A stretch of DNA of 64,000 nucleotides, from positions 7,488 through 71,487 of the forward strand of contig NZ_CAMCVG010000001.1 of NCBI RefSeq assembly GCF_945881795.1, in the 5' to 3' direction. The position numbers and the translations under genes were made by a program. Of this stretch, positions 1 through 64,000 are shown in pieces (the first letter of the stretch is position 1; each line of letters begins with the position of its first letter). The DNA is from Rhodoferax sp. OV413. GTDB lineage: Bacteria; Pseudomonadota; Gammaproteobacteria; Burkholderiales; Burkholderiaceae_C. Under the pieces are notes generated by a model that worked only from the letters and a program-made list of their open reading frames with translations, was not told where the DNA came from and searched no databases.

Positions 1-246
1 CTTGCCGGCCGGTCTTCCAAAGACACCAAGGTCAAGGACATCATGACCGCCAAGGTGATGGTGGTCTCCCCCCAAACCCGCACGCAAGAATGCATGGCAC
101 TGATGAGCCAAAAGCGCATCCGCCACCTGCCGGTTGTCGATGGCGATAAAGTGCTGGGCATGGTCTCCATCAGCGACCTGATGGACGACATCATCAAAGA
201 CCACGAACAAACCATCAGCCAGCTGCAGAGCTACATCTCCGGCTGA
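1..246 (+). CDS. CBS domain-containing protein, C-terminal part (5' end outside window)
   Basis: Frame 1 is open from base 1 to TGA at 244-246. The sequence ...VMVVSPQTRTQECMALMSQKRIRHLPVVDGDKVLGMVSISDLMDD is a typical CBS-module pattern. Confidence 0.6.
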   Translation, partial: LAGRSSKDTKVKDIMTAKVMVVSPQTRTQECMALMSQKRIRHLPVVDGDKVLGMVSISDLMDDIIKDHEQTISQLQSYISG

Positions 247-288
247 TGGGGCGGTGTTGGCCCGGGTGCCGCAGGCGCGCCCCGCTGC

Positions 289-304
289 TGGCACCAATCT
301 TGCC
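289..304 (+). promoter_or_regulatory. sigma-54 (-24/-12) promoter candidate P1
   Basis: TGGCAC-CAATC-TTGCC matches TGGCAC-N5-TTGCW with correct GG/GC spacing. It lies about 80 nt upstream of the TTG start at 383. Confidence 0.6.
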
Positions 305-382
305 ATCTCGTAGAAGGGTGTTGCGTTTTGCAACGCCCGCCGGTCCACAGCCCTGATCTTTCCCCATGAGGAGCAGACTACT

Positions 383-1603
383 TTGACATCCCTGCGTCTG
401 GCGCCTTGGCGCGCTCTATTCCTCACTACCGGTCTTGCGACGTGCCTCGCTATATGCCTAGCCCTTGCACACCCCGGGGCTGCCGCTGCCACCATCACCG
501 TGGGGGTGCTGGGACTTGATGACGATTCGCGGTACCAACCCCGCGTGCTGGAAAAGCAGTACCCCGGGCACCCTCAAGGCCGTCAGATGGCAGGCGCTTC
601 GCTGGCTGCAAACGAGTCTGCGCCTGAGATGGAAGCCCTGGGCCACAAGCTGGTGATCAAGAGCTTTTCGGCGGCCAGCGCTGCCGACCTTCCCAAGGCA
701 TTGGCCCAGATCAAGGCGGCCAAGGTGCAATACGTATTGCTCGACCTGCCTGAGGCCGAGATCAAAAGCGTGCTCGCTGCGGGCCCCGCGGCAGGGGCGG
801 CGGTGTATTTCAATACCGGCTCGGCGTCCGACGAGCTGCGTGGTGCAGGCTGCAACGCAAACCTGTTGCACACCTACCCCAGCGAGGCCATGCGCAGTGA
901 CGCCGTGGCCCAATTTCTCGCAGCGCGCTCCTGGACGCAGGCCTTGGTGCTGCACGGTCCGCGGCCGCAGGATAAGCGGCAGCTGGATGCCTTCAGCCGC
1001 TCGGCCAAGCGCTATGGCGTCAAGCTCAGCAAAACCACCCAGTTCAAGCTCTCAACCGACCCGCGCGAGCGCGAGCTGGGCAATGTCCGCCTGCTGACCA
1101 AAGAAAAGGGCTACGACGTGGTGGTGGTGGTGGACAGCGACGGCGAGTTTGCCCGCGGCCTCCCCTACAACATCCAGTGGCCACGTCCGGTTGTGGGCGC
1201 CAACGGGCTAACCCCCCTGGCGTGGCATCCGCAGTGGGACTTAAATGGCGGGCCCCAGCTCTCGCGCCGTTTCATGCGCTCCGCCGGGCGGCCCATGGCC
1301 GAGCACGACTGGGCGTCATGGATTGCTGTCAAGGCAGTCGTGGGGGCATTGGCCGAGCAGCCAAAGGGCAGCGCTGCAGACCACCTCAAGGCCTTGCGGG
1401 GTGGGCAGGTGTTTTTGGATGGTTTCAAAGGACCGCGATTGTCGTTCCGCACCTGGGACGGGCAGTTGCGCCAACCGATTTTTCTGGGCCATGCCGATGG
1501 CGTGGCCGCTGCGGCTCCATTTGACGGCGTGATGCATCCCACCGATGTGCTGGACACCCTGGGTGTGGACGAGAAGGAGAGCGCATGTCGCAACCGTCCC
1601 TGA
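383..1603 (+). CDS. Periplasmic substrate-binding protein of the PQQ-alcohol-dehydrogenase-associated ABC system (PedA1/LutA-like)
   Basis: 406-aa ORF with TTG start and a signal-like N-terminus (LFLTTGLATCLAICLALAHPGAAAA). It is followed by an overlapping ABC-2 permease and sits in a PQQ-ADH context. Family assignment is from recall, not a search. Confidence 0.65.
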   Translation: MTSLRLAPWRALFLTTGLATCLAICLALAHPGAAAATITVGVLGLDDDSRYQPRVLEKQYPGHPQGRQMAGASLAANESAPEMEALGHKLVIKSFSAASAADLPKALAQIKAAKVQYVLLDLPEAEIKSVLAAGPAAGAAVYFNTGSASDELRGAGCNANLLHTYPSEAMRSDAVAQFLAARSWTQALVLHGPRPQDKRQLDAFSRSAKRYGVKLSKTTQFKLSTDPRERELGNVRLLTKEKGYDVVVVVDSDGEFARGLPYNIQWPRPVVGANGLTPLAWHPQWDLNGGPQLSRRFMRSAGRPMAEHDWASWIAVKAVVGALAEQPKGSAADHLKALRGGQVFLDGFKGPRLSFRTWDGQLRQPIFLGHADGVAAAAPFDGVMHPTDVLDTLGVDEKESACRNRP

Positions 1604-2394
1604 TGCATCTCGCCCGCGCAGTGCGCGCAGTGGTGGGGCGTGAGCTGCTGAAGTTCATGCGCCAGCCCTCCCGGCTGGCCTCAAGCCTGGTGCGGCCTCT
1701 GCTGTGGTTTGTGGTTTTCTCTGCGGGTTTTCATAACGTGTTTGGCGTGGCCATCATTCCGCCGTATGAGACCTATGTCGAATACAAGGTCTACATGCTG
1801 CCCGGACTGCTGGGGATGATTGCGCTGTTTAACGGCATGCAAAGCTCGCTCTCCATGGTCTACGACCGCGAGATGGGTGTCATGCGCCTGCTGCTGACCG
1901 CACCCCTGCCGCGCGGCTGGCTGCTGGGCTTCAAGCTACTGGCCTCCACCGTGTTGTCGTTGTTGCAGATGGTGGTCTTCCTGCTGATTGCGGTGGTGTT
2001 CGGGGTGGACTTGGAGCTGGCCAGCTGCCTGCTGGCGCTGCCCTTCATGGCCGTAGGCGCGACCATGCTGGCCGCCATGGGCCTGATGCTGTCGGTCTAC
2101 ATCAAGCAGCTGGAGAACTTTGCCGGCACCATGAACTTTGTCATATTCCCGATGTTCTTCATCAGCACCGCGCTCTATCCGCTGTGGAAGGTGGAGGAGT
2201 CCGGCGCACTGTGGTTGTCGCAGCTCGCGCAACTCAACCCGTTCACTTATGTGGTGGAACTGTTGCGATTTGCTCTGGAGGGGCAGTTCAACCCCACTGC
2301 GCTGGCCGTGGTGCTGGTGGGCGGCGCAGTGTGTTTTGGCCTCGCTTTGCGGGGTTACGACCCGCAGCGGGGCTGGGTGCGGCAGCGGGCCTGA
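1585..2394 (+). CDS. ABC-2 type transporter permease (PedC/LutF-like)
   Basis: 269-aa polytopic membrane ORF with ABC-2 permease-like hydrophobic pattern. It overlaps the upstream binding-protein gene; an alternative ATG at 1603 would give a TGATG overlap. Confidence 0.75.
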   Translation: MSQPSLMHLARAVRAVVGRELLKFMRQPSRLASSLVRPLLWFVVFSAGFHNVFGVAIIPPYETYVEYKVYMLPGLLGMIALFNGMQSSLSMVYDREMGVMRLLLTAPLPRGWLLGFKLLASTVLSLLQMVVFLLIAVVFGVDLELASCLLALPFMAVGATMLAAMGLMLSVYIKQLENFAGTMNFVIFPMFFISTALYPLWKVEESGALWLSQLAQLNPFTYVVELLRFALEGQFNPTALAVVLVGGAVCFGLALRGYDPQRGWVRQRA

Positions 2395-2403
2395 GGGGGT
2401 GCT

Positions 2404-4563
2404 GTGTGTAAAGCGGCGGTGAGCTTAAAGAGTCATTGGCGCGCAGGCTGGGCTGCTGTGTTCCTCGGGCTGTTTGCGCTGCTGGTGGACGGCCCCTTTG
2501 CGCACGCCGGCGTCATGGACCGCGCGGCCATGGAGAAAGCCTTTCCTTCGCCGCTTATCGTCGGTGAGAAAGATCGCGACCTTCCGGTCTGGCCGATCTT
2601 CAAGCAAGAGGCCACCGCGACACCCATCGTGGCTTATGCGTTTGAGTCCATCGACTTTGCGGCCATCCCCGGCTTCTCCGGCACACCCATGAACCTGTTG
2701 GTGGCGCTGGACAAGGACGGCAAGTTCATGGAAGTCAAAGTGCTGAACCACCACGAGCCGGTGTTTCTGGAAGGGCTGGGAGAGCAGCCTTTGTTCAAGT
2801 TTGTGGAGCAATACCAAAATCTCTCGCTCAAGCAGAGCATCAAGATCGGGCTCAACAACGCCAGTGACAACAAGGCCAACAGTGCCAACGTCTACATCGA
2901 CGGGGTCGCAAAGGCCACCGCCTCGGTGCGCATCTTGAACCAGAGCCTGCTGGCCGCTTCGCTGAAGGTGGCACGCGCCAAGATGGGTTACGGCGCAGGG
3001 CGTGACCCCGATATGGTGGGTCGCATCAAGCCCGATGTACTGGACGCGCTGGACTGGCAAGGCCTGGAGCGCAAGGGGCTGATTACCCGCAAAGTGTTTA
3101 GCAACGCCGAGGTGGAGGCGGCTTTCAAAGGCACCGCCGCCGAGGGGATGGATGACGGGGGCGGCGCTGCGAACGCTCCCTTCGTAGAGCTGGTATTCGC
3201 GCCGCTCACCGTGCCCTCGGTTGGAAGCAGCCTGCTGCCGCCAGCCACCTGGGATTACCTCCAAAAGCGACTGGAGCCCGGCGACCATGCCTTGCTGGTG
3301 GCGAGCAAGGGCCGCTACGGCATCGTCGGCGAGGACTTCCAGCGCGGCACCCTGCCGGACCGGCTCAGCCTGACCCAAGGCGGACTGCCGCTGGAAATGC
3401 GCGACCTCGATTTGGACACCACTATTGGTTTTCCCGAGGACCTGAAGGATGCGCAATGGCGCGTCTTCCGGGTTATTTCGGCCGCGGGGCTGGACCCTTC
3501 TTTGCCCCTGAATTTTGCGCTGCTGGTCTCGCGCAGCAAGGGGCAGTTTATGCCCGAGGTGGTTAACAAGCCTTTTGCGTTTTCTGCAGCCATCCCGGAG
3601 CGCTATGTCGAAGCCGCCAGCTCCGACAGCAAGACCTGGGTATTGAGCTGGACCTCACGGGTGTGGGAGTTGGCGTTGTTGGTGGCCGGTCTGGCACTGC
3701 TGGCATGGGCGCTGAGCCGGCCGCGCTGGCTGACCGCCAGCGTCTCGCGCTTGCATAGGTTCCGCCTGGGCTATTTGATCTTCACTCTGTTCTTCATAGG
3801 CTGGTATGCGCAGGGGCAGTTGTCCATCGTGAATATCACCGCCGTCATTCAGGCGTTGATGGCTGGCCGCAGCCTGGGCTTCCTGCTTTATGACCCGATG
3901 ACCGTGCTGCTGTGGGCCTTTGTGGCGCTGACCTTTTTTGTCTGGGGACGCGGCACCTTCTGCGGCTGGCTTTGCCCTTTCGGCGCGCTGCAGGACTTGG
4001 TAAGTCAGATCACCCGCAAGCTGGGCATTCGGCCGGTGCGGGTATCCGGCGATGTCGACCGGCAGCTCAAGCGGGTGAAATATGCGGTTCTGGGGCTGAT
4101 CGTGGTGTCGGCCTGTCTGTCGGTGACGTGGACGGACCGGCTGGTGGAGGTGGAGCCCTTCAAGACCAGTATCACGCTGAACTTTGTGCGTGCCTGGCCC
4201 TTTGTGTTGTGGGCGGTCGCCATGGTGGCCCTCAGTGCGTTTGTCTACAAGGGCTACTGCAGGTACCTGTGCCCGCTGGGAGCCGGCATGGGCGTGCTGG
4301 GACGCTTGCGCCGTTGGGACTGGATCGCCCGCCGCTCGGAGTGCGGGCAGCCCTGCCAGCGCTGCCGCAGCGATTGCGCCTACCAAGCAATCGAGAAGTC
4401 CGGCAAGGTGGACTACAACGAATGCTTCCAGTGCATGGACTGCGTGGTGATTTATGAGAGCGCGACCCTCTGCGTTCCTGTGTACAACAGCGCCCGCAAG
4501 GGTGGTGCGGCGGCGTCGGGTGCCACTGTGATTCCCATCGTTCCGGAAAGAAGCCCCTCATGA
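2404..4563 (+). CDS. NosR/NirI-family membrane flavo-iron-sulfur protein
   Basis: 719 aa. Signal/TM at the N-terminus, then a periplasmic region with an FMN-binding-domain-like motif DGVAKATAS (Thr codon 2917-2919). Several TM helices follow, with two CX3CP motifs (CGWLCPFGALQD, CRYLCPLGAG) and C-terminal Cys clusters CGQPCQRCRSDC and CFQCMDC. This is the NosR architecture. Confidence 0.75.
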   Translation: MCKAAVSLKSHWRAGWAAVFLGLFALLVDGPFAHAGVMDRAAMEKAFPSPLIVGEKDRDLPVWPIFKQEATATPIVAYAFESIDFAAIPGFSGTPMNLLVALDKDGKFMEVKVLNHHEPVFLEGLGEQPLFKFVEQYQNLSLKQSIKIGLNNASDNKANSANVYIDGVAKATASVRILNQSLLAASLKVARAKMGYGAGRDPDMVGRIKPDVLDALDWQGLERKGLITRKVFSNAEVEAAFKGTAAEGMDDGGGAANAPFVELVFAPLTVPSVGSSLLPPATWDYLQKRLEPGDHALLVASKGRYGIVGEDFQRGTLPDRLSLTQGGLPLEMRDLDLDTTIGFPEDLKDAQWRVFRVISAAGLDPSLPLNFALLVSRSKGQFMPEVVNKPFAFSAAIPERYVEAASSDSKTWVLSWTSRVWELALLVAGLALLAWALSRPRWLTASVSRLHRFRLGYLIFTLFFIGWYAQGQLSIVNITAVIQALMAGRSLGFLLYDPMTVLLWAFVALTFFVWGRGTFCGWLCPFGALQDLVSQITRKLGIRPVRVSGDVDRQLKRVKYAVLGLIVVSACLSVTWTDRLVEVEPFKTSITLNFVRAWPFVLWAVAMVALSAFVYKGYCRYLCPLGAGMGVLGRLRRWDWIARRSECGQPCQRCRSDCAYQAIEKSGKVDYNECFQCMDCVVIYESATLCVPVYNSARKGGAAASGATVIPIVPERSPS

Positions 4564-5555
4564 AGCGGCGCAATCTGATTGCCTTTGCAATGGGCGCGGC
4601 GGCGGGCTTGGGCAACGGGCCGGCCGCGGCCCGCCCCCACACGGCTGCCATGCAGTGGCAAAGCCGCACGCTGCAGGCCATGGGCACCGCCATGACTGTG
4701 CGTGCGGCGCACGCTGAGGGCGCGGTGCTTGCGCGCGCGCTGGACGCGGCGGTGGACGATATTCGAACCCTAGAAGACCAGATGAGTCTGTATCGCGAAG
4801 GCAGCGCCATTACCCGGCTCAACCAGGCCGGCCGGCTGGAGCGGGCACCGAACCATCTTCTGCAAGTGCTGCGGGTGGCGCAGGACGTGTCGCGCCGCAG
4901 CGGCGGCGCTTTTGATGTGACGGTGCAGCCGCTCTGGGCCGCCTATGCCACAGCGCAGTCGCAGGGGCGGCTGCCGACACCGGCAGAGATTCATGCCGCG
5001 CGGCGGCCGGTGGATTGGCGCCAACTGCATGTGGGGGCGCACACCGTGAGCCTGGCGCAGACCGGCATGGCCATTACGCTCAACGGCATTGCCCAAGGCT
5101 ACTGTGCCGATGTAGTGCGCCTTCGCCTGCAGTCCTTGGGTGTTGCTGATGCGCTGGTGGATACCGGTGAATGGGCGGCGCTGGGCGAGTCGGCGCATGG
5201 CACCGACTGGTCGCTGGGGCTGGCAGACCCGCGCGCTCCGGGTGAATTGCTGGCCACGGTGGCCCTTCGGGGGCGCTGCATCGCTTCGTCCGCCGACGAC
5301 CAGTGCCGCTTCAGCCCCGATGGCCGCGACCATCACATTTTCGATCCAATGGCCGGACGCTCGCCGCCGGAGTTGGCAGCGGTGACCGTGGCTGCCCGCA
5401 GCTGCGTGATGGCAGACGCCCTTACCAAGGTGTTTTTTGTGGCGGGCTACGACCGGGCGTTGCCCCTTGCGCGGGCTTGGGGCGTGGATGTGCTGGTGGT
5501 GGACAAAAAAGGCCGCTGGCAAGCCAGCGAAGGCTTCGGCGCACGCGTCCTGTAG
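4560..5555 (+). CDS. apbE: FAD:protein FMN transferase ApbE
   Basis: 331 aa with ATGA overlap to the upstream gene. Twin-Arg-like signal (MKRRNLIAFAMGAAAG). ApbE-like segments include MGTAMTV, FDVTVQPL and ITLNGIAQGY. Confidence 0.8.
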   Translation: MKRRNLIAFAMGAAAGLGNGPAAARPHTAAMQWQSRTLQAMGTAMTVRAAHAEGAVLARALDAAVDDIRTLEDQMSLYREGSAITRLNQAGRLERAPNHLLQVLRVAQDVSRRSGGAFDVTVQPLWAAYATAQSQGRLPTPAEIHAARRPVDWRQLHVGAHTVSLAQTGMAITLNGIAQGYCADVVRLRLQSLGVADALVDTGEWAALGESAHGTDWSLGLADPRAPGELLATVALRGRCIASSADDQCRFSPDGRDHHIFDPMAGRSPPELAAVTVAARSCVMADALTKVFFVAGYDRALPLARAWGVDVLVVDKKGRWQASEGFGARVL

Positions 5556-5692
5556 CGCCATGCGGGCTGTTGCGCCAATTTGGAACAGTGTCGCAGGTCG
5601 TCACGCAACAATAGCCCTCACCCGGTGCCGGGAGCCTCGGAAAAACCCTGATGGTGCGGCCTGCTTTTGGCCCTAAAAATGGACTTCTGAGT

Positions 5693-5708
5693 TGGCACAG
5701 TCCTTGCA
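5693..5708 (+). promoter_or_regulatory. sigma-54 (-24/-12) promoter P2 for the PQQ dehydrogenase operon
   Basis: TGGCAC-AGTCC-TTGCA is a perfect match to the TGGCAC-N5-TTGCA consensus. It lies about 100 nt upstream of the GTG start at 5810. Confidence 0.75.
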
Positions 5709-5809
5709 AAAACCTTCTACGGACTGGTCACTCTGTAAAAAGCGGGACAGTCCGAACCCGCCGGCCGCTGGCCTGTGGATAACGCAACCATTAGCCAGGA
5801 GACAACACA

Positions 5810-7531
5810 GTGAAAAAGAAACTCTTCGCCTTGCTCATGTCGGCAGCTGCCGCGCATGTGTCGGCACAAGTAACAGACGCCATGATTGCAAACGACGCTG
5901 CCGATGAAAGCTCGGTTTTGTCGTGGGGCATGGGCACACAAGGCCAGCGCTACTCCGCACTCGATAGCGTCAACACCAAAACCGTGAAGAACCTGGTGCC
6001 CGTGTGGTCCATGTCCTTCGGCGGCGAAAAACAACGCGGCCAGGAGTCGCAGCCTTTGGTCTACAAGGGCAAGATGTTCGTGACCGCCTCTTACTCCCGC
6101 ATTTTTGCGGTGGACGTCAAGACCGGCGAAAAAATCTGGAAGTACGAGCACCGTCTGCCCGAAGGCATCATGCCTTGCTGCGACGTGGTGAACCGTGGCG
6201 CTGCCCTGTATGACAACCTGGTGATCTTCGGCACATTGGACGCCCAAATCGTGGCCCTCGACCAAGACACCGGCAAGGTGGTGTGGCGCGAAAAGATTGA
6301 CGATTACGCAGCCGGCTACAGCTACACCGCAGCCCCTCTGATCGCTGACGGGTTGCTGATGACCGGCCTGTCCGGCGGCGAATTCGGTGTGGTGGGTCGT
6401 GTCGAAGCGCGTGACCCCAAGACCGGCAAGCTGGTCTGGACACGCCCCGTAGTCGAAGGCCACATGGGCTACAAAGACGGCAAGGAAAACGGTATTTCCG
6501 GCACCACCAACGCCACCTGGCCTGGTGAAATGTGGAAAACCGGTGGTGCATCCCCATGGTTGGGCGGCACTTACGACGCCAAGACCGGCCTCGCCTACTT
6601 CGGTACCGGCAACCCCGGCCCATGGAACGCCCACGTGCGCAAGGGTGACAACCTGTACTCCGCTGCCACCGTTGCGATCGATCCAAAGACCGGCAAGATC
6701 GTCTGGCACTATCAAAACACCCCCAACGACGCTTGGGACTTTGACGGCGTCAACGAGTTCATCACATTCGACATGGACGGCAAGCGCGTGGGCGGCAAGG
6801 CCGACCGTAACGGCTTCTTCTATGTGAACGATGCCGCCACCGGCAAGCTGATCAATGCCTTCCCGTTCGTGAAGGGCAACACATGGGCCAAGAGCATCGA
6901 CATTGCAACCGGACGTCCGAACTTCGTTCCTGAAAACCGCCCCGGCGACCCTAACGCGTCGGCTGACGGCAAGAAGGGCTCTGCAGTGTTCGCGGCTCCA
7001 GGCTTCCTGGGTGGCAAGAACCAACAGCCTATGGCCTACAGCCCCAAGAGCAAGATGTTCTATGTGCCCACCAACGAATGGGGCATGGACATCTGGAACG
7101 AGCCCATCACCTACAAGAAGGGCGGCGCTTACCTGGGTGCGGGCTTCACCATCAAGCCTTTGAACAACGACTACATCGGCAGCCTGCGCGCTTTTGATCC
7201 CAAGACCGGCAAGATGGCATGGGAGATCAAGAACAACGCGCCTCTGTGGGGTGGTGTTCTGGCAACCGCTGGCGACCTGGTCTTCTGGGGTACGCCTGAA
7301 GGCTACCTGAAGGCCGCTGATGCCAAGACCGGCAAGGTGCTGTGGCAATTCCAAACCGGCTCCGGCGTGGTGGCTCCTCCCATCACCTGGAAGCAAGACG
7401 GCGAGCAGTACATCAGCGTTGTGTCCGGCTGGGGCGGTGCGGTGCCGCTGTGGGGCGGCGAAGTGGCCAAGAAGGTCAACTTCCTCGAGCAAGGCGGTTC
7501 CGTGTGGACATTCAAGTTGCCCAAGAGCTAA
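5810..7531 (+). CDS. PQQ-dependent dehydrogenase, methanol/ethanol family (lanthanide-type signature)
   Basis: 573 aa with GTG start after AGGAGA and a signal peptide ([20 protein letters not shown]). Vicinal Cys pair PCCDVVNRG and repeated W-motif propeller blades. Active-site stretch [12 protein letters not shown] contains D-x-D (6737-6745). Confidence 0.9.
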
Positions 7532-7604
7532 TCAGCTAGTGTTTTGATGAAACGTGGGGTGTTGGGCGCAAGTTCAGCACCCCTCATTTATTGCCTCAAG
7601 TAGC

Positions 7605-7937
7605 ATGAAAAAATTCCTAATTCCTTTGCTTCTGTTGTCCGGCGCTTGCCACGCGACCGGGTTGAGCGCAGCCGATCAGGCCGCCGCCATGGCGATGGCC
7701 AAAGACAATGGCTGCTTCTCCTGCCATGCCATGAATGAGAAAGTGGTGGGCCCCTCGTTTTCTGCCATCGCAGAGCGATACCGGGGCGAGGCCGGAGCCG
7801 CTGCATCCTTGGTGCAAGCCATACAAAACGGCTCTAAAGGCAAGTGGGGTCGTATTCCCATGCCACCGCACTCTTCCATAGGCCAGGCGGATCTCGCCAA
7901 GCTGGCCAACTGGGTGCTGTCAGTTCCCAAGCAATAA
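7605..7937 (+). CDS. Small class I c-type cytochrome (c551/c552-like)
   Basis: 110 aa from the ATG at 7605 (MKKFLIPLLLLSGACHA signal). One CXXCH motif (CFSCHA) and a distal Met region GRIPMPPH. Confidence 0.75.
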   Translation: MKKFLIPLLLLSGACHATGLSAADQAAAMAMAKDNGCFSCHAMNEKVVGPSFSAIAERYRGEAGAAASLVQAIQNGSKGKWGRIPMPPHSSIGQADLAKLANWVLSVPKQ

Positions 7938-7955
7938 AAGCGGGCTACGCGTTCC

Positions 7956-8777
7956 ATGTTCACTTCCCGGGGCGCGGCCTCTCTGGCACTCTCGGGCGCC
8001 CTGCTGATCAGTGGCGGCTCCTTGGCGCAAGACAGCACGCGCGCCGATTGGTTGCGCAACCCCGCGATGGGCAACTACAAGGCTTATGCCGAATTCAAGA
8101 TGGCCCGTTATGACTTCGCCCGGGAAGTCTGGCAAACCCTTGCAGAAGTAGGCAACGGGGATGCCTTGTTCAATTTGGGCATCCTGGCGGAAGACGGGCT
8201 GGGTGAGCCGCGCAATATGGGCAAAGCCGAGGCGCTGTACGCAAGCGCTGCATCGACCAACAACTTCAAGGCGCAGTACCGTCTGGGCCTGCTCTATTTC
8301 GCGGGCACCCTGCTGCCTCGCAACCCCGACAAAGCGCGCCTGTACCTCTCTCAGGCAGCTTCACACGGGGACCGAGATGCAAAAGCCATGCTGGCTACCT
8401 TGGGCCAGGATGCCAGTGCCCTGACGCCCTTGCAACAGGCCGAGCTGCTCAGTGGCGGCGGGCAGCACGAGCGCGCGGCGATCCTGTACCGTGAACTGGC
8501 GGAAGCAGGCGACTCCACTGCCCAGGCGCGCCTGGCTTGGGCCTACGAGGCGGGACGCGGTGTACCCATGGACTTGCAAGAGGCGGCTCGCAGGTTTGAG
8601 TTGGGTGCGCAGGCCGGCAATCCGGAAGCACAGTACGCTCTGGCCGTGATGTTGCGCACCGGGCGGGGCCGCACGTTAGACCTGCAGAAAAGCCTGGACT
8701 GGCTGCAAAAAGCGGCCTCCCAAAATCACCCCGCCGCCATGGCGGCGCTGGTTGCCAGCACTGCTGCCCCGCAATAG
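7956..8777 (+). CDS. Sel1-repeat (TPR-like) periplasmic protein
   Basis: 273 aa with a signal peptide and about six repeats of the Sel1 pattern (GDxxAxxxLGxxYxxGxGVPxDxxxAxxWxxxAA). Confidence 0.7.
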   Translation: MFTSRGAASLALSGALLISGGSLAQDSTRADWLRNPAMGNYKAYAEFKMARYDFAREVWQTLAEVGNGDALFNLGILAEDGLGEPRNMGKAEALYASAASTNNFKAQYRLGLLYFAGTLLPRNPDKARLYLSQAASHGDRDAKAMLATLGQDASALTPLQQAELLSGGGQHERAAILYRELAEAGDSTAQARLAWAYEAGRGVPMDLQEAARRFELGAQAGNPEAQYALAVMLRTGRGRTLDLQKSLDWLQKAASQNHPAAMAALVASTAAPQ

Positions 8778-8794
8778 GCCTGAAGGCTCAGCAG

Positions 8795-10975
8795 TCAGCC
8801 CCAGACATCGGAAGGCAACTGGTCTTTCTTGCGGTAAATGGTGTTGCGCGAGACGCCCAGCATTTTTGCAGCGACCGAGACATTGCCACCGGTGCTGCGC
8901 AAAGCCTGCGCCATGGCGTCCAGGGCTACGTTCTCCAGCCTGGCCGGCTCTGTGCGCAGCGGCATAGCTTGTGGGGGCACAGGGGGCGCTGATACATCGA
9001 TGCTGATGTCTGTGCGCGCCTGGAGGGCGGTGGCAGGGTAGGGCATGTGCCGCACGATAGAGGGCGGCAACATGCGGTCAGCCAGGTTGGCTTCCTCCAG
9101 AAAGTCCTGCGGCAGGTGGTGCAGTTGAACCTCAGAGCTGTCGCCTGCCATCACCACGGTGGTCCGGAGCAGATTAAAAAGCTGGCGGAAATTGCCCGGC
9201 CAGGGGAACTGGTGGAAGATGTCCATCACCTCGGCCGAAATGCCCATGGGGGTGGCTGTCCTGCAGACGCTGGCCAGAATTTTGCGGGTTACCACCTCCA
9301 GGTCCTGACGCTCGCGTAGCGCGGGAAGGCGCACCACCAAACCGTTCAGCCGGTAGTACAGGTCTTCCCGAAACTCGCCGCGGGCGATCATGTCTTTGAG
9401 GTTCTTGTTGGTGGCACAAATTACGGCAACGTCCACCTCCACCTCTTTCCCGGCGCCCAGCGGGCTGACTTTTCGCTCTTGCAGCACACGCAGCAAACGG
9501 GCCTGCAGGTGCTTGGGCATATCGCCAATTTCGTCGAGGAACAAGGTTCCACCGTTGGCGTACAAGACCTTGCCCACCGACCCCTTGCGCTTGGCACCGG
9601 TGAAGGCGCCCTCTTCGTAGCCGAACAACTCGGACTCAATCAGCGTCTCGGGAATGGACGCACAGTTCACCGATACGAAGTTGTGCCGGGCCCGTGGCGA
9701 ATCGTTGTGAATGGCCTGCGCCAAAAGGTCTTTGCCGGTGCCGGTTTCGCCCAGGATCATGATCGGAATATCGCAGCCGCGCACCTTGCTGAGGTTTTGA
9801 ATTACGCGGGCGAGCTGCGGGTCCCCGGTGTCAAGGTAGCGCAGGCTGGAGAGAGACTCCATGCGCGCTTGCTGTTTTTCAACCACCGGTGCGGCGGCGG
9901 GCGGCGCTTCAAAGCCCTGCGCCTCAAAGGTGTTGCGCGGCTTTTGTTCGCTGAGACAACACACGCTTACCCCGTTGTGCATGCACAGAGTGACGGGTTG
10001 GCTGCCTGCCGTCCGGATGCGGTCGATGAATTGCGAAATCGAGGTACCGAACAAGGATGAAAAAGTATGTGCGCCCAAGGCGTTGCACGAAAGACCCAGC
10101 TGAAACTGCGCGCTGCGGTTGGCGGTAACAAACCGGCCCTCCTGGGTGAGAACAACAATGCCCTCCATCAGCGTGCCCAGAAATTCCGCCCGTGAGTGAA
10201 AGCGCACGATCACATCTTTCGGGAAGACCGCCGCGAACATGTGGTTTTCAATCATTTGGGCGGACATGCGGACCAGCGCCATGGTGTGCTGGTGGTAGCT
10301 GCGGTGGTCGCCGGTTACGTCCAGCGCACCAATGACTTTGCCGTAGGGGTCAAAAATGGGGGTGCACGAGCAGGTAAGAAAGCGATTGACCTGCAGGTAG
10401 TGCTGCGCGCCGTGCACCACCACCGGATGTTCTTCGGCCAATGCGGTGCCAATCGCATTGGTGCCCTTGCTCTTTTCGGACCAGTCCACCCCCGGGGCCA
10501 GTGCCACACGAGAGGCTTTTTCCAGAAAGTCGGCATCACCCAGCGAGTGCAACACCATGCCGCTGCGCGCGGTGAGCAGCACCATGCTTTGCGTGGTTGC
10601 GATCTGGTGGTAGAGCGTCTCCATGATGGGCGCGGCATGCCGGTACAAAAACCGGTTGGCCTCCAAGGCTTCGTTCATCTCACCGCGGGCGGCAGAGGTG
10701 TAGTCGGGCAGGTCTATCTCGCGCAGGCCGAAGCCGTTCGACCGCCCGTGGGAGGTGTGTATGAGCGTGGTGTGCTCAGGACTGTCCAAGGGCGGGCAGA
10801 TTAACGGGGCAAAGCCCTTCCCGCCGGCGTCGGCAATGCTAACTGCGGTCATTGTGTCTCCAGCAATCGCTTCCGGCCAGCCCATGGCGCTTGACTCAAA
10901 AGGACTTGTCGGGTCCGCTTCGAGTTCGCCAAGAAAATGATCCGTGCGATATGTTGTTGTGTAGCTCTTTGACAT
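8795..10975 (-). CDS. Sigma-54-dependent transcriptional activator, AcoR-like (GAF-AAA+-Fis HTH)
   Basis: 726 aa. N-terminal GAF-like sensory region, Walker A GETGTGKDLLAQAIH, and the sigma-54 contact loop EEGAFTGA. C-terminal HTH is AAKMLGVSRNTIYRKK. Confidence 0.85.
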   Translation of the reverse strand: MSKSYTTTYRTDHFLGELEADPTSPFESSAMGWPEAIAGDTMTAVSIADAGGKGFAPLICPPLDSPEHTTLIHTSHGRSNGFGLREIDLPDYTSAARGEMNEALEANRFLYRHAAPIMETLYHQIATTQSMVLLTARSGMVLHSLGDADFLEKASRVALAPGVDWSEKSKGTNAIGTALAEEHPVVVHGAQHYLQVNRFLTCSCTPIFDPYGKVIGALDVTGDHRSYHQHTMALVRMSAQMIENHMFAAVFPKDVIVRFHSRAEFLGTLMEGIVVLTQEGRFVTANRSAQFQLGLSCNALGAHTFSSLFGTSISQFIDRIRTAGSQPVTLCMHNGVSVCCLSEQKPRNTFEAQGFEAPPAAAPVVEKQQARMESLSSLRYLDTGDPQLARVIQNLSKVRGCDIPIMILGETGTGKDLLAQAIHNDSPRARHNFVSVNCASIPETLIESELFGYEEGAFTGAKRKGSVGKVLYANGGTLFLDEIGDMPKHLQARLLRVLQERKVSPLGAGKEVEVDVAVICATNKNLKDMIARGEFREDLYYRLNGLVVRLPALRERQDLEVVTRKILASVCRTATPMGISAEVMDIFHQFPWPGNFRQLFNLLRTTVVMAGDSSEVQLHHLPQDFLEEANLADRMLPPSIVRHMPYPATALQARTDISIDVSAPPVPPQAMPLRTEPARLENVALDAMAQALRSTGGNVSVAAKMLGVSRNTIYRKKDQLPSDVWG

Positions 10976-11087
10976 TCATTCTGCTCTGTTTTGAAACAAT
11001 GTTCAACACGGCGCAATATGCAGGCCAAGCAGTGTCAGGGCGGTGTGTCAAGTTGGCACACCCGAGTGGAGCAGAGCCAAAATTGAT

Positions 11088-11103
11088 TGGCGCGATATTT
11101 GCA
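11088..11103 (+). promoter_or_regulatory. sigma-54 (-24/-12) promoter P3
   Basis: TGGCGC-GATAT-TTGCA with correct spacing, about 50 nt upstream of the ATG at 11155. Confidence 0.65.
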
Positions 11104-11154
11104 GGCCTCTGCTGGTTGCAACACTAACTATTTACCTGGAAGGCAGACCTTTTC

Positions 11155-11643
11155 ATGACAACCAATATCCTCAAACAGGGCGCACTGGCTGCGCTGGCAC
11201 TGGCCGCCTGCATGGCCTGGACCTCCCAGAGCGCCTGGGCCCACGGCGATGTAGTCCCCCAGTCGGTAGACACAACGACATTGCCGCAACTCGGCCCCAA
11301 GTGGCTGGACAACAACCCCTATTCCGCAGGCCCCGCCAACAAGGAAGCACTGCGCATCGGCTCCTCTGCCTACAACCAGAATTGCGCACGTTGCCACGGC
11401 CTGGAGGCAATCTCCGGCGGCATATCGCCCGACTTGCGCAAGCTCGATGCCGACTGCATGGGCCTGGCCGATATGGCCAAAAAGCAGGCTTGTTTCGCGG
11501 AAATCAACGAATACTATGTGTCCACAACGCGCCGTGGGCGCACCCGCGACGGCCGCGTTTACATGCCTCCGTTTGAAGGTATCCTGACGCAGGAAGCCAT
11601 CTGGGCGATCAAGACTTACCTCGAAACCCGCCGCGAGCCTTGA
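11155..11643 (+). CDS. Cytochrome c550-type (PedF/ExaB-like) candidate electron acceptor of the quinoprotein
   Basis: 162 aa with a signal peptide, a single CXXCH (CARCHG) and YMPPFEG (Met ligand region). It is adjacent to a MoxJ-like gene, as in ped/exa/xox clusters. Confidence 0.7.
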   Translation: MTTNILKQGALAALALAACMAWTSQSAWAHGDVVPQSVDTTTLPQLGPKWLDNNPYSAGPANKEALRIGSSAYNQNCARCHGLEAISGGISPDLRKLDADCMGLADMAKKQACFAEINEYYVSTTRRGRTRDGRVYMPPFEGILTQEAIWAIKTYLETRREP

Positions 11644-11685
11644 TCCCAAGAGTGACCGGCAAGTAAAAAAATACATGGAGACACG

Positions 11686-12573
11686 ATGAGTCAATCACGC
11701 AATGTGAACCCCGGCGCATTCCCTCGCCGAATTCTGCTGGCAGCCGCTGCGCCCTTGGCTTTAGGGCTGGGCGGTGTGGCGCAGGCCCAGGAGAGAACCG
11801 CGGTCGAGAAAATCCGCGCCAATGGCGCCCTCAAGGTTGCGCTCTATAAAGACAACGTCCCTTTCTCGGACGGCACTGCCTCCGCGATGACGGGTCTGGA
11901 TGTGAGCCTGGCTGAGGCTTTGGCCCGGGAGCTGCAGCTCAAGACGTCGTTCCTCCCGTTCGATGCGGGCGAAAACATGGCGGATGACCTGCGCAACATG
12001 GTCTGGCGCGGGCACTACCTTGGCTACGGACCTGCCGACGTGATGTTGCACGTGCCGGTGGACAAATACTTCATGAGCCAGAACAGCCAGGCTTTCATCT
12101 TTGCCCCCTATACCCGCGAGTATCTGGTGTTGTTTTACAAGCGCGCAAACCTCGGCCTGGTGTCGCGTGTGGACGATCTGGTGGGCCGCAACATTGCGGT
12201 GGAGCGCGGTACCGGCGCTGCGAGCGCCATGTTGGGTTACCGTGGGGGCTTGGTGCGGGACCGGGTGATGCTGTTCAAGAGCGGCATGGATGCGGCCTCC
12301 AAGGTGCTCAGCGGTGAAGTCGATGCAGCGTTTGTCACTTTGGCGCAGGCTGAGGCCGCAGTGTTTGCCCGCAAGCTCGACCGCAAGGACTGGGAGTTCA
12401 CCCAGCTCTCCATGCCAGCGGTCCCGCCCAACGGCTGGGCGCTGGGCATGGCCGTCAAGGCAGACAGCAAAGAGTTGGCCACCTTGCTCGACGCAGCGCT
12501 CGATCGTCTGCGCTCGTCGGGCGAACTGCTGCGAATCTTTCAGTCGCACGGCCTGACTCTGGCCGCGCCCTGA
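11686..12573 (+). CDS. MoxJ/XoxJ-like quinoprotein-associated periplasmic binding protein
   Basis: 295 aa with a signal peptide and a family-3 solute-binding-like sequence (LKVALYKDNVPFS...). Its context immediately after the cytochrome c supports the call. Confidence 0.65.
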   Translation: MSQSRNVNPGAFPRRILLAAAAPLALGLGGVAQAQERTAVEKIRANGALKVALYKDNVPFSDGTASAMTGLDVSLAEALARELQLKTSFLPFDAGENMADDLRNMVWRGHYLGYGPADVMLHVPVDKYFMSQNSQAFIFAPYTREYLVLFYKRANLGLVSRVDDLVGRNIAVERGTGAASAMLGYRGGLVRDRVMLFKSGMDAASKVLSGEVDAAFVTLAQAEAAVFARKLDRKDWEFTQLSMPAVPPNGWALGMAVKADSKELATLLDAALDRLRSSGELLRIFQSHGLTLAAP

Positions 12574-12577
12574 CGAT

Positions 12578-13555
12578 TTAGTTGGCCAGTATCGAGTGGG
12601 GTTCGCGCCCCACCGGTACGGTCTTGAGAGGTTTGCGGCTGGCGGTGTCGATGATGGTCATGTCGTCAGACATGCCATTGGCTGCATAGAGCTTGCTACC
12701 GTCCTTCGACAGTGCTACGCCCCACGCACGCTTGCCCACCAGTGCGACGCCCTTTACCGCGCGGCTGGCTGTATCGACCTCTGCAACATGGTTGGCGCGG
12801 CCCAGTGCGACCCACACGGTCTTGCCATCGGCACTCATGGTCATGCCCACAGGGGTGATGTCGGAGGCGCGCATGCCCTTCACCTCAAACTTCAGGGTGT
12901 GGCGCACTTTCATGGTTTGGGTGTCAATGATGCTGACGCTGGCACCCAGCTCGTTGGTTACCCAGAGCTCCGACGCATCGGGCGCAATCACAAAGCGGCG
13001 TGGGCGCAGCCCCACTTTGACCTGGCCCGTGGTTTTGCGCTTGTCCACATCAATGCGGTAGACGCTGCTGGCAACCTCGGAGGTTGCGAACAAGGTTTTG
13101 CCATCGGCAGTGACCAGCACGCCCTCGGGCTCGGCACCGGTCTTGACCGAGAACAATGGCTTCTTGGTCGCCAGGTCGTAGGCGGTCACGTTGTTCTCAT
13201 CTTCGATCGACACATAGGCGACCTTGCCGTCCGGTGAGAGCGAAATGATTTCCGGGCTCTCGCCGGTGGGCACGGTGCCCACCATCTTGCCGGCCTTCAC
13301 GTCAATGACGCCGAGCTGGTCGCTGTCGCCGCAAACAACCAAGATTTGCTGTCCGCTCTGGGCCCATTCCATATGGCGAGGGCGTTTGCAGACTTCGATG
13401 GAGCGCAGGACTTTTCCTTCGTCATCGAGCTGGACCACCGTATTGTCTTTCTCGCTGCTCACAAAGATGTCGGCCATGCTGGCAGTGCATGCCAACAAGG
13501 CAGCGCAGGCCAGCGAAACTGTGCGCAAAACGGGGGCGGTTTTAGGGGTTTTCAT
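12578..13555 (-). CDS. YVTN-family beta-propeller protein (PQQ-catabolism associated; PedA2/LutB-like)
   Basis: The start is placed at MKTPKTAPVL (ATG complement 13553-13555), preceded by AGGAGA. Repeated 40-residue blades are present (DGKxxYVAxxxxxxVxVIDxxxxKV). Confidence 0.75.
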   Translation of the reverse strand: MKTPKTAPVLRTVSLACAALLACTASMADIFVSSEKDNTVVQLDDEGKVLRSIEVCKRPRHMEWAQSGQQILVVCGDSDQLGVIDVKAGKMVGTVPTGESPEIISLSPDGKVAYVSIEDENNVTAYDLATKKPLFSVKTGAEPEGVLVTADGKTLFATSEVASSVYRIDVDKRKTTGQVKVGLRPRRFVIAPDASELWVTNELGASVSIIDTQTMKVRHTLKFEVKGMRASDITPVGMTMSADGKTVWVALGRANHVAEVDTASRAVKGVALVGKRAWGVALSKDGSKLYAANGMSDDMTIIDTASRKPLKTVPVGREPHSILAN

Positions 13556-13589
13556 GGGGTGTCTCCTGTAGGTTTGGAAGCGAACACTG

Positions 13590-13605
13590 AGCAATACTCA
13601 TGCCA
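13590..13605 (-). promoter_or_regulatory. sigma-54 (-24/-12) promoter P4 (minus strand)
   Basis: The reverse complement reads TGGCAT-GAGTA-TTGCT. It lies about 35 nt upstream of the beta-propeller start codon. Confidence 0.65.
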
Positions 13606-13694
13606 GCTGGGGGCCAGGTCGCATCGCTGAAGATGCGGCACACATTGTGCTCAATGTGCTCACACCCCGCTGACTCACGTAGACTCAAACTGCC

Positions 13695-14474
13695 ATGACA
13701 AACCCTGACCGCTCTCCCCAAAATTGCCAGCCTGTGCTGGTAACCCACGCGCTGCAAAAGTCTTACGGCGCCAAGAAGGTGTTGAAGTCGGTCTCACTCT
13801 CGGTGCGCTTGGGTGAGTTCGTCGCCTTGCTCGGTCCTAACGGTGCGGGCAAGTCCACCCTGATTCAGATTTTGAGTGGCCTTTTTGTGGCCGAGCAGGG
13901 CGACCTCAGCCTGCTGGGCTTTGATATCCGCAAGGACGCGTCCAAGGCCCTGGCAGGGTTGGGCGTGGTGTTTCAGCAGGCTTCCCTGGACCTGGATTTG
14001 AGTGTGCGGGCCAACCTGCTGTTTCACACCGACCTGCACGGCCTGCCACGGTCTGTAGCGCAAGAGCGTATTTCTGCGGGTCTGGAGCAGCATGGGCTGC
14101 AGGCCCAGGCCGAAGTGGCAGTGCGCGCGCTCTCAGGCGGCAACCGGCGCAAGGTGGAATTGATCCGCGCGCTGCTGCACAAGCCGAAGTTCTTGCTGAT
14201 GGACGAGGCGACCGTGGGCCTCGATCCCGCCTCGCGCCACGACCTGATGCGCTCCGTCGAGGCGCTGGCCCGCAGCGGCGAGGTGGCGGTGCTCTGGACC
14301 ACGCATTTGGTCGATGAAGTGGTGAACGCCGACCGCGTAGTGGTGCTGCACCAGGGGCAGATTGCTTTTGACGGCCTGCCCGCGCAGCTGATTGCCCAGT
14401 CAGGCGAGGCCACACTGGAGCAGGCATTTTTCAAGATCTGTGAGGCAGCGTCGTCGGCTACAGCGCGCCCTTGA
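13695..14474 (+). CDS. ABC transporter ATP-binding protein (PedB/LutE-like partner of the ABC-2 permease)
   Basis: 259 aa with Walker A GPNGAGKST, signature LSGGNRRKV and Walker B LLLMDEAT. Confidence 0.85.
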   Translation: MTNPDRSPQNCQPVLVTHALQKSYGAKKVLKSVSLSVRLGEFVALLGPNGAGKSTLIQILSGLFVAEQGDLSLLGFDIRKDASKALAGLGVVFQQASLDLDLSVRANLLFHTDLHGLPRSVAQERISAGLEQHGLQAQAEVAVRALSGGNRRKVELIRALLHKPKFLLMDEATVGLDPASRHDLMRSVEALARSGEVAVLWTTHLVDEVVNADRVVVLHQGQIAFDGLPAQLIAQSGEATLEQAFFKICEAASSATARP

Positions 14475-15183
14475 GTAAATCCGGATGCTTTGTCAGTAGC
14501 TCGTGCCGCAGGGCCTGAACGGCCGGGTCGTGTTGGCTGCGCGGCCGCGGCAGAGTGACCGGCAGCTCCAGGAGCACGCGAGAAGGACCCGCGGTCAAAA
14601 ACAGCACCCGGTCTGCCAAGGCCAGCGCCTCAGAGAGGTTGTGGGTGACGAACAGGACGGTGGGTTGGGTGGCCCGACAGAGCGACTGCAGGTGGCCGCG
14701 CAGCTGCTCCGCATTGGGCGCATCCAGCGACTGAAAAGGTTCATCCATCAACAGCAGCTGCGGCGCAACGCTGAAGGCGCGCAACAGGGCTACGCGACGC
14801 TGCATGCCGCCCGAGAGTTGGCCGGGAAATAGCATGGCGCAGTCATTCAAGCCCACGCTATGCAGGGCCTCAGCCAGCCGCTCCCCGGCCATAGACGCGT
14901 CAACCAGCTGCAGGTTTTGCGCGACGGTGAGCCAGGGCATGAGGCGTGGTTCTTGGAACATGAAACCCAGACGCGCTTGCGCATGCTGCTGCACCGTGCC
15001 TTGAAAATCGGTGTCCAGCCCGCTGATGATTTTGAGCAGGGTGCTCTTGCCTGCACCACTGGGCCCGACGATGGCGAGAAACTCGCCCGCGCGGGCGGTA
15101 AAGGCCAGATCGCGCAGGGCGCAATGCCCGTTGGTAAACGCTTTGGCCTGAATGTTTACCGACAACATGTTCAACCCCGCCAC
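14458..15183 (-). CDS. ABC transporter ATP-binding protein (NitT/TauT family)
   Basis: 241 aa with Walker A GPSGAGKST, signature LSGGMQRRV and Walker B LLLMDEPF. Confidence 0.85.
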   Translation of the reverse strand: MAGLNMLSVNIQAKAFTNGHCALRDLAFTARAGEFLAIVGPSGAGKSTLLKIISGLDTDFQGTVQQHAQARLGFMFQEPRLMPWLTVAQNLQLVDASMAGERLAEALHSVGLNDCAMLFPGQLSGGMQRRVALLRAFSVAPQLLLMDEPFQSLDAPNAEQLRGHLQSLCRATQPTVLFVTHNLSEALALADRVLFLTAGPSRVLLELPVTLPRPRSQHDPAVQALRHELLTKHPDLLKGAL

Positions 15184-15944
15184 CGGTTAAGCCGGTTTTC
15201 CAGGGGGCGCAGCAGCATCGCCTCCAGCAAAAAAATCACGCCCGCAAAGGCCAAGGTGTAGGCCAGGATGCTCGTGATGTCGAAGAAGTGGAAAAAGCTG
15301 CCGATCTGAAAGCCCACGCCATCGCTGCGGCCCAGCAGCTCCACCACCAGCACAATCTTCCAAATCAGTGCCAGGCCATTGCGCGCGGAACTAAACAGGT
15401 AGGGGTAGAGTTGCGGCAGATAGACCTTAGTAAAGCGTTGGAAGCGGGTCAGCCGGTACACATCGGCGACCTCCAGCAGACTGGTGTCGACCGCGCGGGC
15501 ACCTTCGCGCAGGCTCACCGCCACCATCGGAATTTTGTTGACGACCACCGCCGCAATTGCGGCTGCCTCCGTCAGGCCGAACCAGATGTAGCAGAGGATG
15601 GTGGTGACCAGCGCTGGGATGTTGAGCCCGAGCACCAGGAAGCTGTCGAGCAGCCGGTCCCAGCGGCGGGAGCGGCCCATGAGGATGCCGAGTGCCACCC
15701 CCAGCACCATGGCCAGCACAAAGCTGAGCCCGACCCGGGTAAGGGTGCTGCCCAAATGAAACAGCAGGCTGCCGGAGGTGATTTCGGCCCACAGCGCCCC
15801 CCAGACAGCCACCGGCGTGGGTAAAACACGGCTTTGCGCTTGCATGGCCACCAACTGCCACAGCGCGACCAGCACAAGCAGCGGCCAGACGCGCGACCAA
15901 CCCGCGTCTTGCGTGGGTGCGGGGGGCTTTAGTTCTTCGGGCAT
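15171..15944 (-). CDS. ABC transporter permease (NitT/TauT family)
   Basis: 257-aa polytopic ORF with a binding-protein-dependent transport EAA-like loop. It overlaps both flanking genes of the operon. Confidence 0.8.
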   Translation of the reverse strand: MPEELKPPAPTQDAGWSRVWPLLVLVALWQLVAMQAQSRVLPTPVAVWGALWAEITSGSLLFHLGSTLTRVGLSFVLAMVLGVALGILMGRSRRWDRLLDSFLVLGLNIPALVTTILCYIWFGLTEAAAIAAVVVNKIPMVAVSLREGARAVDTSLLEVADVYRLTRFQRFTKVYLPQLYPYLFSSARNGLALIWKIVLVVELLGRSDGVGFQIGSFFHFFDITSILAYTLAFAGVIFLLEAMLLRPLENRLNRWRG

Positions 15945-16939
15945 ACCGGAAGTTTGAACCCGCTCCAGAAAGTGCCATCGCTCAGCGTGCGCGATTTACC
16001 GACCAGCTTTTCGCCTCCGCTCTCGGCGAGTACCTTGAAAACCTGGCCGACGTTGCTCAGGTAGTCAGCCTCTAAGCACTGGGGAATGCCGCTGCGGTAA
16101 CCGTTGCGCAGCGCTCCAAAGGTGGCGTTGTCCTCGGCGCGCATGAGGGGTTTGAGTCGCTCCCACTCGGAGTCATTCGTGGCCATCAGGCTCTTGGCCT
16201 CCATGGAGGCCTGGAAAAACTTCTCCATGACGTCGGGGTTCTTGGCAGCAAAGTCTTCACGGAAGACCCAGCCCACCAACGGGATGGGCTTATCGATGCC
16301 CAGGCCGGCCAAAATCTCAGGAAGACGGATCAGGGGGCCCATGCCTTTGGCTTCGAGGCGCGAATCGAAGTGCCACACGTTAAGCACGGCATCCACCTGC
16401 CCTGACAAGGCCAGCTCATTTAAAAGGGGTGGTGCCGCAAACACGGGCCGGGCGGAGGTGGAGAGATCGATGCCGTGTTTTTTGATCGCATAGGCGCGCA
16501 ATAACAGCCAACCCTTGTCCGAGGCGCCGCCGCTGATGCCGATTCTCTTGCCCTTGAGGTCCGGCACTCCGCGAATCGCGCTGTCGCCTTTGACCGTGAG
16601 GTTGCCCACTGCGTTGGAGTAAGGCACCAGGGTGAAGTTATTGCCCTCGGCGCGCTGGCGGGTTACCCAAATCCAATCGGAAACGACCATGTCGACCGCG
16701 CCCCCCTGCAGGGCGACGGTAGAGGCATCGCCCGATGCCAACGGCACGACCTTGAACTTGAGTCCACGTTTTTGCGCCAGATTCCGGGCCTTAATGACAT
16801 CCAGCTCCCAGTTGACTGTTCCAAATTGAAGCACTCCAACCCGCAATGTGACATCGCTGTTGGCGGCCGCGTGGCATGAAAAAGCCCACCATATCAAGAG
16901 CAAGCCGGTAAAACGGCCCAGTAGAAGGCGCGGGTTCAT
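15929..16939 (-). CDS. ABC transporter substrate-binding protein (NMT1/THI5- or TauA-like)
   Basis: 336 aa with a signal peptide (LLLIWWAFSCHAAA). It is the first gene of the SBP-permease-ATPase operon. Confidence 0.7.
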   Translation of the reverse strand: MNPRLLLGRFTGLLLIWWAFSCHAAANSDVTLRVGVLQFGTVNWELDVIKARNLAQKRGLKFKVVPLASGDASTVALQGGAVDMVVSDWIWVTRQRAEGNNFTLVPYSNAVGNLTVKGDSAIRGVPDLKGKRIGISGGASDKGWLLLRAYAIKKHGIDLSTSARPVFAAPPLLNELALSGQVDAVLNVWHFDSRLEAKGMGPLIRLPEILAGLGIDKPIPLVGWVFREDFAAKNPDVMEKFFQASMEAKSLMATNDSEWERLKPLMRAEDNATFGALRNGYRSGIPQCLEADYLSNVGQVFKVLAESGGEKLVGKSRTLSDGTFWSGFKLPVCPKN

Positions 16940-16997
16940 GTGCTGTTGGTTGCTCCTGCGAGGGAACTTTGTCTCACCGTTGTAATGCTAAACACGG

Positions 16998-17013
16998 CGC
17001 AAGTGCCATGCCA
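16998..17013 (-). promoter_or_regulatory. sigma-54-like promoter candidate P5 (minus strand)
   Basis: The reverse complement reads TGGCAT-GGCAC-TTGCG, about 60 nt upstream of the start at 16939. The match arises from a direct repeat CAAGTGC-N5-CAAGTGC, so it is less certain. Confidence 0.35.
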
Positions 17014-17137
17014 AGTGCGCCACACATTTCCCCCGGCTTCGTAGGTGCCCTGATAACTACCTAGATATTACCGGGGCTGAAGCTGCTAGATTCGCGCGCT
17101 CCTACCCCGAAAATTATCCAGAGCGAGACACACCATC

Positions 17138-19231
17138 ATGCGGGCCCATCCGAAACTCCGACCTATCGTTATTGCCACCATTACCGCCTGCTGCAGCGCT
17201 GGCGTTATGGCCCAGACCCTGCAGGAAGTCGTCGTATCAGCCTCACGCAGTGAGCAAAAAAGTTTTGACGCGCCCGCTGCGGTGCAAAGCGTGGGGCGCG
17301 AAGTCATTCAAGACGCCGGTCCGCAGGTCAACCTGTCCGAGTCTCTGGTGCGAGTGCCTGGCCTGACCATTTTGGACCGCCAGAACTACGCGCAGGACTT
17401 ACAGCTCTCGATCCGCGGCTTCGGCGCCCGCGCGACTTTTGGCATTCGCGGTATCCGCTTGTTGATTGACGGGATTCCGGCCAGCACCCCCGACGGTCAG
17501 GGCCAGGGCTCCAGCATCAGCCTGCCGTCTACCGAGCGCATTGAGGTGTTGCGCGGACCGCTGGCTCTGCTGTATGGCAATTCCTCGGGCGGCGTGATTC
17601 AAGCATTCACCAAGCCCGCACCCGACGCCCCCACGGTGGACTACCAGTACTACGTGGGCTCCTATGGATTGCACCGCGCGGACTACCAGTTTGGCGACAC
17701 GGTGGGCAAAGTGGGCATCGTGGCCGACTACAGCACCATGAGCATTGACGGTTACCGCGCCAACAGCACGACCGAGCGCAAGCAGTTCAACGGCAAGCTC
17801 GCCATGGACCTGAACGATGACCTCAAGGTCAATCTGGTGTTCAACCAGTTTGATATGCCGCTGGCCCGCGACCCGCTGGGTTTGACCCGGGCCCAGCTTC
17901 AGCAAGATCCGTCTGCCGCGGGAACCAATGCCACTAGCACCCTGACACGCAAAATCGTGGCGCAAAACCAGGTCGGTAGTTCGGCTACCTATGCGCTGGA
18001 CAAAGACCAGTCGCTGACCGGCCGCGTGTATTACGGCAACCGCGAGAACACCCAGTACCTGTCGTCAAGTCGATGGGTGGGCTTGACCCGCGACTACTAC
18101 GGCGTGGGCCTGCAGTACAACGCCCGCACCAAGGTGGCCGACACGCCAGTGGAGTGGGTCACTGGGTACGAGTTCGACCGCTCACGGGAATACCGGGTGG
18201 GTGGTCTTTCGCCGGCGGGCCAAAAAACCGGCGCCAACACCCGCAGCGAGGACAACCAGTCCGAGAACAGCGATTTGTTTGTGCAAGGCACGGCCGCGCT
18301 GTCCGAGAAGGTGTCGGTCGCGGCGGGCCTGCGCAACAGCACGGTGCGTTTCATCAGCGATGACTATTACACCAGCGGCGGCGACCCTAATGGCTCGGGT
18401 AATGTGTCGTACCAGGCTACCAGCCCAGTGGTGGGCGTCACCTTCCATGCCTCCGACAGCCTGAACCTGTATGCTAACTATGGCAAGGGTTTTGAGACGC
18501 CTACGCTGGCCGAAATGGCGTATGTGCCTACGGCTGGAAGCACGACATTGCTGTCGGGCCAGTTCAACACGGCGCTCAACGCATCCACCAGCCGGCATTA
18601 CGAGCTGGGCACCAAGTGGGCGCCGACCGAGACCTCGCGGGTTGATTTCGCTTACTACCAAATCGACACTACCGACGAAATCGTCATTGAGCGCAGCAGC
18701 CAGGGGCAGAATTCCTTCAAAAATGCACCGGGTACCAGCCGCAGTGGCTGGGAGCTGTCTGCGAGCAGCCAGTGGACCCCGCATATCGCCTTGACTGCGT
18801 CGGCCGCGATGATTGACGCGCAGTATTCACAGACCTTTACCACCGGCACGACGACCGTGGCTTCCGGCAGCAAGATGCCTGGCATTCCGCAAACCTCGGT
18901 GTACTCGGAACTGGCCTGGACCAGCCAGCCGGCCGGTGCAAGCCGCACGCCCAATGGGCTGCGCTTGGCGGTGGAGATGGTGCAGTCGGGCCGTATTTAT
19001 GCCAATGACAGCAATACCGAGTCAGCCGATGGCCGCACCGTGTTCAACCTGAGCGCCAGCCAGCGCTGGGGCGTGGGCAAGGGGTCCTTGACCGCTTACG
19101 CGCGGCTCAACAACCTGAGCGACGAGCGCTATGTCGGCTCGGTCATCGTGAACCAATCGGCCTTGCAGTTCTACGAGCCGGGTCTGCCGCAGAACTGGAC
19201 GGTGGGCCTGAGCCTGCGCGTTCCGCTGTAA
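17138..19231 (+). CDS. TonB-dependent outer-membrane receptor
   Basis: 697 aa with a signal peptide, a TonB box-like LQEVVVSASR, a plug domain (RVPGLTILDRQNYAQDLQLSIRGFG) and a long beta-barrel with alternating pattern. Confidence 0.85.
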   Translation: MRAHPKLRPIVIATITACCSAGVMAQTLQEVVVSASRSEQKSFDAPAAVQSVGREVIQDAGPQVNLSESLVRVPGLTILDRQNYAQDLQLSIRGFGARATFGIRGIRLLIDGIPASTPDGQGQGSSISLPSTERIEVLRGPLALLYGNSSGGVIQAFTKPAPDAPTVDYQYYVGSYGLHRADYQFGDTVGKVGIVADYSTMSIDGYRANSTTERKQFNGKLAMDLNDDLKVNLVFNQFDMPLARDPLGLTRAQLQQDPSAAGTNATSTLTRKIVAQNQVGSSATYALDKDQSLTGRVYYGNRENTQYLSSSRWVGLTRDYYGVGLQYNARTKVADTPVEWVTGYEFDRSREYRVGGLSPAGQKTGANTRSEDNQSENSDLFVQGTAALSEKVSVAAGLRNSTVRFISDDYYTSGGDPNGSGNVSYQATSPVVGVTFHASDSLNLYANYGKGFETPTLAEMAYVPTAGSTTLLSGQFNTALNASTSRHYELGTKWAPTETSRVDFAYYQIDTTDEIVIERSSQGQNSFKNAPGTSRSGWELSASSQWTPHIALTASAAMIDAQYSQTFTTGTTTVASGSKMPGIPQTSVYSELAWTSQPAGASRTPNGLRLAVEMVQSGRIYANDSNTESADGRTVFNLSASQRWGVGKGSLTAYARLNNLSDERYVGSVIVNQSALQFYEPGLPQNWTVGLSLRVPL

Positions 19232-19233
19232 GG

Positions 19234-20199
19234 CTAAAACTTCTCCCACGGCGCCAGATAGCGCCACTGGCCGGCCGGCAGGTCGGCCAGGGAGACGCGC
19301 CCGAGGCGCACGCGTTTGATTCCCAGCATCTGCAGTTGCGCGGTCTCGCACAAGTAGGCGATCAGGCCGGGGTGTGAGCCTTTCACGGCGAAGCGCAGGC
19401 GGCTCATCTCGGGCGTGCTGCTGCTCACACTCACCTTCACCGCAGGCAGCGTGAGCCGCGGATCTTTCAGGGCGTAGCCTATGGGCTTGAGCGCTTCGGG
19501 CGCGACCTCGCCCTGCACCTCGACCAGATATTCGTGCTCCATGGTGGCCATGTCTTCGCTGAGCTTGCGGGTGGTGCGCCAGTCCTGGGTGAAGACGACC
19601 AATCCGCTGGCACCGGTTTCCAGCTCCACGTCTGCCTCTAAATGCTGAAAGTGCCGCTTGAGCACGCGCTGGCCGCTGGGGTCGGTGCTCCAGTGGTGGG
19701 CGGCCGTGAGCAGTTGGCGGGCATCCGGGGGCGCTTTTTTGCGGCCGGGTTCATCCAGCCCGTCGGTGTGGCCGGCGGGCTTGTTCACCACCAAAGTGAC
19801 GGCGGTGAGCTCCATCAGGCTGGCCTCGGGGTCTAGCGTGACGGTCTGGTGGTCTACGCGGTGCTGGGGCTCTTCCACCAATGCCCCATCAACGCGCACC
19901 CAACCGCCTTCGATGTATTGCTCGGCCTCTTTGCGCGAGCAGCCTTTGAGTTGCATCACTCTTTTGGACAGTCGCTCGCCGGTGTCCGGCAGTGTCGGGG
20001 CGGCGGCTTGCGGGTGTGGCGCTTTACGCGGGGGGCTAGTGCGAGGAGGGCTAGTGCGAGCGGGGCTGGTCCGAGGGCCTGGGGGGCCCGGGCGTTTGTC
20101 AGCTTGTGGCGGCCCTGCATTTTTCTGCGCTGCTTTTGGGGGAGCCATTGCTTGCGCCGCCACCGGTTTGGGCTGGAGCTTGAGGGTGCTTCGGCTCAT
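19234..20199 (-). CDS. S4-domain pseudouridine-synthase-like protein (RsuA/RluF-like fold, catalytic Asp not conserved)
   Basis: The start is placed at MSRSTLKL (ATGA overlap with the upstream MBL gene stop). S4 motif: RLSKRVMQLKGCSRKEAEQYIEGGWVRVDG. The RsuA-family motif GRLDxxTxGL reads VELETGASGL here. Confidence 0.6.
   Translation of the reverse strand: MSRSTLKLQPKPVAAQAMAPPKAAQKNAGPPQADKRPGPPGPRTSPARTSPPRTSPPRKAPHPQAAAPTLPDTGERLSKRVMQLKGCSRKEAEQYIEGGWVRVDGALVEEPQHRVDHQTVTLDPEASLMELTAVTLVVNKPAGHTDGLDEPGRKKAPPDARQLLTAAHHWSTDPSGQRVLKRHFQHLEADVELETGASGLVVFTQDWRTTRKLSEDMATMEHEYLVEVQGEVAPEALKPIGYALKDPRLTLPAVKVSVSSSTPEMSRLRFAVKGSHPGLIAYLCETAQLQMLGIKRVRLGRVSLADLPAGQWRYLAPWEKF
20033..20077. repeat. 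Three imperfect 15-bp tandem repeats inside the coding region
   Basis: GGGCTAGTGCGAGGA / GGGCTAGTGCGAGCG / GGGCTGGTCCGAGGG on the + strand. They encode the RTSP(A/P) repeats of the N-terminal extension of the minus-strand gene. Confidence 0.6.
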
Positions 20200-21143
20200 G
20201 GGCGGCCTGTTTGGTTGGCGAGGGCGTAAATGCGTTCCACGTGCGCGAGCAGCGAGCGTTTGGCCACCGGCCAGAGCCGCGGCTCGACGTCGTCGTAGGC
20301 CAGGGGCAGCCAATCGTCCAGTCCGGCAAGCGGCAGGGCTTGCATGGCGGCGGCCACTTTGGCCTCGCGGCGCAGGCGGTGTGACTTGAGTGTGGCGATG
20401 GCTTCCAGAGCGCCGTCCATCACATGGCCGTGGGCCGGCAGGATGTAGCGAATCGCCTGGTCGGAGCAGGCGGCGCTGAGCGCGTCGAGCGAGTTCAGGT
20501 AGTCGTGCATGTTGCCGTCGGGCGGGTCGATGACGGTGGTACTGCCGTTGAGGATGTGGTCGCCGCTGAACAGCAGGCCCTCGTCCTCCAGCAGCAGGCA
20601 CAGATGGTTGGCGGCATGTCCGGGGGTGAACAGGACCCTCAGGGTGTGCGCCGGATTGAGGGTGTTTTCGGCGTCTGAGGCAGGCAGGATATGCGTGAGC
20701 AGCTCATGATTTGATAGCACTCTGTCTGGGCTGAACTCGCTGGCGGCCCGCGCTGTTGGCGCTGAGGGCAGGCCCAGAATCGGTGGGCCACCCTGGCACA
20801 GGGCCTTCAGGGGCGCGGCGCCGGGCGCATGGTCTGGGTGGGAGTGGGTGCAGACGATGCGCAGAATGTTTCCGCCGGAGCCGTCTTCGAACAGCGCTGC
20901 CTGCCAGAGGCGCCGCAGGTGGTCCAGGTCAGCGGGGCCGGGGTCGATGACGGTGTAACCGGTGGCGGGCTCGCCGACCAGATAGCTGTTGGTGCCCGGG
21001 CCGGTCATCACGCCGGGGTTGGGGGCGGTCAGGCGCTGCACATGGCGCGTCAGGGGAACAGGACGATCGGTCTGCCAGGCGCCGACCAGCGAGGCATCGG
21101 CCGGCGACACATTGCCGGGCAGGAGGTGGTGAGGGCTGACCAT
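20196..21143 (-). CDS. MBL-fold metallo-hydrolase
   Basis: HxHxDH motif ([11 protein letters not shown]) with downstream His/Asp ligands. The start is chosen at MVSPHHLL (21143), because the longer ORF would overlap dapF. Confidence 0.75.
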
Positions 21144-21180
21144 GCGGCGGATTGTGCAACCAAACGCGGATAATGATTGC

Positions 21181-22059
21181 ATGCGAATCCAGTTCACCAA
21201 AATGCAGGGCGCGGGCAACGACTTTGTGGTGCTTGACGAGACCCAAGGCCCGCTGGGCCTGACGCCGGCGCACTACCGTTTGCTGGGCGACCGCCACTTT
21301 GGTGTGGGCGCGGATCAGATTCTCACGGTGCGGCCGTCGCCCGGCGAGGGCATCGATTTCGAATACATCATCCACAACGCCGATGGCAACGAGGTCGAGC
21401 AGTGCGGTAACGGAGCGCGCTGCTTCGCCCGCTTTGTGCGCGAGCGCGGCCTCACCAGCAAAGACCGCATCCGTGTGAAAACCATGAAGGCCGTGATCGA
21501 GCCGCAGCTGACGGCGGATGGCCGCGTTACGGTGGACATGGGGCCGCCGGTGTTTGCGCCGCCCGGGATTCCGTTTGATGACAGCGGCCTCACTCTTCAG
21601 CCCATGGGAACATGGGGAAATTGGCCTCTGGCCCTCGATACCACTGCGTCACCAGCTACGCTTTTAGTAGCAACTGTGTCGATGGGAAACCCGCACGCGG
21701 TCACCCTGGTGGACGATGTGGATGCCGCGCCGATGGCCCTGTGGGGCCCGCAGGTGCAGGCCAGCCCGCGTTTCCCCCAAGGGGTGAATGTGGGCTTTAT
21801 GCAGGTGACGGGTCGGGACAGCGTGCGCCTGCGGGTGTACGAGCGCGGCGTGGGCGAGACCCTGGCCTGCGGTACCGGGGCCTGCGCGGCGGCGGTGGCC
21901 GGCATTCGCCTGGGCTTGCTCGATGGGCGTGTCGATGTCCACACCCGCGGCGGCGCGCTCACCATTGCCTGGGCGGGCGAGGGTCAGCCGGTGTTCATGA
22001 CCGGCCCTGCGACTACCGTGTTCCACGGCGAAATCGAACTGCCGGATGCGCCTCTGTAA
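21181..22059 (+). CDS. dapF: Diaminopimelate epimerase
   Basis: [20 protein letters not shown]-terminus, catalytic Cys motifs EQCGNGARC and ACGTGACAA, 292 aa. Confidence 0.9.
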
Positions 22060-22085
22060 CCTATCAACCCAGCCACACCTTCACC

Positions 22086-22796
22086 ATGACCGACGCAATG
22101 AACCCCGCACTGAACCCCGCATTAGGCAATCCCATCACCGAAGACGACATCGCCAATTACCTGGCCAACAACCCTGACTTCTTCCAACGGCATGCCGAGC
22201 TCTTGGCCACGGTGCAATTCACCAGCCCGCACAGCCACCGCACGGTGAGCCTGCAGGAGCGTCAGGCTGAAATGCTGCGCGACAAAATCAAGCTGCTGGA
22301 GCAGCGCATCATGGAAATGATTCGCCACGGTAACGAAAACGTCATGCTCTCCGACAAGATCCTGCGCTGGGCGAGGTCCTTGTTTCTCACGATCAACCCG
22401 GCCGAGCTGCCGCTCGAGGTGGAGCGCGAAATCAAGGAGCAGTTCGCCGTGCCACAGGTGGCTTTGCGCCTGTGGGGTTTGGCCGAGAGTTACGCCGCCC
22501 TGCCTGCCGCGCAGGCGGTGACCGATGATGCAAAGGTGTTTGCCTCCTCGCTTGCCGAGCCCTTTTGCGGCCTGAACACCGGCTTTGAGGCGGTGGGCTG
22601 GCTCGAAGCCCCCGCCGAAGTGCGCTCTCTTGCGCTGCTGCCCCTGCGCAGTGGTGTGGCGGGCAGCCAGGCGCCGGCCTTTGGCATGCTGGTGCTGGCT
22701 TCCAGCGACGCGCAACGCTTTCAGGCGGGCATGGGCACCGACTTTCTGGCCCGCATCGGCGAGATTGCCAGCGCGGCGCTCTCCCGCCTGCGTTAG
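22086..22796 (+). CDS. DUF484 family protein
   Basis: 236 aa from the ATG at 22086. ITEDDIANYLANNPDFFQRHAELL is the typical DUF484 N-terminus. The position between dapF and xerC is conserved in proteobacteria. Confidence 0.7.
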   Translation: MTDAMNPALNPALGNPITEDDIANYLANNPDFFQRHAELLATVQFTSPHSHRTVSLQERQAEMLRDKIKLLEQRIMEMIRHGNENVMLSDKILRWARSLFLTINPAELPLEVEREIKEQFAVPQVALRLWGLAESYAALPAAQAVTDDAKVFASSLAEPFCGLNTGFEAVGWLEAPAEVRSLALLPLRSGVAGSQAPAFGMLVLASSDAQRFQAGMGTDFLARIGEIASAALSRLR

Positions 22797-22854
22797 AGCG
22801 CAGTTCTGGCCGGAAAGCCGTCGCCAGCGCGCGTAAATCACCCGTCACGCATCC

Positions 22855-23871
22855 ATGGATCAGACTGCCGGCGACCTCGCACTGGTTGAAAAATACCTCG
22901 AGTTTGTTCGCGTCGAAAAGCGCCTGGCCCAACGCACGGTAGAGCTCTACGCGCTGGACCTCGCCAAGCTCGCAGAGCAGGCCTCGCGCACCGGAGTTGC
23001 CCTCCTGGACGTCAAAAACCACCACATCCGACGCTGGGTCGCACAGATGCATGGCGCCGGGCGCAGCGGGCGCGGCATTGCGCTCATCCTGTCGGGCTGG
23101 CGCGGGTTCTACGCCTGGCTAGGGCGTGAGGGGCGGGTCCCGAGCAATCCGGTGCTGGATGTGCGCTCGCCCAAGGCGCCCAAGCCGTTGCCCAAGGCGC
23201 TGGCGGTGGACGACGCGGTGCAGTTTGCCGACTTTGAGAGTGACGACAACGCCTGGCTGGAAGCCCGTGACGCCGCCATGGTGGAGCTGCTCTACGGCAG
23301 CGGCCTGCGGGTGGGTGAGCTCGTCGGGCTCGATGTGAGGCCCGGCAAGCACGCCAAAGGCTGGGTTGACCTGCAAGCCGCCGAGGCCCATGTGCTGGGC
23401 AAAGGCTCCAAGCGCCGCAGCGTGCCGGTGGGCGCTGCTGCCTTGAGGGCCCTGCAGCGTTGGCTTGCATTGCGAATCCCTGAGGGCGCCGGCAATCCCG
23501 GCGAGGGCAAGACAGACGCTGGTGATGTGGGCGGCGCAGCGAGAGGCGGTGAAGGTGCGGGCGGTGGAGGTGCCGGGGCAGCCTTGTTCACCGGCCTGCG
23601 CGGCACGCGGCTTACCGCCCAAAGCGTGTGGCAGCGGCTCAGGCGCCGCAGCCGGTTGGCCGGGCTGAACGTGCCGGTACATCCGCACATGCTGCGCCAC
23701 TCGTTTGCCAGCCATGTGCTGCAAAGCAGCGGCGACCTGCGCGCCGTGCAGGAGCTGCTGGGGCATGCCAACATCAGCACCACGCAGGTCTATACCCGTC
23801 TGGATTTTCAGCACCTCGCCAAAGCCTACGACGCGGCCCATCCGCGCGCCAAGCTCAAGCCGAAGCCCTGA
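22855..23871 (+). CDS. xerC: Tyrosine recombinase XerC
   Basis: 338 aa. The R..HxxR..Y catalytic set is visible (GLRVGELVGL, HMLRHSFASHVL, GHANISTTQVYTRL), and the dapF-DUF484-xerC synteny supports the call. Confidence 0.85.
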   Translation: MDQTAGDLALVEKYLEFVRVEKRLAQRTVELYALDLAKLAEQASRTGVALLDVKNHHIRRWVAQMHGAGRSGRGIALILSGWRGFYAWLGREGRVPSNPVLDVRSPKAPKPLPKALAVDDAVQFADFESDDNAWLEARDAAMVELLYGSGLRVGELVGLDVRPGKHAKGWVDLQAAEAHVLGKGSKRRSVPVGAAALRALQRWLALRIPEGAGNPGEGKTDAGDVGGAARGGEGAGGGGAGAALFTGLRGTRLTAQSVWQRLRRRSRLAGLNVPVHPHMLRHSFASHVLQSSGDLRAVQELLGHANISTTQVYTRLDFQHLAKAYDAAHPRAKLKPKP

Positions 23872-23954
23872 AGGCAAAGTGTTGACAGGTGAGTGTTCAT
23901 GAGGCGCTCCGCCGAAAGGAGCCGTTCGCCGGTATATAATCGCTCCTTTGAAAC

Positions 23955-24030
23955 GCGGGAATAGCTCAGTTGGTAGAGCGCAACCTTGCCAAGGTTGAGG
24001 TCGAGAGTTCGAGACTCTTTTCCCGCTCCA
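23955..24030 (+). tRNA. tRNA-Gly (anticodon GCC)
   Basis: GCGGGAATAGCTCAGTTGGTAGAGCGCAACCTTGCCAAGGTTGAGGTCGAGAGTTCGAGACTCTTTTCCCGCTCCA. Cloverleaf fold with anticodon loop CTTGCCAAG and an encoded CCA. A TATAAT hexamer lies at 23935-23940. Confidence 0.95.
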
Positions 24031-24058
24031 GATTTTCCCATTCGGGTCTCTCAAAAAA

Positions 24059-24089
24059 GGTCAGCAACACGCTGGCCTTTTTTGTTTTC
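24059..24089 (+). terminator. Rho-independent terminator after tRNA-Gly
   Basis: GGTCAGC-AACAC-GCTGGCC stem-loop (one G-U pair) followed by TTTTTTGTTTT. Confidence 0.5.
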
Positions 24090-24148
24090 GGCCCTCTGCG
24101 CCTGTGCTGCTGATCCCGCGCAGATTGGCTGACAGCGACAATACCCCC

Positions 24149-25330
24149 ATGAAAATTATTCGACTCCGGGCCGGCAAAGAGCGCTCTTTGCTGCGACGCC
24201 ACCCTTGGATTTTTGAGTCCGCCATCGCCAAAGGCGGCGGAGACAGCGGCGAGACGGTGCGGGTCGAGTCGGCGGAGGGCGGCTTTTTGGGCTGGGCGGC
24301 GTTCAGCCCTGCCTCCAAAATCCGCGCGCGGGTCTGGAGTTTTGATGAGGCGCAGCGCATCGACGCTAGCTTTTTCATAGCTGCTTGCGCAAGCGCCATA
24401 AGGGCAAGAGCCCGTTTTGATATCCAAAGTGACGGTGTGCGGCTGATTCACGGCGAGTCAGACGGCTTGCCCGGCCTGATTGTGGACCGCTACGGCGACA
24501 CGCTGGTCGCGCAGTTCACCTCGGCCGGCGTAGAAAAGTGGAAGCCGGTCATTGCGGATGCGCTCCTGGCGGCCACCGGCCTTGCCAAACTCTACGAGCG
24601 CTCGGACGCTAGCAGCCGGGCCTTGGAAGGCCTGTCCGAGGCCACCGGCTGGCTGCGCGGCGATGGCCCCACCGACCTGGTGCTGCGCGAGCACGACTGG
24701 CAGCTGGCCTTGAGCATCGCCGAGGGCCACAAGACCGGCTTTTACCTCGACCAGCGCGACAGCCGCCAGAAATTTGCCCAGACCACCCGCCGCCTGGGCC
24801 TGCAGCGGGTGCTCAACTGCTACTGCTACACCGGCGGGTTTACCGTGGCGGCTCTCTCCGGCGGCGCAGCTCAGGTGACCTCCATCGACTCCAGCGGCCC
24901 GGCCATCGCCAAAGCGCGTGCCAATGTGGCGCTCAACGGCTTTGATGCCGGTCGCGCAACGTTCATGGACGCCGACGTCAACGCGTCGCTGCGCGCCTTT
25001 GCGGCTGAAGGGCGCAGCTTTGACGCCATCATTCTCGACCCGCCTAAATTTGCGCCAACGGTGGCGCATGCGGAGCGGGCGGCACGGGCCTATAAGGACA
25101 TCAACCGCCTGGCCTTCAAGCTCCTGGAGCCCGGCGGCGTGCTGTTTACCTACAGCTGCTCGGGCGGCATCAGCGCCGACTTGTTCCACAAGATCGTGGC
25201 TGGCGCCGGTTCAGACGCCGGGGTCGACGGATTTATCACCGACCGCATGGGCGGAGCGCCCGACCATCCCATGACCATCGCCTTCCCCGAGGGGGAGTAC
25301 CTCAAGGGTCTGGTAGTGATGCGCCGCTAG
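24149..25330 (+). CDS. rlmI: 23S rRNA (cytosine-C5) methyltransferase RlmI-like, SAM-dependent
   Basis: Start at MKIIRLRAGKERSLLRRHPWIF (PUA-like N-terminus). SAM-binding motif VLNCYCYTGGF, and DPPKF. Confidence 0.8.
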   Translation: MKIIRLRAGKERSLLRRHPWIFESAIAKGGGDSGETVRVESAEGGFLGWAAFSPASKIRARVWSFDEAQRIDASFFIAACASAIRARARFDIQSDGVRLIHGESDGLPGLIVDRYGDTLVAQFTSAGVEKWKPVIADALLAATGLAKLYERSDASSRALEGLSEATGWLRGDGPTDLVLREHDWQLALSIAEGHKTGFYLDQRDSRQKFAQTTRRLGLQRVLNCYCYTGGFTVAALSGGAAQVTSIDSSGPAIAKARANVALNGFDAGRATFMDADVNASLRAFAAEGRSFDAIILDPPKFAPTVAHAERAARAYKDINRLAFKLLEPGGVLFTYSCSGGISADLFHKIVAGAGSDAGVDGFITDRMGGAPDHPMTIAFPEGEYLKGLVVMRR

Positions 25331-25414
25331 GTAGCCAACGGACGAGTTCGCAATTCCTGACTACACTGCGCACTTCGCAAATTTTGCAGTGCACCATTTT
25401 TTGGAGCTAGATCG

Positions 25415-26497
25415 ATGAGTTTGATTCCCGCCACCATCCTGACCGGCTTTCTCGGTTCCGGCAAAACCACGCTTCTGAAGCGGGTGCTGGCCGAGGCCCA
25501 CGGGCAGAAGATTGCCGTGATCGAGAACGAGTTCGGCGAAGAAAACATCGACAGCGACATTCTGGTGAGCGACACCAACGAGCAGATCATCCAGATGAGC
25601 AACGGCTGCGTCTGCTGCACCATCCGGGAAGACCTGCGCACCACGCTCAAGGACCTGGCTGAGAAAAAGCGCAAAGGCGAGCTGGACTTTGAGCGCGTGG
25701 TGATTGAGACCACCGGCGTGGCCGACCCCGGCCCCGTGGCCCAAACCTTCTTTATGGACGACGAGATCGCAGAGACCTACCTGCTGGACTCCATACTGAC
25801 CCTGGTAGACGCCAAACACGCCGCCCAGCAACTCAACGACCGGCAGGAAGCACGCCGCCAGATTGGCTTTGCCGACCAGATTTTTATCAGCAAGTCCGAC
25901 CTGGTGAGCCCGCAAGAGCTCGACGCCCTGATGCACCGCATCAAGCACATGAACCCGCGCGCCCCGCAAAAAGCGGTGCATTTTGGCGATGTGGCGCTGA
26001 AAGAAGTGTTCGACCTGCGTGGATTCAACCTGAATGCCAAGCTCGATATCGATCCGGACTTCTTGAAGAGCGATGACCACGACCACGACCACGCGCATGG
26101 CGAGCACTGTGATCACCCCTCACACGCGCATGAAAAAGCGCATGGGCATGACCACGCCCACGGAGATGACCACGGTCATGGGCACCACCATCACCGCGAT
26201 GACGATGTGAAGAGCTTTGTCTTCAAGTCCGAGCGCGCTTTCGACCCCGCCAAGCTGGAAGACTTTCTGGGCGCCATCGTCAATATCTACGGCCCGCGCA
26301 TGCTGCGCTACAAAGGCGTTCTCTATATGAAGGGCACCGAGCGCAAGGTGATCTTCCAGGGCGTGCACCAACTCATGGGCAGCGACCTCGGGCCGGCCTG
26401 GGCGCCGGGTGAGGTGCGAATGAGCAAGATGGTGTTCATCGGCATCGATTTGCCAAAGGACATTTTTCTGCAGGGCATGGAGCAGTCGCTGGTCTGA
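25415..26497 (+). CDS. COG0523/CobW-family G3E GTPase metallochaperone with His-rich insert
   Basis: P-loop GFLGSGKTTLL and the metal-binding motif GCVCC. His/Asp-rich tract DHDHDHAHGEHCDHPSHAHEKAHGHDHAHGDDHGHGHHHH, followed by a CobW C-terminal domain. Confidence 0.85.
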   Translation: MSLIPATILTGFLGSGKTTLLKRVLAEAHGQKIAVIENEFGEENIDSDILVSDTNEQIIQMSNGCVCCTIREDLRTTLKDLAEKKRKGELDFERVVIETTGVADPGPVAQTFFMDDEIAETYLLDSILTLVDAKHAAQQLNDRQEARRQIGFADQIFISKSDLVSPQELDALMHRIKHMNPRAPQKAVHFGDVALKEVFDLRGFNLNAKLDIDPDFLKSDDHDHDHAHGEHCDHPSHAHEKAHGHDHAHGDDHGHGHHHHRDDDVKSFVFKSERAFDPAKLEDFLGAIVNIYGPRMLRYKGVLYMKGTERKVIFQGVHQLMGSDLGPAWAPGEVRMSKMVFIGIDLPKDIFLQGMEQSLV

Positions 26498-26582
26498 GCC
26501 GGCCGGCAGTTGCGAATGGCGCGAAAGAACACTGTCAAGAACTTACCGCATACTCGCGCCACTAAAAAAGTCTGGGAGTGAT

Positions 26583-28016
26583 ATGTTTGTCTCGCTTTTG
26601 CAACTCATGGGATTTCCCGCAGCGAAGCCTGTACACTCGCGCGCCGAAGAAACCCGCTCTGACGGAGCCTCGGAATCCGTCACGGCGACAGCTGCCCCCA
26701 GCGATGATGCGCAGGATCTACCTGCCGGGAGACCCACAGTGAAATCGAAATCCTCAAAAAAAGTCACGGTGAAAAAAGACTCGGGTAAAGCCGCTTCGAA
26801 AGCCAAAAAAGGCGCGGTCTCCGAGGGTATTGCTAAAGCGGACTCCCCGAAAAAACTCGCCAAGACAGCTGATAAAGCAGCGGAGAAAGCAGTTGCGAAA
26901 GCCATTGATAGAGTGGCTGAGAAAGCTGTGAAGTCTTCCAAGGCCCCCAAACCCGTTGCAAAGCCTGTCGCAAAGCCCGCTGCAAAAGCTGTTGTTGCCA
27001 AACCCGTTGCCAAGGCCGCTGTCAAAGCGGCCGTGAAGGCCCCTGTCAAAGCGCCCTCGAAAGCGCCTGTCGCCACCAAACCGAGCGGCAAAGTCGCTGT
27101 GAAACCTGTGCCATCCACTTCCAGCAAAACCGTGGCTAAGCCTGTAGCTAAGCCCACCCCCAAAGTAACAGCCAAGCCGGTCGCCAAGCCTGTAGCAAAA
27201 ACTGTGGCCCAACCTGCGGTCAAGACACCGGTGAAGGTACCGGTGAAGGCTGCAGCCAAGGCCTCGCCCCAAGCGCCTGCAAAGAGTGCCGCCCCCGAGC
27301 CCAAGGCCAAGGCAGCGGTCCCAGCGCAAAAACCAATCCCTGTGGCCAAGGTCGTGGCAGCACCCGTTGCCGCCGCGGCAGTGCGTGCGGCGCCCGTGGC
27401 GGGCACGCCCGTGCCGGCCAAGGCCGGTCGCCCTTCATCGCGCCTGGCGCAGTTGACCGTACCTTCCATGGCCCAGTCGGTTGCCTCCACGGCTGCCAAG
27501 GCCAGCTACAACCAGACCGAGTCCGCTCCGCGCATCGTTCCCGTGATTCCTGCTATCGTGAAAAAAGACGCCAAACTCGCTAACAACTGGAAGAGCAAGC
27601 CGGTCGCCGAACTGACGGACGCTGAAGTCCTGGCCATGCCGGATGCCGAGTACATGAATGAAGTCCAGATGGCCTTCTTCCGGCTTAAGCTCACCGCCCT
27701 GAAGCGCGACATCCTGGCCAATGCCGGCGAAACCACCGAACACCTGCGCGAAGACTCCTCCGTGGTTCCCGATCCCGCTGACCGCGCCACCATCGAAGAA
27801 GAGCATGCCCTCGAACTGCGCACCCGCGACCGCGAGCGCAAGCTGCTCAAGAAAATCGAGCAATCTATTTCCCGCATCGACGCCGGCGACTACGGCTACT
27901 GCGACGAGACCGGCGAAGCCATCGGCGTGGGCCGCCTGCTGGCCCGCCCGACGGCCACCCTGTCGCTGGAGGCGCAGCAGCGCCGCGAGCTCAAGCAAAA
28001 AATGTTCGGAGACTGA
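26583..28016 (+). CDS. DksA-like RNA polymerase-binding protein lacking the Cys4 zinc finger, fused to a long Lys/Ala/Pro-rich N-terminal domain
   Basis: The C-terminal 140 aa align by eye with E. coli DksA (YMNEVQMAFFR, coiled-coil tip PDPADRAT, ELRTRDRERKLLKKIE, GDYGYCDETGEAIGVGRLLARPTATLSLEA). The N-terminal ~330 aa are KPVAK-type repeats in the same frame. RBS GGGAG lies before the ATG. Confidence 0.7.
   Translation: MFVSLLQLMGFPAAKPVHSRAEETRSDGASESVTATAAPSDDAQDLPAGRPTVKSKSSKKVTVKKDSGKAASKAKKGAVSEGIAKADSPKKLAKTADKAAEKAVAKAIDRVAEKAVKSSKAPKPVAKPVAKPAAKAVVAKPVAKAAVKAAVKAPVKAPSKAPVATKPSGKVAVKPVPSTSSKTVAKPVAKPTPKVTAKPVAKPVAKTVAQPAVKTPVKVPVKAAAKASPQAPAKSAAPEPKAKAAVPAQKPIPVAKVVAAPVAAAAVRAAPVAGTPVPAKAGRPSSRLAQLTVPSMAQSVASTAAKASYNQTESAPRIVPVIPAIVKKDAKLANNWKSKPVAELTDAEVLAMPDAEYMNEVQMAFFRLKLTALKRDILANAGETTEHLREDSSVVPDPADRATIEEEHALELRTRDRERKLLKKIEQSISRIDAGDYGYCDETGEAIGVGRLLARPTATLSLEAQQRRELKQKMFGD
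26946..27264 (+). repeat. 15-bp-periodic coding repeat (KPVAK/KAPVK pentapeptide array)
   Basis: Reiterated AAR-CCN-GTN-GCN-AAR units are visible in the DNA and in the translation PKPVAKPVAKPAAKAVVAKPVAKAAVKAAVKAPVKAPSKAP... Confidence 0.6.
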
Positions 28017-28049
28017 GTGCCGGCCAGACGCTAACGGTCCGGTTCTTCC

Positions 28050-29762
28050 ATGGCACACAAAGACGAACGCCCCGGCCTGCTCTCCAAGGTCGCGATGTTC
28101 GTCCGCAACCCGACCAAAGACTGGTCGGAGTTGAACCCTCCGGATTCCCGGCCCGATAGCGCGCACGACAAGCTGGCCCTCAAGGCCATGATCGAGCGCA
28201 AGCGCCAGAACGACTTTGTGCGCAAGCGGGAGTTCGACCATCTGCGCAAACTCCGCAATCGCGACCCCGCCGCTACCGCCAGCCAAAGCCGGCCCTCTTT
28301 TTTCCAGAGCAGCATCGCGTCCGACCCTGACGGGCGGGCCACCACGCTCAAGAAGATTGATGAAATCGAGGCCCAGATGTCACGCCAATGGTGGCGTGCC
28401 AAGCTGGACGGCGGCACTGTGCAAGGGCCGCTGCCCTCCGCCGTGCCCGACGCGGCGGCTCCCGAGACCCGTCCGGCGGTGCGCGCGTTTGAGACCGCGC
28501 CGCTTGCGCTGCCCTCCGCGTTCAAGACCACGGTGCCCCTCGGGCTGGGTAAACGGCCCGCGCCGTCCGGCTCCCCGGTTGACGAGCCTCCCACCGAATA
28601 TGCAGCCACCGGCTTGGGGCCGGACATGCTGGACCTCGAGCTCGGGCCGCGCCCGCCGCACAGCGGGCCGGTAACCCACATCAGCGATGCGGGGGAGTTG
28701 CGATTTTCCACCTCCGACCTGTTCGCGATCGACATCGAGGATGTAGAAACCGATCCCGACTTGGAGGAAGCCGCCATCCGGTTTGCCAATGGCAATGACG
28801 CAGGGGCAGAAGCCGGGCTGGTTCAGGCGCTGGCCTCCGCGAAGACCCCCGGTGGCATGGCCGCCAACTGGGCTGCCGCGCTGCTCGACCTCTACCGTGC
28901 CACCGGCGACCAGGCCAAGTTTGACCGCGCCATCGTGGACTACGCCCCATGGTGGCAGGGCCGCCTGCCCGTGTGGGATGCAGACCTGCAGGGCCGCGCG
29001 GCCTGCGGCAGCGCCGCAGCGCCAGATCCCCTGGAGGGCGCTGCGATACCGGTGCTGTGGTCCAGCCCTGCGGTGCTCGATGCGCACAGCATGGAGTCCT
29101 TGCGCGCGACATGGTCCGGGCAGCCCGCGCCCTGGGCGCTGGACTGGCGGCAGCTCGAGGCGATTGCGCCCGAGGCCATGTCTCACTTGGGCGAATTTCT
29201 GCGCCGCGTCTGCGATGAGCCGGTCGGACTGCGATGTGCCGGAGGGTCCGCGCTGCTGGATGCGCTGCGCACCGTTGCCCCCGCGGGCGACCGGTCGGTC
29301 GATCCGGCCTGGTGGCATGCGCGGCTCAATGCCTTGCGCGCCATGGGCGATCTCGATGCATTTGAGCTGGTGGCCCTGGACTATTGCGTCACCTACGAGG
29401 TGTCGCCACCCGCTTGGGAATTGCCGCGCTGTGATTACGCAGCCCTCTCCGATGCGCCCTCCCACGCGATGGAGCTGGTTGGCAATATCAGCGGCATTGT
29501 CAGCGGCAATATCAGCGGTGATGTGGCCGGCATTCTGTCTGCCATCGACGCTGCGCCGCGTGGGGCCGGCCCAATAGTCGTGCCATGCCGCCGTCTGGTG
29601 CGGATTGATTTTGCTGCCGCCGGCAGCATCCTGAACTGGGTTGCAGCCCGCCAGTCCGAGGGGCGCATCGTGCAGTTTCAGGACGTGAACCGGCTGGTCG
29701 CGGCATTTTTCAATGTCGTCGGCATCCACGAGCACGCGCGGGTCATGCTCCGTCCCTTGTAG
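28050..29762 (+). CDS. Hypothetical protein with two STAS-like modules
   Basis: 570-aa ORF. Charged N-terminus (KLALKAMIERKRQNDFVRKREFDHLRKLR), then a Pro-rich linker, then two copies of a helical segment plus a STAS-like segment (LDWRQLEAIAPEAMSHLGEFL... and VRIDFAAAGSILNWVAARQSEGRIVQFQDVNRLVAAFFNVVGI). The domain call is tentative. Confidence 0.45.
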   Translation: MAHKDERPGLLSKVAMFVRNPTKDWSELNPPDSRPDSAHDKLALKAMIERKRQNDFVRKREFDHLRKLRNRDPAATASQSRPSFFQSSIASDPDGRATTLKKIDEIEAQMSRQWWRAKLDGGTVQGPLPSAVPDAAAPETRPAVRAFETAPLALPSAFKTTVPLGLGKRPAPSGSPVDEPPTEYAATGLGPDMLDLELGPRPPHSGPVTHISDAGELRFSTSDLFAIDIEDVETDPDLEEAAIRFANGNDAGAEAGLVQALASAKTPGGMAANWAAALLDLYRATGDQAKFDRAIVDYAPWWQGRLPVWDADLQGRAACGSAAAPDPLEGAAIPVLWSSPAVLDAHSMESLRATWSGQPAPWALDWRQLEAIAPEAMSHLGEFLRRVCDEPVGLRCAGGSALLDALRTVAPAGDRSVDPAWWHARLNALRAMGDLDAFELVALDYCVTYEVSPPAWELPRCDYAALSDAPSHAMELVGNISGIVSGNISGDVAGILSAIDAAPRGAGPIVVPCRRLVRIDFAAAGSILNWVAARQSEGRIVQFQDVNRLVAAFFNVVGIHEHARVMLRPL

Positions 29763-29973
29763 CCCCTGGCCATCCCGCAGCCCGGACCCTGGCCGCCACT
29801 CGGCGACCCGATAAACGGCAACTCCCTTCAAGCATCACTTTCAGAGCCTCTGCTAAGTGCTTAATTTAGAACGATTTTTGGGTCTTTGCGGCCTTCTAAA
29901 ACGCTTCTAAGTCCTTGATTTCATTGAAAATTTTTCGCAAAAGGCCTTTTGCAAAGCGCGCATTTGCTGATAC

Positions 29974-30008
29974 AGTGCAAAAAAGTGCAATTAAGTGGTG
30001 AAAAGTGC
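29974..30008 (+). promoter_or_regulatory. Array of four 10-bp-phased AGTG(C/G) direct repeats, candidate MraZ operator in the dcw promoter region
   Basis: AGTGCAAAAA-AGTGCAATTA-AGTGGTGAAA-AGTGC, with AGTG at 29974, 29984, 29994 and 30004. It lies 50-80 nt upstream of the mraZ GTG start. Confidence 0.55.
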
Positions 30009-30055
30009 CGCTCGGTTGCTGTTTTCTGGGCTTCGCAGCAAAAAGGTGTTAATTC

Positions 30056-30484
30056 GTGTTCCAAGGGGCTTCGTCAATCAGTCTGGATGCAAAGGGTCGC
30101 CTCTCGGTGCCGACCCGGCATCGCGACGTCCTGAGTGCGACCGCCGCCGGGCAGTTGACGATGACCAAGCACCCCCACGGCTGCCTGATGGTGTTTCCCC
30201 GCCCCGAATGGGAAAAGTTCCGCGAACGCATTGCGGCCCTGCCGATGTCGGCGCAGTGGTGGAAGCGCATATTTCTGGGTAACGCCATGGATGTGGAGAT
30301 GGACGGCACCGGCCGTGTGCTGATTTCGCCCGAGCTGCGCGAGTCGGCGGGTATCGCCAAGGACACCATCCTGCTGGGCATGGGCAACCACTTTGAGTTG
30401 TGGGACAAAGCCACCTACGACGCCCAGGAAGCCAAAGCCATGCAGGGCGACATGCCCGATGTCTTCAAGGACTTCTCTTTTTAA
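30056..30484 (+). CDS. mraZ: Transcriptional regulator MraZ
   Basis: GTG start; [19 protein letters not shown] and a second SpoVT/AbrB-like repeat [10 protein letters not shown]. 142 aa. Confidence 0.9.
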
Positions 30485-30493
30485 GGTCTGACG

Positions 30494-31429
30494 GTGGAAG
30501 CTCTTCGGAACCATACCACCGTGATGTTGAGCGAGGCGGTGGAGGCCCTGTTCAGCGTGGGTGGTGTCGCGTTTAACGGCGCGGCGGAGGCTACCTATGT
30601 GGATGCCACCTTCGGCCGCGGAGGGCACTCCCGCAGCATCCTGTCCCGCCTCGACGATTCCGGCCGGTTGATCGCCTTTGACCGCGACCCCGAAGCGGTG
30701 GCCGAGGCCGCGAACATTACCGACCCCCGTTTTTCCATCCGCCATGAGGGCTTTTCCCAGCTCGGTGAGTTGCCGGCTGCCAGTATCGGCGGCTTGCTGA
30801 TGGACCTGGGCGTGAGCTCCCCCCAGATTGACAGCCCGCAGCGGGGCTTCAGCTTCCGCTTCGACGGGCCCTTGGACATGCGCATGGACACAACGCGCGG
30901 TGAGAGTGTGGCCCAGTGGCTGGAGACGGCCGAAATCAATCAGATTGCGGAGGTGATACGTGACTATGGTGAAGAACGGTTTGCTGGCCCCATTGCAAAG
31001 GCGATTGTTGCTCGCCGACAGGAACGGGGCCCAATTTCATCCACCGCCGAGCTGGCCCAGCTCGTGGCTGACACGGTCAAAACCCGCGAGCAGGGCCAGA
31101 ACCCTGCAACGCGCACATTTCAGGCTTTTCGGATTTTCATCAACGCCGAGCTTGAAGAGCTGCAACAGGCGCTAGCCGCCAGTCTGGACGTTTTGCAGGC
31201 GGGCGGGCGCCTGGCGGTCATCAGCTTTCACTCTTTGGAAGACCGCATCGTCAAGCAGTTCATCGCCAAGCATTCGAAAGAAGAGTACGACCGTCGCAAC
31301 CCGTTTGCCGCCCCGAAGGACATGAAACTCAAGGCCCTGGGTCGCCTCAAGCCCAGTGACGAAGAGGTGGCGGCAAACCCCCGCTCGCGCAGCGCCATAC
31401 TGCGCGTGGCGCAAAGGATGCCGGCATGA
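30494..31429 (+). CDS. rsmH: 16S rRNA (cytosine1402-N4)-methyltransferase RsmH
   Basis: [43 protein letters not shown]. 311 aa. Confidence 0.9.
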
Positions 31430-31746
31430 TCCGGCTGAGCCTCTTGCTGCTGGTGGCCCTGGTGGGTAGCGCACTCTTTCTGGTCAGCGTGCAGTACGAC
31501 TCCCGCCGTCTTTTTACCGAGCTGGACAAGGCCCGTGCAGACGCCCGCCGCCTCGAGACGGAGCACGGTCGCCTGCAGGTCGCCAAGCGGGAGCAGGCCA
31601 CCTCGGCCCGCGTCGAGCAACTCGCGCGCGAGAAACTGCAAATGCACCAGGTCACCCCGGCCATTACCAATTACGTCACTTACGCCGCGCCTGTTGCGTC
31701 GGCAGCTACTAATTCTGTAGCGCCGGGCGGAAAGGGTGCGCCATGA
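31426..31746 (+). CDS. ftsL: Cell division protein FtsL
   Basis: 106 aa, single TM then a coiled coil ([31 protein letters not shown]). ATGA overlap with rsmH. Position supports the call. Confidence 0.75.
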
Positions 31747-33488
31747 CGCGCCGCGGCATCCAGTACACCTCCAGCCCTCTGCTGGCCAGCCGCACGCCGG
31801 TGTGGCGCGGCAAATTTGTGGTGGGCGTCATTGCGCTGGGCTTTGCAGGGCTGGTAGCGCGCTCGGCCTACATCCAGGTCTACAAAAACGATTTCTTCCA
31901 GAAGCAGGGCGAGATCCGGTTTGCCCGCACGATTGACCTGCCGGCCGACCGCGGCCGCATTCTGGACCGCAATGGACTGATTTTGGGCTCAAGCGTGCCC
32001 GCGCCCAGCATCTGGGCTATCCCTGAAGACGTTGAGCTCGAAAAAGGCCAGCTGGCAGACCTGGCCAGGCTGCTGGGCATGCCCGCGGCCGACATTGCCA
32101 AGAAGCTCAAGGACGAAGACAAGACCTTTGTCTGGATCAAGCGCCAGGTGGACGCGGACGTCGCGAAAAAGATCGCCGAGCTCAATATCAAGGGCATTTA
32201 CCAGCGCAAGGAATACAAGCGCCAGTACCCTGAGGGCGAGGCTGCGGCGCACATCGTGGGCTTCACCAATGTAGAAGACAACGGCCAGGAGGGCGTGGAG
32301 CTGATGTTCAATAAGCAGCTGCTCGGCCGCCCCGGCATGCACAACGTGATCAAGGACCGGTTTGGCCGCGCGGTCGAGGGTGTGGGAGACATCGTGCAGC
32401 CGGTGCGCGGCCGCGATGTGCAGCTGAGCATCGACAGCAAAGTGCAGTTTTTTGCCTACCAGAAACTGCGCGAAGCGGTGCAGGCGCAAAAGGCCAAAGC
32501 GGGCAGCGTGGTGGTGCTCGACGCGGTGACCGGTGAAGTGCTGGCGCTGGCCAATTACCCCAGCTATACCCCCGACAAGCGCCAAAATCTGACCGGCGCC
32601 CAGCTGCGCAATCGCGCCCTGACCGACACCTTTGAGCCCGGCTCGGTGATGAAGCCCTTCACCGTGGGGCTGGCGCTGGAGACCGGCCGCGTCAAATCCA
32701 GCACCTTGATTGACACTGCCCCGGGCTCGATGACTATCACCGGCGCCACTATTCGCGATTCGCGCCCCCACGGCGCCCTCACGGTGGAGCAGATCATCCA
32801 GGTCTCCAGCAACGTCGGCACCACCAAGCTGGCGATGCAAATGCCCGCCAGTGAAATGTGGCAGACCTTCTCGCAGGTGGGCTTCGGCCAGAAGCCGCAA
32901 ATCGAATTCCCCGGCGTGGTTTCGGGCCGCCTGCGCCCCGCCAAGTCGTGGCGCCCGATTGAGCAGGCCACCATTTCGTACGGCTACGGCATGTCGGCCT
33001 CGCTGTTCCAGATGGTGCGCTCGTATACCGTGTTCTCTCACGGCGGGCAGATCATTCCAGCCACCCTGCTCAAGACCAGCGAACCGGCGGTGGGCGTGCA
33101 GGTCTTCTCGGAGCAAACCGCCACCAAGGTCCGTCACATGCTGAAGATGGCGGCCGGCCCCGGCGGCACCGCGCCCAAGGCGCAGACCATCGGCTACTCG
33201 GTAGGCGGCAAGTCGGGCACGGCCTACAAGCAAATCGGCAAGGGCTACGGAACGGACGGCAACCGCAAATACCGCAGCTGGTTTGTGGGCATGGCGCCGA
33301 TTGACCAGCCGCGCATCATTGTGGGCGTGATGCTCGACGAGCCGAGCAACGGCAAGTACTACGGTGGCGAGATTGCAGCCCCGGTGTTCAGTGAAACCGT
33401 GCAGCAAACCCTGCGCATGATGGGCGTGCAGCCCGACATGGCGGTGCGCCCCAACATCGTGGCCGATGCGGTGGAGGAGAGCTTCTGA
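31743..33488 (+). CDS. ftsI: Peptidoglycan D,D-transpeptidase FtsI (PBP3)
   Basis: 581 aa. SxxK (SVMKPF), SSN (QVSSNVG) and KSGT (GGKSGTA) motifs. Confidence 0.9.
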   Translation: MTRRGIQYTSSPLLASRTPVWRGKFVVGVIALGFAGLVARSAYIQVYKNDFFQKQGEIRFARTIDLPADRGRILDRNGLILGSSVPAPSIWAIPEDVELEKGQLADLARLLGMPAADIAKKLKDEDKTFVWIKRQVDADVAKKIAELNIKGIYQRKEYKRQYPEGEAAAHIVGFTNVEDNGQEGVELMFNKQLLGRPGMHNVIKDRFGRAVEGVGDIVQPVRGRDVQLSIDSKVQFFAYQKLREAVQAQKAKAGSVVVLDAVTGEVLALANYPSYTPDKRQNLTGAQLRNRALTDTFEPGSVMKPFTVGLALETGRVKSSTLIDTAPGSMTITGATIRDSRPHGALTVEQIIQVSSNVGTTKLAMQMPASEMWQTFSQVGFGQKPQIEFPGVVSGRLRPAKSWRPIEQATISYGYGMSASLFQMVRSYTVFSHGGQIIPATLLKTSEPAVGVQVFSEQTATKVRHMLKMAAGPGGTAPKAQTIGYSVGGKSGTAYKQIGKGYGTDGNRKYRSWFVGMAPIDQPRIIVGVMLDEPSNGKYYGGEIAAPVFSETVQQTLRMMGVQPDMAVRPNIVADAVEESF

Positions 33489-35014
33489 TGCCCGCCTTCC
33501 ACACGCCCGCCCATGCCGTGCAATGGCTGCGCTCCCTCGGGGTGCAGGGCCTGAGCACCGACACCCGCGAGCTACAGGCCGCCGACGCATTCATTGCCTG
33601 GCCGGGCTTGGCCACCGACCCGCGCCGGTTTGTTGAACCGGCGCTGGCGCAGGGCGCGGTGGCCTGTCTGGTGGAGCAGGCCGGCGCGCACGCCTTCGCA
33701 TGGGACGCCGGGCGGGTGGGTCTGGTGGAGGGCCTCAAGGCGGCCGCCGGCCCCCTGGCCGCGGAGTTTTATGGACAACCTTCGGACGAGCTCTCAGTAA
33801 TTGCGGTCACCGGTACCAACGGAAAAACCAGTACCGCCTGGTGGCTGGCGCAGGCGCTGGGCCGGCTCGCGCGCGATGTGGAAGGCAACGAGTCACCGGC
33901 CACAGCGGCATGGGCTTGTGGCGTCATTGGCACCCTCGGAGTGGGCGTGCCGCCCGCGCTGTCTGCCACCGGCTTCACCACGCCCGACCCGGTCATGCTG
34001 CAAAAGACCTTGCGCAAATTCGTGGCGCAGGGGCTACGGGCCTGTGCGGTGGAGGCTTCGTCCATCGGCATCGAAGAAATGCGCCTCACCGGCACGGCCA
34101 TCCACACCGCCATCTTCACCAACTGGACGCAAGACCACCTGGATTACCACGGCAGCATGGCCGCTTACTGGGCAGCCAAGCGCGCGCTCTTTGACTGGCC
34201 CGGCCTGAGGGCGGCGGTGGTGAATCTGGATGATGCCAAGGGCGTGGAGCTGGCGGCCGAGCTGGCCGGTGCGCCGCTGGACCTGTGGACTGTCGGCATC
34301 CAGCGCGAGGCCCGCGTGATGGCCCGTGCGGTGACGCACTCCGCGATGGGTTTGGCCTTTGACGTGGTGGAGGCGGGGCAGTCAGTGCGGCTGCAGTCGC
34401 AGGCCGTGGGTAGCTACAACGTGTCCAACCTGCTCGGTGTGGTCGCTGCCATGCGCGCATTGGGCATCGATCTGGCGTCGGCAGTGCGGGCCTGTGAGGA
34501 ATTGCTGCCGGTACCCGGTCGTATGGAATGTGTGGGCGGGTTGGCAGAACCTTTGGTGGTGGTGGACTATGCCCATACGCCGGACGCGCTCGCCCAGGCC
34601 CTCGGCGCCCTGCAGCCGATCGCGCGCGAGCGCGGGGGGCAGCTGTGGTGTGTGTTCGGCTGCGGCGGCGACCGCGATGCCACCAAGCGCCCGCTCATGG
34701 GGGCAGTGGCTGCTGCCCACGCCGACCGCGCGGTGGTCACCAGCGACAACCCCCGCAGCGAAAAACCTGAGTCCATCGTCGCGCAAATCCTGCTGGGAAT
34801 GGTGGAGTGTCCGCGTGTGGAGGTGCAGGTCGACCGCGCACTCGCTGTGGTGGACACTATTGGCAAAGCGGCCGTGGCCGATGTCATTCTGCTGGCCGGC
34901 AAGGGCCACGAAGCCACACAAGAGACCGCCGGCGTCAAGCTGCCGTTCTCCGACCTGGCGCACGCCCGTGCGGGCCTGGAGCGTCGCGCCCGAAGGCTGG
35001 AGGTGACCGCATGA
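33488..35014 (+). CDS. murE: UDP-N-acetylmuramoyl-L-alanyl-D-glutamate--2,6-diaminopimelate ligase
   Basis: GTNGKTST P-loop, DNPR motif (VTSDNPRSE), 508 aa. Confidence 0.9.
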   Translation: MPAFHTPAHAVQWLRSLGVQGLSTDTRELQAADAFIAWPGLATDPRRFVEPALAQGAVACLVEQAGAHAFAWDAGRVGLVEGLKAAAGPLAAEFYGQPSDELSVIAVTGTNGKTSTAWWLAQALGRLARDVEGNESPATAAWACGVIGTLGVGVPPALSATGFTTPDPVMLQKTLRKFVAQGLRACAVEASSIGIEEMRLTGTAIHTAIFTNWTQDHLDYHGSMAAYWAAKRALFDWPGLRAAVVNLDDAKGVELAAELAGAPLDLWTVGIQREARVMARAVTHSAMGLAFDVVEAGQSVRLQSQAVGSYNVSNLLGVVAAMRALGIDLASAVRACEELLPVPGRMECVGGLAEPLVVVDYAHTPDALAQALGALQPIARERGGQLWCVFGCGGDRDATKRPLMGAVAAAHADRAVVTSDNPRSEKPESIVAQILLGMVECPRVEVQVDRALAVVDTIGKAAVADVILLAGKGHEATQETAGVKLPFSDLAHARAGLERRARRLEVTA

Positions 35015-36417
35015 GCGCGATGATGACGCTGGCCCGGGCCGCAGGCTGGATCCCCGGCGCGGTGCTGGCAGGCGACGTCGCCACCAGCGTGCTGCGCGTG
35101 CACACCGACACCCGCAGCATCGAGGCGGGAGACCTGTTCGTTGCCCTGCAGGGCGAGCGATTTGACGCCAACACCATGCTGCACCAGGCCCGGGCCTTAG
35201 GCGCCGCAGCGGTGGTGTGCCACGCCGGCCTGCCACCGGAGGCCTACCCCGCGGGCCTGCCGCGCATCGAGGTGGCAGACACCAGGCGCGCACTGGCCGA
35301 CCTGGCAAGCGGCTGGCGCGCACAGTTCGACCTGCCCCTGATTGCCGTGACCGGCAGCAACGGCAAGACCACCGTCACCCAGATGATTGCCAGCATCCTG
35401 CACGCCCACGCGCCCGATGGCGCGGCGCTGGCAACGCTTGGCAACTTCAACAACGACATCGGCGTGCCGCTGACCCTGCTGCGCCTGCGCACGCAGCACC
35501 GTATTGCGGTGGTGGAACTCGGCATGAACCACCCCGGCGAAATTGCGGTGCTCGCCGCCATCGCCCGTCCCACGGTGGCGCTGGTGAACAACGCACAGCG
35601 CGAGCACCTGGAATTCATGCGCACCATCGAGGCGGTGGCGCGCGAAAACGGCAGCGTGCTGGCTGCCCTGCCGGCCACAGGTCGCGCCGTTTTTCCGGGC
35701 GACGATGCCTATGCCGAGCTTTGGAGCGCCCTGTGCCCCGGCCGCCCGGTGATGCGATTTGCCGCGAATCCCGCGGGCGCTGACGTGACACTGCAAAGCG
35801 CGCAGTGGGCGGATGGCGCCTGGCAAGTGCATGCGTCTACCCCGCTGGGGGCCCTGCGTTACCGATTGGCAATTGCCGGGCGCCACAACGTCAAGAACTC
35901 GCTGGCCGCGGCTGCCTGCGCGCTGGCCGCCGGCGTGCCGCCCGACACCGTGATTCAGGGGTTGGAGGCGTTTGAGCCGGTCAAGGGCCGTTGCCGCGCG
36001 CTGCAAGTGCGCCACGGCGCGCTCGACTTCACCCTGGTGGACGATACCTACAACGCCAACCCCGACTCCATGCGCGCGGCCATCGATGTGCTGGCCGACC
36101 TGCCTGCGCCGCGCATGCTGATTCTGGGCGACATGGGCGAGGTGGGCGAGCAAGGCCCGGCCTTTCATGCTGAGGCCGGCTGCTATGCCTTGCAGGCCGG
36201 CATCGACCACTTGCTGGCGCTGGGCGAAGCCAGTGCCCACGCGGTGCAGCAGCTGCCCGGAGCGCGGCACTTTGCCGATGTGCAGTCCCTCATCGACGCC
36301 GCCCGGGAATTGGCCCCGTCGGTGGCCAGTGTGCTGGTCAAGGGTTCGCGCTTCATGCGCATGGAGCGGGTGGTGGAGGCCTTGTCGGCTGCGCCCGCGG
36401 CGGGAGAAAAAACATGA
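35011..36417 (+). CDS. murF: UDP-N-acetylmuramoyl-tripeptide--D-alanyl-D-alanine ligase
   Basis: Start at MSAMMTL (ATGA overlap with murE). VHTDTRSIEAGDLFVAL, GSNGKTT, DDTYNANP. Confidence 0.9.
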   Translation: MSAMMTLARAAGWIPGAVLAGDVATSVLRVHTDTRSIEAGDLFVALQGERFDANTMLHQARALGAAAVVCHAGLPPEAYPAGLPRIEVADTRRALADLASGWRAQFDLPLIAVTGSNGKTTVTQMIASILHAHAPDGAALATLGNFNNDIGVPLTLLRLRTQHRIAVVELGMNHPGEIAVLAAIARPTVALVNNAQREHLEFMRTIEAVARENGSVLAALPATGRAVFPGDDAYAELWSALCPGRPVMRFAANPAGADVTLQSAQWADGAWQVHASTPLGALRYRLAIAGRHNVKNSLAAAACALAAGVPPDTVIQGLEAFEPVKGRCRALQVRHGALDFTLVDDTYNANPDSMRAAIDVLADLPAPRMLILGDMGEVGEQGPAFHAEAGCYALQAGIDHLLALGEASAHAVQQLPGARHFADVQSLIDAARELAPSVASVLVKGSRFMRMERVVEALSAAPAAGEKT

Positions 36418-36442
36418 TGACTGATCGTTCTGGAGAATCCGC

Positions 36443-37621
36443 ATGCTGCTGAGCCTGGCCCAATGGTTGCAAGGTCTGTCGCCGGATTTCGGCGTGTTCC
36501 GCGTGTTCCAGTACCTCACCTTCCGTGCGGTCATGGCCGCGCTGACCGCGCTGCTCATCGGCCTGCTGGCCGGGCCCGCCGTCATCCGCCGGCTGCGCGC
36601 GCTCAAGATCGGCCAGCCGATTCGCGGCTACGGCATGGAAACCCACCTCGCTAAGAGCGGCACGCCCACCATGGGCGGGGTGCTGATTTTGTTGTGCATC
36701 GCCATCTCGACGCTGCTCTGGGCCGATCTGTCCAACCGCTTTGTGTGGATCGTGCTGGTGGTCACGCTGGGCTTTGGCGCGATCGGCTGGGCCGACGACT
36801 GGCGCAAGGTGGTGCGCAAAGACCCCGAGGGCATGCCTTCTCGCGAGAAATACCTCTGGCAAAGCGCCATCGGCCTGGTGGCCGCGCTCTATCTGGTGTT
36901 CAGCATCTCCGAGAACTCCAACCTGCGGGTGCTGGAGCTGTTCTTTAACTGGGTGCGCTCCGGGTTTGATGTCAACCTGCCGCCCAAAGCCGGCCTGCTG
37001 CTGCCCTTCTTCAAGGAGGTGAGCTATCCGCTGGGCGTGCTGGGCTTCGTGGTGATGACCTACCTGGTCATTGTGGGCTCGAGCAATGCGGTCAACCTCA
37101 CCGACGGCCTGGACGGGCTGGCCATCATGCCGGTGGTGATGGTGGGCTCGGCGCTGGGCGTGTTTGCCTATGTGACCGGAAGCTCCATCTTCTCTAAATA
37201 CCTGCTGATTCCCCATATCCCGGGCGCGGGCGAGTTGCTGATTTTCTGCTCGGCGATTGCCGGGGCGGGGCTGGCATTTTTGTGGTTCAACACCCACCCC
37301 GCGCAGGTATTCATGGGTGATGTGGGCGCGCTGGCGCTGGGTGCCGCGCTCGGCACGGTGGCGGTGATCGTGCGCCAGGAAATCGTGCTGGCCATCATGG
37401 GCGGCATCTTTGTTGCCGAGGCGCTGTCGGTGATGCTGCAGGTGAGCTACTTCAAGTTCACCAAGAGAAGGTTCGGCGAGGGCCGGCGCCTCTTCAAGAT
37501 GGCGCCGCTGCACCACCACTTTGAAAAATCCGGCTGGAAGGAGACCCAGGTGGTCGTGCGCTTCTGGATCATCACCATGCTGCTGTGCCTGGTCGGCCTG
37601 TCCACCCTCAAGCTGCGATGA
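36443..37621 (+). CDS. mraY: Phospho-N-acetylmuramoyl-pentapeptide transferase
   Basis: 392 aa. Kx[25 protein letters not shown] motifs. Confidence 0.95.
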
Positions 37622-39501
37622 CCACTCCCGTGCAGCATTCCCCCCTTGAGCCCATGCTCACACCGGCGCCTGACGCCGGCGGGATGCTGCACGCGCCTGC
37701 GCGGCCTTTGCCCACCACCCTGAACGCCGCCCAGGAGGCGGCCGAATTCGTGGCCCGCATTTTTGCGGACCCGCAGAGCGATAAAGAGGGCGACAAGTAC
37801 AGCGAAAAGGGCGAACAAGTCACAGAACCGGCGGCTGGCGGGCAAGAGCGTCCTGCGCCGCATCCAGCAGGAGACAGTGACGTCCAAGCCACCGCGCCCG
37901 CAGGCCCTGCGACGGAATCAGCCGTGTTCGCCCCGCTGGCCGGCCAGCAGGTGCTGATTTTGGGGCTGGGTGTCTCGGGTCTGGCCATGGCGCGCTGGTG
38001 CGTTCTGGGTGGCGCTGCCCGCGTCACGGTTGCTGACACACGCCCCGCCCCGCCGCAGCTGACCGCGCTGCGCGAGGAGCTGCCAGAGGTGCATTTTGTG
38101 GCCGGCCCGTTTGCGGCTTCGCTGGTCGAGGGCAAGGGTTTGCAGGCGCTTTACCGCTCGCCGGGCCTGAGTCCCGACGAAATTGCTCCTGTTTTAGGAG
38201 CTGCTAACGCAGAATTGATAAGCGTTGGTGGCGAATTAAGCCTGTTTTCTGCGGCCCTGGACTTGCTGCGCGCCCAACGCGGCTACCAGCCCGCCGTGTT
38301 GGCCATTACCGGCACCAACGGCAAAACCACGGTCACCTCGCTCACCGGGCAGCTCATGGCCCATGCCGGCAAGACGGTGGCGGTGGCGGGGAACATTGGC
38401 CCCACGCTGCTCGACACCCTGACGCTGCATCTGCAGTCCGGCAGCCTGCCCGAGGCCTGGGTGCTGGAACTCTCGAGCTTCCAGCTCGATGCGGCGGGCC
38501 GCTTTGAGCCCACGGCGGCTGTGGTGCTCAACGTCACCCAGGACCACCTCGACTGGCACGGCAGCATGACGGCCTATGCCGCAGCCAAGGCCCGCATCTT
38601 CGGCGAGCGCGCCCTGATGGTGCTCAACCGCGACGATGAGACCGTCATGGCGATGCTCCACAAGGCCCCGGCGGACGACGCCCAAGGCAAGCCCCCCGCA
38701 AATCTCGCCACCCGCGCTCGCACGCAACGCGCCCAAGACAAGATACCGGAGCGCGCTCACACCACCTACGGCGCGGACCTGCCCCGGCGCCCCGGCGACT
38801 TCGGCATGGAAGAGGTGGGCGGCATGGTCTGGCTGGTGCGCGCGCTGGAAGCCGATGAAACCCGCAAGCGCCGCAAGGATGAGGAAGAGGAAATCCACAT
38901 CCAGCGCCTGATGCCGGCCGATGCCCTGCGCATCCGCGGCCGTCACAACGCCGGCAATGCTCTGGCAGCGCTGGCCCTGTGCGCCTCAGCGGGATGCGCT
39001 CTGGGCCCGATCTTGTACGGCCTGCGCGAATACCGCGGCGAGTCCCACCGGGTGGAGCCTATCGGCATGCTCGGAGATGTGGAGTTCTTTGACGACAGCA
39101 AAGGCACCAACGTGGGCGCCACCGTGGCAGCCCTGCAGGGCCTGGGCGCAGAGCGGCGTGTGGTCGTCATTCTGGGCGGCGAGGGCAAGGGCCAGGATTT
39201 CGGGCCACTGGCCGCGCCGCTGGCCCGCTATGCCCGCGCAGCGGTGCTGATAGGGCGCGATGCCGCGCGGATTCGCAGTGCGCTGGAGGGAGCAGGCGTG
39301 GCTCTCTTGGACGCCGCCAGCATGGAAGAGGCCGTCGCGCTGGCCCACGGCAAGGCCCACGCTGGTGATGCGGTGCTGATGTCGCCCGCCTGCGCCAGCT
39401 TTGACATGTTTGACAACTATGAGCACCGCGCCCGGGTGTTCTGCGAGGCCGTGCGTGCGCTGGCCTTGGAGCGGGGCACCGATCTGGAGCAGCAAGCATG
39501 A
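37618..39501 (+). CDS. murD: UDP-N-acetylmuramoylalanine--D-glutamate ligase (with possible ~100-aa N-terminal extension)
   Basis: The Rossmann start [16 protein letters not shown] lies about 105 codons after the ATG at 37618, which overlaps the mraY stop (ATGA). GTNGKTT and [10 protein letters not shown] motifs are present. A shorter start (for example GTG near 37924) cannot be excluded. Confidence 0.8.
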
Positions 39502-40748
39502 AGCTCCTGCCCCGCGCTTGGTTAGACCGCTTCGCGCCCCGGGAGGCCGGGGCCGGCGCCGCGCTGCCGGTGCGTCTGGGCGGGCGCGGTTCCTTCGCGG
39601 CCAGCACCGCGCCGGCGCAGGTCAAGGGCTTCGACCAGCCGCTGGCCATGGTGACGGCAGCGCTGTTGCTTTGGGGCCTGGTGATGGTGTATTCCGCCTC
39701 CATTGCGATGCCGGACAACCCCAGGTTCACCAACTACACCCACACATACTTCTTGATCCGCCACTCGGTGTCGCTGGTCATGGCCTTTGTGGCGGCGCTG
39801 ATTGCCTTTCAGGTGCCGATCCAGACCTGGGAGCGGATGGCTCCGTGGATCTTGATTGCGGCGCTGCTCCTCCTGATTCTGGTGCTGGGTGTGGGCCGTG
39901 AAGTGAACGGCGCCAAGCGCTGGATGTCACTGGGCGTGGTGAACTTCCAGCCTTCTGAGCTGGCCAAACTGGCGGTGGTGCTGTATGCCGCCGGCTACAT
40001 GGTCCGCAAGATGGACGTGAAAGAGCACTTCTTCCGCGCGGTGGCGCCAATGGCGGCGGCGGTCGCGGTGATCGGCCTGCTGCTGCTGGCCGAGCCGGAC
40101 ATGGGCGCCTTCATGGTGATCGCGGTGATTGCCATGGGCATCCTGTTCCTCGGCGGAGTGAATGCCCGCATGTTCTTCCTGATTGCGGCGGTCATTGTGG
40201 TGGCCTTCGCCCTGATGATTGCTTTCTCGGAGTGGCGGCGGGAGCGCATTTTTGCCTACCTCGACCCGTGGAACGCGAAGTACGCCCTAGGCAAAGGCTA
40301 CCAGCTGACGCATGCGCTGATTGCCATCGGTCGCGGCGAGATATTCGGCGTGGGCCTGGGCGGCAGCGTAGAAAAACTGCACTACCTCACCGAAGCGCAT
40401 ACCGACTTTCTGCTGGCCATCCTTGGCGAGGAATTCGGTCTGGTCGGCGTTGTCACCGTCATCGCGCTGTTCTTCTGGATGACACGCCGCATCATGCACA
40501 TCGGCCGCCAGGCCATCGCGCTGGACCGGGTGTTTGCCGGCCTGCTGGCGCAGGGCGTGGGTGTGTGGATAGGCTTTCAGGCCTTCATCAATATCGGCGT
40601 GAACCTCGGCGCCCTGCCCACCAAGGGCCTGACCCTCCCTCTGATGAGCTATGGCGGCTCGGCCATCCTGCTCAACCTTGTCGCCATCGCCATGGTGTTG
40701 CGGGTGGACTATGAAAACAGGCAACTGATGCACGGGGGGCGGGTATGA
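39498..40748 (+). CDS. ftsW: Cell division peptidoglycan polymerase FtsW
   Basis: 416-aa SEDS family protein ([39 protein letters not shown]). Confidence 0.9.
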
Positions 40749-41893
40749 CGCAGAAGCAGACCCTGGGGGCGCAGCGCGTCGCGCTCATCATGGCCGGCGG
40801 CACCGGCGGCCACATTTTCCCGGGCCTGGCGGTGGCGCAGGCGCTTCTGGACAAGGGCTGGCGCGTGCACTGGCTGGGCGCGCCGGGCAGCATGGAGAGC
40901 CGCCTGGTTCCGCAGCGTGGCATACCGCTGGAGCTTGTGGCGTTCGGCGGCCTGCGGGGCAAGGGTGTGGTGACGATTGCGCTGCTGCCGCTCATGCTGC
41001 TGCGCGCCTTCTGGCAGAGCCTGCGGGTGGTGCTGCGGGTGAAGCCCGATGTGCTGGTGGGACTGGGCGGATACATCACCTTCCCCGGCGGCATGATGGG
41101 CGTGCTGTGCGGCAAGCCGCTGGTCTTGCACGAACAAAATTCGGTGGCCGGCCTGGCCAATAAAGTGCTCGCCGGCGTGGCGGACCGGGTGTTCAGCGCC
41201 TTCCCCGGCGTATTGCCCAAGGCCCAGTGGGTGGGCAACCCCCTGCGCGCCGAGTTTTTGAATCATCCCGCGCCCGAAGCCCGCTTTGCTGGCCGCAGCG
41301 GTGCGCTCAGGGTGCTGGTGGTGGGGGGAAGTTTGGGAGCCCGCGCGCTCAATACCGTGGTGCCGCAGGCCCTGGCCCTCATCCCCGCACCGCAGCGCCC
41401 GGTGCTTACCCACCAGGCGGGCGAGAAGCAGATTGACGAACTGCGCGCCAATTACGCGGCCGCTGGAATTGACGCGGTGGAGGGCTACACCCATGCCGAT
41501 CCCAACGTCGACGCAGCCAGCGACGCGCAGCCCGCGGTCACCATCACCCCCTTCATCGCCGACACCGCGCAGGCCTTCGCCGATGCCGACCTGGTCATCT
41601 GCCGCGCCGGCGCCAGCACGGTGACCGAGATAGCCGCCATCGGCGCGGCGGCGGCCTTCGTGCCTTTCCCCTCGGCGGTCGACGACCACCAGACCGGCAA
41701 CGCGCGCTTCCTGGTCGATCAGGGCGGCGGCTGGCTGCTTCCCCAGAGCGAACTCACCCCCCGAGGGTTGGCCGATATGCTATTGAAAACAGAGCGCTCT
41801 GCGCTTATGCAGCGGGCGCTAGAGGCCAAAAAGATGCAAAAACTACACGCCACCGAAGCCGTGGTGGCAGCGTGCGAGGAGCTTGCCGCATGA
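40745..41893 (+). CDS. murG: UDP-N-acetylglucosamine--N-acetylmuramyl-(pentapeptide) pyrophosphoryl-undecaprenol GlcNAc transferase
   Basis: [17 protein letters not shown]-terminus, [20 protein letters not shown]. Confidence 0.9.
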
Positions 41894-43341
41894 AGCACGC
41901 CATCAAACACATTCACTTCGTCGGCATCGGCGGGTCGGGCATGTCGGGCATTGCCGAAGTGCTCGGCAACCTGGGTTACGTGATCTCCGGCTCCGACCTG
42001 GCCGATAGCGCCACCACCCGCCGCCTAAGTGCTCTTGGCATTCAAACCTTCCTCGGCCACGATGCCGCCCATGTCGATGGCGCAGATGCGGTAGTCACCT
42101 CCACCGCGGTGCAGGCCGACAACCCCGAAGTGGTGCGCGCCCGCGAGCGCAAGATTCCGGTCGTACCGCGCGCCCTGATGCTCGCCGAGCTGATGCGCCT
42201 GAAGCAGGGTATCGCGATTGCCGGCACCCACGGCAAAACAACCACCACCAGCCTGGTGGCCAGCGTGCTGGCGGAGGCCGGGCTGGACCCGACCTTCGTG
42301 ATCGGCGGGCGCCTCAACAGCGCCGGCGCCAACGCGCGCCTGGGCAGCGGCGAGCACATCGTCGTCGAGGCCGACGAGTCGGATGCGTCATTCCTGAACC
42401 TGTTGCCGGTGATGGCGGTGGTGACCAACATCGACGCCGACCACATGGAAACCTACGGCCACGATTTCGGCCGGCTGAAAAAGGCGTTTGTCGACTTCCT
42501 GCACCGCATGCCGTTTTATGGCACGGCCATCCTATGTACCGACGACCCCGCGGTGCGTGACATCAGCCAGCAGGTCACCTGCCCGATCACCAGCTACGGC
42601 TTCAACGAGGACGCCGAGGTCCGCGCGCTGAACGTACGCGCTGTGGGCGGCCAGATGCACTTCACCGTGCAGCGCCGCAACGGCGTGGTGCTGCCCGATC
42701 TGGAGGTGGTACTCAACCTGCCGGGGCGCCACAACGTGCTCAACGCCTTGTCGGCCATTGCGGTGGCGGTGGAGCTCAATATTGACGATGCGGCCGTCGT
42801 GCGGGCTCTGGCCGAGTTCAAGGGCGTGGGGCGCCGCTTCCAGCGCTATGGCGACTGGGCACTGCCCGCCATGAACGGCGCGGCGCGCGGCACCATCACG
42901 GTGATTGATGACTACGGACACCACCCGGTGGAAATGGCCGCCACCTTGGCCGCAGCGCGGGGCGCCTTCCCCGGCCGGCGGCTGGTGCTGGCCTTTCAGC
43001 CGCACCGCTACACCCGCACCCGCGACTGCTTTGAAGATTTTGTGAAGGTCATCGGCGCCGGTGCCGATGCGGTGCTGCTGGCCGAGGTGTACGCGGCCGG
43101 CGAGGCGCCCATCGTTGCCGCCGACGGCCGCACGCTGGCCCGGGCCCTGCGGGTGGCCGCCCGGGTGGAGCCTTTGTTTGTGGACCAGATTGCCGACATG
43201 CCGCAGGTTGCGGTGGCCAATGCGCAGGACGGCGATGTGATCATCTGCATGGGCGCCGGATCTATTGGCGCGGTACCGGCCAAAATTGTCGAGCTGCTAC
43301 AAAATAGTGAGCACTCTACGCAGCAAGGGCATGCGCTATGA
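41890..43341 (+). CDS. murC: UDP-N-acetylmuramate--L-alanine ligase
   Basis: Start at [23 protein letters not shown] (ATGA overlap with murG). [16 protein letters not shown]. Confidence 0.9.
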
Positions 43342-44306
43342 GCCAAAACGCCTTTAATCTGACGGCGGCAGGTCTTGGCAAAGTGGCCGTGCTGATGGGC
43401 GGTGCGTCCGCCGAGCGCGAGGTGTCGCTCATGTCAGGCAGCGGCGTGCTCAAGGCGCTGCAGGCGCGCGGCGTCGATGCCTACGCCTTTGACCCTGCCG
43501 AGCGCGCGCTCGACGCGCTCAAGCGCGAAGGGTTTGAGCGCTGCTTTATCGCGCTGCACGGCCGCTTCGGCGAAGACGGCACGGTGCAGGGCGCGCTCGA
43601 GCTGCTGGGCATTCCGTACACCGGCTCCGGTGTGATGGCGTCCAGCATCTCCATGGACAAGGTCATGACCAAGCGCATCTGGCGCTTCGAAGGGCTGTCC
43701 ACCCCCGCCTGGCAGCAGGTGCAAAGCGCGGCCCAAACCCATGCCGCCTTTGCCGAATTGGGCGCACCGATGATCGTGAAGCCCGCCCGCGAGGGCTCGT
43801 CGATTGGCTTCACCAAGGTCATGTCGGCAGACCAGTGCGACGCAGCCTACGCGCTGGCGGCGCAGCACGACAGCCATGTGCTGTGCGAGCAGTTCATCGC
43901 CGGCGACGAGGTGACCTGCCCTATCTGGGGGCCCACCGCCACGCCCGAGGCGCTGCCGGTGATCCGCATCGTCGCCCCCGAAGGCAACTACGACTACCAG
44001 AACAAATACTTCACCGACAGCACCCAGTACCTCGTGCCCGCAGGCCTGCCGGAGGGAGAGGAAGAGGCGATTCAGGCGCTGGTCTGCAAGGCCTACCAGG
44101 TGCTGGGCTGCCGCGGCTGGGCGCGGGCCGACGTGATGATTGACGCCGCCAGCCGCACTCCCTATCTGCTGGAGATCAACACCTCGCCGGGCATGACCGG
44201 TCACTCGCTGGTACCCATGTCGGCCCGCGCGGCGGGCATCAGCTACGAAGACCTGTGCGTGCGGTTATTGCAAAGCACCGCCACCGACGGAGGGACCGAC
44301 GCGTGA
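43338..44306 (+). CDS. ddl: D-alanine--D-alanine ligase
   Basis: 322 aa. [27 protein letters not shown]-grasp, EINTSPGMT. Confidence 0.9.
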
Positions 44307-45088
44307 ACCCATCTGTTGCCATGCCGCTGGACGTCAAGCTGATGAACGGCACCGCGCTGCTGCTGGTGCTGGGCTTTGTGGTCCTGAGCGTGGTGGCGGG
44401 CGGGCAGTGGCTGGGCCGCTTGCCGGTGTTTTCGCTCAAGGGCGTGACGGTGATGGGCGACATGAACCACAACAGCCCCCTGACCCTGCGCGCCAACGTG
44501 GCGCCGGGTCTGAACGGCAACTTCTTCTCGGTCGACCTGGCCCGCGCACGCAAAGCCTTTGAGTCGGTGCCCTGGGTGCGTCATGCGGTGGTGCGGCGCG
44601 AGTTTCCCAACCGTCTGCGGGTGGAGCTGCAGGAGCATGTGGCAGTGGCTTATTGGGGCGCGGAGCCCGAGCTGCGGCTGATGAACAGCTATGGCGAGGT
44701 GTTTGAGGCCAATCTGGGCGAGGTAGAGCAGGACAACCTGCCCAAGCTCAGCGGCCCCGACGGACAGAGCGCCGACGTCCTGGCCATGTATCGCACGCTG
44801 GCGCCGCTGCTCACCGGCATGGATATGCCGCTGGAGCTGCTTGAGCTCACCGGGCGCGGGAGCTGGCGGGCGCGGCTCGATGGTGGCGCGGTGATTGAGC
44901 TCGGACGCGGCGCGCCCGACGAGGTGGGCGATCGCCTGCAAAGGTTTTTGAAAACGCTGACCCAGGTCACTTCGCGCTATGCGCGCTCGCCGGGCTCGTT
45001 GGAGTCGGCGGACCTGCGTCACGTCAACGGATATGCAGTGAAGCTGCGCGGCGTGACCACGCTGGCGGCAGACGGTGGCAAGAAATAG
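44303..45088 (+). CDS. ftsQ: Cell division protein FtsQ
   Basis: GTG at 44303 overlaps the ddl stop (GTGA); an alternative ATG is at 44321. TM segment then POTRA-like [24 protein letters not shown]. Confidence 0.8.
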
Positions 45089-45111
45089 CGGCAACGAAGC
45101 AGGGTACAACT

Positions 45112-46341
45112 ATGGCAAAAGAATACAAAGATCTCGTCGTCGGGCTGGACATCGGCACCGCCAAGGTCATGGCGGTGGTGGCGGAGATCATGCCCGGCGG
45201 CGAGCTCAAGCTGGCCGGCTTTGGCGTGGCGCCAAGCAACGGGCTCAAGCGAGGCGTGGTGGTCAACATCGACGCCACCGTGGCCAGCATCCAGCAGGCC
45301 CTCAAAGAAGCCGAGTTCATGGCCGACTGCAAGATCACGCGCGTCTACACCGGCATCACCGGAAGCCACATCCGCGGCCTGAACTCCAGCGGCATGGTGG
45401 CGGTGAAAGACCGCGAAGTGACCCAGGCCGATGTGGCCCGCGTGGTGGAGACTGCCAAGGCCATCAATATTTCGACCGACCAGCGCCTGCTTCTGGTGGA
45501 GCCGCAGGAATTCATCATCGACGGGCAGGACGTGCGTGAGCCCATTGGCATGAGCGGCATCCGCCTCGAGGCCAAGGTGCACATCGTGACCGGCGCCCAG
45601 AGCGCGGCGGAAAACATCATCAAGTGCGTGCGTCGCTGCGGCCTCGAAGTTGAGCAGCTCATGCTCAACCCCCTGGCCAGCAGCCTGTCAGTGCTCACCG
45701 CGGACGAGCGCGAACTCGGCGTGGCGCTGGTGGACATCGGCGCGGGCACGACGGATGTGGCCATCTTCACCAACGGCGCCATCCGCCACACCGCGGTGAT
45801 TCCGATTGCCGGGGACCTCATCACCAGCGACATCGCCATGGCGCTGCGCACCCCGACCAAGGACGCCGAAGACATCAAGGTCGAGTCGGGCCATGCCAAG
45901 CAGCTGCTGGTGGACCCCGAGATGCAGGTCGAAGTACCCGGCCTGGGCGACCGCGGCCCGCGCATGCTCAGCCGCCAGGCGCTGGCCGGCGTGATTGAGC
46001 CGCGGATAGAAGAAATCTTCTCGCTGGTGAACCAGGTCATGCGCGACTCCGGCTACGAGGAGGTGCTCTCCAGCGGCATCGTGCTCACCGGTGGCAGCTG
46101 CATCATGCCCGGCATGGTCGAGCTGGGCGAAGACATCTTCTTGAAGCCGGTGCGCCGCGGCGTTCCCAAATACAACAGCGCCCTGTCCGACATGGTGGCC
46201 CAGCCCCGCGCCGCCACGGTGATGGGCCTGCTCGAAGAGGCCCGGATTGCCCGCATGCGCGGCTACAAGGTGGCGCAGAAGTCCGGCTCCATGAAATCAG
46301 CGTTCAGTTCCGTCAAGGACTGGTTTGTAGGGAACTTTTAA
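45112..46341 (+). CDS. ftsA: Cell division protein FtsA
   Basis: 409-aa actin-like ATPase (VVGLDIGTAKV, DIGAGTTDVAIF), with a C-terminal amphipathic helix. Confidence 0.95.
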   Translation: MAKEYKDLVVGLDIGTAKVMAVVAEIMPGGELKLAGFGVAPSNGLKRGVVVNIDATVASIQQALKEAEFMADCKITRVYTGITGSHIRGLNSSGMVAVKDREVTQADVARVVETAKAINISTDQRLLLVEPQEFIIDGQDVREPIGMSGIRLEAKVHIVTGAQSAAENIIKCVRRCGLEVEQLMLNPLASSLSVLTADERELGVALVDIGAGTTDVAIFTNGAIRHTAVIPIAGDLITSDIAMALRTPTKDAEDIKVESGHAKQLLVDPEMQVEVPGLGDRGPRMLSRQALAGVIEPRIEEIFSLVNQVMRDSGYEEVLSSGIVLTGGSCIMPGMVELGEDIFLKPVRRGVPKYNSALSDMVAQPRAATVMGLLEEARIARMRGYKVAQKSGSMKSAFSSVKDWFVGNF

Positions 46342-46522
46342 TCATGCCAAACACCGCACTGAACACCTGCCCCTGCACGCTGTTGCCCCGCTTTCACTGG
46401 GGCCTGATCCGGGTCATCGTGCACCGAGGCCTGGACCCCCCGGGCCGGCCAAGCCCCCATGCAAGTCCCCCTTTGTTGGAATTAAGTCGTCGAAGAATTA
46501 TTGGAATGAGGAGATAACGAAT

Positions 46523-46846
46523 ATGCAAGCCCACATACAGGCCGAAATTCGCGATGCCAACCTGGCGTACTTGAACATGGCCCAGAACCTGATCCGTCAG
46601 GACCTGCCGTCTGCGCTGAAGATTCTGGGGATGTCGGAAGACGCCGCAGAAATCATCAAGACGCTGTCAGAGAGCCAGAAGGCCAGTATCGCTTCCAGCG
46701 ACATCCTGCTCTGCCGCTTCGGCGTCAGTGACGACGTGGTCTGGGGATTGCTCACCAGCCACCCCGCGCCCAAGCCCGAGGCCGAGCGCGCCACCCGACT
46801 GCTGGCCGACATCCTGCTCGCAGGCCGCATGACCATGGCCGCCTGA
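46523..46846 (+). CDS. FlhD-like small protein (orphan, no flhC partner adjacent)
   Basis: 107-aa ORF with RBS GAGGAGA 7 nt upstream. By-eye alignment to E. coli FlhD residues ~6-75: IRDANLAYLNMAQNLIRQDLPSALKILGMSEDAAEIIKTLSESQKASIASSDILLCRF versus [58 protein letters not shown]. Confidence 0.6.
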   Translation: MQAHIQAEIRDANLAYLNMAQNLIRQDLPSALKILGMSEDAAEIIKTLSESQKASIASSDILLCRFGVSDDVVWGLLTSHPAPKPEAERATRLLADILLAGRMTMAA

Positions 46847-46897
46847 GCTGCCACACACCCCTTTATTCAATTAGTTAGCGTTTCAAGGAGAGAGAGC

Positions 46898-48136
46898 ATG
46901 AGCATCGAAATGATCGAAGAAGAAACCTTCAACCAAGGCACACAGATCAAGGTCATCGGCGTGGGCGGCGGCGGCGGCAACGCGGTCGAGCACATGATCG
47001 TGACCGGTGTGAACGGCGTGGAATTCATCTGCGCCAACACCGACGCGCAGGCCCTGAGCCGCAGCTCGGCGCACAAGACAATTCAGCTAGGCGTCACCGG
47101 CCTTGGCGCCGGCAGCAAGCCCGACAAGGGCCGCGAAGCCGCTGAACAAGCTGAAGCCGCCATCCGCCAAGCCATCGAAGGCGCGCACATGCTCTTCATC
47201 ACCGCCGGCATGGGCGGCGGCACCGGCACCGGCGCTGCCCCCGTGATTGCCAAAGTCGCCAAAGACATGGGCATCCTGACCGTGGGCGTGGTGACCAAAC
47301 CCTTCGACTTTGAAGGCGGACGCCGCATGAGCAATGCCGAATCCGGCTTGTCGGATCTTGAAGCCAATGTGGACTCGCTCATTGTGGTGCTGAATGAAAA
47401 GCTGCTCCAAGTGTTGGACGAAGATGTGGCGCAGGAAGCCGCATTCGCCCATGCCAACGACGTGCTGAAGAACGCCGTTGGCGGGATTGCCGAAATCATC
47501 AACGTCAAGGGCGAAATCAACGCCGACTTTGAAGACGTGCGCACCGTCATGGGTGAACCCGGCAAGGCCATGATGGGCACGGCGACCGCCAGCGGCCCTG
47601 ACCGCGCCCGCATCGCCGCCGAGCAGGCAGTGGCCTGCCCGCTGCTCGAGGGCGTGGACCTCTCCGGCGCCAAGGGTGTGCTGGTGCTGATCACTGCCTG
47701 CAAGGGATCCCTGAAGCTCAAAGAATCCAAGGTGGCGATGGAGACCATCCGCGCCTGCGCATCGGCCGATGCCCATGTGATCTACGGTACCGCCAACGAC
47801 GACACGCTGGGTGACGAAATCCGCGTCACCGTGATTGCGACCGGCCTCAGCCGCAACGGCACCCGCCGCACTGCGCCCCCACTGCAGGTGCTGCGCACCG
47901 GCACCGATAACGTGCCCTTTCATGTGCCCACCATCACCGCACTGGCCAGTCCCGCAGGCGCCGGCCACAGCCTGGGCGGCGGCTCAGCAGCAGCCCAGCC
48001 CGACTACGGCAGCATGACCACCCCGAGCGTCTGGCGCCACAACCGCACCCAGGCAGCCGCCAAGGTGGACGCCCTGTCTACCGGCGGCATGGAAGACATT
48101 GAGATTCCCGCCTTCCTGCGCAAGCAGGCGGATTGA
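46898..48136 (+). CDS. ftsZ: Cell division GTPase FtsZ
   Basis: [25 protein letters not shown] tubulin signature, C-terminal [13 protein letters not shown]. 412 aa. RBS AAGGAGAG. Confidence 0.95.
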
Positions 48137-48182
48137 TCGGATACGTGGTCGGGGATTTCCCGGGAACTTTTACAATCCCAAC

Positions 48183-49106
48183 GTGCTTAAACAAAGAACC
48201 CTGAAGTCCCTCACCCGCGCCGTTGGCGTGGGCCTGCACAGCGGCCAGCGTGTCGAGATCACCTTGCGGCCTGCTGCGCCGGACACCGGCATTGTGTTCA
48301 GGCGGGTGGACTTGCCGCAGGCGCCGGATATTGCGGTGTCGGCCCAGGCGGTGACCGACACCCGTCTGGCGTCGACGCTGTCGTGTGGCAACGCCAAGGT
48401 GCACACGGTGGAACACCTGATGTCAGCCTGCGCCGGCCTTGGTGTGGACAACCTGTATGTCGACATTACCGCCGAGGAGGTGCCTATCCTTGACGGCTCG
48501 GCCGCCTCGTTTGTGTTCCTGCTGCAAAGCGCGGGCATCGAGATGCAAAACGCGCCGCGGCGCTTCATCCGCATCAACCGGCCGGTGGAGGTGCGCGAGG
48601 GCGAGGGCGCTAACGCCAAGTGGGCGCGGCTCGACCCCTTTCATGGCTACAAGCTCAGCTTCGAGATCGACTTTAACCATCCCGCCGTAGATTCCACTGG
48701 ACAGCGGGTGGAGTTTGACCTGAGCACCGGCAGCTATTCGCGCGACATTGCCCGCGCCCGCACCTTCGGATTCACCAAAGACGTGGAGATGATGCGCGCC
48801 AACGGCCTGGCGCTCGGTGGCGGGCTGGACAACGCGATCGTCATGGATGACTACAAGGTCCTCAACACCGACGGACTGCGTTATGACGACGAGTTCGTGA
48901 AGCACAAAATCCTGGATGCCATGGGCGACCTCTACATCGTGGGCAAGCCCCTGCTGGCGGCCTACAGCGCGCGCCGCTCGGGCCATGCGCTCAACAACAA
49001 GCTGCTGCGCGAACTGCAGGCTCACCCCGAGGCCTGGGAGGTCGTGACCTTTGAAGACGTGCGGCAGGCGCCTCAGGGCTTTGCCCAGCCCGTGCGGGCC
49101 TGGTAA
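48183..49106 (+). CDS. lpxC: UDP-3-O-acyl-N-acetylglucosamine deacetylase
   Basis: GTG start giving (M)[23 protein letters not shown], matching the E. coli MIKQRTLKRIV N-terminus. HTVEHL, and [11 protein letters not shown]. Confidence 0.9.
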
Positions 49107-49147
49107 TCCAGGGCATCACCTGGCTTGCTAAAGCTGAGGGCCCGGCT

Positions 49148-49696
49148 TCAGCGGCTGCGCCCGTCGCGGTAGTGCACCTTACCGTCGCCCCCCACCCCAT
49201 TCGCGCCTGAGAGCAGCGCCATCGATTTGCCGGCGTGTGCGTGGGTAATCGCCAGGCCCAGCGCGTCGGCTGCGTCCGGCCCGGGCAGCCCGGGCAGGTT
49301 GAGCAGGCGCTTGACCATTTCCTGCACCTGATCCTTGTGGGCGCGGCCGTGGCCGGCCACCGCCTGCTTCATCTGCAGGGCGGTGTATTCAGCCACCGGC
49401 AGGTTGGCGCACACCAGCGCCGTGACCAGCGCACCACGCGCCTGCCCCAGCAGCAGGGTGGACTGCGGGTTGACGTTCACGAACACAATCTCGACCGAGG
49501 CGCAGGTGGGCTGGTAGCGCGCCACCACCTCTCCAATGCCGTCAAACAACACCTTGAGCCGTGCGGGCAGTGCGCGGGTGTCCAGGTGCTGGGTGCCGAT
49601 GGTGCCGCTGGCAACATAGCGCACGTCCGCCCCCACTACGTCCACCAGGCCGAAGCCGGTGGTACGCAAGCCGGGGTCAATGCCAAGGATTCGCAT
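49148..49696 (-). CDS. ruvC: Crossover junction endodeoxyribonuclease RuvC
   Basis: [17 protein letters not shown]-terminus, 182 aa, acidic catalytic residues conserved. Confidence 0.9.
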
Positions 49697-49707
49697 GGAA
49701 AATAGCC

Positions 49708-50508
49708 TCAGGGGAGGCGCGCATCGCCCATCCGGGCCACGATGGTGCCGGCCCGCGCGCTCAGGTAAGCCGACTGGGGCATCTTCTCAAAGAACTTGGG
49801 GCGCGGCAGCATGACCGCCAGGCGCGCCGCCTCATAGGCGCTGAGCTGGCTAGCCGGTTTGCGGAAGTAGTGCCGCGCCGCCGCCTCTGCGCCAAACACG
49901 CCCTCGCCCCACTCCACGCTGTTGAGGTAAATCTCCAGGATGCGCTGCTTGCTGAGCAGCTGCTCCAGCAACAGGGTCAATACGAATTCCTGGCCCTTGC
50001 GCAGCAGCGTGCGCTCGCCGGACAAAAACAGGTTCTTGGCGAGCTGCTGGGTGATGGTGGATCCTCCGACTATCTTGGGTGGCTTGGCCGGCCGGCCGGA
50101 CTCTGCCAGCTTCTCTGCGCGCCGCTCGGCCTGTCGCTCCGCTTTGGCGTTCTTGGACCAGGCTTTTTCCAGGGCGTCCCAGTCGACACCGTCATGTCGG
50201 CTGAAGCCGTCGTCCTCGGAGGCGATCACGGCGCGCTTGAGCGCATCGGACATCTGTCCGTAAGCCACCCACTCCTGCCGCCACGGAAGCGCTCCGGTCT
50301 GGCTGGCCACGCGCCAGACTTCCGAACGCTGAAAGGCGGTCGATTGCGGAGCAATCACCGCCATGGCGGCGATGCGCCCCACAAAATACACCTGCAGCGC
50401 CGCAAAGGCCAGTGCAAAGAGCAGCAGCAGTCGCAGCCCGGACTGGAACATCGAGCCGGAGGGCGAACCGTAAAGCGAACGGGAAGGTGGGCGGGCTTTG
50501 GATGTCAT
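49708..50508 (-). CDS. mtgA: Monofunctional biosynthetic peptidoglycan transglycosylase
   Basis: GT51 motifs: [51 protein letters not shown]. Confidence 0.85.
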
Positions 50509-51368
50509 CGTGCAGACGAAGATACATCGGCTTCGAGTGTCTCATCGCGGGTGAACTTAAAGCGCGAGACCACCAGAATCTGGTCGGCCTGCCGGCGCAT
50601 GGCTGGGCTGAACCTGCCGAAGGGGCCGGCAGAGCGGGCAATCGCCTGCGCCCGCTTGTCGAGGATGGGGGTGCCCGAGCTTTGCACGATTTCGGTGTCC
50701 AGCACCCGGCCATCAAAATTGACGGTGACGATCATGGTCAGCTCGCCATAGAGCTTCTTGCCCTGGCTTTGCGGAAAGTTGTTGGTGCCCTTGTCCTCAA
50801 TCGCCTGCCGAAGCTGGTCGTAATAGACCGCGTACACCTCTTCACGCACCGCCGGGCTGACGTAGCGTTTCTTGGGCCGCGCGTTCTCCTGGTTGATGCG
50901 GCGCTCGATCTCGGCGAGCAGCTTGATGAGTTGCTGGCGTCTTTCCTCGCGCTCGGCTTCAGCCGCCTGGTCGGCTGCTTTGCGCGGGTCGGGCGGGGGC
51001 AGGGCGGCGAGCTGGCTTCTGACCTGCGCGAGCAGCAGGTTCTGCTGCGTTTGGAGACTTTTCAGCTGGCGGGCGCTTTCGTTTTCCAGCGTGTCGCCCA
51101 GATCGGTGAGCGCCGAGGGGGGCAGCGGGCTGGTGGCTCGGCCCTGAGCGGCTTCGCCTCCACCGGCCAGGCTGGTCTGCGCGATGGCCTGCGCCTTTTC
51201 GGGCTTTTCCTGGCTTTTGGTGTTGACCAGAATCACCTCCAGCGGGAGGTCTTCGAATACACGGTTGAAGGACTGCGGATCCACAAAACGGATGGTCAGC
51301 AGCATCGCATGCACCGCAATCGATACAGCCAAGGCCCATTGCAGTGTGGTCAGGCGTCGCAGGTTCAC
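50505..51368 (-). CDS. TonB C-terminal-domain family protein
   Basis: N-terminal TM (LQWALAVSIAVHAMLLTI), a Gln/Glu/Arg-rich coiled middle, and a C-terminal TonB-like fold (GELTMIVTVNFDGRVLDTEIVQSSGTPILDKRAQAIA). 4-nt overlaps with both neighbouring genes. Confidence 0.6.
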   Translation of the reverse strand: MNLRRLTTLQWALAVSIAVHAMLLTIRFVDPQSFNRVFEDLPLEVILVNTKSQEKPEKAQAIAQTSLAGGGEAAQGRATSPLPPSALTDLGDTLENESARQLKSLQTQQNLLLAQVRSQLAALPPPDPRKAADQAAEAEREERRQQLIKLLAEIERRINQENARPKKRYVSPAVREEVYAVYYDQLRQAIEDKGTNNFPQSQGKKLYGELTMIVTVNFDGRVLDTEIVQSSGTPILDKRAQAIARSAGPFGRFSPAMRRQADQILVVSRFKFTRDETLEADVSSSAR

Positions 51369-53443
51369 GGGGCGGCGGGTTCTGCGCCGGTGGCGGGCGC
51401 CTCGTTCACGTCGACGGCAATGGCCAGCGGGCCGGCCACCTCATCGTCGCCATCTTCTTCCGCGTCCGGCGCGCTATTTTGCGCATCATGGTCGGCATCA
51501 GCCGGGGTGTCCAGGCGCTCGATGACCGTGCCCTGTACGTCCAGGGTGATGAGGTCAATCTCGCCGAGCTTGACCCGCACCTTGGCGTGGCGCGGCAGGC
51601 CCTGCGCACCCAGCACCGGCAGCACCAGCGGAATGTCGTCGGCCCGCACCATGCCGTCTTTGAACAGGCTGGCGGTGAGCTCGGTCAGGCCCAGCTGCTG
51701 CACATGGCGCAGCGTCCAGAAGCGCTCCATCGCGCCCTGAAAGCCGTTGTAGGCGCTGTAGGCCGCGTCAAACGACGAGATGATGGCGAACAGCTCGGCA
51801 TCCTTGGGCTTGAAGGGGGCCACCAGCGCGGCTGTCTTGCCGTGGCGCGCGCAGGCAATGATCTGCCACTGGTTGACCAGATCGGTGTAGCGGCGCAGCG
51901 GCGAGGTGGACCAGGCGTAGCTGGGCACACCGATACCCGCGTGGGGCAGCGCCTTGGTGCCCATGCGCACCTTGACGCCCGGCGCCAGGCTGGCCTGGCT
52001 GCGGTAGATGGCGGGCACGCCCTGCTCGGCCATCCATGCGCCCCAGGTGCTGTTGGCCAGAATCATGGTCTCGGCAACGATCAAATCCAGTGGCGCGCCG
52101 CGCTGGCGGATGCTGATGCGCACGGTCTCATCGCCCTGCGGAGGCCCGTCGGGAAGTGATTCGTCGCGGTGCAGCCGGAAGTTGTAGTCCGGCCGGCTGA
52201 AGGTCTCAGGCTTGCCGCGCACCACTTCGCGCCTGGCCTTCAGATCGCGCGCCAGCCGGTGCAAAAATGATAGCTGCTCGCGCAATACCGGCAATGGCTG
52301 AGGCGTGTTTTCATGCTCAAAAGACGGGTCTTGGAGCCAGGCCTCAGTCACCACCGCATCGAGCTGGTCGTGGCGCAGGTTGTGGGCAATGGGCACCCGC
52401 TCCAGCCGGGTCTCGCTGCCCAGAATGTCCAAGCTCGCCTCGTCAAAGCGCACATACAGCGACACCGCGGGGCAGTCCCGGCCCTCCTGCAGGGTGTAGG
52501 TTTGCACCACCTCGTCAGGCAGCATGGTGATTTTGTGTCCGGGCATGTAGACAGTAGACAGGCGGGCGCGGCCCAGCACATCGACCGGGCTGCCGGGTTG
52601 CACCGCCAGCGCCGGCGCGGCAATGTGAATGCCCACGGTTACCACGCCGCTGCCCAGGCCCTGCACGCTCAGCGCGTCGTCGATTTCGGTGGTCTGGGAG
52701 TCGTCAATCGAATAGGCCTGAACCGCGGCCAGCGGCAGCGCGTCGGCAATGGCCGGCGCGGCAATGGCGGCAAAGCCGGTGCCTTTGGGAAAGTTCTCCA
52801 GCACAAAGCGCTTCCAGTGGAACTGGTAGGGCGAGGCAATCGCGCCAGCCTTTTGCAGCAACTCAAGAGGTGCGATATGGGTGGCGCGGCTGGCTTCCAC
52901 CACGGCCTTGTATTCGGGCGCGTTTTTGTCGGGCTTGAAGAGAATCTTGTAGAGCTGGTCCTGCACCGGCTGCGGGCATCTGCCGGCTGCCAGGTCGAGC
53001 GCCCATTGCGCGATTTGCTCGGCCAGCAGGCGCCTCTTTTCGATGGCGGCCAGGGCCTGGGCAATCACGTCGGCCGGGGCTTTTTTGAAGCGGCCCTTGC
53101 CCGCGCGGCGGAAGTAGTGCGGCGTCTCAAAGAGCTTGAACAGCATGCCCGCCTGTTCTGCTTGGCTGGCCTGTGCCGAAAAATAGTCCCGGGCCAGGTC
53201 GGCAAAGCCGAACTCGTCATCCGGCGCAAATTCATAGGCCATGTCCAGATCAATGGCACCGGCCTGGGCTTGCGCGGCGGCAATGAACTCCGCCGGCGCG
53301 GGCTTCTCAAACTGGATCAAAAAGTTGGCGGCCTTGACCTTGACCCGCTTGCCCGAGTCCAGCTCCACCTGCGCGGAGGCGTCAGCCTGCGAGAGCAGGC
53401 GGCCGGCCATGAATTTTCCGGCTTCTTCAAACAATAAAAACAT
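51365..53443 (-). CDS. RNB-domain exoribonuclease (RNase II family)
   Basis: 692 aa. RNB motifs: SIDDSQTTEIDDALS, AIYRSQ, HAGIGVPSYAWSTSPLRRYTDLVNQ. Acidic C-terminal tail. Confidence 0.8.
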   Translation of the reverse strand: MFLLFEEAGKFMAGRLLSQADASAQVELDSGKRVKVKAANFLIQFEKPAPAEFIAAAQAQAGAIDLDMAYEFAPDDEFGFADLARDYFSAQASQAEQAGMLFKLFETPHYFRRAGKGRFKKAPADVIAQALAAIEKRRLLAEQIAQWALDLAAGRCPQPVQDQLYKILFKPDKNAPEYKAVVEASRATHIAPLELLQKAGAIASPYQFHWKRFVLENFPKGTGFAAIAAPAIADALPLAAVQAYSIDDSQTTEIDDALSVQGLGSGVVTVGIHIAAPALAVQPGSPVDVLGRARLSTVYMPGHKITMLPDEVVQTYTLQEGRDCPAVSLYVRFDEASLDILGSETRLERVPIAHNLRHDQLDAVVTEAWLQDPSFEHENTPQPLPVLREQLSFLHRLARDLKARREVVRGKPETFSRPDYNFRLHRDESLPDGPPQGDETVRISIRQRGAPLDLIVAETMILANSTWGAWMAEQGVPAIYRSQASLAPGVKVRMGTKALPHAGIGVPSYAWSTSPLRRYTDLVNQWQIIACARHGKTAALVAPFKPKDAELFAIISSFDAAYSAYNGFQGAMERFWTLRHVQQLGLTELTASLFKDGMVRADDIPLVLPVLGAQGLPRHAKVRVKLGEIDLITLDVQGTVIERLDTPADADHDAQNSAPDAEEDGDDEVAGPLAIAVDVNEAPATGAEPAAP

Positions 53444-53500
53444 AAGTTGGATTGTCCCTGTAATTCTTGCCGGCCCTGCAGACGGCGCGCCCGTGGCGCA

Positions 53501-54130
53501 TCAGGCCGCCGCCGGCAGACCCATGAAGGCGGCGAAATCGGGCAAAAAGGCCTCAAAACCGGTGAAGGCATGGTCGCCGCCCTCGGTCACGGTGACGCTC
53601 GTGTGGGCGTAACGGGCATGCATCTCGCGCCAGTCCAATACCTCGTCGCCCTTGGCAATCAGGGTCCGGTAGCGCGCGGGCTCACGGAGGACCCCGGCCT
53701 GCAGGTCGCGCAGCTCCTGCACATAGTGGGGCAAAAAGAAAAAGCGCTCCGCGGGGGCATGCCACTGGTGGTTCTCGCCGATGTAGCGTCCCAGATCGCG
53801 CGCGGGGTCGACCGCCGGGTTGATCAGCATGGCCAGGCAACCCGTGGCCTCGGCGATGTGGGTGGCATAAAAGCCGCCCAGCGAGGAACCGACCACGGCC
53901 ATGCGGTCCCGCGGCCAGGCTGAAATTCCGTCTAATAAAAGCGTCATGGCCTCACGCGGTGAAGGCGGCAACTGGGGACACCACCAGTGCACGGCCGGGT
54001 GGTGCTGCGCCATATAGGCCGCCATCTGCCGGGCCTTGTGCGACTGCGGCGAGGAGCGAAAGCCGTGCAGGTAGAGCAGGTGGGTGATGGAAGTGCCGGT
54101 CATGGTGGGCTTGGGGATAATCGGGTCCAT
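53501..54130 (-). CDS. YqiA/YcfP-family alpha/beta hydrolase (esterase)
   Basis: LLYLHGFRSSPQSHKA, nucleophile elbow VGSSLGGFYA, C-terminal GGDHAF. An alternative start is at 54103. Confidence 0.65.
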   Translation of the reverse strand: MDPIIPKPTMTGTSITHLLYLHGFRSSPQSHKARQMAAYMAQHHPAVHWWCPQLPPSPREAMTLLLDGISAWPRDRMAVVGSSLGGFYATHIAEATGCLAMLINPAVDPARDLGRYIGENHQWHAPAERFFFLPHYVQELRDLQAGVLREPARYRTLIAKGDEVLDWREMHARYAHTSVTVTEGGDHAFTGFEAFLPDFAAFMGLPAAA

Positions 54131-55283
54131 GTCTTATCGTTTCGGAAGAGTCTCGCTGCGCAAGCGTATCGCGCCCTGGTTTGCGGGGTTTGACGGGCCG
54201 CTGGCCTTCGCGGTGTTCATGCTGGCCAGCGCGGGGCTGCTGATCATGTATTCCTCGGGCTACGACCACGGCACCCGTTTCGCCGACCATGCCCGCAACA
54301 TGCTGATCGCTGGCGCCATCATGTTTGTGGTGGCGCAGGTGCCGCCGCAGCGCCTGATGATGGTGGCCGTGCCGCTCTATATGGTGGGCGTGGCGCTCTT
54401 GATTGCGGTGGCGGTGTTCGGTATTACCAAAAAAGGCGCCCAGCGCTGGGTGAATGTGGGCGTGGTCATCCAGCCCAGTGAGATTCTCAAAATCGCGATG
54501 CCGCTGATGCTGGCCTGGTGGTTCCAGAAGCGCGAGGGGCAACTGCGGGCGCTGGACTTTGTGGTGGCCGGCGTACTGCTGGCTGTTCCGGTGGGGCTGA
54601 TCATGAAGCAGCCCGACCTGGGCACCGCCCTCTTGGTACTGGCGGCCGGTATGTCGGTGATATTTTTCGCCGGCATGAGCTGGAAGCTGGTCATCCCGCC
54701 ACTGGTCATCGGGGTGCTGGGGGTGTTTTTGCTTGTGTTCTTCGAGCCGCAGCTCTGTGCCGACGGCGCGCGCTGGCCGGTTTTGCACGACTACCAGCAG
54801 CAGCGCATCTGCACCCTGCTGGACCCCTCGCGAGACCCGCTGGGCAAGGGCTTTCACATCATTCAGGGCATGATCGCCATCGGCTCCGGCGGCGTGCTGG
54901 GCATGGGCTTTATGCAGGGAACGCAGACGCACCTGGAGTTCATTCCCGAGCGCACCACCGACTTTATTTTCGCGGCCTTTTCCGAAGAATTCGGGCTGCT
55001 GGGCAATGCTGTCCTGATCGGCGCCTTTGTGTTCCTGATCATGCGGGGGCTGGCCATTGCGCTGGAGGCACCCACCCTGTTTTCCCGACTGCTCGCGGGG
55101 GCTGCGACCATGATCTTTTTCACCTATGCGTTTGTGAACATGGGCATGGTCAGCGGCATCCTCCCGGTGGTGGGGGTTCCACTGCCGTTCATCAGTTACG
55201 GCGGCACCGCCATGGTCACGCTGGGGCTGGCTCTGGGCATTCTGTTTTCGATTTCCAATTCCAAGCGGCTGGTGCAGAGCTGA
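54129..55283 (+). CDS. rodA: Peptidoglycan glycosyltransferase RodA (SEDS)
   Basis: Aligns by eye along its whole length with E. coli RodA (GAQRWVNVGVVIQPSEILKIAMPLMLA, DPLGKGFHIIQGMIAIGSGG, TDFIFAAFSEEFGL, PVVGVPLPFISYGGTA). It is distinct from the ftsW in the dcw cluster. Confidence 0.85.
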   Translation: MSYRFGRVSLRKRIAPWFAGFDGPLAFAVFMLASAGLLIMYSSGYDHGTRFADHARNMLIAGAIMFVVAQVPPQRLMMVAVPLYMVGVALLIAVAVFGITKKGAQRWVNVGVVIQPSEILKIAMPLMLAWWFQKREGQLRALDFVVAGVLLAVPVGLIMKQPDLGTALLVLAAGMSVIFFAGMSWKLVIPPLVIGVLGVFLLVFFEPQLCADGARWPVLHDYQQQRICTLLDPSRDPLGKGFHIIQGMIAIGSGGVLGMGFMQGTQTHLEFIPERTTDFIFAAFSEEFGLLGNAVLIGAFVFLIMRGLAIALEAPTLFSRLLAGAATMIFFTYAFVNMGMVSGILPVVGVPLPFISYGGTAMVTLGLALGILFSISNSKRLVQS

Positions 55284-55349
55284 GGCGCCATCGCCTGTGC
55301 GAAGAACCGGCCGATGCAAGGGTTTGGGGCGCGGGCCTAGAATGGCTTC

Positions 55350-56810
55350 ATGATTTCTCGTGAACCCACCATCGAACGCCTGGCCACGGCCAAGTCCCTG
55401 CTGCTCACCCCCTTCGGGCTGGATGAGAGTCACCTCATCCGCGCGCTGGGTGAAATCAAGGCCCACCAGGTCGACGAGGCGGACCTCTACTTCCAATACA
55501 CCCGCTCAGAGGGCTGGAGTCTGGAAGAGGGCATCGTCAAGACCGGTTCCTTCAGCATCGACCAGGGCGTGGGCGTGCGTGCGGTCAGCGGTGAAAAAAC
55601 GGCGTTTGCGTATTCGGACGACATTTCCGACGCATCGCTCCTGGACGCGGCCCGCACAGTGCGCACTATTTCGGCTGCAGCGCAGACCCGGCGTGCGAAG
55701 ACTGCTACACATAAGATAGCAGGTGGGCGCAAGCTCTACGCCGGGCTGGACCCGATTGCCACCCTGGACAGCACCGCCAAGGTCGCGCTCCTAGGCCGGG
55801 TGGAGAAGCTGGCCCGAGCGAAAGACCCGCGCGTGATTCAGGTGATGGCCGGACTGGCCGCTGAATACGACGTGGTGCTGGTTGCCCGCGCCGATGGCAC
55901 GCTGGCCGCCGACGTGCGCCCCCTGGTGCGCCTGAGTGTGACCGTGATTGCAGAGCAAAAAGGCCGCCGCGAGGCAGGCTCTAGCGGCGGCGGCGGGCGT
56001 TTCGGGCTGGCCTATTTCACCGACGAACAGGTGGAAGACTATGTGAACCAGGCGGTGCATGCCGCGCTCACCAACCTCGACTCCCGCCCCGCTCCTGCGG
56101 GCGAAATGACGGTGGTGCTGGGTGCCGGCTGGCCGGGCATTTTGTTGCACGAGGCCATTGGCCACGGCTTGGAGGGCGACTTCAACCGCAAGGGCAGCAG
56201 CGCTTTCAGCGGGCGTGTGGGCCAGCGGGTGGCGGCCAAGGGCGTCACCGTGCTCGACGACGGCACGATTGCCGACCGCCGCGGCTCGCTCAACGTGGAC
56301 GACGAGGGCAACCCCAGCCAGCGCAATGTGCTGATTGAGGACGGCATTTTGAAGGGCTACATCCAGGACAGCATGAACGCCCGGTTGATGGGCGTGAAGC
56401 CCACCGGCAACGGCCGCCGCGAGAGCTATGCCCACCTGCCCATGCCGCGCATGACCAACACCTACATGCTCGGCGGCGACAAGGCGCCCGAGGAAATCAT
56501 TGCCAGCATCAAGAAGGGCCTCTATGCGCCCAACTTCGGCGGCGGTCAGGTGGATATCACCAGCGGAAAGTTCGTGTTCAGCGCCAGCGAAGCCTATTGG
56601 GTGGAAAACGGCAAGATTCAATACCCGGTCAAGGGCGCCACTCTGGTGGGCAGCGGGCCGGAGTGCTTGAAGCGTGTCTCGATGATCGGCAACGACATGA
56701 AGCTCGACCCCGGCGTGGGCACCTGCGGCAAAGAGGGCCAGAGCGTGCCGGTGGGTGTGGGCCAGCCCACCCTGCGCGTCGACGGACTCACCGTGGGCGG
56801 CACGGCCTGA
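55350..56810 (+). CDS. tldD: Metalloprotease TldD
   Basis: 486 aa with the [11 protein letters not shown] zinc motif; C-terminal [14 protein letters not shown]. Confidence 0.9.
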
Positions 56811-56844
56811 GCCGGCCGCGCGAACCTGTGCTACATTGAAGCCC

Positions 56845-56913
56845 ATGCATTCAGCACACTTCTTTTTTAGCTATTTTTGGTTCTCACGCGCAACCGGCGG
56901 TCGAGAGATCTGA
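56845..56913 (+). CDS. Aromatic-rich leader peptide (22 aa) of the DAHP synthase attenuator
   Basis: ATG CAT TCA GCA CAC TTC TTT TTT AGC TAT TTT TGG TTC ... TGA translates to MHSAHFFFSYFWFSRATGGREI. Seven of eight consecutive codons are Phe/Tyr/Trp. It lies directly upstream of a terminator and of a DAHP synthase gene. Confidence 0.55.
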   Translation: MHSAHFFFSYFWFSRATGGREI

Positions 56914-56944
56914 ACGTACCTACAGAAAACGTCCTGAATCTTCC

Positions 56945-56976
56945 AAAAACCGCCGGCAACCCCGGCGGTTTTTTTA
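56945..56976 (+). terminator. Rho-independent terminator (attenuator) in the DAHP synthase leader
   Basis: AAAAACCGCCGG-CAACC-CCGGCGGTTTTTTT. 8-bp GC stem (56949-56956 / 56962-56969), extendable by A-T pairs, followed by a T7 run. It lies 45 nt before the aro gene ATG. Confidence 0.75.
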
Positions 56977-57019
56977 TTGTTGCTTTCACTTCTTTTAACT
57001 TGAACTCTGGAGACCTGAC

Positions 57020-58147
57020 ATGACCGCACAAGCCTCTGCAAGCGACGCCTGGTATGGCCAAGCGCAGCCCGCCGACCGCACCAGCAAGACCGATGACGAA
57101 CGCATCAAGGACATTACCGTGCTGCCACCTCCAGAACATTTGATCCGCTTCTTCCCCATCCGCGGAACCGCGGTGGAAACACTGATCTCCGAGACCCGCA
57201 GCACCATCCAAAACATCATGTCCGGCAAGGACGACCGGCTGCTGCTGATCATCGGTCCCTGTTCCATCCACGATCCGGCCGCCGCGCTGGAGTACGCCCG
57301 CCGCCTGAAGGCGCAGCGCGAAAAGTACAAAGATACGCTGGAAATCGTGATGCGCGTCTACTTCGAAAAGCCCCGCACCACCGTAGGCTGGAAGGGCCTG
57401 ATCAACGACCCCTACCTCGATGAGAGCTACCGCATCGACGAGGGCCTGCGCATCGCGCGCCAGCTGCTGATTGAGATCAACCGCCTGGGAATGCCCGCGG
57501 GCAGCGAGTTTCTGGACGTGATTTCGCCCCAATACCTCGGCGACCTGATTTCCTGGGGCGCCATCGGCGCGCGTACCACCGAGAGCCAGGTGCACCGCGA
57601 GTTGGCCTCGGGCATTTCCGCGCCCATCGGATTCAAGAACGGGACCGACGGCAACATCAAAATCGCGACCGACGCGATTCAGGCGGCAGCCGGCGGGCAC
57701 CACTTCTTGTCGGTGCACAAGAACGGCCAGGTCGCCATCGTCCAGACCCACGGCAACCCCGACTGCCACGTGATTTTGCGCGGCGGCAAGGCGCCGAACT
57801 ACGACGCCGCCAGCGTAGCCGCCGCCTGCGCCGACCTGGCCCGGGCCAATCTGCCGCCAACCCTGATGGTGGACTGCAGCCATGCCAACAGCAGCAAGCA
57901 GCACGAAAAGCAGCTGGATGTTGCCAAGGACATTGCCTCCCAGATCAGCGGCGGCTCCAGAAGCGTGTTCGGTGTGATGGTGGAGAGCCACCTCAACGCC
58001 GGCGCGCAGAAGTTCACCCCAGGCAAGGACGACGCCTCCGCGCTGGAATACGGCAAAAGCATCACCGACGCTTGCCTGGGCTGGGATGACTCGCTCGCCT
58101 CCTTGGAGGTGTTGTCCGCGGCCGTCAAGGCGCGTCGCGCAGCGTAA
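57020..58147 (+). CDS. 3-deoxy-7-phosphoheptulonate (DAHP) synthase, class I (AroF/G/H type)
   Basis: 375 aa, collinear with E. coli AroG (DDRLLLIIGPCSIHD, EIVMRVYFEKPRTTVGWKGLINDP, WGAIGARTTESQVHRELASG, GFKNGTDG, SHANSSKQ). RBS GGAGA. Confidence 0.9.
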   Translation: MTAQASASDAWYGQAQPADRTSKTDDERIKDITVLPPPEHLIRFFPIRGTAVETLISETRSTIQNIMSGKDDRLLLIIGPCSIHDPAAALEYARRLKAQREKYKDTLEIVMRVYFEKPRTTVGWKGLINDPYLDESYRIDEGLRIARQLLIEINRLGMPAGSEFLDVISPQYLGDLISWGAIGARTTESQVHRELASGISAPIGFKNGTDGNIKIATDAIQAAAGGHHFLSVHKNGQVAIVQTHGNPDCHVILRGGKAPNYDAASVAAACADLARANLPPTLMVDCSHANSSKQHEKQLDVAKDIASQISGGSRSVFGVMVESHLNAGAQKFTPGKDDASALEYGKSITDACLGWDDSLASLEVLSAAVKARRAA

Positions 58148-58195
58148 AGCGATTCGGCACGGGCTGCGCGCCAAGCGCCAGCCTGCCTCAGACCG

Positions 58196-58220
58196 GCGGG
58201 CCTTCGGGCCCGCTTTTTTT
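58196..58220 (+). terminator. Rho-independent terminator after the DAHP synthase gene
   Basis: GCGGGCC-TTCG-GGCCCGC followed by TTTTTTT. Confidence 0.7.
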
Positions 58221-58223
58221 GCC

Positions 58224-58499
58224 TTATTGCAGCGCGGGGGGCGCCCGCAGCGACTCCATCACCGCGTCCGGCGTGCCGCCGCCGGCCAGGTGGGTTTTGT
58301 ACCAGACGCTCAGGATGGTGCTGATCACCGGGCCCGGGTTCTCGCAGACCTTGGCCACGTCCCACTGGTTGAGCTTGCAGATGCACTCCACCAGGTCCAT
58401 GTCCATGTCGATGGCCTCGTTGTCGCAGCGGCGCAGCTGCAGGTCGGCAAATTGCGCGCCTTCGGGCAGGCGCAGCTGAAAGTTCGGGTCGCTTTGCAT
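58224..58499 (-). CDS. Small conserved-looking hypothetical protein
   Basis: ORF of 91-96 aa (MQSDPNFQLRLPEG...) with four Cys. No recognisable motif. It is convergent with the aro gene. Confidence 0.4.
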   Translation of the reverse strand: MQSDPNFQLRLPEGAQFADLQLRRCDNEAIDMDMDLVECICKLNQWDVAKVCENPGPVISTILSVWYKTHLAGGGTPDAVMESLRAPPALQ

Positions 58500-58550
58500 A
58501 GGTTTGCAGGTCAAAAGTGCTGTTTTCGCCCGTGGTTATTGCGCGAACAG

Positions 58551-59987
58551 CTACGAAGTTTGTAGCAGCCGGCTGAGCCTGGCGTGGATGCCGCCAAAGC
58601 CGCCATTGCTCATACACAGCACATGGTCACCCGGCTGCAGCGCCGCGGCCACCTGGCCCAGCACCACTTCAATGCTCTCGCCCACCTGCGCGCGGGCGCC
58701 CATGGGTGACAGCGCCTCGGCCGCGTCCCAGCCCAGCCCGCCGCTGTGGCAAAAGGCCAGGTCGGCTTCTTCCAGGCTCCACGGCAGCTGGCTTTTCATG
58801 GCGCCGAGTTTCATGGTGTTGGATCGCGGCTCGAACACCGCCAGGATCCGCCCGTCTGCCACTTGGCGGCGCAGGCCGTTGACGGTGGTGCGGATGGCGG
58901 TGGGGTGATGGGCGAAGTCGTCGTAAATCGTCACCGGCGCGCTGCCGGGTTGCGATGCCAGCGGCGCGCGGGCGCGCACTTCCATGCGGCGCTTCACATT
59001 GACAAACCGGCCCAAAGCCTCAGCCGCCAGCGCGGGCGACACGCCCACATGCTGCGCCGCGGCAATGGCGGCCAGCGCGTTGAGCTGGTTGTGCATACCG
59101 TTCAGCCCCCACTGCACGCGCGCCACTTCCCGGCCCTGGTGCAGCACCGCAAAGTCGTGCGGTTCGCCCACCGCCGAAAAATCGCTTACCGCGGTGCCAA
59201 AGCTTTGCTGCTCACTCCAGCAGCCCATGTGCAGCACCCGGGTGAGGCTTTCCTCCAGCCCGTTGACCACCACACGCCCGCCGGCCGGGACCGTGCGCAC
59301 CAGATGGTGAAACTGCCGCTCAATCGCCGCCAGGTCATCAAAAATGTCCGCGTGGTCGAACTCGAGGTTGTTCAGGATGGCGGTGCGAGGGCGGTAGTGG
59401 ACGAACTTGCTGCGCTTGTCGAAGAAGGCGGTGTCGTATTCGTCGGCTTCAATGACAAAGAGGGGTCGGGGGGGAAAAGCAGGGGGCGCAGCCTCTGCGC
59501 CACTCCTATCGCTGCCAAGCCTTGCCGAAATGCCAAAGTTCAGCGGGACGCCGCCCACCAGAAATCCCGGCTGTAAACCCGCGTAGTCCAGCACCCAGGC
59601 CAGCATGCTGGTGGTGGTGGTTTTGCCGTGGGTACCTGCAACCGCCAACACATGGCGACCTTGCAAAACGTGTTCGGCCAGCCACTGCGGCCCGCTGGTG
59701 TAGGGCGCGCCGGCGTCCAGAATCGCCTCCATCAGCGGAAATTTGGGGCTGCCGTCGGGCAGGCGCGCGCGACTCACCACGTTGCCGATGACAAACATAT
59801 CGGGCTGGAGCGCCATTTGGTCGGCGCCAAATCCCTCCACCAAATCGATTCCGAGGGCGCGTAGCTGGTCGCTCATCGGGGGGTAAACGCCCGCGTCGCA
59901 GCCGGTGACTTGGTGGCCTGCTTCGCGCGCCAAAGCGGCCAAGCCGCCCATGAAAGTCCCGCAAATGCCCAGAATGTGAATATGCAT
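58551..59987 (-). CDS. mpl: UDP-N-acetylmuramate:L-alanyl-gamma-D-glutamyl-meso-diaminopimelate ligase
   Basis: Start at [30 protein letters not shown]-loop. Mur-ligase architecture with a typical Mpl N-terminus. Confidence 0.85.
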   Translation of the reverse strand: MHIHILGICGTFMGGLAALAREAGHQVTGCDAGVYPPMSDQLRALGIDLVEGFGADQMALQPDMFVIGNVVSRARLPDGSPKFPLMEAILDAGAPYTSGPQWLAEHVLQGRHVLAVAGTHGKTTTTSMLAWVLDYAGLQPGFLVGGVPLNFGISARLGSDRSGAEAAPPAFPPRPLFVIEADEYDTAFFDKRSKFVHYRPRTAILNNLEFDHADIFDDLAAIERQFHHLVRTVPAGGRVVVNGLEESLTRVLHMGCWSEQQSFGTAVSDFSAVGEPHDFAVLHQGREVARVQWGLNGMHNQLNALAAIAAAQHVGVSPALAAEALGRFVNVKRRMEVRARAPLASQPGSAPVTIYDDFAHHPTAIRTTVNGLRRQVADGRILAVFEPRSNTMKLGAMKSQLPWSLEEADLAFCHSGGLGWDAAEALSPMGARAQVGESIEVVLGQVAAALQPGDHVLCMSNGGFGGIHARLSRLLQTS

Positions 59988-60130
59988 GCCGGCTATTCTA
60001 CGGGCCACTGCAGCCGGTTTTTTGGGCATGATTTCAGCACTTTGCCCTCGTGGAATATGCGTGAGTCGCTATGAAAAGCAGAGCATCCCCAGGCACCGGC
60101 TGCGCCGTATGCCGCAGGCACAATGCAGCC

Positions 60131-60724
60131 ATGGACGACCTGAAGGAAGAAATAGCGGCCGCCGCCGCCCGCCTCGTGGTGGAAGAGGGGCTGGAGTACG
60201 GCCCCGCCAAGCGGCGCGCGGTCAAGCAGTTGGGCGTGCCTGCTCGAGCGGCCTTGCCAGACAACGACCAGGTTGACGCTGCAGTGGAGGAATACATTTC
60301 CATTTTTTGTGCCGAGAGTCAGGCTGAGGAGCTGCGAGCGCTGCGGGAGCTGGCGCTGCAGTGGATGCGGCGGCTCGAGATGTTCCGCCCGTACCTGGGC
60401 GGTGCGGTCTGGCGGGGTACGGCAACTCGACGGTCAGATATTTATCTGCAGTTGTTTTGTGATGACCCCAAATCGGCGGAGATAAGCTTGATTGACCGCG
60501 GCGTTCGGTTCGAGGTGCGCTCGGTGCCGGGGCTGCAAGGCGAGATGGTGGATGCACTCAGCATCCACGCGCTGTGTGAGCCGCTGGGCGAGCATGTGGG
60601 GGTGCATTTGCTGATCAATGACCTCGACGATGTACGCGGAGCGCTGCAGCCCGACGCGCGGGGGCGCGCCCCGAGGGGGAATATCGCGGCAGTAGATAAA
60701 CTTTTGAAGGAAGATGATGAGTGA
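60131..60724 (+). CDS. Hypothetical protein
   Basis: 197 aa from MDDLKEEIAAAAARL. No motif recognised. It is divergent from mpl and overlaps the next gene by 11 nt. Confidence 0.45.
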   Translation: MDDLKEEIAAAAARLVVEEGLEYGPAKRRAVKQLGVPARAALPDNDQVDAAVEEYISIFCAESQAEELRALRELALQWMRRLEMFRPYLGGAVWRGTATRRSDIYLQLFCDDPKSAEISLIDRGVRFEVRSVPGLQGEMVDALSIHALCEPLGEHVGVHLLINDLDDVRGALQPDARGRAPRGNIAAVDKLLKEDDE

Positions 60725-61328
60725 TAACGATAATCATCCGGGGCCTGGCGAGCGGGCGGAGCCCCAAGCCCCGAGCTCGGGCCGGCGAGGCCTGCTGGTG
60801 TGGGGTGCGGCGGCGGGTGTTGCGGCGGGTGTGGCCAGCGCCGCCGGAGTGGGCCTGTCTTTGTGGCAACGGGGCGGCGCCGGGGGGGCGACGGGCGCGC
60901 CGGTGGCCGAGCCGGTGCCGGGCTTTTGGGCCCTGATATGGCAAAGCCCGCAGGATACGCCGGTGGCGATGGCGCAATTCAAGGGCAGGCCGCTGCTGAT
61001 TAACTTCTGGGCCACCTGGTGCCCTCCTTGTGTCGAGGAGCTGCCCCTGCTGGACCGCTTTGCCCGGGAGCAGGGCAGTGGCGGCGCGCAGGTGCTGGGC
61101 CTGGCGGTGGATCGCAAAGACGCTGTTCTGTCTTTTTTGGCCAAGTTGCCGCTGGGATTCACCGTAGCGCTGGCTGGAATGGATGGCGTTGAGCTGGGCC
61201 GGTCGCTGGGTAACGCGACCGGAGGGCTGCCTTTTTCAGTGCTGGTGGCAGCGGACGGCGCCATTGCGCAGCGCAAGATGGGCCGGGTGAGCGAGGCCGA
61301 TCTGGCATCGTGGGTTGCGGTAAAATAG
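60714..61328 (+). CDS. TlpA-family thiol:disulfide oxidoreductase (periplasmic thioredoxin-like)
   Basis: Twin-Arg-like signal SGRRGLLVWGAAAG. Thioredoxin motif FWATWCPPCVEELP. Confidence 0.75.
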   Translation: MMSDNDNHPGPGERAEPQAPSSGRRGLLVWGAAAGVAAGVASAAGVGLSLWQRGGAGGATGAPVAEPVPGFWALIWQSPQDTPVAMAQFKGRPLLINFWATWCPPCVEELPLLDRFAREQGSGGAQVLGLAVDRKDAVLSFLAKLPLGFTVALAGMDGVELGRSLGNATGGLPFSVLVAADGAIAQRKMGRVSEADLASWVAVK

Positions 61329-61497
61329 GGTTTTCCCACTGGTCGGCTTGGCAAAAGCGACCGTCCCCCGGCCCCTTGCGGGCCCTGTTTGGCCATAGTC
61401 TTCCATTCAATTCCCTGCTTTTGGGTGGAGTTATAGTCAATTGGCTGCGTTTTGCTGTAAATTCACCGCTCTATAAATGTCAGTTGTTGGAGACCCC

Positions 61498-61956
61498 ATG
61501 GACTTGCGAAAACTCAAAACCCTGATCGATTTGGTGTCCGAGTCGAATGTGTCGGAGCTGGAAATTACCGAGGCTGAAGGCAAAGTCCGCATCGTGAAGG
61601 GCGGCGGCGCCATGGTTCAGGGGTACGCCCCGGCGCCTGTTTATGCCGCCCCGGCCCCAACGGCTGCGCCTGCAGCCCCGCCCGCCGAGATTGCAGCACC
61701 GGCGGCGGTTGCCGCTCCCGCCGGCCACACCGTCAAGTCCCCCATGGTGGGCACTTTCTACCGGTCGTCGTCTCCCGGCGCCAAGCCTTTCGTCGAGGTA
61801 GGCGATGCGGTCAAGGAGGGCGACACCATCTGCATCATCGAGGCCATGAAGATCCTCAACGAGATCGAGGCTGACAAATCGGGCACTGTGAAGCAAATGC
61901 TGTGTGAAAACGGGCAGGCTGTCGAATACGGCCAACCCATGTTCATCATCGAATAA
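61498..61956 (+). CDS. accB: Acetyl-CoA carboxylase biotin carboxyl carrier protein
   Basis: Start at [13 protein letters not shown] after GGAGA. Pro/Ala linker. Biotinylation motif [12 protein letters not shown]. Confidence 0.9.
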
Positions 61957-61968
61957 GACACTGTGCCC

Positions 61969-63318
61969 ATGTTCAAGAAAATTCTGGTCGCCAACCGGGG
62001 AGAGATTGCGCTGCGCATTCAGCGCGCCTGCCGCGAGTTGGGTATCAAGGCCGTCATGGTGTATTCCGAGGCGGACCGCGAAGCCAAGTACGTCAAGCTC
62101 GCAGAGGAGGCGGTCTGCATCGGGCCTGCGCCTTCGGGCCAAAGCTACCTCAATATGCCTGCCATCATTTCGGCCGCCGAAGTCACCGACGCCGAGGCGA
62201 TCCATCCGGGCTACGGCTTTTTGAGCGAAAACGCCGACTTTGCCGAGCGCGTCGAGAAGAGCGGCTTTCAGTTCATCGGGCCCACGCCCGAATCTATCCG
62301 AATGATGGGCGACAAGGTCTCCGCCAAGCAGGCCATGATCCGTGCCGGCGTGCCTTGCGTGCCCGGCTCCGAGGGCGAGTTGCCCGACGATCCGGTTGCG
62401 ATAAAGCGCATCGCCAAGACGATCGGTTATCCGGTCATCATCAAGGCGGCCGGCGGCGGCGGCGGGCGCGGCATGCGGGTGGTGCATACCGAAGCGGCGC
62501 TGGTGGCTGCTGTGCAGATGACCAAGGCCGAGGCCGGCGCTGCATTCAACAACCCGGCGGTGTACATGGAGAAATTCCTCCAGAACCCGCGCCACATTGA
62601 AATCCAGGTGCTGGCTGACAAGTACAAAAATGCGGTGTACCTGGGCGAGCGCGATTGCTCGATGCAGCGACGCCACCAGAAGGTGCTGGAGGAGTCGCCC
62701 GCACCCGGCATTCTGCGCAAGCTCATCGAGCGCGTGGGCGACCGCTGCGTGGCGGCCTGCAAAAAGATGGGTTACCGCGGTGCCGGTACCTTTGAGTTCT
62801 TGTACGAAGACGGCGAGTTCTACTTTATCGAGATGAACACGCGGGTTCAGGTGGAGCATCCGGTTACTGAAATGGTCACCGGTATTGACATCGTGAAAAC
62901 CCAGATCATGGTGGCCGCCGGTGAGCGCCTGCCTTTTGTTCAGCGGGACATTGTGCTGCGGGGCCACGCCATCGAGTGCCGGGTGAATGCTGAAGACCCC
63001 TTCAAGTTCACCCCGTCCCCCGGGCGGGTCACGATGTGGCACGCGCCCGGCGGCCCCGGCGTGCGGGTGGACTCGCACGTCTATACCAACTATTTTGTGC
63101 CACCGAACTACGACTCCATGGTGGGCAAGATCATTGTTCACGGAGACACCCGCGAACAGGCTATGGCCCGCATGCGTACTGCCTTGGCCGAGACCGTGGT
63201 GGAAGGCATTCACACCAATATTCCACTGCACCGTGAGCTGATGGTGGACGCCAAATTCATGGCAGGTGGCACCAATATCCATTACCTCGAGCACTGGCTG
63301 GATCAGCACAAGCGATAA
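61969..63318 (+). CDS. accC: Acetyl-CoA carboxylase biotin carboxylase subunit
   Basis: [56 protein letters not shown]. Confidence 0.95.
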
Positions 63319-63325
63319 GGCGCCC

Positions 63326-64000
63326 ATGTTCGAACTGCGTCTAATGTGTCCTGAGGACCGAGTCGAGCAGCTGAGCGACGCGCTGGACGCGCTGGACGCG
63401 CTCAGCGTGAGCGTAGAAGACGCCGATGCGCAGACCGATGCCGAGCAGGCGTTGTTTGGCGAGCCCGGCATGCCGCCGCCCAAAGGCGGGTGGCAGCGCT
63501 CCCGGGTGATTGCCCTTTTTGCAGAGCGGCTGGCGGCCGAAGAAGCGGCCAAGCTTTTATCCGCGCAGGATTTTTTCGCGGGCTGCAGCCTGTTGGGTAT
63601 TGACGTTCTGGAAGACCAGGATTGGGTGCGATTGACGCAGTCGCAGTTTGCACCGGTCGAGATCACGTCCGAATTCTGGATCGTGCCGACCTGGCATGAA
63701 CCGCCAGCACAGGCACGCCAGATCATCCGGCTCGACCCCGGGCTGGCCTTCGGTACCGGCACCCACCCCACCACCCGCATGTGCCTGCGCTGGATTGCAG
63801 CCCAGGGCGGCCCCGGCCGCGTACTGGACTACGGCTGCGGCTCCGGTATTCTGGCCATAGGTGCAGCCAAGTTTGGCGCTAGCGAAGTCATCGCAGTCGA
63901 CATCGACCAGGCGGCGGTGGACTCGACCATTCTGAACGCCGGGGCGAATCAAGTGCAACTTGCTGCCGGCCTGCCTGAGGCTGCCATCGGCGAGTTTGAT
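63326..64000 (+). CDS. prmA: Ribosomal protein L11 methyltransferase (3' end outside window)
   Basis: The frame is open from the ATG at 63326 to the window end; it is absent from the ORF track only because no stop is reached. IRLDPGLAFGTGTHPTTRMCL and VLDYGCGSGILAIGA motifs. accB-accC-prmA synteny. Confidence 0.85.
   Translation, partial: MFELRLMCPEDRVEQLSDALDALDALSVSVEDADAQTDAEQALFGEPGMPPPKGGWQRSRVIALFAERLAAEEAAKLLSAQDFFAGCSLLGIDVLEDQDWVRLTQSQFAPVEITSEFWIVPTWHEPPAQARQIIRLDPGLAFGTGTHPTTRMCLRWIAAQGGPGRVLDYGCGSGILAIGAAKFGASEVIAVDIDQAAVDSTILNAGANQVQLAAGLPEAAIGEFD

Follow-up and report, generated by a model that had tools for sequence, protein, structure and literature searches.

NosR is the probable electron donor that sustains nitrous oxide reductase (N2OR) activity in vivo (PMC7660919, PMC12052999). 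In the part of their genomic account on which we draw, Méheust et al. 2021 (eLife 10:e66878, PMC8238504) describe PceC as another flavinylated member, serving a periplasm-facing reductase, and report NapH-like flavinylated clusters that include the exaA 'ethanol oxidase' in 172 genomes; they propose that electrons exit from the oxidase through the flavoprotein, which would take the role of cytochrome c (model in their Figure 5A). Among alcohol-oxidizing bacteria, homologues of PedA1A2BC and Lut are required for lanthanide-dependent growth (PMC7391723). The locus examined here brings these systems together, with a NosR-like protein and an ApbE-type flavin transferase encoded beside genes for PQQ-dependent alcohol oxidation. 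The initial annotation had suggested that this combination might be an undescribed redox link; that description has to be withdrawn, since the pairing had already been catalogued, by genomics, in the part of Méheust et al. 2021 cited above (PMC8238504). Our literature searches for experiments on any member of the NosR-like clade itself found none.

The NosR-like protein and its flavin transferase

The window, a 64-kb stretch of Rhodoferax sp. OV413 DNA, encodes at 2404-4563 (forward strand, as for all features below unless the reverse strand is named) a NosR-like transmembrane Fe-S flavoprotein of 719 aa with a GTG start. Pfam detects a periplasmic FMN_bind domain (residues 91-181, positions 2674-2946; 24.5 bits, cut-off 22) and Fer4_5 in two stretches (70.7 bits), and NF046105, the NosR model of NCBIfam, matches from end to end over residues 38-698 (558.5 bits, cut-off 1000); a database protein of 100% identity bears the newer Pfam domain 'NosR' (PF27538). 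The NapH/MauN model TIGR02163 matches residues 495-686 (61 bits, cut-off 213). Hydropathy is consistent with a signal or anchor at approximately residues 14-37 and a periplasmic portion (38-419), followed by another five transmembrane helices and an Fe-S tail on the cytoplasmic side. An alignment of 27 sequences, with identities as low as 33%, shows no substitution of the Cys or Pro residues in either CX3CP motif (C520-P525, positions 3961-3978, and C619-P624, positions 4258-4275) or of eight Cys (C647, C651, C654, C658, C674, C677, C680 and C690) in the cytoplasmic C-terminal ferredoxin-type region (4342-4473), in which two [4Fe-4S] sites are predicted. The full NosR architecture first read from the open reading frame is hence borne out by Pfam, NF046105, the conserved motifs and hydropathy. 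The only significant structural match found in the PDB for the AlphaFold2 model (mean pLDDT 81) is RnfG (7zc6_G, Foldseek E 6.5e-5, to the FMN-binding domain), and an RnfG-like fold is predicted for this domain.

The proposed flavinylation-type motif stands, with one correction. DGVAKATAS is present at residues 166-174 and Thr172 (codon 2917-2919), the predicted FMN attachment site, is invariant in the alignment; however, the variant D-G-V-A-K-A-T departs at two positions, Ala for Ser/Thr and Lys for Gly, from the published consensus D-x-x-[S/T]-G-A-[S/T] (PMC12052999). Comparison of 88 NosR-family sequences indicates that the variant, D-G-V-x-K-A-T, characterizes the NosR-like clade, whereas NosR proteins of nos operons carry D-x-[IV]-S-G-A-T. 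A Gly-to-Ala change in another protein halves flavinylation, and because the motif here is likewise non-canonical, with Lys for Gly, covalent FMN on Thr172 is treated as a prediction. The partner gene (4560-5555) encodes an ApbE/NosX-type FAD:protein FMN transferase (Pfam ApbE, 213 bits) whose N-terminus, MKRRNLIAF, contains the twin arginine of a Tat-type signal, and its start overlaps the stop codon of the NosR-like gene by 4 nt (ATGA). Translational coupling to a Tat-like ApbE, also part of the initial annotation, is in keeping with all three observations, and the HMM searches recover the NosR, FMN_bind and ApbE assignments in the two proteins. ApbE lies directly downstream of the NosR-like gene in 58 of 80 related loci.

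The NosR-like protein is 30-33% identical to NosR proteins whose genes adjoin nosZ, and a neighbor-joining tree sets those proteins as the outgroup to its clade. With NF046105 it scores 558 bits, where S. meliloti NosR scores 805. No nosZ, nosD or nosL gene lies within 10 kb in any of its best 80 species-level relatives, and S. meliloti NosZ, NosD and NosL used as tblastn queries gave no match in the window at E <= 1e-6. Upstream of position 383 lie the end of an unrelated gene (1-246) and then a promoter, which leaves no nos or nir operon that could run on into the NosR-like genes, in agreement with the first reading of the window as free of nos genes and of the pair as unconnected to such an operon. 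On sequence grounds, then, the 719-aa protein is classed as a NosR-family paralogue outside the nos-operon clade.

A lanthanide-type alcohol-oxidation regulon

Downstream of the pair lies a gene for a PedH-type, hence lanthanide-type, PQQ alcohol dehydrogenase (ADH; 5810-7531; TIGR03075, 757 bits), as had been supposed of the adjoining quinoprotein: its best structure matches are to PedH (6ZCV, 792.1 bits; 6ZCW, 790.9 bits), and its metal-site signature is W-D-F-D (Asp-x-Asp) where the calcium enzyme ExaA has W-D-F-S. The vicinal Cys-Cys is also present. Co-transcribed with the ADH is a gene for a small c-type cytochrome (7554-7937; Pfam Cytochrom_C, 33.4 bits; CxxCH), which also follows the ADH in related loci L001-L006 and L010, and 3' of it lies a gene for a Sel1-repeat protein (7956-8777; Pfam Sel1, 99 bits) that is kept in close relatives. 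PedF is the canonical electron acceptor of Ped-type ADHs, and a cytochrome c-550 PedF is encoded at 11155-11643 (TIGR04494, 205.4 bits, cut-off 122; identity to the PedF annotated in Aquabacterium olei, 61%). Of 34 ADH-containing loci, 24 have a PedF-type or ADH-linked cytochrome c gene; that the cytochrome is usually retained argues against the NosR-like protein being a simple cytochrome replacement. Every locus with an ADH has an Asp-x-Asp enzyme, such that each co-located set includes a lanthanide-type ADH, and the two Asp-x-Ser enzymes found are both second ADH copies.

The NosR-like and ApbE genes follow those for a PedA1/LutA-like periplasmic binding protein of a PQQ-ADH-associated ABC system (383-1603; Peripla_BP_6; TIGR03863 PQQ_ABC_bind at 409 bits, just below its cut-off of 413.6) and a PedC/LutF-like ABC-2 permease (1585-2394; TIGR03861, 351.8 bits, cut-off 241; Pfam ABC2_membrane, 106 bits), the latter separated from the NosR-like gene by 9 nt in a tightly packed operon. 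A sigma-54 type promoter motif, TGGCAC-N5-TTGC, precedes this operon (289-303), confirming the sigma-54 operon with Ped/Lut-like transport genes that had been read here, and a second exact match (5693-5707) precedes the ADH operon. Because the ADH has its own sigma-54 promoter, the pair and the ADH belong to two co-regulated operons and not to one. The two motifs are the only exact matches in 64 kb (0.40 expected; two or more in 5 of 100 shuffles), and both occupy the same positions in relatives: the first precedes the orthologous operon of L001, L002, L003, L004 and L010, and the second recurs in L001, L002 and L010.

Further members of the system lie downstream. These comprise a MoxJ/PedJ-like periplasmic binding protein (11686-12573; Pfam SBP_bac_3, weak TIGR03871 match) whose gene adjoins pedF in related loci, a PedA2/LutB-like YVTN beta-propeller on the reverse strand (12578-13594; TIGR03866, 288 bits, cut-off 287.3), and a PedB/LutE-like ABC ATPase (13695-14474; TIGR03864, 313.9 bits, cut-off 302.25), which is the ATPase absent from the NosR-like operon. 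PedF, the beta-propeller, the ATPase and the separate ADH promoter are parts of the cluster that the initial annotation did not include. A PqqU-like TonB-dependent receptor (17138-19231; NF041535 at 477 bits, below the cut-off of 1200) may belong to the uptake machinery of the system, and two related clusters (L017 and L009) also hold such receptors. A sigma-54-dependent activator encoded on the reverse strand (8795-10975; GAF, AAA+ and HTH_8; Pfam Sigma54_activat, 224.5 bits) is likely the regulator of the cluster, and its gene co-occurs with the module in beta-proteobacterial loci. The remainder of the window, as sampled, consists of housekeeping genes.

This association extends well beyond Rhodoferax. 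Among the best 80 species-level relatives of the NosR-like protein, 44 of them with full flanks, Ped/Lut/PQQ-ADH genes are found nearby in 46 loci (26 of the 44 where flanks are full), in Comamonadaceae, Oxalobacteraceae, Variovorax, Methylobacterium/Ancylobacter, Rhodobacterales, Grimontia and Marinobacter; the link is hence kept across Alpha-, Beta- and Gammaproteobacteria. Rhodoferax lacus and one metagenome-assembled genome carry the same module between different flanking genes. The pair adjoins transporter genes at least as often as the ADH: a binding-protein, beta-propeller or permease gene directly precedes the NosR-like gene in the window's clade and in Methylobacterium-type loci, and the alphaproteobacterial order is binding protein, beta-propeller, NosR-like, ApbE. 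Conserved synteny and the paired promoters place the pair within a sigma-54-controlled Ped/Lut-like PQQ alcohol-oxidation regulon; as an accessory of the lanthanide-type PQQ-ADH regulon under such control, the module is optional yet widely conserved.

Direction and target of electron flow

Electron exit, enzyme maintenance and a redox step tied to the import of a metal or cofactor, the candidate roles put forward in the initial annotation, are hypotheses that we regard as live. We tentatively favor outward electron delivery as reductive support of the lanthanide-ADH system. The NosR-like protein and its dedicated ApbE would form a flavinylated transmembrane electron-transfer module comprising two cytoplasmic [4Fe-4S] clusters, two membrane-proximal CX3CP sites and the predicted covalent FMN; electrons from quinol or a cytoplasmic donor would pass, helped by the membrane potential, to the periplasmic FMN, which would keep a periplasmic component of the system reduced. 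By analogy with NosR, which sustains NosZ activity in vivo, the PedH-type enzyme would most likely be the component activated or maintained by reduction, at its PQQ or its vicinal Cys-Cys disulfide, with catalytic electrons still leaving the ADH via PedF and the ADH-linked cytochrome c. We infer direction and target, and favor outward flow as has been proposed for NosR, PceC and NapH. PQQH2 lies at approximately +90 mV and ubiquinone at approximately +100 mV (typical cofactor values, not those of this protein), such that an inward path from PQQH2 via low-potential FMN and [4Fe-4S] centers to ubiquinone, against the membrane potential, has essentially no driving force, whereas outward flow is assisted by that potential. 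Against the favored reading, we know of no PQQ alcohol dehydrogenase with a reductive activation step, and the gene order, which ties the pair to the transporter at least as often as to the ADH, counts against support of the ADH. The non-canonical flavinylation motif is a further point against it. The Ped/Lut systems of P. putida and M. extorquens also work without a NosR-like protein (PMC7391723).

An inward route, on which electrons would exit from the reduced PQQ of the ADH through the FMN of the NosR-like protein and its Fe-S centers to the quinone pool, is somewhat unlikely in our view. It would be an alternative to, or replacement of, the cytochrome c550 route and could save more energy or allow quinol-dependent terminal reductases. 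Electron transfer from ethanol to ubiquinone is exergonic overall, and 10 of the 34 ADH loci have flanks without a cytochrome gene. Oxalobacteraceae loci have the pair 3' of the ADH on the same strand and no cytochrome gene in the flank covered, but that flank breaks off upstream of the MoxJ-like gene, at the very place expected for PedF. The window keeps PedF and a second cytochrome c, as most ADH loci keep a cytochrome c gene, inward transfer is known for no family member, and the driving force would be wanting. Electron exit is nevertheless the role published for the NapH-like exaA clusters, in the part of that work cited here (PMC8238504). A role in acquisition, which we consider unlikely, would have the FMN reduce a cofactor or a metal-chelator complex that the TonB-dependent receptor and the PedA1A2BC-like ABC system handle (for example, so as to free Ce(IV) or Fe(III) from its metallophore, or to reduce PQQ after import), akin to the flavinylated reductases of iron uptake. 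Méheust et al. reportedly tie other flavinylated systems to iron uptake, which we count in its favor, along with the packing of the pair behind the binding protein and permease (9-nt gap, 4-nt overlap), the alphaproteobacterial gene order, the TonB-dependent receptors in or near clusters, the lanthanide-type enzyme in each ADH set found and three loci (L038, L043 and L054) with transporter genes and no ADH within the flank; however, six loci with full flanks (L013, L033, L034, L037, L067 and L077) hold the pair, ADH and PedF and no transporter genes, and only Ce and Eu among the lanthanides are redox-active physiologically. Lanthanide-dependent growth does need the PedA1A2BC/Lut homologues (PMC7391723), yet the characterized uptake systems again function without a NosR-like protein.

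We give little credence to a regulatory role, in which the NosR-like protein would report the periplasmic or membrane redox state and tune the ADH regulon via the sigma-54 activator. NosR and NirI originally came to notice as factors required to express nosZ and nirS. In P. denitrificans, transcription of nosZ is influenced by NosR (PMC7660919), and an adjoining GAF-domain activator is encoded here as in many beta-proteobacterial loci; however, alpha- and gamma-proteobacterial loci keep the pair without the activator, the Pfam and NCBIfam models find no DNA-binding or signaling output domain in the NosR-like protein, and the strict conservation of redox ligands and ApbE partner is more in line with an electron-carrying than with a sensing function. 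Chance proximity of an ordinary NosR/NosX pair, acting on an N2O reductase encoded elsewhere, is very improbable. The NosR architecture is shared, alignment to the NosR model runs end to end and in some organisms the NosR flavin transferase lies away from the nos cluster (PMC7660919), but this reading is at odds with Ped synteny in 46 species of three classes, the separate clade, the lack of neighboring nos genes in all 80 relatives, the distinct flavinylation motif and the promoter arrangement common to the pair and the ADH operon.

Comparison with known systems

The module resembles NosR of P. stutzeri, P. denitrificans and S. meliloti in the order of its domains, with a periplasmic FMN domain (flavinylated in those proteins), a NosR middle domain, membrane helices bearing two CX3CP motifs and a 2x[4Fe-4S] tail, resembles NosR/NosX in its dedicated Tat-signal ApbE-type transferase, and likewise neighbors a periplasmic beta-propeller enzyme, which in NosR systems is the partner; it differs in having no nosZDFYL nearby and in its context of alcohol oxidation and lanthanide uptake. 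NapH/MauN (TIGR02163) and PceC/RdhC share the membrane core, two CX3CP motifs and cytoplasmic ferredoxin-type clusters; NapH and MauN are without the periplasmic FMN and NosR domains, and PceC belongs to organohalide respiration in anaerobes. MauN offers a precedent for the same core in a quinoprotein (methylamine dehydrogenase) cluster, mau. The window has homologues of all components of PedA1A2BC (P. putida) and LutABEF (M. extorquens), together with PedF and a PedH-like ADH, but its transporter genes are split, with the beta-propeller and ATPase 8-10 kb from the binding protein and permease, and the characterized Ped/Lut clusters have no NosR-like/ApbE pair, the lut cluster included (PMC7391723).

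The exaA clusters of Méheust et al. 2021, as far as the cited part of that paper describes them, share with the window an ApbE, a K00114-type PQQ-ADH and a membrane Fe-S protein (PF12801) whose N-terminal part is an extracytosolic FMN-binding domain. That description is purely bioinformatic and has the flavoprotein replace cytochrome c, whereas the window retains PedF and a second cytochrome c, its pair is co-transcribed with Ped/Lut-type transporter genes and not with the ADH, and each co-located ADH set found here includes a lanthanide-type enzyme. To that part of the published account, the present analysis hence adds the lanthanide-type ADH throughout, the retention of cytochromes, the transporter operon and a clade-specific variant of the flavinylation motif, D-G-V-x-K-A-T.

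Architecture of the NosR-like protein and its flavin transferase

The NosR-like ORF (2404–4563, + strand, GTG start, 719 aa) has the full NosR architecture, and the initial annotation's pairing of such a protein with ApbE is borne out by HMM searches (Fer4_5, FMN_bind, ApbE and the NF046105 alignment). In Pfam, Fer4_5 (PF12801) matches in two stretches with 70.7 bits and FMN_bind (PF04205) matches residues 91–181 with 24.5 bits (cut-off 22), while the NCBIfam NosR model NF046105 aligns residues 38–698 with 558.5 bits. The NosR middle domain PF27538, named 'NosR' in newer Pfam, is assigned in the precomputed annotation of P0001, a database protein 100% identical to the NosR-like protein over its full length. 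Hydropathy and charge delineate an N-terminal anchor, a periplasmic region of ~380 residues, five more helices and a cytoplasmic Fe-S tail, a layout that agrees with the published topology of NosR. Across an alignment of 27 homologues with identity down to 33%, the proposed FMN acceptor Thr172 (codon 2917–2919), both CX3CP motifs (C520/C524/P525 and C619/C623/P624) and all eight Cys of the C-terminal ferredoxin-type domain are invariant.

An AlphaFold2 model of the protein (mean pLDDT 81) significantly matches a single PDB fold, that of the flavinylated Rnf subunit RnfG, through the FMN domain; matches to the NosR middle domain were rejected as immunoglobulin-like noise, and the fold search therefore gives no pointer to a redox partner. 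A PDB sequence search returned no homologue, and no structure of NosR or NapH was found in the PDB by either sequence or fold search.

The ApbE gene (4560–5555, + strand; Pfam ApbE, 213 bits) encodes a twin-arginine N-terminus and starts within the stop codon of the NosR-like gene (ATGA overlap). ApbE recognizes the consensus D-x-x-[S/T]-G-A-[S/T], in which a Gly-to-Ala substitution halves flavinylation of a model protein (PMC12052999). The nos-operon NosR proteins keep the canonical D-x-[IV]-S-G-A-T, whereas the acceptor motif of the NosR-like protein is the variant D-G-V-A-K-A-T (residues 166–172, window 2899–2919), and more than 60 of 84 sequences of the non-nos clade (among them loci L004–L083 and the NosR-like protein) carry D-G-V-[T/A/S]-K-A-T, the conserved Gly of the recognition motif being replaced by Lys or sometimes Met. 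The flavinylation motif noticed in the initial annotation thus holds at its invariant acceptor, Thr172, but departs from the canonical S-G-A-T. FMN attachment to Thr172 is plausible because the Thr is invariant and an ApbE gene is co-located, and the Lys or Met in place of Gly may reflect co-adaptation with the clade's own ApbE. Together, the NosR-like protein and ApbE constitute a conserved transmembrane architecture with predicted FMN and Fe-S cofactors and a dedicated flavin transferase.

Gene cluster around the NosR-like/ApbE pair

The pair forms the distal half of a first operon of four tightly packed genes, which opens with a PedA1/LutA-like binding protein (383–1603; TIGR03863, 409 bits against a cut-off of 413.6) and a PedC-like ABC-2 permease (1585–2394; TIGR03861, 351.8 bits against 241). 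An exact sigma-54 motif, TGGCAC-N5-TTGC, lies before this operon (289–303) and another (5693–5707) in the 255-bp gap before a second operon; these are the only two in the whole 64 kb, against 0.40 expected, and both sites recur at equivalent positions in relatives. The second operon opens with a PQQ alcohol dehydrogenase (ADH; 5810–7531; TIGR03075, 757 bits), separated from the NosR-like gene by ApbE only, and goes on with a small cytochrome c (7554–7937) and a Sel1-repeat protein (7956–8777), and a sigma-54 activator with GAF, AAA+ and HTH domains lies on the opposite strand (8795–10975). The structures closest to the ADH are those of PedH (6ZCV, 792.1 bits; 6ZCW, 790.9 bits), 1FLG scoring lower at 662 bits, and the W-D-F-D of the ADH is that of PedH, where the calcium-dependent ExaA has W-D-F-S; the enzyme is accordingly predicted to be of the lanthanide type (PedH/ExaF type). 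Gene packing, the motif at 289–303 and W-D-F-D agree with the initial annotation, which placed the pair in a sigma-54 operon with a binding protein and a permease, beside a lanthanide-type quinoprotein.

That description was accurate as far as it went but missed the extent of the cluster, which continues with PedF, a MoxJ-like protein, a PedA2-like propeller and the PedB ATPase. Cytochrome c-550 PedF (11155–11643, + strand, 162 aa) scores 205 bits on TIGR04494 (cut-off 122); an overlapping + strand ORF (11043–11576, 177 aa) has no family match and was rejected as a gene, and longest-ORF calling alone would skip PedF, the canonical electron acceptor of the ADH. The MoxJ-like binding protein (11686–12573) is followed by a PedA2/LutB-like YVTN beta-propeller (12578–13594, − strand; TIGR03866, 288 bits against 287.3) and by the ABC ATPase absent from the first operon, PedB (13695–14474; TIGR03864, 313.9 against 302.25), so that of the PedA1A2BC/LutABEF set the permease, ATPase and beta-propeller score above their cut-offs and the binding protein falls just short (409/413.6). 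A TonB-dependent receptor (17138–19231) is PqqU-like at 477 bits (cut-off 1200), the PQQ importer PqqU being its nearest family, and TonB-dependent receptors also occur in related clusters (L017, 1103–3241; L009, 13049–15307). No pqq biosynthesis genes were seen among the annotated window ORFs.

One-mismatch sigma-54 motifs lie 5' of PedF (11088–11102, +), 5' of the beta-propeller (13591–13605, −) and upstream of an SsuA-like ABC operon on the minus strand (motif 16999–17013, −; operon 14458–16939). Such sites are not enriched across the window (12 found, 11 expected); going by motif position alone, one activator may control five transcription units. The beta-propeller also has sub-threshold matches to the lactonase-type clade III nitrous-oxide reductase (78 bits), hydrazine synthase beta and quinohemoprotein amine dehydrogenase beta, and the NosR-family partners NosZ, NirS and PQQ-ADH are all periplasmic beta-propellers.

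A nos operon reading in from upstream was looked for, and the one gene 5' of 383 is an unrelated one, present as its 3' portion. The rest of the window, as sampled, is housekeeping, including cell-wall synthesis: a + strand run at 31743–46341 with a penicillin-binding transpeptidase and Mur ligases is apparently the dcw cluster for cell division and the cell wall. A DUF484 gene (21612–22796) and a XerC-like recombinase (22855–23871) were also observed.

Relation to nos-operon NosR and distribution among relatives

By architecture the NosR-like protein belongs to the NosR/NirI family, but on sequence comparison it is not an orthologue of nos-operon NosR. Its identity to the nosZ-adjacent NosR of S. 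meliloti, Ralstonia and Phaeobacter (canonical proteins for comparison were taken from plasmid records) is 30–33%. In a distance-based neighbour-joining tree (653 trimmed columns, without bootstrap support), these three and the nos-linked NosR of Paracoccus fall outside the clade of the NosR-like protein, which takes in all of the best 80 species-level loci from a scan of GTDB genomes. Searches by tblastn with NosZ, NosD and NosL of S. meliloti pSymA found no match within 10 kb in any of the 80 loci and none in the 64-kb window, upholding the original remark that nosZ is missing from it, and a NosZ CuA motif, written as a regular expression, matched in no locus. The NosR-like protein does not reach the NF046105 cut-off of 1000 bits (558.5); the nosZ-adjacent NosR of S. 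meliloti scores 805 bits and also falls short, which makes the cut-off too strict as a sole test of membership, and the orthology call therefore rests on the tree and gene context. NapH and MauN are likewise distinct: the NosR-like protein scores 61.2 bits on TIGR02163 (cut-off 213) and 61.7 on NF007013 (cut-off 234), and these models align only residues 479–688, the membrane and Fe-S core held in common, so that it is not a member of either family.

Stutzerimonas stutzeri (formerly Pseudomonas stutzeri) is the species in which NosR was characterized. Its locus L053 (strain CLN100, 9992–12121) was considered as a canonical nosR and rejected, because its Pfam-annotated neighbours (an FAD oxidoreductase, a CheW-type response regulator and DNA polymerase II) include no nos genes; it is an orphan paralogue outside the nos clade, with no ApbE, nos or Ped gene within 10 kb.

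Across relatives, the pair recurs with genes of alcohol oxidation. The block of binding protein, permease, NosR-like protein, ApbE, ADH and cytochrome c is also present in Rhodoferax lacus and in one metagenome-assembled genome, where its flanking genes are unrelated. At least one strong Ped marker (PedH-like ADH, PedA1-like binding protein, PedA2-like propeller, PedC permease or PedF) occurs in the available flank at 46 of the 80 best species-level loci, and at 26 of the 44 whose flanks reach 9 kb or more on each side. The carriers are Comamonadaceae, Variovorax, Oxalobacteraceae, Rhodocyclales, Methylobacterium/Ancylobacter/Methylopila, many Rhodobacterales, Grimontia, Marinobacter and one MAG labelled Deltaproteobacteria. 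ApbE lies directly 3' of the NosR-like gene at 58 of the 80 loci; the constant unit is the pair itself, and its immediate neighbour changes by group, being the permease in the clade of the window, an immediately upstream beta-propeller in Methylobacterium-type loci and, in Oxalobacteraceae, a porin-like gene that follows the ADH, while in Rhodobacterales the pair stands alone beside a divergent MoxJ-like gene. Subclades that lack Ped genes have no common neighbour theme and consist of orphans or unrelated contexts.

No hidden redox partner emerged from the unannotated genes of these clusters, which encode a TonB-dependent receptor, an aldehyde dehydrogenase, a DUF779 protein and a histidine kinase. 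A conserved ORF of ~435 aa lies between the ADH and NosR-like genes of Massilia and Janthinobacterium loci (L016–L021 and L027, ~8630–9940); it has no Pfam or NCBIfam match, and its signal peptide and C-terminal Phe suggest an outer-membrane porin. More remote copies (26–30% identity) lie near orphan NosR-like genes at L058, L070 and L080. In the Rhizobacter MAG locus L055 (9689–16877), a NosR-like/ApbE pair of another subclade adjoins an FGE-sulfatase-like protein and an 805-aa multicopper-oxidase/cytochrome c fusion, which puts the module in another redox setting of the periplasm. The Rhodocyclales MAG locus L034 has a radical SAM/SPASM protein with a PqqE-like domain pair (12597–13769) ~500 bp 3' of a NosR-like gene that lacks an adjacent ApbE, and a lanthanide-type ADH 5 kb upstream. 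At L084 (the 366-kb plasmid pTB101 of Aquabacterium olei), a cluster of PedF, the NosR-like/ApbE pair and two ADHs is plasmid-borne, with an IS3 transposase between the calcium-type and lanthanide-type ADH genes and a 648-aa PQQ-ADH (16028–17974) that is missing from the PLSDB gene table.

Every ADH-containing locus, these loci being phylogenetically non-independent, has an enzyme with Asp-x-Asp, the lanthanide signature that supplies an extra metal-coordinating Asp. Only two Asp-x-Ser (ExaA-like) ADHs were found, both second copies beside an Asp-x-Asp enzyme, and since the query picked up both types, detection was unbiased. Cytochromes are kept alongside: a PedF-type or ADH-linked cytochrome gene lies in the flank at 24 of the 34 ADH-containing loci, and the window has both PedF and a second cytochrome c. 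Six of the ten loci without one are Oxalobacteraceae in which the retrieved sequence stops just at the expected position of PedF, and the apparent absence of cytochrome genes there is therefore unusable. That the NosR-like protein simply takes the place of the cytochrome is thus unlikely. These analyses show the NosR-like/ApbE pair to be a member of a lanthanide-type ADH regulon, independent of nos genes.

Direction of electron flow and comparison with known systems

PQQH2 has a potential of ~+90 mV and ubiquinone of ~+100 mV, and an inward route would lead through a low-potential flavin and [4Fe-4S] clusters against the membrane potential; on general bioenergetic grounds, transfer inward from PQQH2 to ubiquinone has essentially no driving force, and outward transfer is helped by the membrane potential. 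For the NosR-like protein, both the target and the way the electrons run are inferred, and we tentatively favour flow outward to the periplasm because, to our knowledge, every NosR-family member with a proposed function (NosR, PceC, NapH) delivers electrons to the periplasmic side, because inward transfer would lack a driving force, and because PedF, the normal electron exit, is retained. Electrons would pass to the periplasmic FMN and on to a periplasmic component of the lanthanide-ADH system, most likely, by analogy with NosR and NosZ, the ADH itself (its PQQ or its conserved vicinal disulfide). The published model (Méheust et al. 2021) takes the module instead as an electron exit from the ADH, which appears rather unlikely with PedF retained in the window and with the bioenergetics of inward transfer as they are. 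The module might instead carry out a reduction linked to uptake through the TonB/ABC route. This would accord with co-transcription of the pair with the binding protein and permease and with loci whose flanks hold transporter genes without an ADH; we nevertheless judge it unlikely.

NosR itself is described as probably donating the electrons that keep N2O reductase active in vivo, and as also affecting transcription (PMC7660919, PMC12052999). That the NosR-like protein acts as a sensor or regulator is improbable, and that it is a stray genuine NosR is, in view of the tree and gene context, highly improbable. Within outward, membrane-potential-assisted flow, we consider it possible, if doubtful, that the pair acts as a lanthanide-specific periplasmic reductase and carries out a reduction required by lanthanide-dependent alcohol oxidation alone. 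Two candidate steps are the release of Ce(IV)/Fe(III) from a metallophore on the TonB/PedA1A2BC route and the reactivation of the lanthanide-PQQ enzyme. Such a reductase would be compatible with the finding that each locus with an ADH has one of the lanthanide type, and with the pair being co-transcribed with uptake genes; if it exists, the NosR family gains a new physiological function and lanthanide biology its first redox step. Should the module prove to be no more than a second way out for electrons, the energy balance of alcohol oxidation in the periplasm would still change for many environmental bacteria.

The association of NosR-like proteins with ExaA-type clusters is already known, and the link described as "undescribed" in the initial annotation was anticipated by a genomic survey of flavinylation-associated clusters, which reports 'NapH-like' clusters with an ethanol oxidase in 172 genomes and exaA associations that arose several times (Méheust et al. 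2021, PMC8238504). Its definition, as set out there, comprises a PF12801 protein, a flavinylation-associated cluster (ApbE and/or FMN_bind) and a K00114-type ExaA, with annotation reaching out to five genes on each flank of the key gene (Supplementary file 1); the window cluster, with PF12801 at 70.7 bits, ApbE adjacent and the PQQ-ADH as second gene downstream, is a further member. What is new is that the pair is linked to lanthanide-type enzymes and coupled to uptake genes, that cytochromes are retained and that the flavinylation motif is a variant; together these details narrow the hypotheses to simple genetic tests.

Our literature search found no experimental work joining NosR or ApbE to PedH, ExaF, XoxF or lanthanides, and none on any member of the non-nos clade. 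The module has gone unstudied because the model organisms P. putida and M. extorquens lack it; the M. extorquens lanthanide uptake cluster lutABEFGH contains no NosR-like/ApbE gene (PMC7391723). Its study could show that enzyme maintenance or metal acquisition has a redox requirement. Even in denitrification the NosR family is poorly understood as to the electron path across the membrane and its direction, and a large sister clade to nos-operon NosR, dedicated to aerobic lanthanide-type alcohol oxidation and carried by culturable Variovorax, Janthinobacterium, Massilia, Methylobacterium, Ruegeria, Paracoccus and Marinobacter, provides another system, with easy genetics, in which the function of the family can be determined.

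Follow-up and report, generated by a model that had tools for sequence, protein, structure and literature searches.

A predicted DksA without zinc finger and with a long lysine-rich N-terminal tail in Rhodoferax and its relatives

The window analyzed here, a continuous stretch of 64,000 nucleotides from Rhodoferax sp. OV413, contains an open reading frame of 477 codons that we confirmed to run from an ATG to a TGA (Table 1). The frame belongs to a conserved gene order beside the dcw cluster, rlmI-COG0523-dksA-STAS...mraZ-rsmH, which is the same in Rhodoferax, Curvibacter, Polaromonas, Variovorax, Acidovorax, Limnohabitans, Ramlibacter, Giesbergeria and Simplicispira. A preliminary description of this DNA had placed a COG0523 GTPase next door, and a profile match bears this out; those related loci in which the GTPase gene is not adjacent are mostly short of upstream sequence.

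Table 1. Features of the dksA locus, in positions of the window, with their content or the evidence behind them
Feature	Coordinates	Strand	Content or evidence
Upstream neighbor, COG0523/CobW-family GTPase with His-rich insert	25415..26497	+	Profile match; adjacent in 73/80 related loci
Maximal ORF	26583..28016	+	N-peptide, K-rich tract, conserved linker and DksA, in that order
Upstream in-frame 52 codons (ATG 26583)	26583..26738	+	N-peptide that is translated and/or a leader with regulatory DNA in it
box1, ATG(A/T)TTGTCTCG(A/C)TT(T/C)TGCAACTGATGGGTTT	26583..26615	+	Nucleotide-level conservation
box2, CCTG TACACT CGCGCGCC; candidate -10 hexamer and GC-rich discriminator	26628..26645	+	Conservation; inference
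Shine-Dalgarno GGGAGA (26727-26732), 6-nt spacer, GTG (26739-26741)	26727..26741	+	In frame in 58/58 loci; product 425 aa
Polycationic K/A/P/V tract, residues 53-278	26739..27416	+	Composition, lysine spacing, AF2
Conserved non-repetitive linker, residues 279-340, AKAGRPSSRLAQLTVPSMAQSVASTAAKASY ... VKKDAKLANNWKSKP	27417..27602	+	120-homologue alignment
DksA module, residues 341-477	27603..28013	+	Coiled coil, globular region without Zn finger, C-terminal helix
Coiled-coil tip DxxDxA, D397-P-A-D400-R-A402	27771..27788	+	Aligned with E. coli D71/D74/A76
Former Zn-ligand positions C440 (27900), T443 (27909), S461 (27963), A464 (27972)	27900..27974	+	Alignment
Downstream neighbor, 570-aa protein with C-terminal STAS_2 domain	28050..29762	+	Found in 67/80 loci

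The frame ends in a true DksA module, for which the DksA fold is predicted. The Pfam profiles DksA_N (PF21157; residues 362-432, E 2e-27, 95.6 bits against a cutoff of 27) and zf-dskA_traR (PF01258; residues 435-469, E 4e-10, 40.1 bits against a cutoff of 24.9) both match it, and the product scores 140 bits with the dksA equivalog model TIGR02420, whose curated cutoff is 115.5. It aligns with E. coli DksA (1TJL) over 124 residues without gaps, at 113 bits, and with Pseudomonas aeruginosa DksA2 at 102 bits. In the predicted AF2 structure, residues 360-390 and 398-433 are helical and are followed by a hairpin (436-448) and another helix (458-475); the best Foldseek matches of this structure are 1TJL, 4IJJ, 7KHI and 5VSW, with a probability of 1.00. 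The earlier identification of the C-terminal 140 residues as DksA therefore agrees with Pfam, TIGR02420, the 1TJL alignment and AF2/Foldseek alike. The tip motif PDPADRAT, singled out at the same time, aligns with PDPVDRAA of E. coli, and the DxxDxA pattern is unchanged across 59 homologues.

As the site-2 ppGpp contacts of E. coli DksA we take R91, K94, L95, K98, R129, I136 and K139, a list said to go back to Ross 2016 and Molodtsov 2018. By alignment, most of these residues are retained in the module: R417, K420, L421, K424 and R455 correspond to R91, K94, L95, K98 and R129, and E. coli R125 is likewise kept. I136 is replaced by Leu and K139 by Gln465, with R467 and R468 close by, and the latter replacement could make the synergy with ppGpp differ from that in E. 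coli. The C4 zinc finger (CxxC-N17-CxxC) is absent from the module, the positions equivalent to E. coli C114, C117, C135 and C138 reading C-T-S-A, a pattern that does not vary among homologues. Loss of the zinc cysteines had already been claimed for this protein, and the gap-free alignment with 1TJL did not turn up the missing ligands after all. Because there are known DksAs that function without it, the C4 finger marks the canonical subtype and not the family.

Upstream of the module and its linker lies a tract of about 226 residues with a net charge of +43, a pI of 10.8 and no aromatic residues, in which K, A, P and V together make up 79%. Of the 48 intervals between its lysines, 25 have a spacing of four, and it contains six copies of KPVA; in the underlying DNA, where the repeats are degenerate, TRF detects periods of 12 and 24 nt. 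With pLDDT below 50 in the AF2 model, the tract is predicted to be disordered. We read it as compositional low complexity rather than a recent tandem array. Among relatives, both its length and its sequence are hypervariable while the composition is retained, and dN is 0.33-0.66 against a dS of at least 2. Its GC3 is 0.58 versus about 0.79 in neighboring genes, and it prefers AAA over AAG for lysine, which is atypical for the genome. Apart from the ORF's product itself, a protein search with the tail found only a single Ros/MucR protein, whose tail is similar, and neither Pfam nor NCBIfam matches the tract even at E <= 10, PF07382 (HC2) included. As a separate observation, PF07382 is recorded for long DksAs in another clade.

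The flanks of the tract are non-repetitive. Residues 1-52 are acidic, and in the linker many positions are invariant or nearly so among the 120 homologues. In the AF2 model the linker has low pLDDT at 279-316 and turns into a helix from about residue 324; it has no family match in Pfam or NCBIfam. The preliminary description had reported a pentapeptide repeat of ~330 aa. A long Lys/Ala/Pro tract is indeed there, but its unit is a tetrapeptide K-x-x-x, mostly KPVA, and the repetitive part is confined to the 226 or so residues between the flanks. In the same way, the claimed likeness to AlgP and histone H1 holds for the K-P-x-A composition and the lysine period of four, but homology to any family is undetectable, and the link to these proteins is apparently one of composition and repeat period only.

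Comparison of related loci shows that the lysine-rich region is translated. At 58 loci the upstream sequence contains a single copy of a strict start motif, AGGAG[AGT]-N5-7-GTGA[AC], and at every one of them it is in frame with DksA, over 49 distinct tract lengths. We take the region to be translated because of this constancy of frame and also because stops lie just before the GTG at some loci, the composition is kept, dN is below dS and the linker is conserved. The fusion of a DksA lacking zinc ligands to a long polycationic tract, as originally proposed, is thereby upheld. An internal start at Met296 (MAQSVAST), with the repeats left untranslated, had been named as the alternative; this methionine falls inside the linker, and in the homologue alignment protein conservation is continuous through it and upstream of it, which excludes this case.

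As for the start of translation, the universally conserved candidate is GTG 26739, with a predicted product of 425 aa. Two loci, L049 and L071, have a stop 0-1 codons ahead of this GTG, which is there the sole possible start. Gene callers disagree on the gene, giving it 261 aa in the source genome (P0121, start GTG 27231) and 358-468 aa in relatives, and the conserved Shine-Dalgarno sequence with its GTG offers a sound annotation rule. The ATG at 26583, which the preliminary description took as the start together with its ribosome-binding site, is in frame and preceded by GGGAG (26576-26580), but the family-wide signal and GTG stand at codon 53. That ATG probably does not serve as the principal or sole start, although it may add 52 residues in this clade to give 477 aa. 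The upstream codons overlap an element conserved at the nucleotide level, which elsewhere is a separate uORF or non-coding; we therefore propose a product of 425 aa and possibly also one of 477 aa.

It is possible, if doubtful, that the 477-aa protein is instead the main or only product, that M[FI]VS[LI]LQLMGF..KPVHSRA is a functional motif serving as a partner-binding or degradation signal, and, jointly with this, that the internal AGGAGA..GTG is mere code for a conserved Arg-Arg..Val. The distance from ATG to GTG is divisible by 3 in 34 of 34 loci, representing 12 length classes, and the stretch between them has no stop in frame 0 and up to 5 in frames 1 and 2. Variation of the wobble type is seen at codons 8, 10, 11, 12, 15 and 16, homologues of 358-468 aa start with the same peptide M[FI]VS[LI]LQLMGF, gene callers begin many homologues at the ATG, and residues 1-10 have modest AF2 confidence. 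GGGAG precedes the ATG in about half of the loci, but the other half has no Shine-Dalgarno sequence there, whereas that of the GTG is universal. Moreover, the upstream 52 codons have low dS, with dN about equal to dS over codons 31-60, and show no variation at the wobble positions and rare AT-ending codons of GTC TCG, CAA and GTA CAC TCG CGC GCC. The element they contain forms a separate uORF of 40-77 codons at L002, L068 and L073, does without the ATG at L013, L016, L036, L043 and L053, and is reduced to box2 alone, outside any ORF, in Variovorax and at L014, L015 and L038. These features speak against the 477-aa protein as the main or only product.

The element consists of two boxes. With nhmmer they were located in 47 of the 81 sequences, as a single copy in each and in every case upstream of dksA, and they persist in loci where the ATG has been lost. 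In some genera they make up a free-standing uORF of 25-77 codons, and in the group of Rhodoferax, Curvibacter, Polaromonas and Ramlibacter they are fused in frame to dksA. box2 occurs a single time in the window; it takes the form TACA(C/A)TCGCGCGCC in genera where it stands outside any dksA ORF. We suggest that box1 and box2, which lie within the initial 63 nt of the long ORF, may act as a regulatory element of dksA. box2 would most likely supply TACACT as a -10 hexamer, together with a GC-rich discriminator, a combination in keeping with possible feedback control through DksA and ppGpp, and a transcript from it could encode the GTG-start protein only. A simple sigma-70 scan called no promoter either at box2 or in front of the ORF, so the promoter reading draws solely on conservation and on the TACACT/TACAAT and CGCGCGCC pattern. 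There is no convincing -35 at 16-18 bp for box2, and terminator-like matches in the scan are at background level only. Since the ATG frame is strictly kept in this clade, the conservation of the boxes may be partly at the level of the peptide.

Several other explanations of the conserved 5' region were tried and set aside. A structured RNA found no Rfam match at E <= 10, the MFE z-score is -0.34, and RNAalifold placed 0 pairs in 18 sequences. When box1 was compared by eye with the consensus of sigma-54 (TGGCAC-N5-TTGC), CRP/FNR and LexA sites, none gave a convincing fit. The idea that LQLMGF in box1 is a beta-clamp-binding motif was dropped once the conservation turned out to be at the nucleotide level.

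A more elaborate arrangement, which we put forward tentatively and think rather unlikely, would combine two nested starts with a buried control element specific to dksA. The cell would then either produce two isoforms of 477 and 425 aa from two transcripts or tune DksA expression through a conserved leader peptide and a stringent-type promoter. If this were true, and with a tail on what is seemingly the family's only DksA, stringent control would be physically tied to the nucleoid or to polyphosphate family-wide.

To our knowledge, DksA has been studied almost wholly as a free zinc-finger protein of ~150 aa. Here we infer, by analogy, all the functional steps of the tailed form, whether they concern RNA polymerase, ppGpp, DNA or polyphosphate. 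The DksA module would insert its coiled coil into the secondary channel of RNA polymerase and act with ppGpp; zinc would not be needed, a mode of action modeled on P. aeruginosa DksA2 and R. sphaeroides DksA. The tail would hold polyanions through bulk charge, as the tails of AlgP and PhaF and the N-domain of Streptomyces DdbA suggest. Its main target would be DNA, bound non-specifically, and polyphosphate may be another; the tail would in this way keep DksA on the nucleoid, close to transcribing polymerase.

A less favored proposal, to which we give a limited chance, is that the tail chiefly binds polyphosphate or RNA or drives condensates, so that in starvation DksA would be docked or sequestered on polyphosphate granules and not on the nucleoid. 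The AlgP tail, of the same KPAA/KPVA type, does go to polyphosphate granules and its repeats are required (PMC9239181); a charge-dense, disordered tract that varies freely in length and sequence at constant composition would suit such a ligand as well. However, the tails of AlgP, PhaF and DdbA bind DNA too, and DNA and polyphosphate are not mutually exclusive as ligands. If the tail tethers DksA to DNA, as we prefer, or to polyphosphate, then its effective concentration, the speed of its search for polymerase and the starvation response would all change. A link between the stringent response and the nucleoid or polyphosphate would then be testable in the easily cultured Variovorax, Acidovorax and Curvibacter.

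We consider it likely that the gene encodes the ordinary, probably primary, DksA of this member of the Comamonadaceae, a zinc-independent betaproteobacterial type made long by a polycationic tail. C-T-S-A is the usual form of DksA in related Betaproteobacteria: of the 150 nearest representative clusters nearly all have it, and they include short proteins of 144-150 aa, named DksA by NCBI, in Zoogloea and Ca. Ichthyocystis. The module had been called DksA2-like, and for the zinc-finger region the term is apt, with 22 of 32 positions identical to P. aeruginosa DksA2 and 15 of 32 to E. coli DksA. It does not carry over to the sense of a spare copy, that is, a Zur-repressed, zinc-sparing DksA2-type gene co-expressed with the COG0523 metallochaperone under zinc starvation only, with a canonical C4 DksA encoded elsewhere. 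The lost ligands would fit such a role, as would the adjoining COG0523 gene, which recalls PA5535-PA5536, and certain DksA2 paralogues are on record as retaining a single Cys (PMC11672702). We nevertheless regard it as improbable. The Zur box pattern TGTTATNNTATAACA, with up to 3 mismatches allowed, has 0 matches in the 64 kb, and no AT-rich Zur-like palindrome is seen in 66 aligned regions upstream of the COG0523 gene. C-T-S-A is normal among the nearest clusters, also in Ca. Ichthyocystis with a longest contig of only ~2.1 Mb, the DksA equivalog cutoff is passed, the neighborhood near mraZ is conserved, and the coiled coil and tip are nearer to canonical DksA than to DksA2. No second DksA is encoded within the window.

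Scarcely credible is the suggestion that the long frame upstream is open by mere accident of composition, in DNA that is GC-rich and repetitive, and that only a short DksA of 261 aa, or one from Met296, is made: the source annotation, the long antisense ORFs over the same DNA and the atypically low GC3 of the tract could be cited for it, but it is already contradicted by the comparative data on the frame, the linker upstream of Met296 and the start signal, and the antisense frame, judging from its coordinates, has its third codon positions in register with those of the sense frame and therefore carries no independent signal.

The long-tailed layout is real, common in the family and unstudied in Proteobacteria. 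The domain architecture of relatives was followed up with a homologue search, which returned at least 8000 candidates at E <= 1e-5; the best 120 of these are all long, at 358-468 aa. Lysine-rich extensions are present in 34 of 145 neighboring clusters, and in the Comamonadaceae and other related clades, proteins labeled DksA in databases are without the zinc site and carry a polycationic tail of ~40-260 residues. The architecture, first judged functionally unusual, is thus not unique, all the more so as DdbA provides a precedent. In the literature on DksA N-terminal extensions and on Comamonadaceae DksA we found no description of this protein, and Crawford 2016 has nothing on Betaproteobacteria.

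Among known systems, E. coli DksA (1TJL, 5VSW, 7KHI) shares with the present protein the fold, the tip residues and R91/K94/L95/K98/R125/R129, but three of its four zinc cysteines are substituted here, K139 is Gln, N88 is Thr in the alignment, and 340 residues are added at the N-terminus. P. aeruginosa DksA2 (PA5536, 4IJJ) is likewise a zinc-independent DksA fold, with C-x-x-T as first and x-x-x-A as last pair, and both genes adjoin COG0523 genes. However, DksA2 retains two cysteines (C96 and C117, C-T-C-A, with a disulfide possible) where our protein retains only C440, its second being S461. DksA2 also has ~134 aa and no tail, and its tip reads SDEADLAS instead of PDPADRAT. Furthermore, it is Zur-repressed and exists alongside a C4 DksA1 (PMC11672702), whereas no Zur box was detected for the ORF. 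R. sphaeroides RSP2654 and S. meliloti SMc00469 (PMC9239242) show that a lineage can have a DksA lacking the C4 finger as its functional one, although these are alphaproteobacterial, short and without polycationic tail, and we liken them to our protein by description, not by sequence.

The tail has its closest counterparts in those of Pseudomonas AlgP and PhaF, which are also disordered and rich in Lys, Ala and Pro, with K-P-x-A tetrapeptides, high positive charge and a variable number of repeats. The AlgP tail comprises 25 KPAA and 7 KPVA units; its net charge is +55, and it binds both DNA and polyphosphate granules (PMC9239181). Unlike the tract described here, which is N-terminal to DksA, the AlgP and PhaF tails are C-terminal to a helical domain, and their repeats are less degenerate. 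As a whole, the layout resembles the characterized H1-like and DksA protein DdbA (SCO2075) of Streptomyces coelicolor, whose N-domain in vitro both binds DNA and condenses it, and whose overexpression suppresses a relA phenotype (PMC3643593). Both proteins join an N-terminal lysine-rich, H1-like region to a C-terminal DksA module, and DdbA has both tip aspartates. Nevertheless, DdbA retains the C4 zinc finger, and its N-domain of ~138 aa has five S/T-A/T-A-K-K pentapeptides, in contrast to the KPVA tetrapeptides over ~226 aa and the conserved 60-aa linker of our protein. According to its authors, the N-half of DdbA is specific to streptomycetes (PMC3643593). The differing finger and repeat type, compared by description, suggest that the two tails are independent in origin. 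DdbA is actinobacterial and one of three DksA paralogues, whereas the protein described here appears to be the standard DksA of its lineage.

The C-terminal ~140 residues of the ORF are a DksA, as profile matches, alignment and fold agree. Pfam places DksA_N at residues 362–432 and zf-dskA_traR at residues 435–469, the cutoff of the NCBIfam equivalog TIGR02420 (115.5 bits) is passed with 140 bits, and the last 140 residues align without gaps with E. coli DksA (1TJL, 113 bits) and score 102 bits against P. aeruginosa DksA2 (4IJJ). From about residue 324 on, the AlphaFold model takes the DksA fold, with coiled coil, hairpin and C-terminal helix, and its significant Foldseek matches are solely DksA, DksA2 and RNAP–DksA complexes. 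In the 1TJL alignment the coiled-coil tip PDPADRAT (D397, D400, A402) corresponds to E. coli PDPVDRAA (D71, D74, A76) and is intact; counterparts of R91, K94, L95, K98, R125 and R129 are conserved as well. The same alignment puts C440, T443, S461 and A464 at the zinc ligands C114, C117, C135 and C138, so three of the four cysteines are replaced and the module lacks a Zn site. Since the ORF, the domain matches, the alignment, the model and the adjoining COG0523 gene were all found, the preliminary description of the sequence was correct, including the tip and the ligand positions. Two further positions differ from E. coli DksA and are invariant across Comamonadaceae homologues: Q465 (27975–27977) replaces K139, a ppGpp site-2 contact, and T414 (27822–27824) replaces N88, the residue altered in the 'super-DksA' N88I.

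Upstream of the module, about 330 codons of pentapeptide repeats had been proposed. The Lys-rich tract is real, but it is confined to residues 53–278 and its unit is a tetrapeptide: 25 of the 48 lysine-to-lysine intervals are four residues long, KPVA, PVAK and VAKP are the most frequent words, and TRF detects only short degenerate arrays with periods of 12 or 24 nt. Its net charge is +43 and its pI 10.8; K+A+P+V make up 79% of it, aromatic residues are absent, and pLDDT stays below 50 over most of its length; Pfam and NCBIfam profile searches matched the tail to no curated family. Residues 1–52 are acidic and non-repetitive. The linker (residues 279–340, AKAGRPSSRLAQLTVPSMAQSVASTAAKASY ... KKDAKLANNWKSKP) is also non-repetitive, and many of its positions are (nearly) invariant among homologues. 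The tract departs from the usual codon choice of the genome (GC3 0.58 versus ~0.79 in neighbouring genes), with AAA preferred over AAG (30:19, versus 23:39 in the neighbours) and more A/T-ending Ala and Pro codons. Two antisense ORFs cover it, and in the longer one the third codon positions coincide with those of the sense strand; their translations are Gly/Ala/Thr/Leu/Phe-rich low complexity, and we regard both as compositional by-products. A protein-search match from outside the window (P0122), a 264-aa Ros/MucR-family protein (PF05443), has a C-terminal tail of the same KPAA/KPVA type; evidently, DNA-associated proteins of several kinds can carry a tail like this.

On comparative sequence grounds, the Lys-rich tract could be shown to be translated. 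The protein search scored at least 8000 candidates, all with E ≤ 1e-5; the best 120 of these are 358–468 aa long, and the named proteins among them come from Curvibacter, Rhodoferax or Comamonadaceae and are labelled DksA. A scan of species-representative genomes yielded 80 related loci, covering Rhodoferax, Curvibacter, Polaromonas, Variovorax, Acidovorax, Limnohabitans, Ramlibacter, Giesbergeria, Simplicispira, Hylemonella, Xenophilus and others. The start site was sought free of any reading-frame assumption, as AGGAG[AGT]-N5-7-GTGA[AC] within 1.3 kb 5′ of the DksA module. This motif occurs exactly once in 58 loci, and its GTG is in frame with DksA in 58/58, at 49 distinct distances of 102–316 codons. 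In two loci (L049, L071) a stop codon lies 0–1 codons 5′ of the conserved GTG, which must therefore be the start there. The window has GGGAGA (26727–26732), a 6-nt spacer and GTG (26739), predicting a 425-aa product. An internal start at Met296, named beforehand as the refuting case, is excluded because protein conservation of the linker runs unbroken across this residue and 5′ of it. The source genome's gene call (P0121) begins at an internal GTG inside the tract; it leaves 216 ORF codons unannotated and is too short.

Features of the dksA region (window positions)
Feature	Position	Strand	Remarks
tRNA-Gly(GCC)	23955-24030	+	just 5′ of rlmI
COG0523/CobW GTPase	25415..26497	+	5′ of dksA; His-rich insert
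dksA ORF	26583..28016	+	477 aa
box1/box2 element	26583-26645		dksA-specific, nucleotide-level conservation
Lys-rich tract	26739-27416	+	residues 53-278
Gene call P0121	27231-28016	+	261 aa, from GTG 27231
Antisense ORF	26543-27499	-	318 aa
Antisense ORF	26754-27329	-	191 aa
570-aa protein	28050-29762	+	directly 3′ of dksA; C-terminal STAS_2 sole recognisable part

Across 34 loci that share the ATG at 26583, its distance to the GTG is always a multiple of three (12 length classes, 105–219 nt), and the ATG frame has no stops, versus up to five in the other two. These 35–73 codons are therefore kept open in the clade of Rhodoferax, Curvibacter, Polaromonas and Ramlibacter, which argues for their translation. 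Their conservation extends to the nucleotide level: GTC TCG, CAA and GTA CAC TCG CGC GCC, with AT-ending types rare in the genome, are nearly invariant at wobble positions. Here dS is 0.3–0.6, versus 1–2.5 in the DksA module, and in codons 31–60 dN approximates dS.

The nucleotide conservation centres on box1, ATG(A/T)TTGTCTCG(A/C)TT(T/C)TGCAACTGATGGGTTT, and box2, CCTG-TACACT-CGCGCGCC, separated by ~12 variable nt of fixed length. With nhmmer the element was found in 47/81 sequences, one copy each, always 5′ of dksA. In the clade of the window it is joined in frame to dksA; in some other genera it forms a free-standing uORF of 25–77 codons (L002, 40; L073, 69; L068, 77), whose stop in L073 overlaps the dksA GTG, as ATGACGTGA. 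Five loci (L013, L016, L036, L043, L053) keep the sequence though the ATG is lost, and box2 also occurs alone outside any ORF, for example as tctcTATACAATCGCGCGCC in Variovorax. Neither an RNA structure nor an Rfam family fits this conserved 5′ region. We read box2 as a candidate −10 hexamer with a GC-rich discriminator behind it, a combination that marks promoters under DksA/ppGpp repression; E. coli dksA is itself feedback-regulated by DksA/ppGpp. No good −35 was found for box2, and a consensus promoter scan made no call there. Several genera have a second leader motif, GGTATAAC, between box2 and the SD–GTG (L002, L003, L023, L030, L035, L044, L045, L047, L053, L059, L060, L066, L072–L074, L080), in Variovorax as part of a small hairpin, cGGGG-TATAA-CCCCg; the dksA leader of the window lacks this motif. 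The box1/box2 element, together with the two nested starts, is the part most worth following.

The label 'DksA2-like' holds for the former Zn region (22/32 identities with PaDksA2 versus 15/32 with E. coli DksA) and for the COG0523 neighbour, but the coiled coil is nearer to E. coli DksA (33/74 versus 26/73). When the module was searched against 1.8 billion representative proteins, C-T-S-A stood at the ligand positions in almost all of the 150 best clusters, and C-T-T-A or C-T-C-A in a few. Among these clusters are short forms of ~144–150 aa, named DksA by NCBI, in Zoogloea and Ca. Ichthyocystis. The gene order rlmI–COG0523–dksA–STAS protein…mraZ–rsmH is conserved, the COG0523 gene adjoining dksA in 73/80 loci, despite a DksA without a Zn site, and the STAS gene in 67/80. 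A search for Zur-like boxes came up empty, both in the window and in 66 aligned regions 5′ of the COG0523 gene. With C-T-S-A as the norm, this gene order and no such box, the ORF appears to be the lineage's standard, Zn-free DksA and not a zinc-starvation spare; the window holds no second, C4 dksA. Pseudomonas dksA2 may have a common origin with this gene, as the two share the Zn-free region and the COG0523 neighbour.

The GTPase carries a His/Asp-rich insert of ~45 aa, HDHDHAHGEHCDHPSHAHEKAHGHDHAHGDDHGHGHHHH, and its best NCBIfam match, below cutoff, is YjiA-like PRK11537 rather than ZigA. The hexamer TACACT lies within 25362–25392, 5′ of its gene, and in relatives belongs to a conserved cTTGA-N(7–9)-TACACTCCCCACC motif; 3′ of it the window has an imperfect palindrome, GCACTTCGCAAATTTTGCAGTGC, of which the closest loci alone (L006, L034) have parts. 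The tRNA gene is preceded by GGTATATAATCGCTCC, a −10-like TATAAT and then GC-rich sequence.

An N-terminal extension is present in all loci with enough sequence, from 102–126 codons between GTG and module, ~60 of them linker, in Giesbergeria, Simplicispira and Acidovorax to 316 codons in Limnohabitans. A Lys-rich extension (≥80 aa, ≥12% Lys, net charge ≥+15) is seen in 34 of the 145 nearest representative clusters, and module identity to the window goes as low as 53% in these 34. In a further large clade, DksAs of 242–392 aa have PF07382 (histone H1-like HC2) on record beside DksA domains. As PaDksA2 and alphaproteobacterial Zn-less DksAs do, the module would act in the secondary channel of RNA polymerase with no need of zinc. 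The tail would bind polyanions through bulk charge, a mode that fits its behaviour, since length and sequence drift freely while composition is held.

As functional models for the tail, the AlgP tail and the N-domain of Streptomyces DdbA come nearest. The AlgP tail (25 KPAA, 7 KPVA, net +55) binds DNA and is needed for the role of AlgP at polyphosphate granules (PMC9239181); the DdbA N-domain binds and condenses DNA, and its C-terminal half is DksA-like (PMC3643593). The architecture is not unique, being family-wide, present in 34/145 clusters and preceded by DdbA. Databases hold thousands of long proteobacterial proteins of this layout under the plain name DksA, and our literature search found no description of a proteobacterial tailed DksA. 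A histone-like tail joined to DksA is already known from DdbA; unlike DdbA, the present protein lacks the Zn finger, has another repeat type plus a conserved linker, appears to be the primary DksA and has a nested-start and leader arrangement.

Follow-up and report, generated by a model that had tools for sequence, protein, structure and literature searches.

The dcw cluster of Rhodoferax sp. OV413 encodes an FlhD-family protein between ftsA and ftsZ, without flhC beside it. Related bacteria keep this gene at the same place, the four that could be checked also encode a canonical flhDC pair elsewhere, and the product may act at the protein level on the flagellar master regulator. Few gene adjacencies are as well conserved across bacteria as ftsA-ftsZ, and FlhD is, to our knowledge, described solely as the obligate partner of FlhC, which makes a conserved, partner-less FlhD between these two genes unexpected, the more so as a second lineage has flhD right behind ftsZ. 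The sequence-only reading of this DNA did not recognize the arrangement as a described system, and we likewise found no description of it in the searchable literature, where queries on flhD in dcw clusters or on orphan FlhD paralogs returned nothing relevant.

The window, the whole 64,000-nucleotide stretch analyzed here, contains a dcw cluster of the standard Burkholderiales type (mraY, murD, ftsW, murG, murC, ddl, ftsQ, ftsA, ftsZ, lpxC). We assigned these identities from the ORFs of the window and from Pfam-annotated gene calls on metagenome contigs of identical sequence. The tight packing upstream of ftsA that had been described from the letters holds in the ORF coordinates and in the gene calls on identical contigs: murD/ftsW, ftsW/murG, murC/ddl and ddl/ftsQ are among the neighbors that overlap by 1-4 nt, and the murF-mraY and ftsQ-ftsA gaps measure 25 bp and 23 bp. 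The coordinates given earlier for the ftsA stop (46341) and the ftsZ start (46898) are exact and leave a spacer of 556 bp. Within it we recovered the proposed 107-aa ORF on the plus strand (46523-46846), as well as its strong ribosome binding site, GAGGAGA at 46508-46514, 8 nt 5′ of the ATG. The features of the region are listed below.

45112-46341, plus strand: ftsA, 409 aa, the upstream neighbor; an ORF, with Pfam SHS2_FTSA/FtsA on the identical gene of contig L100
46344-46517, plus strand: small ORF of 57 aa, TAATCATG, starting 2 nt past the ftsA stop; present in all type-1 loci
46475-46506, plus strand: conserved non-coding leader block 5′ of the paralog's ribosome binding site, defined by invariant alignment columns
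46508-46514, plus strand: Shine-Dalgarno sequence GAGGAGA of the paralog; AGGAG or AAGGA is kept at the same place in relatives
46523-46846, plus strand: the FlhD paralog, 107 aa, the dcw-embedded form called type 1 here; assigned by Pfam FlhD, NCBIfam, AF2/Foldseek, dN/dS and bootstraps
46847-46897, plus strand: paralog-ftsZ junction of 51 bp, without a terminator; the ftsZ ribosome binding site AAGGAG is at 46885-46890
46898-48136, plus strand: ftsZ, 412 aa, the downstream neighbor; an ORF, with Pfam Tubulin/FtsZ_C on the identical gene
48183-49106, plus strand: lpxC, 307 aa, where the dcw block ends; a gene call with Pfam LpxC on the identical contig L100

The 107-aa ORF is an FlhD-family gene with the FlhD fold. 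The likeness to FlhD first seen by eye proved real, with 24 identities over 64 positions against 1g8e, the Cys of the LLCRF/LVCHF segment included. Residues 3-103 of the protein match profile positions 4-100 of 102 in PF05247, scoring 82.4 bits against a gathering cutoff of 27 (E = 3e-23), and phmmer against the FlhD chains of the PDB recovers both C. necator 8j56 (E = 7e-13) and E. coli 1g8e (E = 6e-7). When the AF2 model of the paralog was compared with the PDB using Foldseek, all of the top 10 hits were FlhD chains, with TM scores of up to 0.93. The N-terminal 64 residues superpose on 8j56_A and 5hxg_B at 1.1 Å rmsd; pLDDT is about 80 over residues 1-60 and 67 overall, and the C-terminal third of the model is of low confidence. 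The protein is 54-61% identical to Comamonadaceae FlhD and stays below the NCBIfam NF002783 FlhD equivalog cutoff (71.4 bits vs 90). Databases label it ‘flagellar transcriptional regulator FlhD’, which probably misstates its role. We rejected an origin from the DUF2857 or mobile-element FlhDC-like proteins, as the DUF2857 score of 18 bits is far under the cutoff of 36.8 and the annotated surroundings consist of chromosomal dcw genes, free of genes typical of mobile elements.

The orphan status of the gene stands at the level of the window: ftsZ comes next, there is no flhC beside the ORF, and tblastn finds none anywhere in the 64 kb. The relatives, however, do encode an FlhC elsewhere, in a canonical flhDC within a flagellar/chemotaxis locus, and this counts against the sequence-only reading in that the dcw gene is a second copy. 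All four type-1 carriers that could be checked have such a flhD-flhC locus (same-assembly pairs L008/L073, L009/L065, L010/L077 and L011/L074); the second FlhD in those assemblies is 55% identical to the dcw copy and is followed by flhC. In Rhodoferax sp. AWA17, about 1 Mb separates the canonical gene from the dcw copy on a 1.72-Mb contig (L074), where the canonical locus has the order fliC-fliC-flhD-flhC-motA-motB-cheY-cheZ. By comparison with these genomes, the dcw ORF is to be read as an FlhD paralog and not as the cell’s FlhD.

The paralog is narrowly distributed and solidly conserved. A word-indexed search of 5.8 billion proteins yielded about eight 90%-identity clusters of the paralog type, and a profile search yielded 4,803 FlhD-family proteins in all. 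Exhaustive HMMER over 1.84 billion 50%-identity representatives returned 350 FlhD-family representatives, among which the paralog clade forms one 50%-identity cluster; its next-best match is a canonical FlhD at 54% identity. We also scanned one genome per GTDB species, keeping the best 80 of at least 565 FlhD-encoding stretches, and classified the loci by tblastn with FtsQ, FtsA, FtsZ and FlhC. Among those best 80 of at least 565, six genomes carry type 1, with proteins 68-88% identical to that of the window; the carriers are Rhodoferax spp., the Comamonadaceae chromosome OZ239150.1, a betaproteobacterial MAG and two ‘Hylemonella’ MAGs. The order ftsQ-ftsA-ORF-ftsZ is found in 6 of 6 of these genome loci, and more than 14 metagenome contigs share the layout (nine further contigs, three for protein P0006 and five encoding the identical protein). 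FtsA of the window is 87-98% identical to FtsA of all type-1 loci. Across the loci compared (the window, L001-L003, L008-L013, L088-L096 and L100-L104), synteny is constant wherever both flanks are readable, with a few short contigs showing one flank only. In the other FlhD loci, leaving L057 apart, flhC is directly downstream in 71 of 73, and the two exceptions end too soon to show what follows. The ORF is thus conserved in relatives, and because it occupies the same place in every related locus recovered, its presence in the ftsA-ftsZ gap is far beyond chance.

In phylogenies, type 1 is monophyletic in 100 of 100 bootstraps and sits on a long branch. The six genome copies are each exactly 107 codons with zero indels, and their pairwise dN/dS ranges from 0.06 to 0.19 at dS of about 1-3. 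With a fixed length and dN/dS this low, the paralog is a functional gene under purifying selection, and we rejected a pseudogene on the same dN/dS values. For comparison, dN/dS is about 0.01 for the canonical flhD of the same genomes and 0.01-0.12 for ftsA, and the paralog evolves about 10 times faster than canonical flhD. Three copies are frameshifted: L095 and L096 in an A7 run in place of A6, and P0008 at the C-terminus. These frameshifts are probably sequencing errors, homopolymer errors in low-coverage metagenome contigs.

We next compared the residues of the six type-1 copies with those of 95 diverse FlhD representatives, using E. coli numbering. The paralog keeps 21 of the 24 columns conserved in at least 70% of the 95 FlhDs: I10, N14, L15, Y17, L18, A21, Q22, D28, A32, L36, G37, A43, L49, Q53, A58, L63, L64, C65 and L78, together with an Arg column aligned to E. 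coli V26 and D71 (E. coli S71). These kept columns correspond, by alignment, essentially to the buried dimer core plus Cys65. The conserved columns that are replaced, each fixed in the six type-1 genes, are R35 (to I/L), R68 (to G) and L20 (to M); Arg is present in 75% of the family at position 35 and in 82% at position 68. Other replacements are fixed as well: H91 to L, F/Y34 to K/E, N61 to D/E, K/R56 to S/N/H and K/R29 to L/M, and, on the alpha1/alpha4 face, L19 to N, P/L51 to E and V/M55 to A/T. Campos and Matsumura reportedly described D28, F34, R35 and N61 in 2001 as residues of the FlhC interaction. The basis of our own interface argument is conservation across the family and the description of alpha1/alpha4 in PMC3510510. 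In E. coli the two FlhD dimers of the D4C2 ring meet at this face (PMC3510510), which is also the surface bound by the anti-activators YdiV and STM1697 (PMC3510510, PMC5622320). A conserved core under a remodeled surface indicates a protein that would still dimerize and whose higher-order partnerships would be altered. Three features of a working FlhD4C2 subunit are missing from the paralog, namely the operon partner, the equivalog score and the conserved surface residues.

The spacer holds more than the paralog, including a conserved small ORF that the sequence-only reading passed over. The small ORF directly after ftsA is 57 aa long in the window vs 34 aa in the closest relatives, with a conserved core, PRxCWGLIRVxVHRGLDPP, at about 46383-46442. 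It has no Pfam match. It is probably translated, because substitutions are frame-specific (pN/pS 0.23 in frame vs 1.7-2.2 out of frame). Since a weaker counterpart (W-R-W-R-C-x-x-P-P) lies 3′ of ftsA in loci without the FlhD insert, the small ORF may be older than the insertion. Ahead of the paralog's Shine-Dalgarno sequence, a leader block of roughly 30 nt (GTTGGAA ... TCGTCGA ... ATTATTGGAA) has invariant columns when loci with a coding dS above 1 are aligned. The block has no sigma-70 consensus match in a promoter scan of 45900-47100; it might serve as a protein-binding site or as an internal promoter of low strength. A structured leader was rejected, with RNAalifold giving about 0 kcal/mol and no conserved fold, as was a 5′ UTR duplicated along with flhD, the leaders of the paralog and of canonical flhD being unrelated.

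The scan of 45900-47100 found neither an independent sigma-70 promoter nor a terminator-like site, and an Rfam scan of 46000-47200 found no known RNA element; an IRES_Bip match on the minus strand within ftsA was dismissed as a sub-threshold chance match (18.9 bits vs a cutoff of 40). The ftsZ ribosome binding site context, TTCAAGGAG, is common to the window and to the ftsZ leaders of insert-free loci. With no terminator from ftsA to ftsZ, all upstream transcripts that reach ftsZ must traverse the paralog. From the absent terminator, the shared strand and the short junctions, we infer that the paralog is co-transcribed with ftsA and ftsZ.

A different placement of flhD, likewise absent from the sequence-only reading, is seen in Rhodoferax sp. 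KJN.1 (L057). Here the ftsA-ftsZ spacer is 144 bp, and a 108-aa FlhD gene begins 27 nt past the ftsZ stop; a hairpin and then lpxC come next, without flhC. The same ftsZ-flhD-lpxC layout, which we call type 2, occurs in two MAGs (L097 and L099) at 89-90% protein identity. Types 1 and 2 are both orphan flhD genes at the 3′ end of dcw, beside ftsZ, in the same bacterial group; type 2 comes after ftsZ and is canonical-like in sequence, whereas type 1 comes before ftsZ. Type-2 proteins keep F34, R35, N61, R68 and H91, nest within the canonical Comamonadaceae FlhDs and are 73-80% identical to the other FlhDs compared. A single origin of the two types was rejected, as they grouped in 0 of 100 bootstraps, a result in which long-branch effects are possible. 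On this phylogeny, type 2 would be a second, independent lineage with a dcw-embedded flhD. Because the canonical residues are kept, type-2 FlhD presumably still pairs with FlhC. That an independent lineage has a canonical-looking flhD after ftsZ argues that dcw-linked expression of an FlhD-type subunit may itself be what is selected.

Comparison with known systems helps to place the paralog. With the FlhD of FlhD4C2 (E. coli 1G8E/2AVU; Cupriavidus necator 8J56) it shares PF05247, the all-helical fold, the dimer core and Cys65. It differs in lacking an adjacent flhC, in residing inside the dcw operon beside a coexisting canonical FlhD, in its fixed substitutions at R35, R68, H91 and alpha1/alpha4, and in scoring below the equivalog cutoff. 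Diverged members of the FlhD/FlhC family have been re-used outside flagellar regulation, as in SetCD of SXT/R391, AcaCD of IncA/C plasmids and BisDC of ICEclc. These mobile-element activators are always D+C pairs, whereas the paralog has no C partner, and, unlike them, it has no integrase or conjugation genes in its annotated immediate neighborhood. We know of no description of a paralogous ‘poison subunit’ of FlhD. The known anti-FlhD4C2 factors, YdiV/RflP and STM1697, which bind FlhD, and FliT, which binds FlhC, are protein-level modulators that change ring integrity or RNA polymerase recruitment (PMC3510510, PMC5622320). The paralog would act in a like manner if the mechanism favored below holds. 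These factors are EAL-like proteins or a chaperone, with no sequence or fold kinship to the paralog, and they respond to nutrient or host signals, whereas the regulatory input of the paralog would be transcription of the division operon. A link between FlhD and division timing has a precedent as a concept: FlhD is said to regulate cell division in E. coli, in work by Pruess and Matsumura of 1996 and 1997, which concerned canonical FlhD and not a dcw-embedded paralog. The sequence-only reading leaned on this older literature, but the claim has been refuted by Siegele et al. 2010, as that study is cited in PMC4183435.

FlhD has no DNA binding of its own, the surface for it being on FlhC (PMC3510510; PMC4183435). 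FlhD maintains the ring and helps to recruit RNA polymerase (PMC3510510, PMC5622320), and ChIP-seq did not find FlhC-independent FlhD binding (PMC4183435). For a lone FlhD-fold protein, a role as a direct transcription factor of ftsZ is unlikely on these grounds, which weakens the earlier suggestion that the ORF directly regulates ftsZ expression. Since FlhD works only by assembling with FlhD and FlhC, we tentatively favor, at a little under an even chance, a neofunctionalized orphan FlhD that would act at the protein level on the FlhD/FlhC system; if variants in which the paralog is an alternative activating subunit are included, action on that system becomes the somewhat more probable outcome. 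The paralog would form mixed or non-productive dimers with canonical FlhD, a heterodimerization that we infer from the conserved core residues at 55% identity, or alternatively it would bind FlhC without supporting the D4C2 ring. The effect could be inhibitory, as a poison subunit resembling the anti-FlhD4C2 factors, or could change specificity, as an alternative subunit. Because synthesis of the paralog would be tied to the division operon, the activity of the master regulator would then depend on the expression level of that operon, coupling flagellar gene expression to the growth and division state of the cell. The type-2 lineage lends support to action on FlhD/FlhC because there a canonical-looking, presumably FlhC-competent FlhD appears to be under dcw control.

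The same observations can be turned toward cell division. The changed surface residues could equally mean a new partner with the FlhD/FlhC contact lost, and a role related to division would explain equally well why flhD lies beside ftsZ in what seem to be two independent lineages. The main rival explanation, and the one nearest to the sequence-only reading, is a division-specific protein, in which the FlhD fold was co-opted as a small helical dimer that works independently of FlhC, either by binding FtsZ, FtsA, a Z-ring regulator or the like within the divisome or by otherwise tuning FtsZ level or activity. It would account for an ORF that splits the normally adjacent ftsA-ftsZ pair in every carrier and for the second lineage with flhD immediately after ftsZ; the loss of the family-conserved basic and hydrophobic surface residues R35, R68, H91 and L19 fits a change of partner, and the gene evolves much faster than canonical flhD yet is still constrained. 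However, operon position speaks for co-expression and not for function, all checkable carriers keep the full flhDC system, and the canonical residues of the type-2 copy point to FlhC and not to the divisome. The division claim for E. coli FlhD, refuted as PMC4183435 cites the matter, and the inability of FlhD alone to bind DNA weigh against it too. Taken with these points, we consider a division-specific protein possible but doubtful. We also know of no FlhD-family protein that acts without FlhC. More broadly, the FlhD fold could be a genuine cell-cycle component, acting on the divisome or on the FtsZ level, or serving as a checkpoint between assembly of the new-pole flagellum and cytokinesis, an idea we hold to be rather unlikely. 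The paralog would in that case be made in fixed proportion to FtsA and FtsZ, selection for coupling would explain why two lineages independently captured flhD, one before ftsZ and one after it, and the 34-aa micro-ORF after ftsA may be part of the same module.

An alternative activating subunit would keep the paralog with FlhC but reverse the sign of its effect: a D′/C complex with altered promoter specificity would, in growing cells, turn on a non-flagellar regulon or part of the flagellar one. The paralog retains D28 and its entire dimer core, the same genomes supply FlhC, and SetCD and AcaCD are generally known precedents for re-targeting in the family. Against this, residues 35 and 68, Arg in most diverse FlhDs, have become I/L and G, the ring-forming alpha1/alpha4 face has been made polar, and the score is under the NCBIfam equivalog cutoff; taken by itself, such a complex strikes us as distinctly unlikely. 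Two further explanations are very improbable. If the paralog were the organism’s only FlhD, relocated away from flhC, the lack of any flhC or second flhD within the 64-kb window would be expected, but the intact flhD-flhC pair elsewhere in 4 of 4 checkable relatives, the lost family-conserved residues and the missed equivalog cutoff leave this scarcely credible. A non-functional passenger, a decaying duplicate surviving inside an essential operon, would be in keeping with the three frameshifted copies and the narrow clade; it is largely refuted by the selection analysis, with low dN/dS in pairs of high dS, a uniform length in six genome loci and a conserved ribosome binding site and leader, and is just as scarcely credible. 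We thus retain protein-level action on the FlhD/FlhC system as the favored, still tentative, reading.

These results are relevant to work on both flagellar regulation and the dcw operon. Should the paralog modulate FlhD4C2, the flagellar master regulator would gain its first ‘poison’ or alternative subunit of paralog type, along with a simple mechanism by which flagellar synthesis is coupled to division-gene expression. If the paralog instead acts on the divisome, the FlhD fold would gain a novel function. In both cases, the dcw-embedded flhD offers a concrete handle on the old, so far discredited, connection between motility and division through FlhD.

The spacer between ftsA and ftsZ holds a second reading frame besides the paralog, a micro-ORF that begins 2 nt past the ftsA stop.

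46344-46517, + strand: micro-ORF in the window
L008 3821-3925 and L011 3822-3926: copies in two relatives with the ftsA-paralog-ftsZ layout
L057 2566-2688: micro-ORF entry in a further locus, one without an insert between ftsA and ftsZ

The window copy encodes 57 aa, compared with 34 aa in relatives, whose stop at codon 35 it is missing. The conserved core reads PRxCWGLIRVxVHRGLDPP, and substitutions are frame-specific: pN/pS is 0.23 in the ORF's own frame and 1.7-2.2 in the others. No Pfam family matched the micro-ORF. Loci lacking the FlhD insert carry a weak analogue, WRWRC..PP.

We also found a conserved non-coding block ahead of the paralog.

46475-46506: non-coding block, GTTGGAA..TCGTCGA..ATTATTGGAA

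This block is nearly invariant among loci with coding dS > 1, and contains a loose direct repeat, TTGGAA/TTGRAT, at a spacing of ~23 nt. It does not match the consensus of a sigma-70 promoter, nor is it a structured RNA.

Three recovered copies of the paralog, those of the metagenome contigs L095 and L096 and protein P0008, are frameshifted.

L095 ~790-800: frameshift site
L096 ~300-310: frameshift site

In both metagenome contigs the A6 run of intact copies is lengthened to A7. P0008, which comes from a JGI contig of 144 kb, goes out of frame past W74 and reads on into the ftsZ RBS. These frameshifts are probably homopolymer or assembly errors, though they may instead reflect slippage or occasional decay.

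About 5 kb 3' of the dcw cluster lies a second FtsW/RodA/SpoVE-family gene, flanked by a UPF0227 hydrolase gene on one side and pmbA/tldD on the other. No adjoining PBP2 gene was seen in the annotated stretch.

~54129-55283 (17607-18761 in L100, a metagenome contig of identical sequence), + strand: FtsW/RodA/SpoVE-family gene, 384 aa

Another flhD occurs in the dcw cluster of other genomes, in the order ftsZ-flhD-lpxC and without flhC.

L057 3989-4315 (Rhodoferax sp. KJN.1), L097 2235-2561 and L099 987-1313: type-2 orphan flhD

This type-2 gene is canonical-like in sequence and phylogenetically apart from the window's type-1 paralog. Its arrangement is kept in at least three assemblies, and in L057 a GC-rich hairpin lies 3' of it.

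Past lpxC, four of the paralog-bearing genomes carry a further small gene; in the window, which is without it, lpxC is followed by ruvC.

L001 8795-9094 (the same as L011 6795-7091), L008 6721-7017, L009 6881-7174 and L010 5177-5470: 99-aa rod-motif gene

At its N-terminus, Pfam Flg_bb_rod (29.5 bits; cutoff 20.7) identifies the rod motif of the flagellar basal body. It is a second small flagellum-derived gene, located where the dcw block ends.

Follow-up and report, generated by a model that had tools for sequence, protein, structure and literature searches.

The interval between tldD and the gene for a class I-alpha DAHP synthase in Rhodoferax sp. OV413 very probably carries a ribosome-mediated (leader-peptide) transcription attenuator which would control the DAHP synthase gene. 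We assign this reading, which is drawn from sequence comparison and folding, a probability of about 0.88. All structural elements of such a switch are present in the window, by which we mean the whole stretch of 64,000 nucleotides that was analysed. They are conserved together with DAHP synthase independently of tldD, as would be expected if the attenuator proposed in a preliminary description of this DNA is correct. The analysis shows the elements themselves and how far they are conserved, that they go exclusively with DAHP synthase, that the RNA has mutually exclusive pairings open to it, and that the geometry links these pairings to the position of a ribosome.

The leader reading frame and its alternative folds

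The features of the locus are collected in Table 1. The 22-codon reading frame lies between tldD and the DAHP synthase gene exactly as first described, from the ATG at 56845 to the TGA, and the run FFFSYFWF at codons 6-13 can be read directly from the sequence. Seven or more aromatic residues in eight codons occur only once in the six frames of the 64 kb, against an expectation of 0.003 from triplet frequencies, and the GC content of the run is 25% as opposed to 64% for the whole window. The leader ORF with its aromatic run is not due to chance. A second aromatic cluster (six of eight codons, minus strand, placed near 33.8 kb) was rejected as noise, since its frame is non-coding and faces a long ORF on the plus strand. 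In the interval from tldD to the leader, a terminator scan found no further terminator. The best solved relative of the DAHP synthase is the Phe-sensitive AroG of E. coli, and its nearest named relatives, at 94% identity, are from Rhodoferax species. Its score falls just below the AroG equivalog cut-off, and its feedback specificity was therefore left unassigned.

Table 1. Coordinates of the proposed attenuator, its neighbouring genes and the corresponding elements of a divergent clade (window positions unless a locus is named)
Feature	Position	Strand	Details
tldD, upstream neighbour	55350-56810	+	NF008006, 689 bits; outside the element
Probable extended -10 promoter element	56829-56837	+	TG-c-TACATT (TGCTACATT), 7 nt upstream of leader ATG; motif alignment
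Leader ORF	56845-56913	+	22 codons plus TGA (56911-56913): MHSAHFFFSYFWFSRATGGREI
Aromatic codon run FFFSYFWF	56860-56883	+	codons 6-13; 5 Phe, 1 Tyr, 1 Trp; proposed ribosome stall sites
Segment 1 core UUCUC, 5' arm of predicted P1	56881-56885	+	part of long imperfect hairpin 56864-56926
Segment 2, antiterminator strand	56894-56910	+	CCGGCGGU 56894-56901 plus GAGAGAUC 56903-56910
Small inner hairpin within antiterminator	56914-56932	+	ACGU 56914-17 with ACGU 56929-32; ribosome-masked folds of window
Segment 3	56936-56956	+	G-AUCUU (56936, 56938-42) plus ACCGCCGG (56949-56956)
Intrinsic terminator	56945-56975	+	AAAAACCGCCGG - CAACC - CCGGCGGUUUUU, then UU
Shine-Dalgarno GGAG of DAHP synthase	57007-57010	+	
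Class I-alpha DAHP synthase (AroFGH family), putatively regulated gene	57020-58147	+	TIGR00034, 532 bits
Mur-ligase-family gene, convergent	58551-60029	-	
Divergent-clade elements	L071:2276-2400; L204:507-632; L205:488-610; L208:523-644		

The core of the terminator comprises a 5' arm (ACCGCCGG, 56949-56956), the loop CAACC (56957-56961) and a 3' arm (CCGGCGGT, 56962-56969), followed by a run of seven T (56969-56975), the first of which is paired. Arms, loop and T run agree with the terminator originally placed at 56949-56976, save that it ends at 56975. When the flanking A and T tracts are included, a scan tool reports a stem of 12 pairs (56945-56973); the folding energy is -19.0 kcal/mol. 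The A tract 5' of the hairpin gives it a bidirectional appearance. Among 75 aligned sequences the stem is invariant, and RNAalifold recovered from them this invariant terminator only, with zero covariation.

A copy of the terminator 3' arm CCGGCGGT is found at 56894-56901, within leader codons 17-19, and direct reading thus confirmed the repeat which had been reported inside the end of the ORF. In the window, this copy pairs with 56949-56956 to form the core of an antiterminator, so that ACCGCCGG in segment 3 has two possible partners, segment 2 and segment 4. As the antiterminator employs the 5' arm of the terminator, the two structures are mutually exclusive, and at total energies of -19.9 (antiterminator) and -19.0 kcal/mol (terminator) they are about isoenergetic. 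Folding the region for alternative structures, a check suggested at the outset, yielded both. The modelled folds indicate that the antiterminator as first drawn is too short, adding to it the small inner hairpin and a second helix of GAGAUC with G-AUCUU (56905-56910 with 56936 and 56938-56942). In its general form, this helix joins GAGAG(G) to a CCUC or UCUC that lies 5-10 nt upstream of the terminator arm. Its complementarity amounts to -6.65 kcal/mol, compared to -5.0 +/- 0.23 kcal/mol for shuffles, and native pairs perform slightly better than cross pairs (p = 0.014), which constitutes weak covariation.

Transcripts of 74 sequences, truncated at the terminator loop, were folded with and without a 31-nt ribosome mask over the aromatic codons. 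With the mask representing a stalled ribosome, the GGCGG:CCGCC antiterminator was part of the minimum-energy fold in 69/74 truncated transcripts. It also formed without the mask in 33/74, the window included, so that thermodynamics by itself does not settle which structure an untranslated transcript would adopt. A ribosome placed at the stop codon blocked antiterminator formation in the fold of the window. The masked folds of the window accordingly display the geometry of an attenuator: a stalled ribosome frees segment 2, and one that has reached the stop covers it.

In addition to the structures of the first reading, we predict a conserved hairpin of the 1:2 type, P1, which would sequester the antiterminator strand. 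The UUCUC of its 5' arm corresponds to the Phe-Ser codons after Trp, the GAGAG of its 3' arm (56903-56907) is also part of segment 2, and its small apical stem contains part of GGCGG. UUCUC:GAGAG is paired in 92.5% of alignment cells, and two of its pairs are changed on both sides. P1 occurs in the local minimum-energy fold of all sequences (74/74), yet its stability does not exceed that of shuffles (mean z = -1.0), and the antiterminator outcompeted it in 33/74 free folds.

In the course of events that we infer, transcription would start at, or a nucleotide or two from, the leader ATG, driven by the extended -10 promoter, and the 22-codon leader would be translated by a ribosome. Scarcity of Phe-tRNA (probably also of Tyr-tRNA and possibly of Trp-tRNA) would stall this ribosome in FFFSYFWF (56860-56883), where its position over UUCUC (56881-85) would preclude P1 and leave segment 2 (CCGGCGGU...GAGAUC, 56894-56910) free. 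Segment 2 would then pair with segment 3 (G-AUCUU...ACCGCCGG, 56936-56956) once the latter is transcribed, and, with the 5' arm of the terminator occupied, RNA polymerase would enter the DAHP synthase gene. If the aromatic tRNAs are charged, the ribosome would reach the stop at 56911 and cover segment 2; segment 3 would instead pair with 56962-56973, giving the terminator, and transcription would end in the U tract.

Conservation in genomes and metagenomes

We regard conservation over about 200 independent loci as the decisive test of whether such an element is real. Comparison of upstream regions in relatives, likewise suggested at the outset, found leader ORF and hairpins conserved: the element lies upstream of the orthologous DAHP synthase in 76/79 assessable species genomes from the Comamonadaceae and allied Burkholderiales. 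The survey drew on 80 species-representative genome loci with a DAHP synthase ortholog at 75-94% identity, from which one locus (L029) was left out of the count as not assessable. The 76 comprise 74 loci of standard form, one with a variant form (L071) and one cut by a contig end which keeps the 3' half (L053). At the 74 standard loci (74/80), an ATG ORF of 16-28 codons lies 100-240 nt upstream of the DAHP synthase gene, its core reads (F/Y)(Y/F)F.(Y/F)FWFS, and each leader is followed by a hairpin of the form ACCGCCG(G)...(C)CGGCGGT with 5-10 T. Three loci (L016, L052, and L078) lack the element. At L052 and L078, the DAHP synthase gene directly follows tldD with no leader between them, and the absence looks like secondary loss.

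Carriers were found in Rhodoferax, Acidovorax, Variovorax, Polaromonas, Comamonas, Limnohabitans, Hydrogenophaga, Ramlibacter, and Xylophilus, as well as in Ottowia, Simplicispira, Diaphorobacter, Aquabacterium, Roseateles, Rhizobacter, Ideonella, and one bin labelled Polynucleobacter. Among the genome loci, another Polynucleobacter and a Macromonas bin had no element upstream of the ortholog. Three outgroups were obtained by tblastn of large PLSDB replicons, and neither leader nor terminator was found at their loci: Cupriavidus sp. EM10 (L201, 77% identity), Burkholderia sp. RPE67 (L202), and Mycetohabitans (L203). The matches listed in a protein search for DAHP synthase were all at least 87% identical and are uninformative on the taxonomic boundary. 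Across these loci, only a single branch of the Burkholderiales carries the attenuator family.

The tldD gene is a frequent neighbour of the element in these genomes and was considered as its possible owner. At 15/80 genome loci, no tldD match was present in up to 2.5 kb of upstream DNA, two of these being cut contigs with almost none. The leader and the terminator are both kept in 13 of the 15, which assigns the element to DAHP synthase and not to tldD. The notion that the terminator is a property of tldD alone was rejected, as it is contradicted by the synteny data.

Metagenome contigs were scanned using RNA features only (GGCGGNNGAGAG, gap, ACCGCCG, gap, CGGCGGTTTT), such that neither codons nor any gene were specified, and the scan returned at least 120 loci. 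Among the metagenome loci listed, a DAHP synthase ortholog follows the terminator by 32-131 nt in 117/117 testable cases. An aromatic-rich ATG ORF, a feature absent from the search pattern, lies upstream in 119/120 of those listed, and the sole locus without one is cut by a contig end. Within this set of listed loci, the switch is tied exclusively to DAHP synthase and to an aromatic leader. Over genomes and metagenomes together, the element is present in about 200 loci, from related bacteria of fresh water and soil, and leader ORF, ATG and frame are conserved in about 190.

Separately, a DAHP synthase query of PLSDB matched 350 E. coli records. The plasmid records among the matches listed are mostly from E. 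coli, with others from Salmonella and Klebsiella, and measure 88-200 kb. Nearly all of those listed encode a shorter DAHP synthase homolog with approximately 47% identity to the window enzyme, unrelated to the attenuator.

Codons, peptide, and RNA under constraint

Alignment gaps between the ATG and the aromatic run are multiples of three, and the frame is kept through the run. Over 170 distinct sequences, aromatic codons make up 54-100% of the entries at each of eight successive codon positions; their first base is a near-invariant T, while the second and third toggle among Phe, Tyr, and Trp codons. Further downstream, the nucleotides of GGCGG and GAGAG hardly vary, if at all, in whichever frame they are read and wherever the stop lies. 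The frame of GGCGG is shifted in 13/170 sequences, and the position of the stop relative to GGCGG ranges from -2 to +30 over all 170, lying between +6 and +21 in 155/170. Several lineages place the stop codon within GGCGGATGAGAGG, one places it just before GCGG, and others read the GGCGG block in a shifted frame. We infer that the ORF is translated and that its 3' half is constrained as RNA. The last aromatic codon precedes GGCGG by 12 or 15 nt in 139/170 sequences.

Two alternatives bear on the nature of this ORF, and we consider both improbable to a similar degree. Firstly, it may encode a functional aromatic micro-peptide, either a small hydrophobic protein or a TnaC-like nascent arrest peptide which senses free aromatic amino acids within the ribosomal tunnel. 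The core (F/Y)(Y/F)F.(Y/F)FWFS is indeed quite well conserved as a peptide, and '..GGRE' follows it in many lineages. However, GGCGG and GAGAG are kept regardless of frame or stop, and 'GGRE' is therefore an RNA constraint; as a peptide motif it was rejected, the same nucleotides being conserved in another frame or after the stop. The product would also vary from 16 to 30 residues in length, its aromatic positions swap freely among F, Y, and W, in one clade just Phe and Leu are used, and no peptide family in NCBIfam or Pfam matched. The tight link to the terminator and antiterminator is, moreover, fully explained by codon sensing.

Secondly, the attenuator may depend on RNA alone or on a protein, in the manner of a riboswitch or of the TRAP and PyrR types, with a ligand or protein selecting the hairpin and the ORF remaining untranslated. 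No Shine-Dalgarno sequence precedes the ATG, and the conserved GGCGG and GAGAG blocks might, in principle, be a binding site. Against this, the spacing between the ATG and a conserved -10-like element is constant, the ATG-to-run indels occur in multiples of three, the first-position T is conserved where the second and third positions toggle among F, Y, and W codons, and the stop codon keeps close enough to segment 2 for a ribosome to reach it. No Rfam family matched either. A motif derived by aligning upstream regions, TGnTAnnnT, occurs in 175/180 distinct regions and ends 6-8 nt before the ATG in 170, rarely 9-10 nt; a Shine-Dalgarno-like sequence precedes the leader ATG in only 1/180. A sigma-70 scan requiring both hexamers found no promoter. 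Because TGnTAnnnT stands 6-8 nt before the ATG and no Shine-Dalgarno sequence is present, the leader mRNA is probably leaderless; most simply, the motif would be an extended -10 promoter and the transcript would begin with the ATG or right beside it. The ilvBNC attenuator of C. glutamicum is a described case of a leaderless leader peptide.

A third alternative, in which the hairpin is a terminator of tldD (or a bidirectional one) and the small ORF a chance reading of a T-rich spacer, is scarcely credible: tldD does end 135 nt upstream of the hairpin on the same strand with no intervening terminator, and the hairpin with its 5' A tract looks bidirectional and may well also stop tldD read-through, but 13 loci lacking an upstream tldD match keep leader and terminator, DAHP synthase follows the RNA motif at every testable metagenome locus listed, about 190 loci preserve an aromatic ORF together with its start codon and frame, and the number of such codon runs expected by chance in the window is 0.003.

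Alignment pair counts for the main clade gave no covariation in the terminator stem or the antiterminator core, neither of which ever varies. Such invariance is unusual for a terminator; it matches the expectation from a three-way constraint and is not itself covariation. A divergent clade, comprising L071 and loci reached through its closest protein relatives (L204, L205, and L208), provides the test. Its antiterminator strand reads (G)GGGCGGCU, its 5' arm AGCCGCC(C)C and its 3' arm GGGCGGU. At the loop-side position, the bases of antiterminator strand, 5' arm and 3' arm are C:G:C in the main clade and G:C:G in 3/4 members of the divergent clade. At the outer position, the divergent clade has G in place of A in the 5' arm, and its antiterminator strand carries C in 4/4 as compared to 9/118 in the main clade. 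The divergent clade thus shows a coherent three-way change at two flanking positions. The full-length minimum-energy fold of L071 includes a 9-bp antiterminator. The antiterminator pairing put forward in the preliminary description (56894-56901 with 56949-56956) is supported by complementarity, by nucleotide conservation independent of frame, by the ribosome-masked folds and by the triple change in this one divergent clade.

The codon content of the leaders bears on which amino acids may be sensed. On average, 159 distinct leaders contain 4.7 Phe, 1.6 Tyr, and 0.9 Trp codons; Tyr is present in 156/159 and Trp in 138/159. Leaders of the divergent clade, such as MKNFLQFGFFKNFL... and MLIFSLFGFFRSFL..., have Phe only among the aromatics (FGFF..F, with no Tyr in the run), which suggests a lineage-specific re-tuning of the sensed amino acid. 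The earlier proposal that Phe, Tyr, and Trp are sensed together holds only in part: Phe codons dominate, the Trp codon is mostly single, and one clade has Phe alone. Sensing of Phe is a safe prediction and sensing of Tyr a likely one. Sensing of Trp is uncertain because its single codon lies in a segment which is also under RNA constraint, and conservation of the Trp codon may partly reflect such RNA constraints. A more ambitious reading, to which we would give somewhat less than even odds, is that of a leaderless multi-input attenuator: the 70S ribosome would start at the first nucleotide, the charging of Phe-, Tyr-, and Trp-tRNA would be integrated to set the whole shikimate flux, and codon swaps between lineages (mixed F/Y/W in most, Phe only in one clade) would re-programme specificity on a frozen RNA switch, perhaps in keeping with the feedback specificity of the DAHP synthase in each lineage.

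Relation to known systems

A scan of the whole window at Rfam gathering thresholds found one tRNA only, and an E-value scan of 56700-57100 gave only weak, terminator-driven matches (sroD, STnc240, and Phe_leader). Phe_leader (RF01859) scored 22.1 bits (E = 0.21) against a gathering threshold of 55 bits, over a stretch (56921-56977) which is mainly terminator and lies downstream of the ORF; for Trp_leader there was no match in 56700-57100 at E-values up to 10. Four of the leader peptides were unmatched in NCBIfam and Pfam at E-values up to 10, eight exact leader peptides were absent from a collection of 15 billion proteins, and literature searches returned no description of such an attenuator for the Betaproteobacteria. 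We take the element to be real and to follow classical attenuator logic, and its sequence family is apparently undescribed in the libraries and literature searched. To the preliminary description, the analysis adds a longer antiterminator, a predicted sequestering hairpin, a probably leaderless start, exclusive linkage to DAHP synthase, and a clade of Phe-only leaders.

The design resembles that of the classical attenuators of E. coli. The pheL leader, which is modelled in Rfam as Phe_leader, contains Phe codons only and is led by a Shine-Dalgarno sequence, shares with the window element a Phe-rich leader, an intrinsic terminator and a place in aromatic biosynthesis, and its alternative 1:2, 2:3, and 3:4 pairings have predicted counterparts there. 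Its target pheA, however, serves the Phe-specific branch and not the entry to the common pathway. The trpL leader follows the same four-segment logic: segment 2 is masked once the ribosome has reached the stop codon and freed when it stalls at the regulatory codons, and antiterminator and terminator likewise share one strand. Unrelated in sequence, it differs in having just two Trp codons and a terminal branch of the pathway as its target, whereas the window element has a two-helix antiterminator and a probably leaderless leader.

Attenuation of DAHP synthase is not new in principle, the aroR-aroF system of C. glutamicum being an experimental precedent. There, the aroR leader peptide with its motif Phe-Tyr-Phe lies upstream of aroF, which encodes a DAHP synthase; transcription reportedly rises under Phe limitation, and Tyr supply reportedly has no effect (Mentz et al. 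2013, PMC4046766; Neshat et al. 2014, as summarised in PMC11802643). The two systems have in common a DAHP synthase target, a small leader peptide with Phe and Tyr codons, and, as proposed for the window, ribosome-mediated attenuation. They differ in phylum-level setting, Actinobacteria as opposed to Betaproteobacteria, and in the leader itself, which has Phe-Tyr-Phe in one case and a run of 7-8 codons, usually with Trp, in the other. We liken them by function and not by RNA sequence, and the origin of the window element is likely independent of aroR.

In Enterobacteria, TyrR and TrpR act on aroF, aroG, and aroH, and expression of DAHP synthase is similarly tuned to aromatic supply (PMC5343134). 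These are, however, DNA-binding repressors which respond to free amino acids, while the window element is proposed to read tRNA charging via translation. A comparative study of regulons in the Proteobacteria describes those of TyrR and TrpR for gammaproteobacterial lineages alone and makes no mention of an attenuator ahead of DAHP synthase genes (PMC5343134).

The proposed attenuator provides a concrete, testable mechanism for control of shikimate pathway entry in the Comamonadaceae and allied Burkholderiales. Its compactness as a natural sensor of aromatic aminoacyl-tRNA charging may be of use in strain engineering, and the mixed F/Y/W and Phe-only leaders would amount to a natural experiment in which codon content is re-tuned on a fixed RNA scaffold. 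As an attenuator family, it matched no model of Rfam, Pfam, or NCBIfam in these searches, and gene callers overlook it or place a probably spurious ORF across it on the other strand.

Some further observations concern the annotation of the surrounding region. The order tldD, DAHP synthase, and convergent Mur-ligase-family gene is kept in distant relatives (window 55350-60029; L204-L208). A minus-strand ORF of 96 aa (58224-58514) lies between the DAHP synthase and Mur-ligase-family genes of the window. Opposite the attenuator, the minus strand of the window contains an ORF of 56 aa (56871-57041), and a public gene call of 54 aa occupies the corresponding strand in L208 (517-681). Both of these ORFs, which run across the attenuator, are probably spurious and hide the element in annotations.
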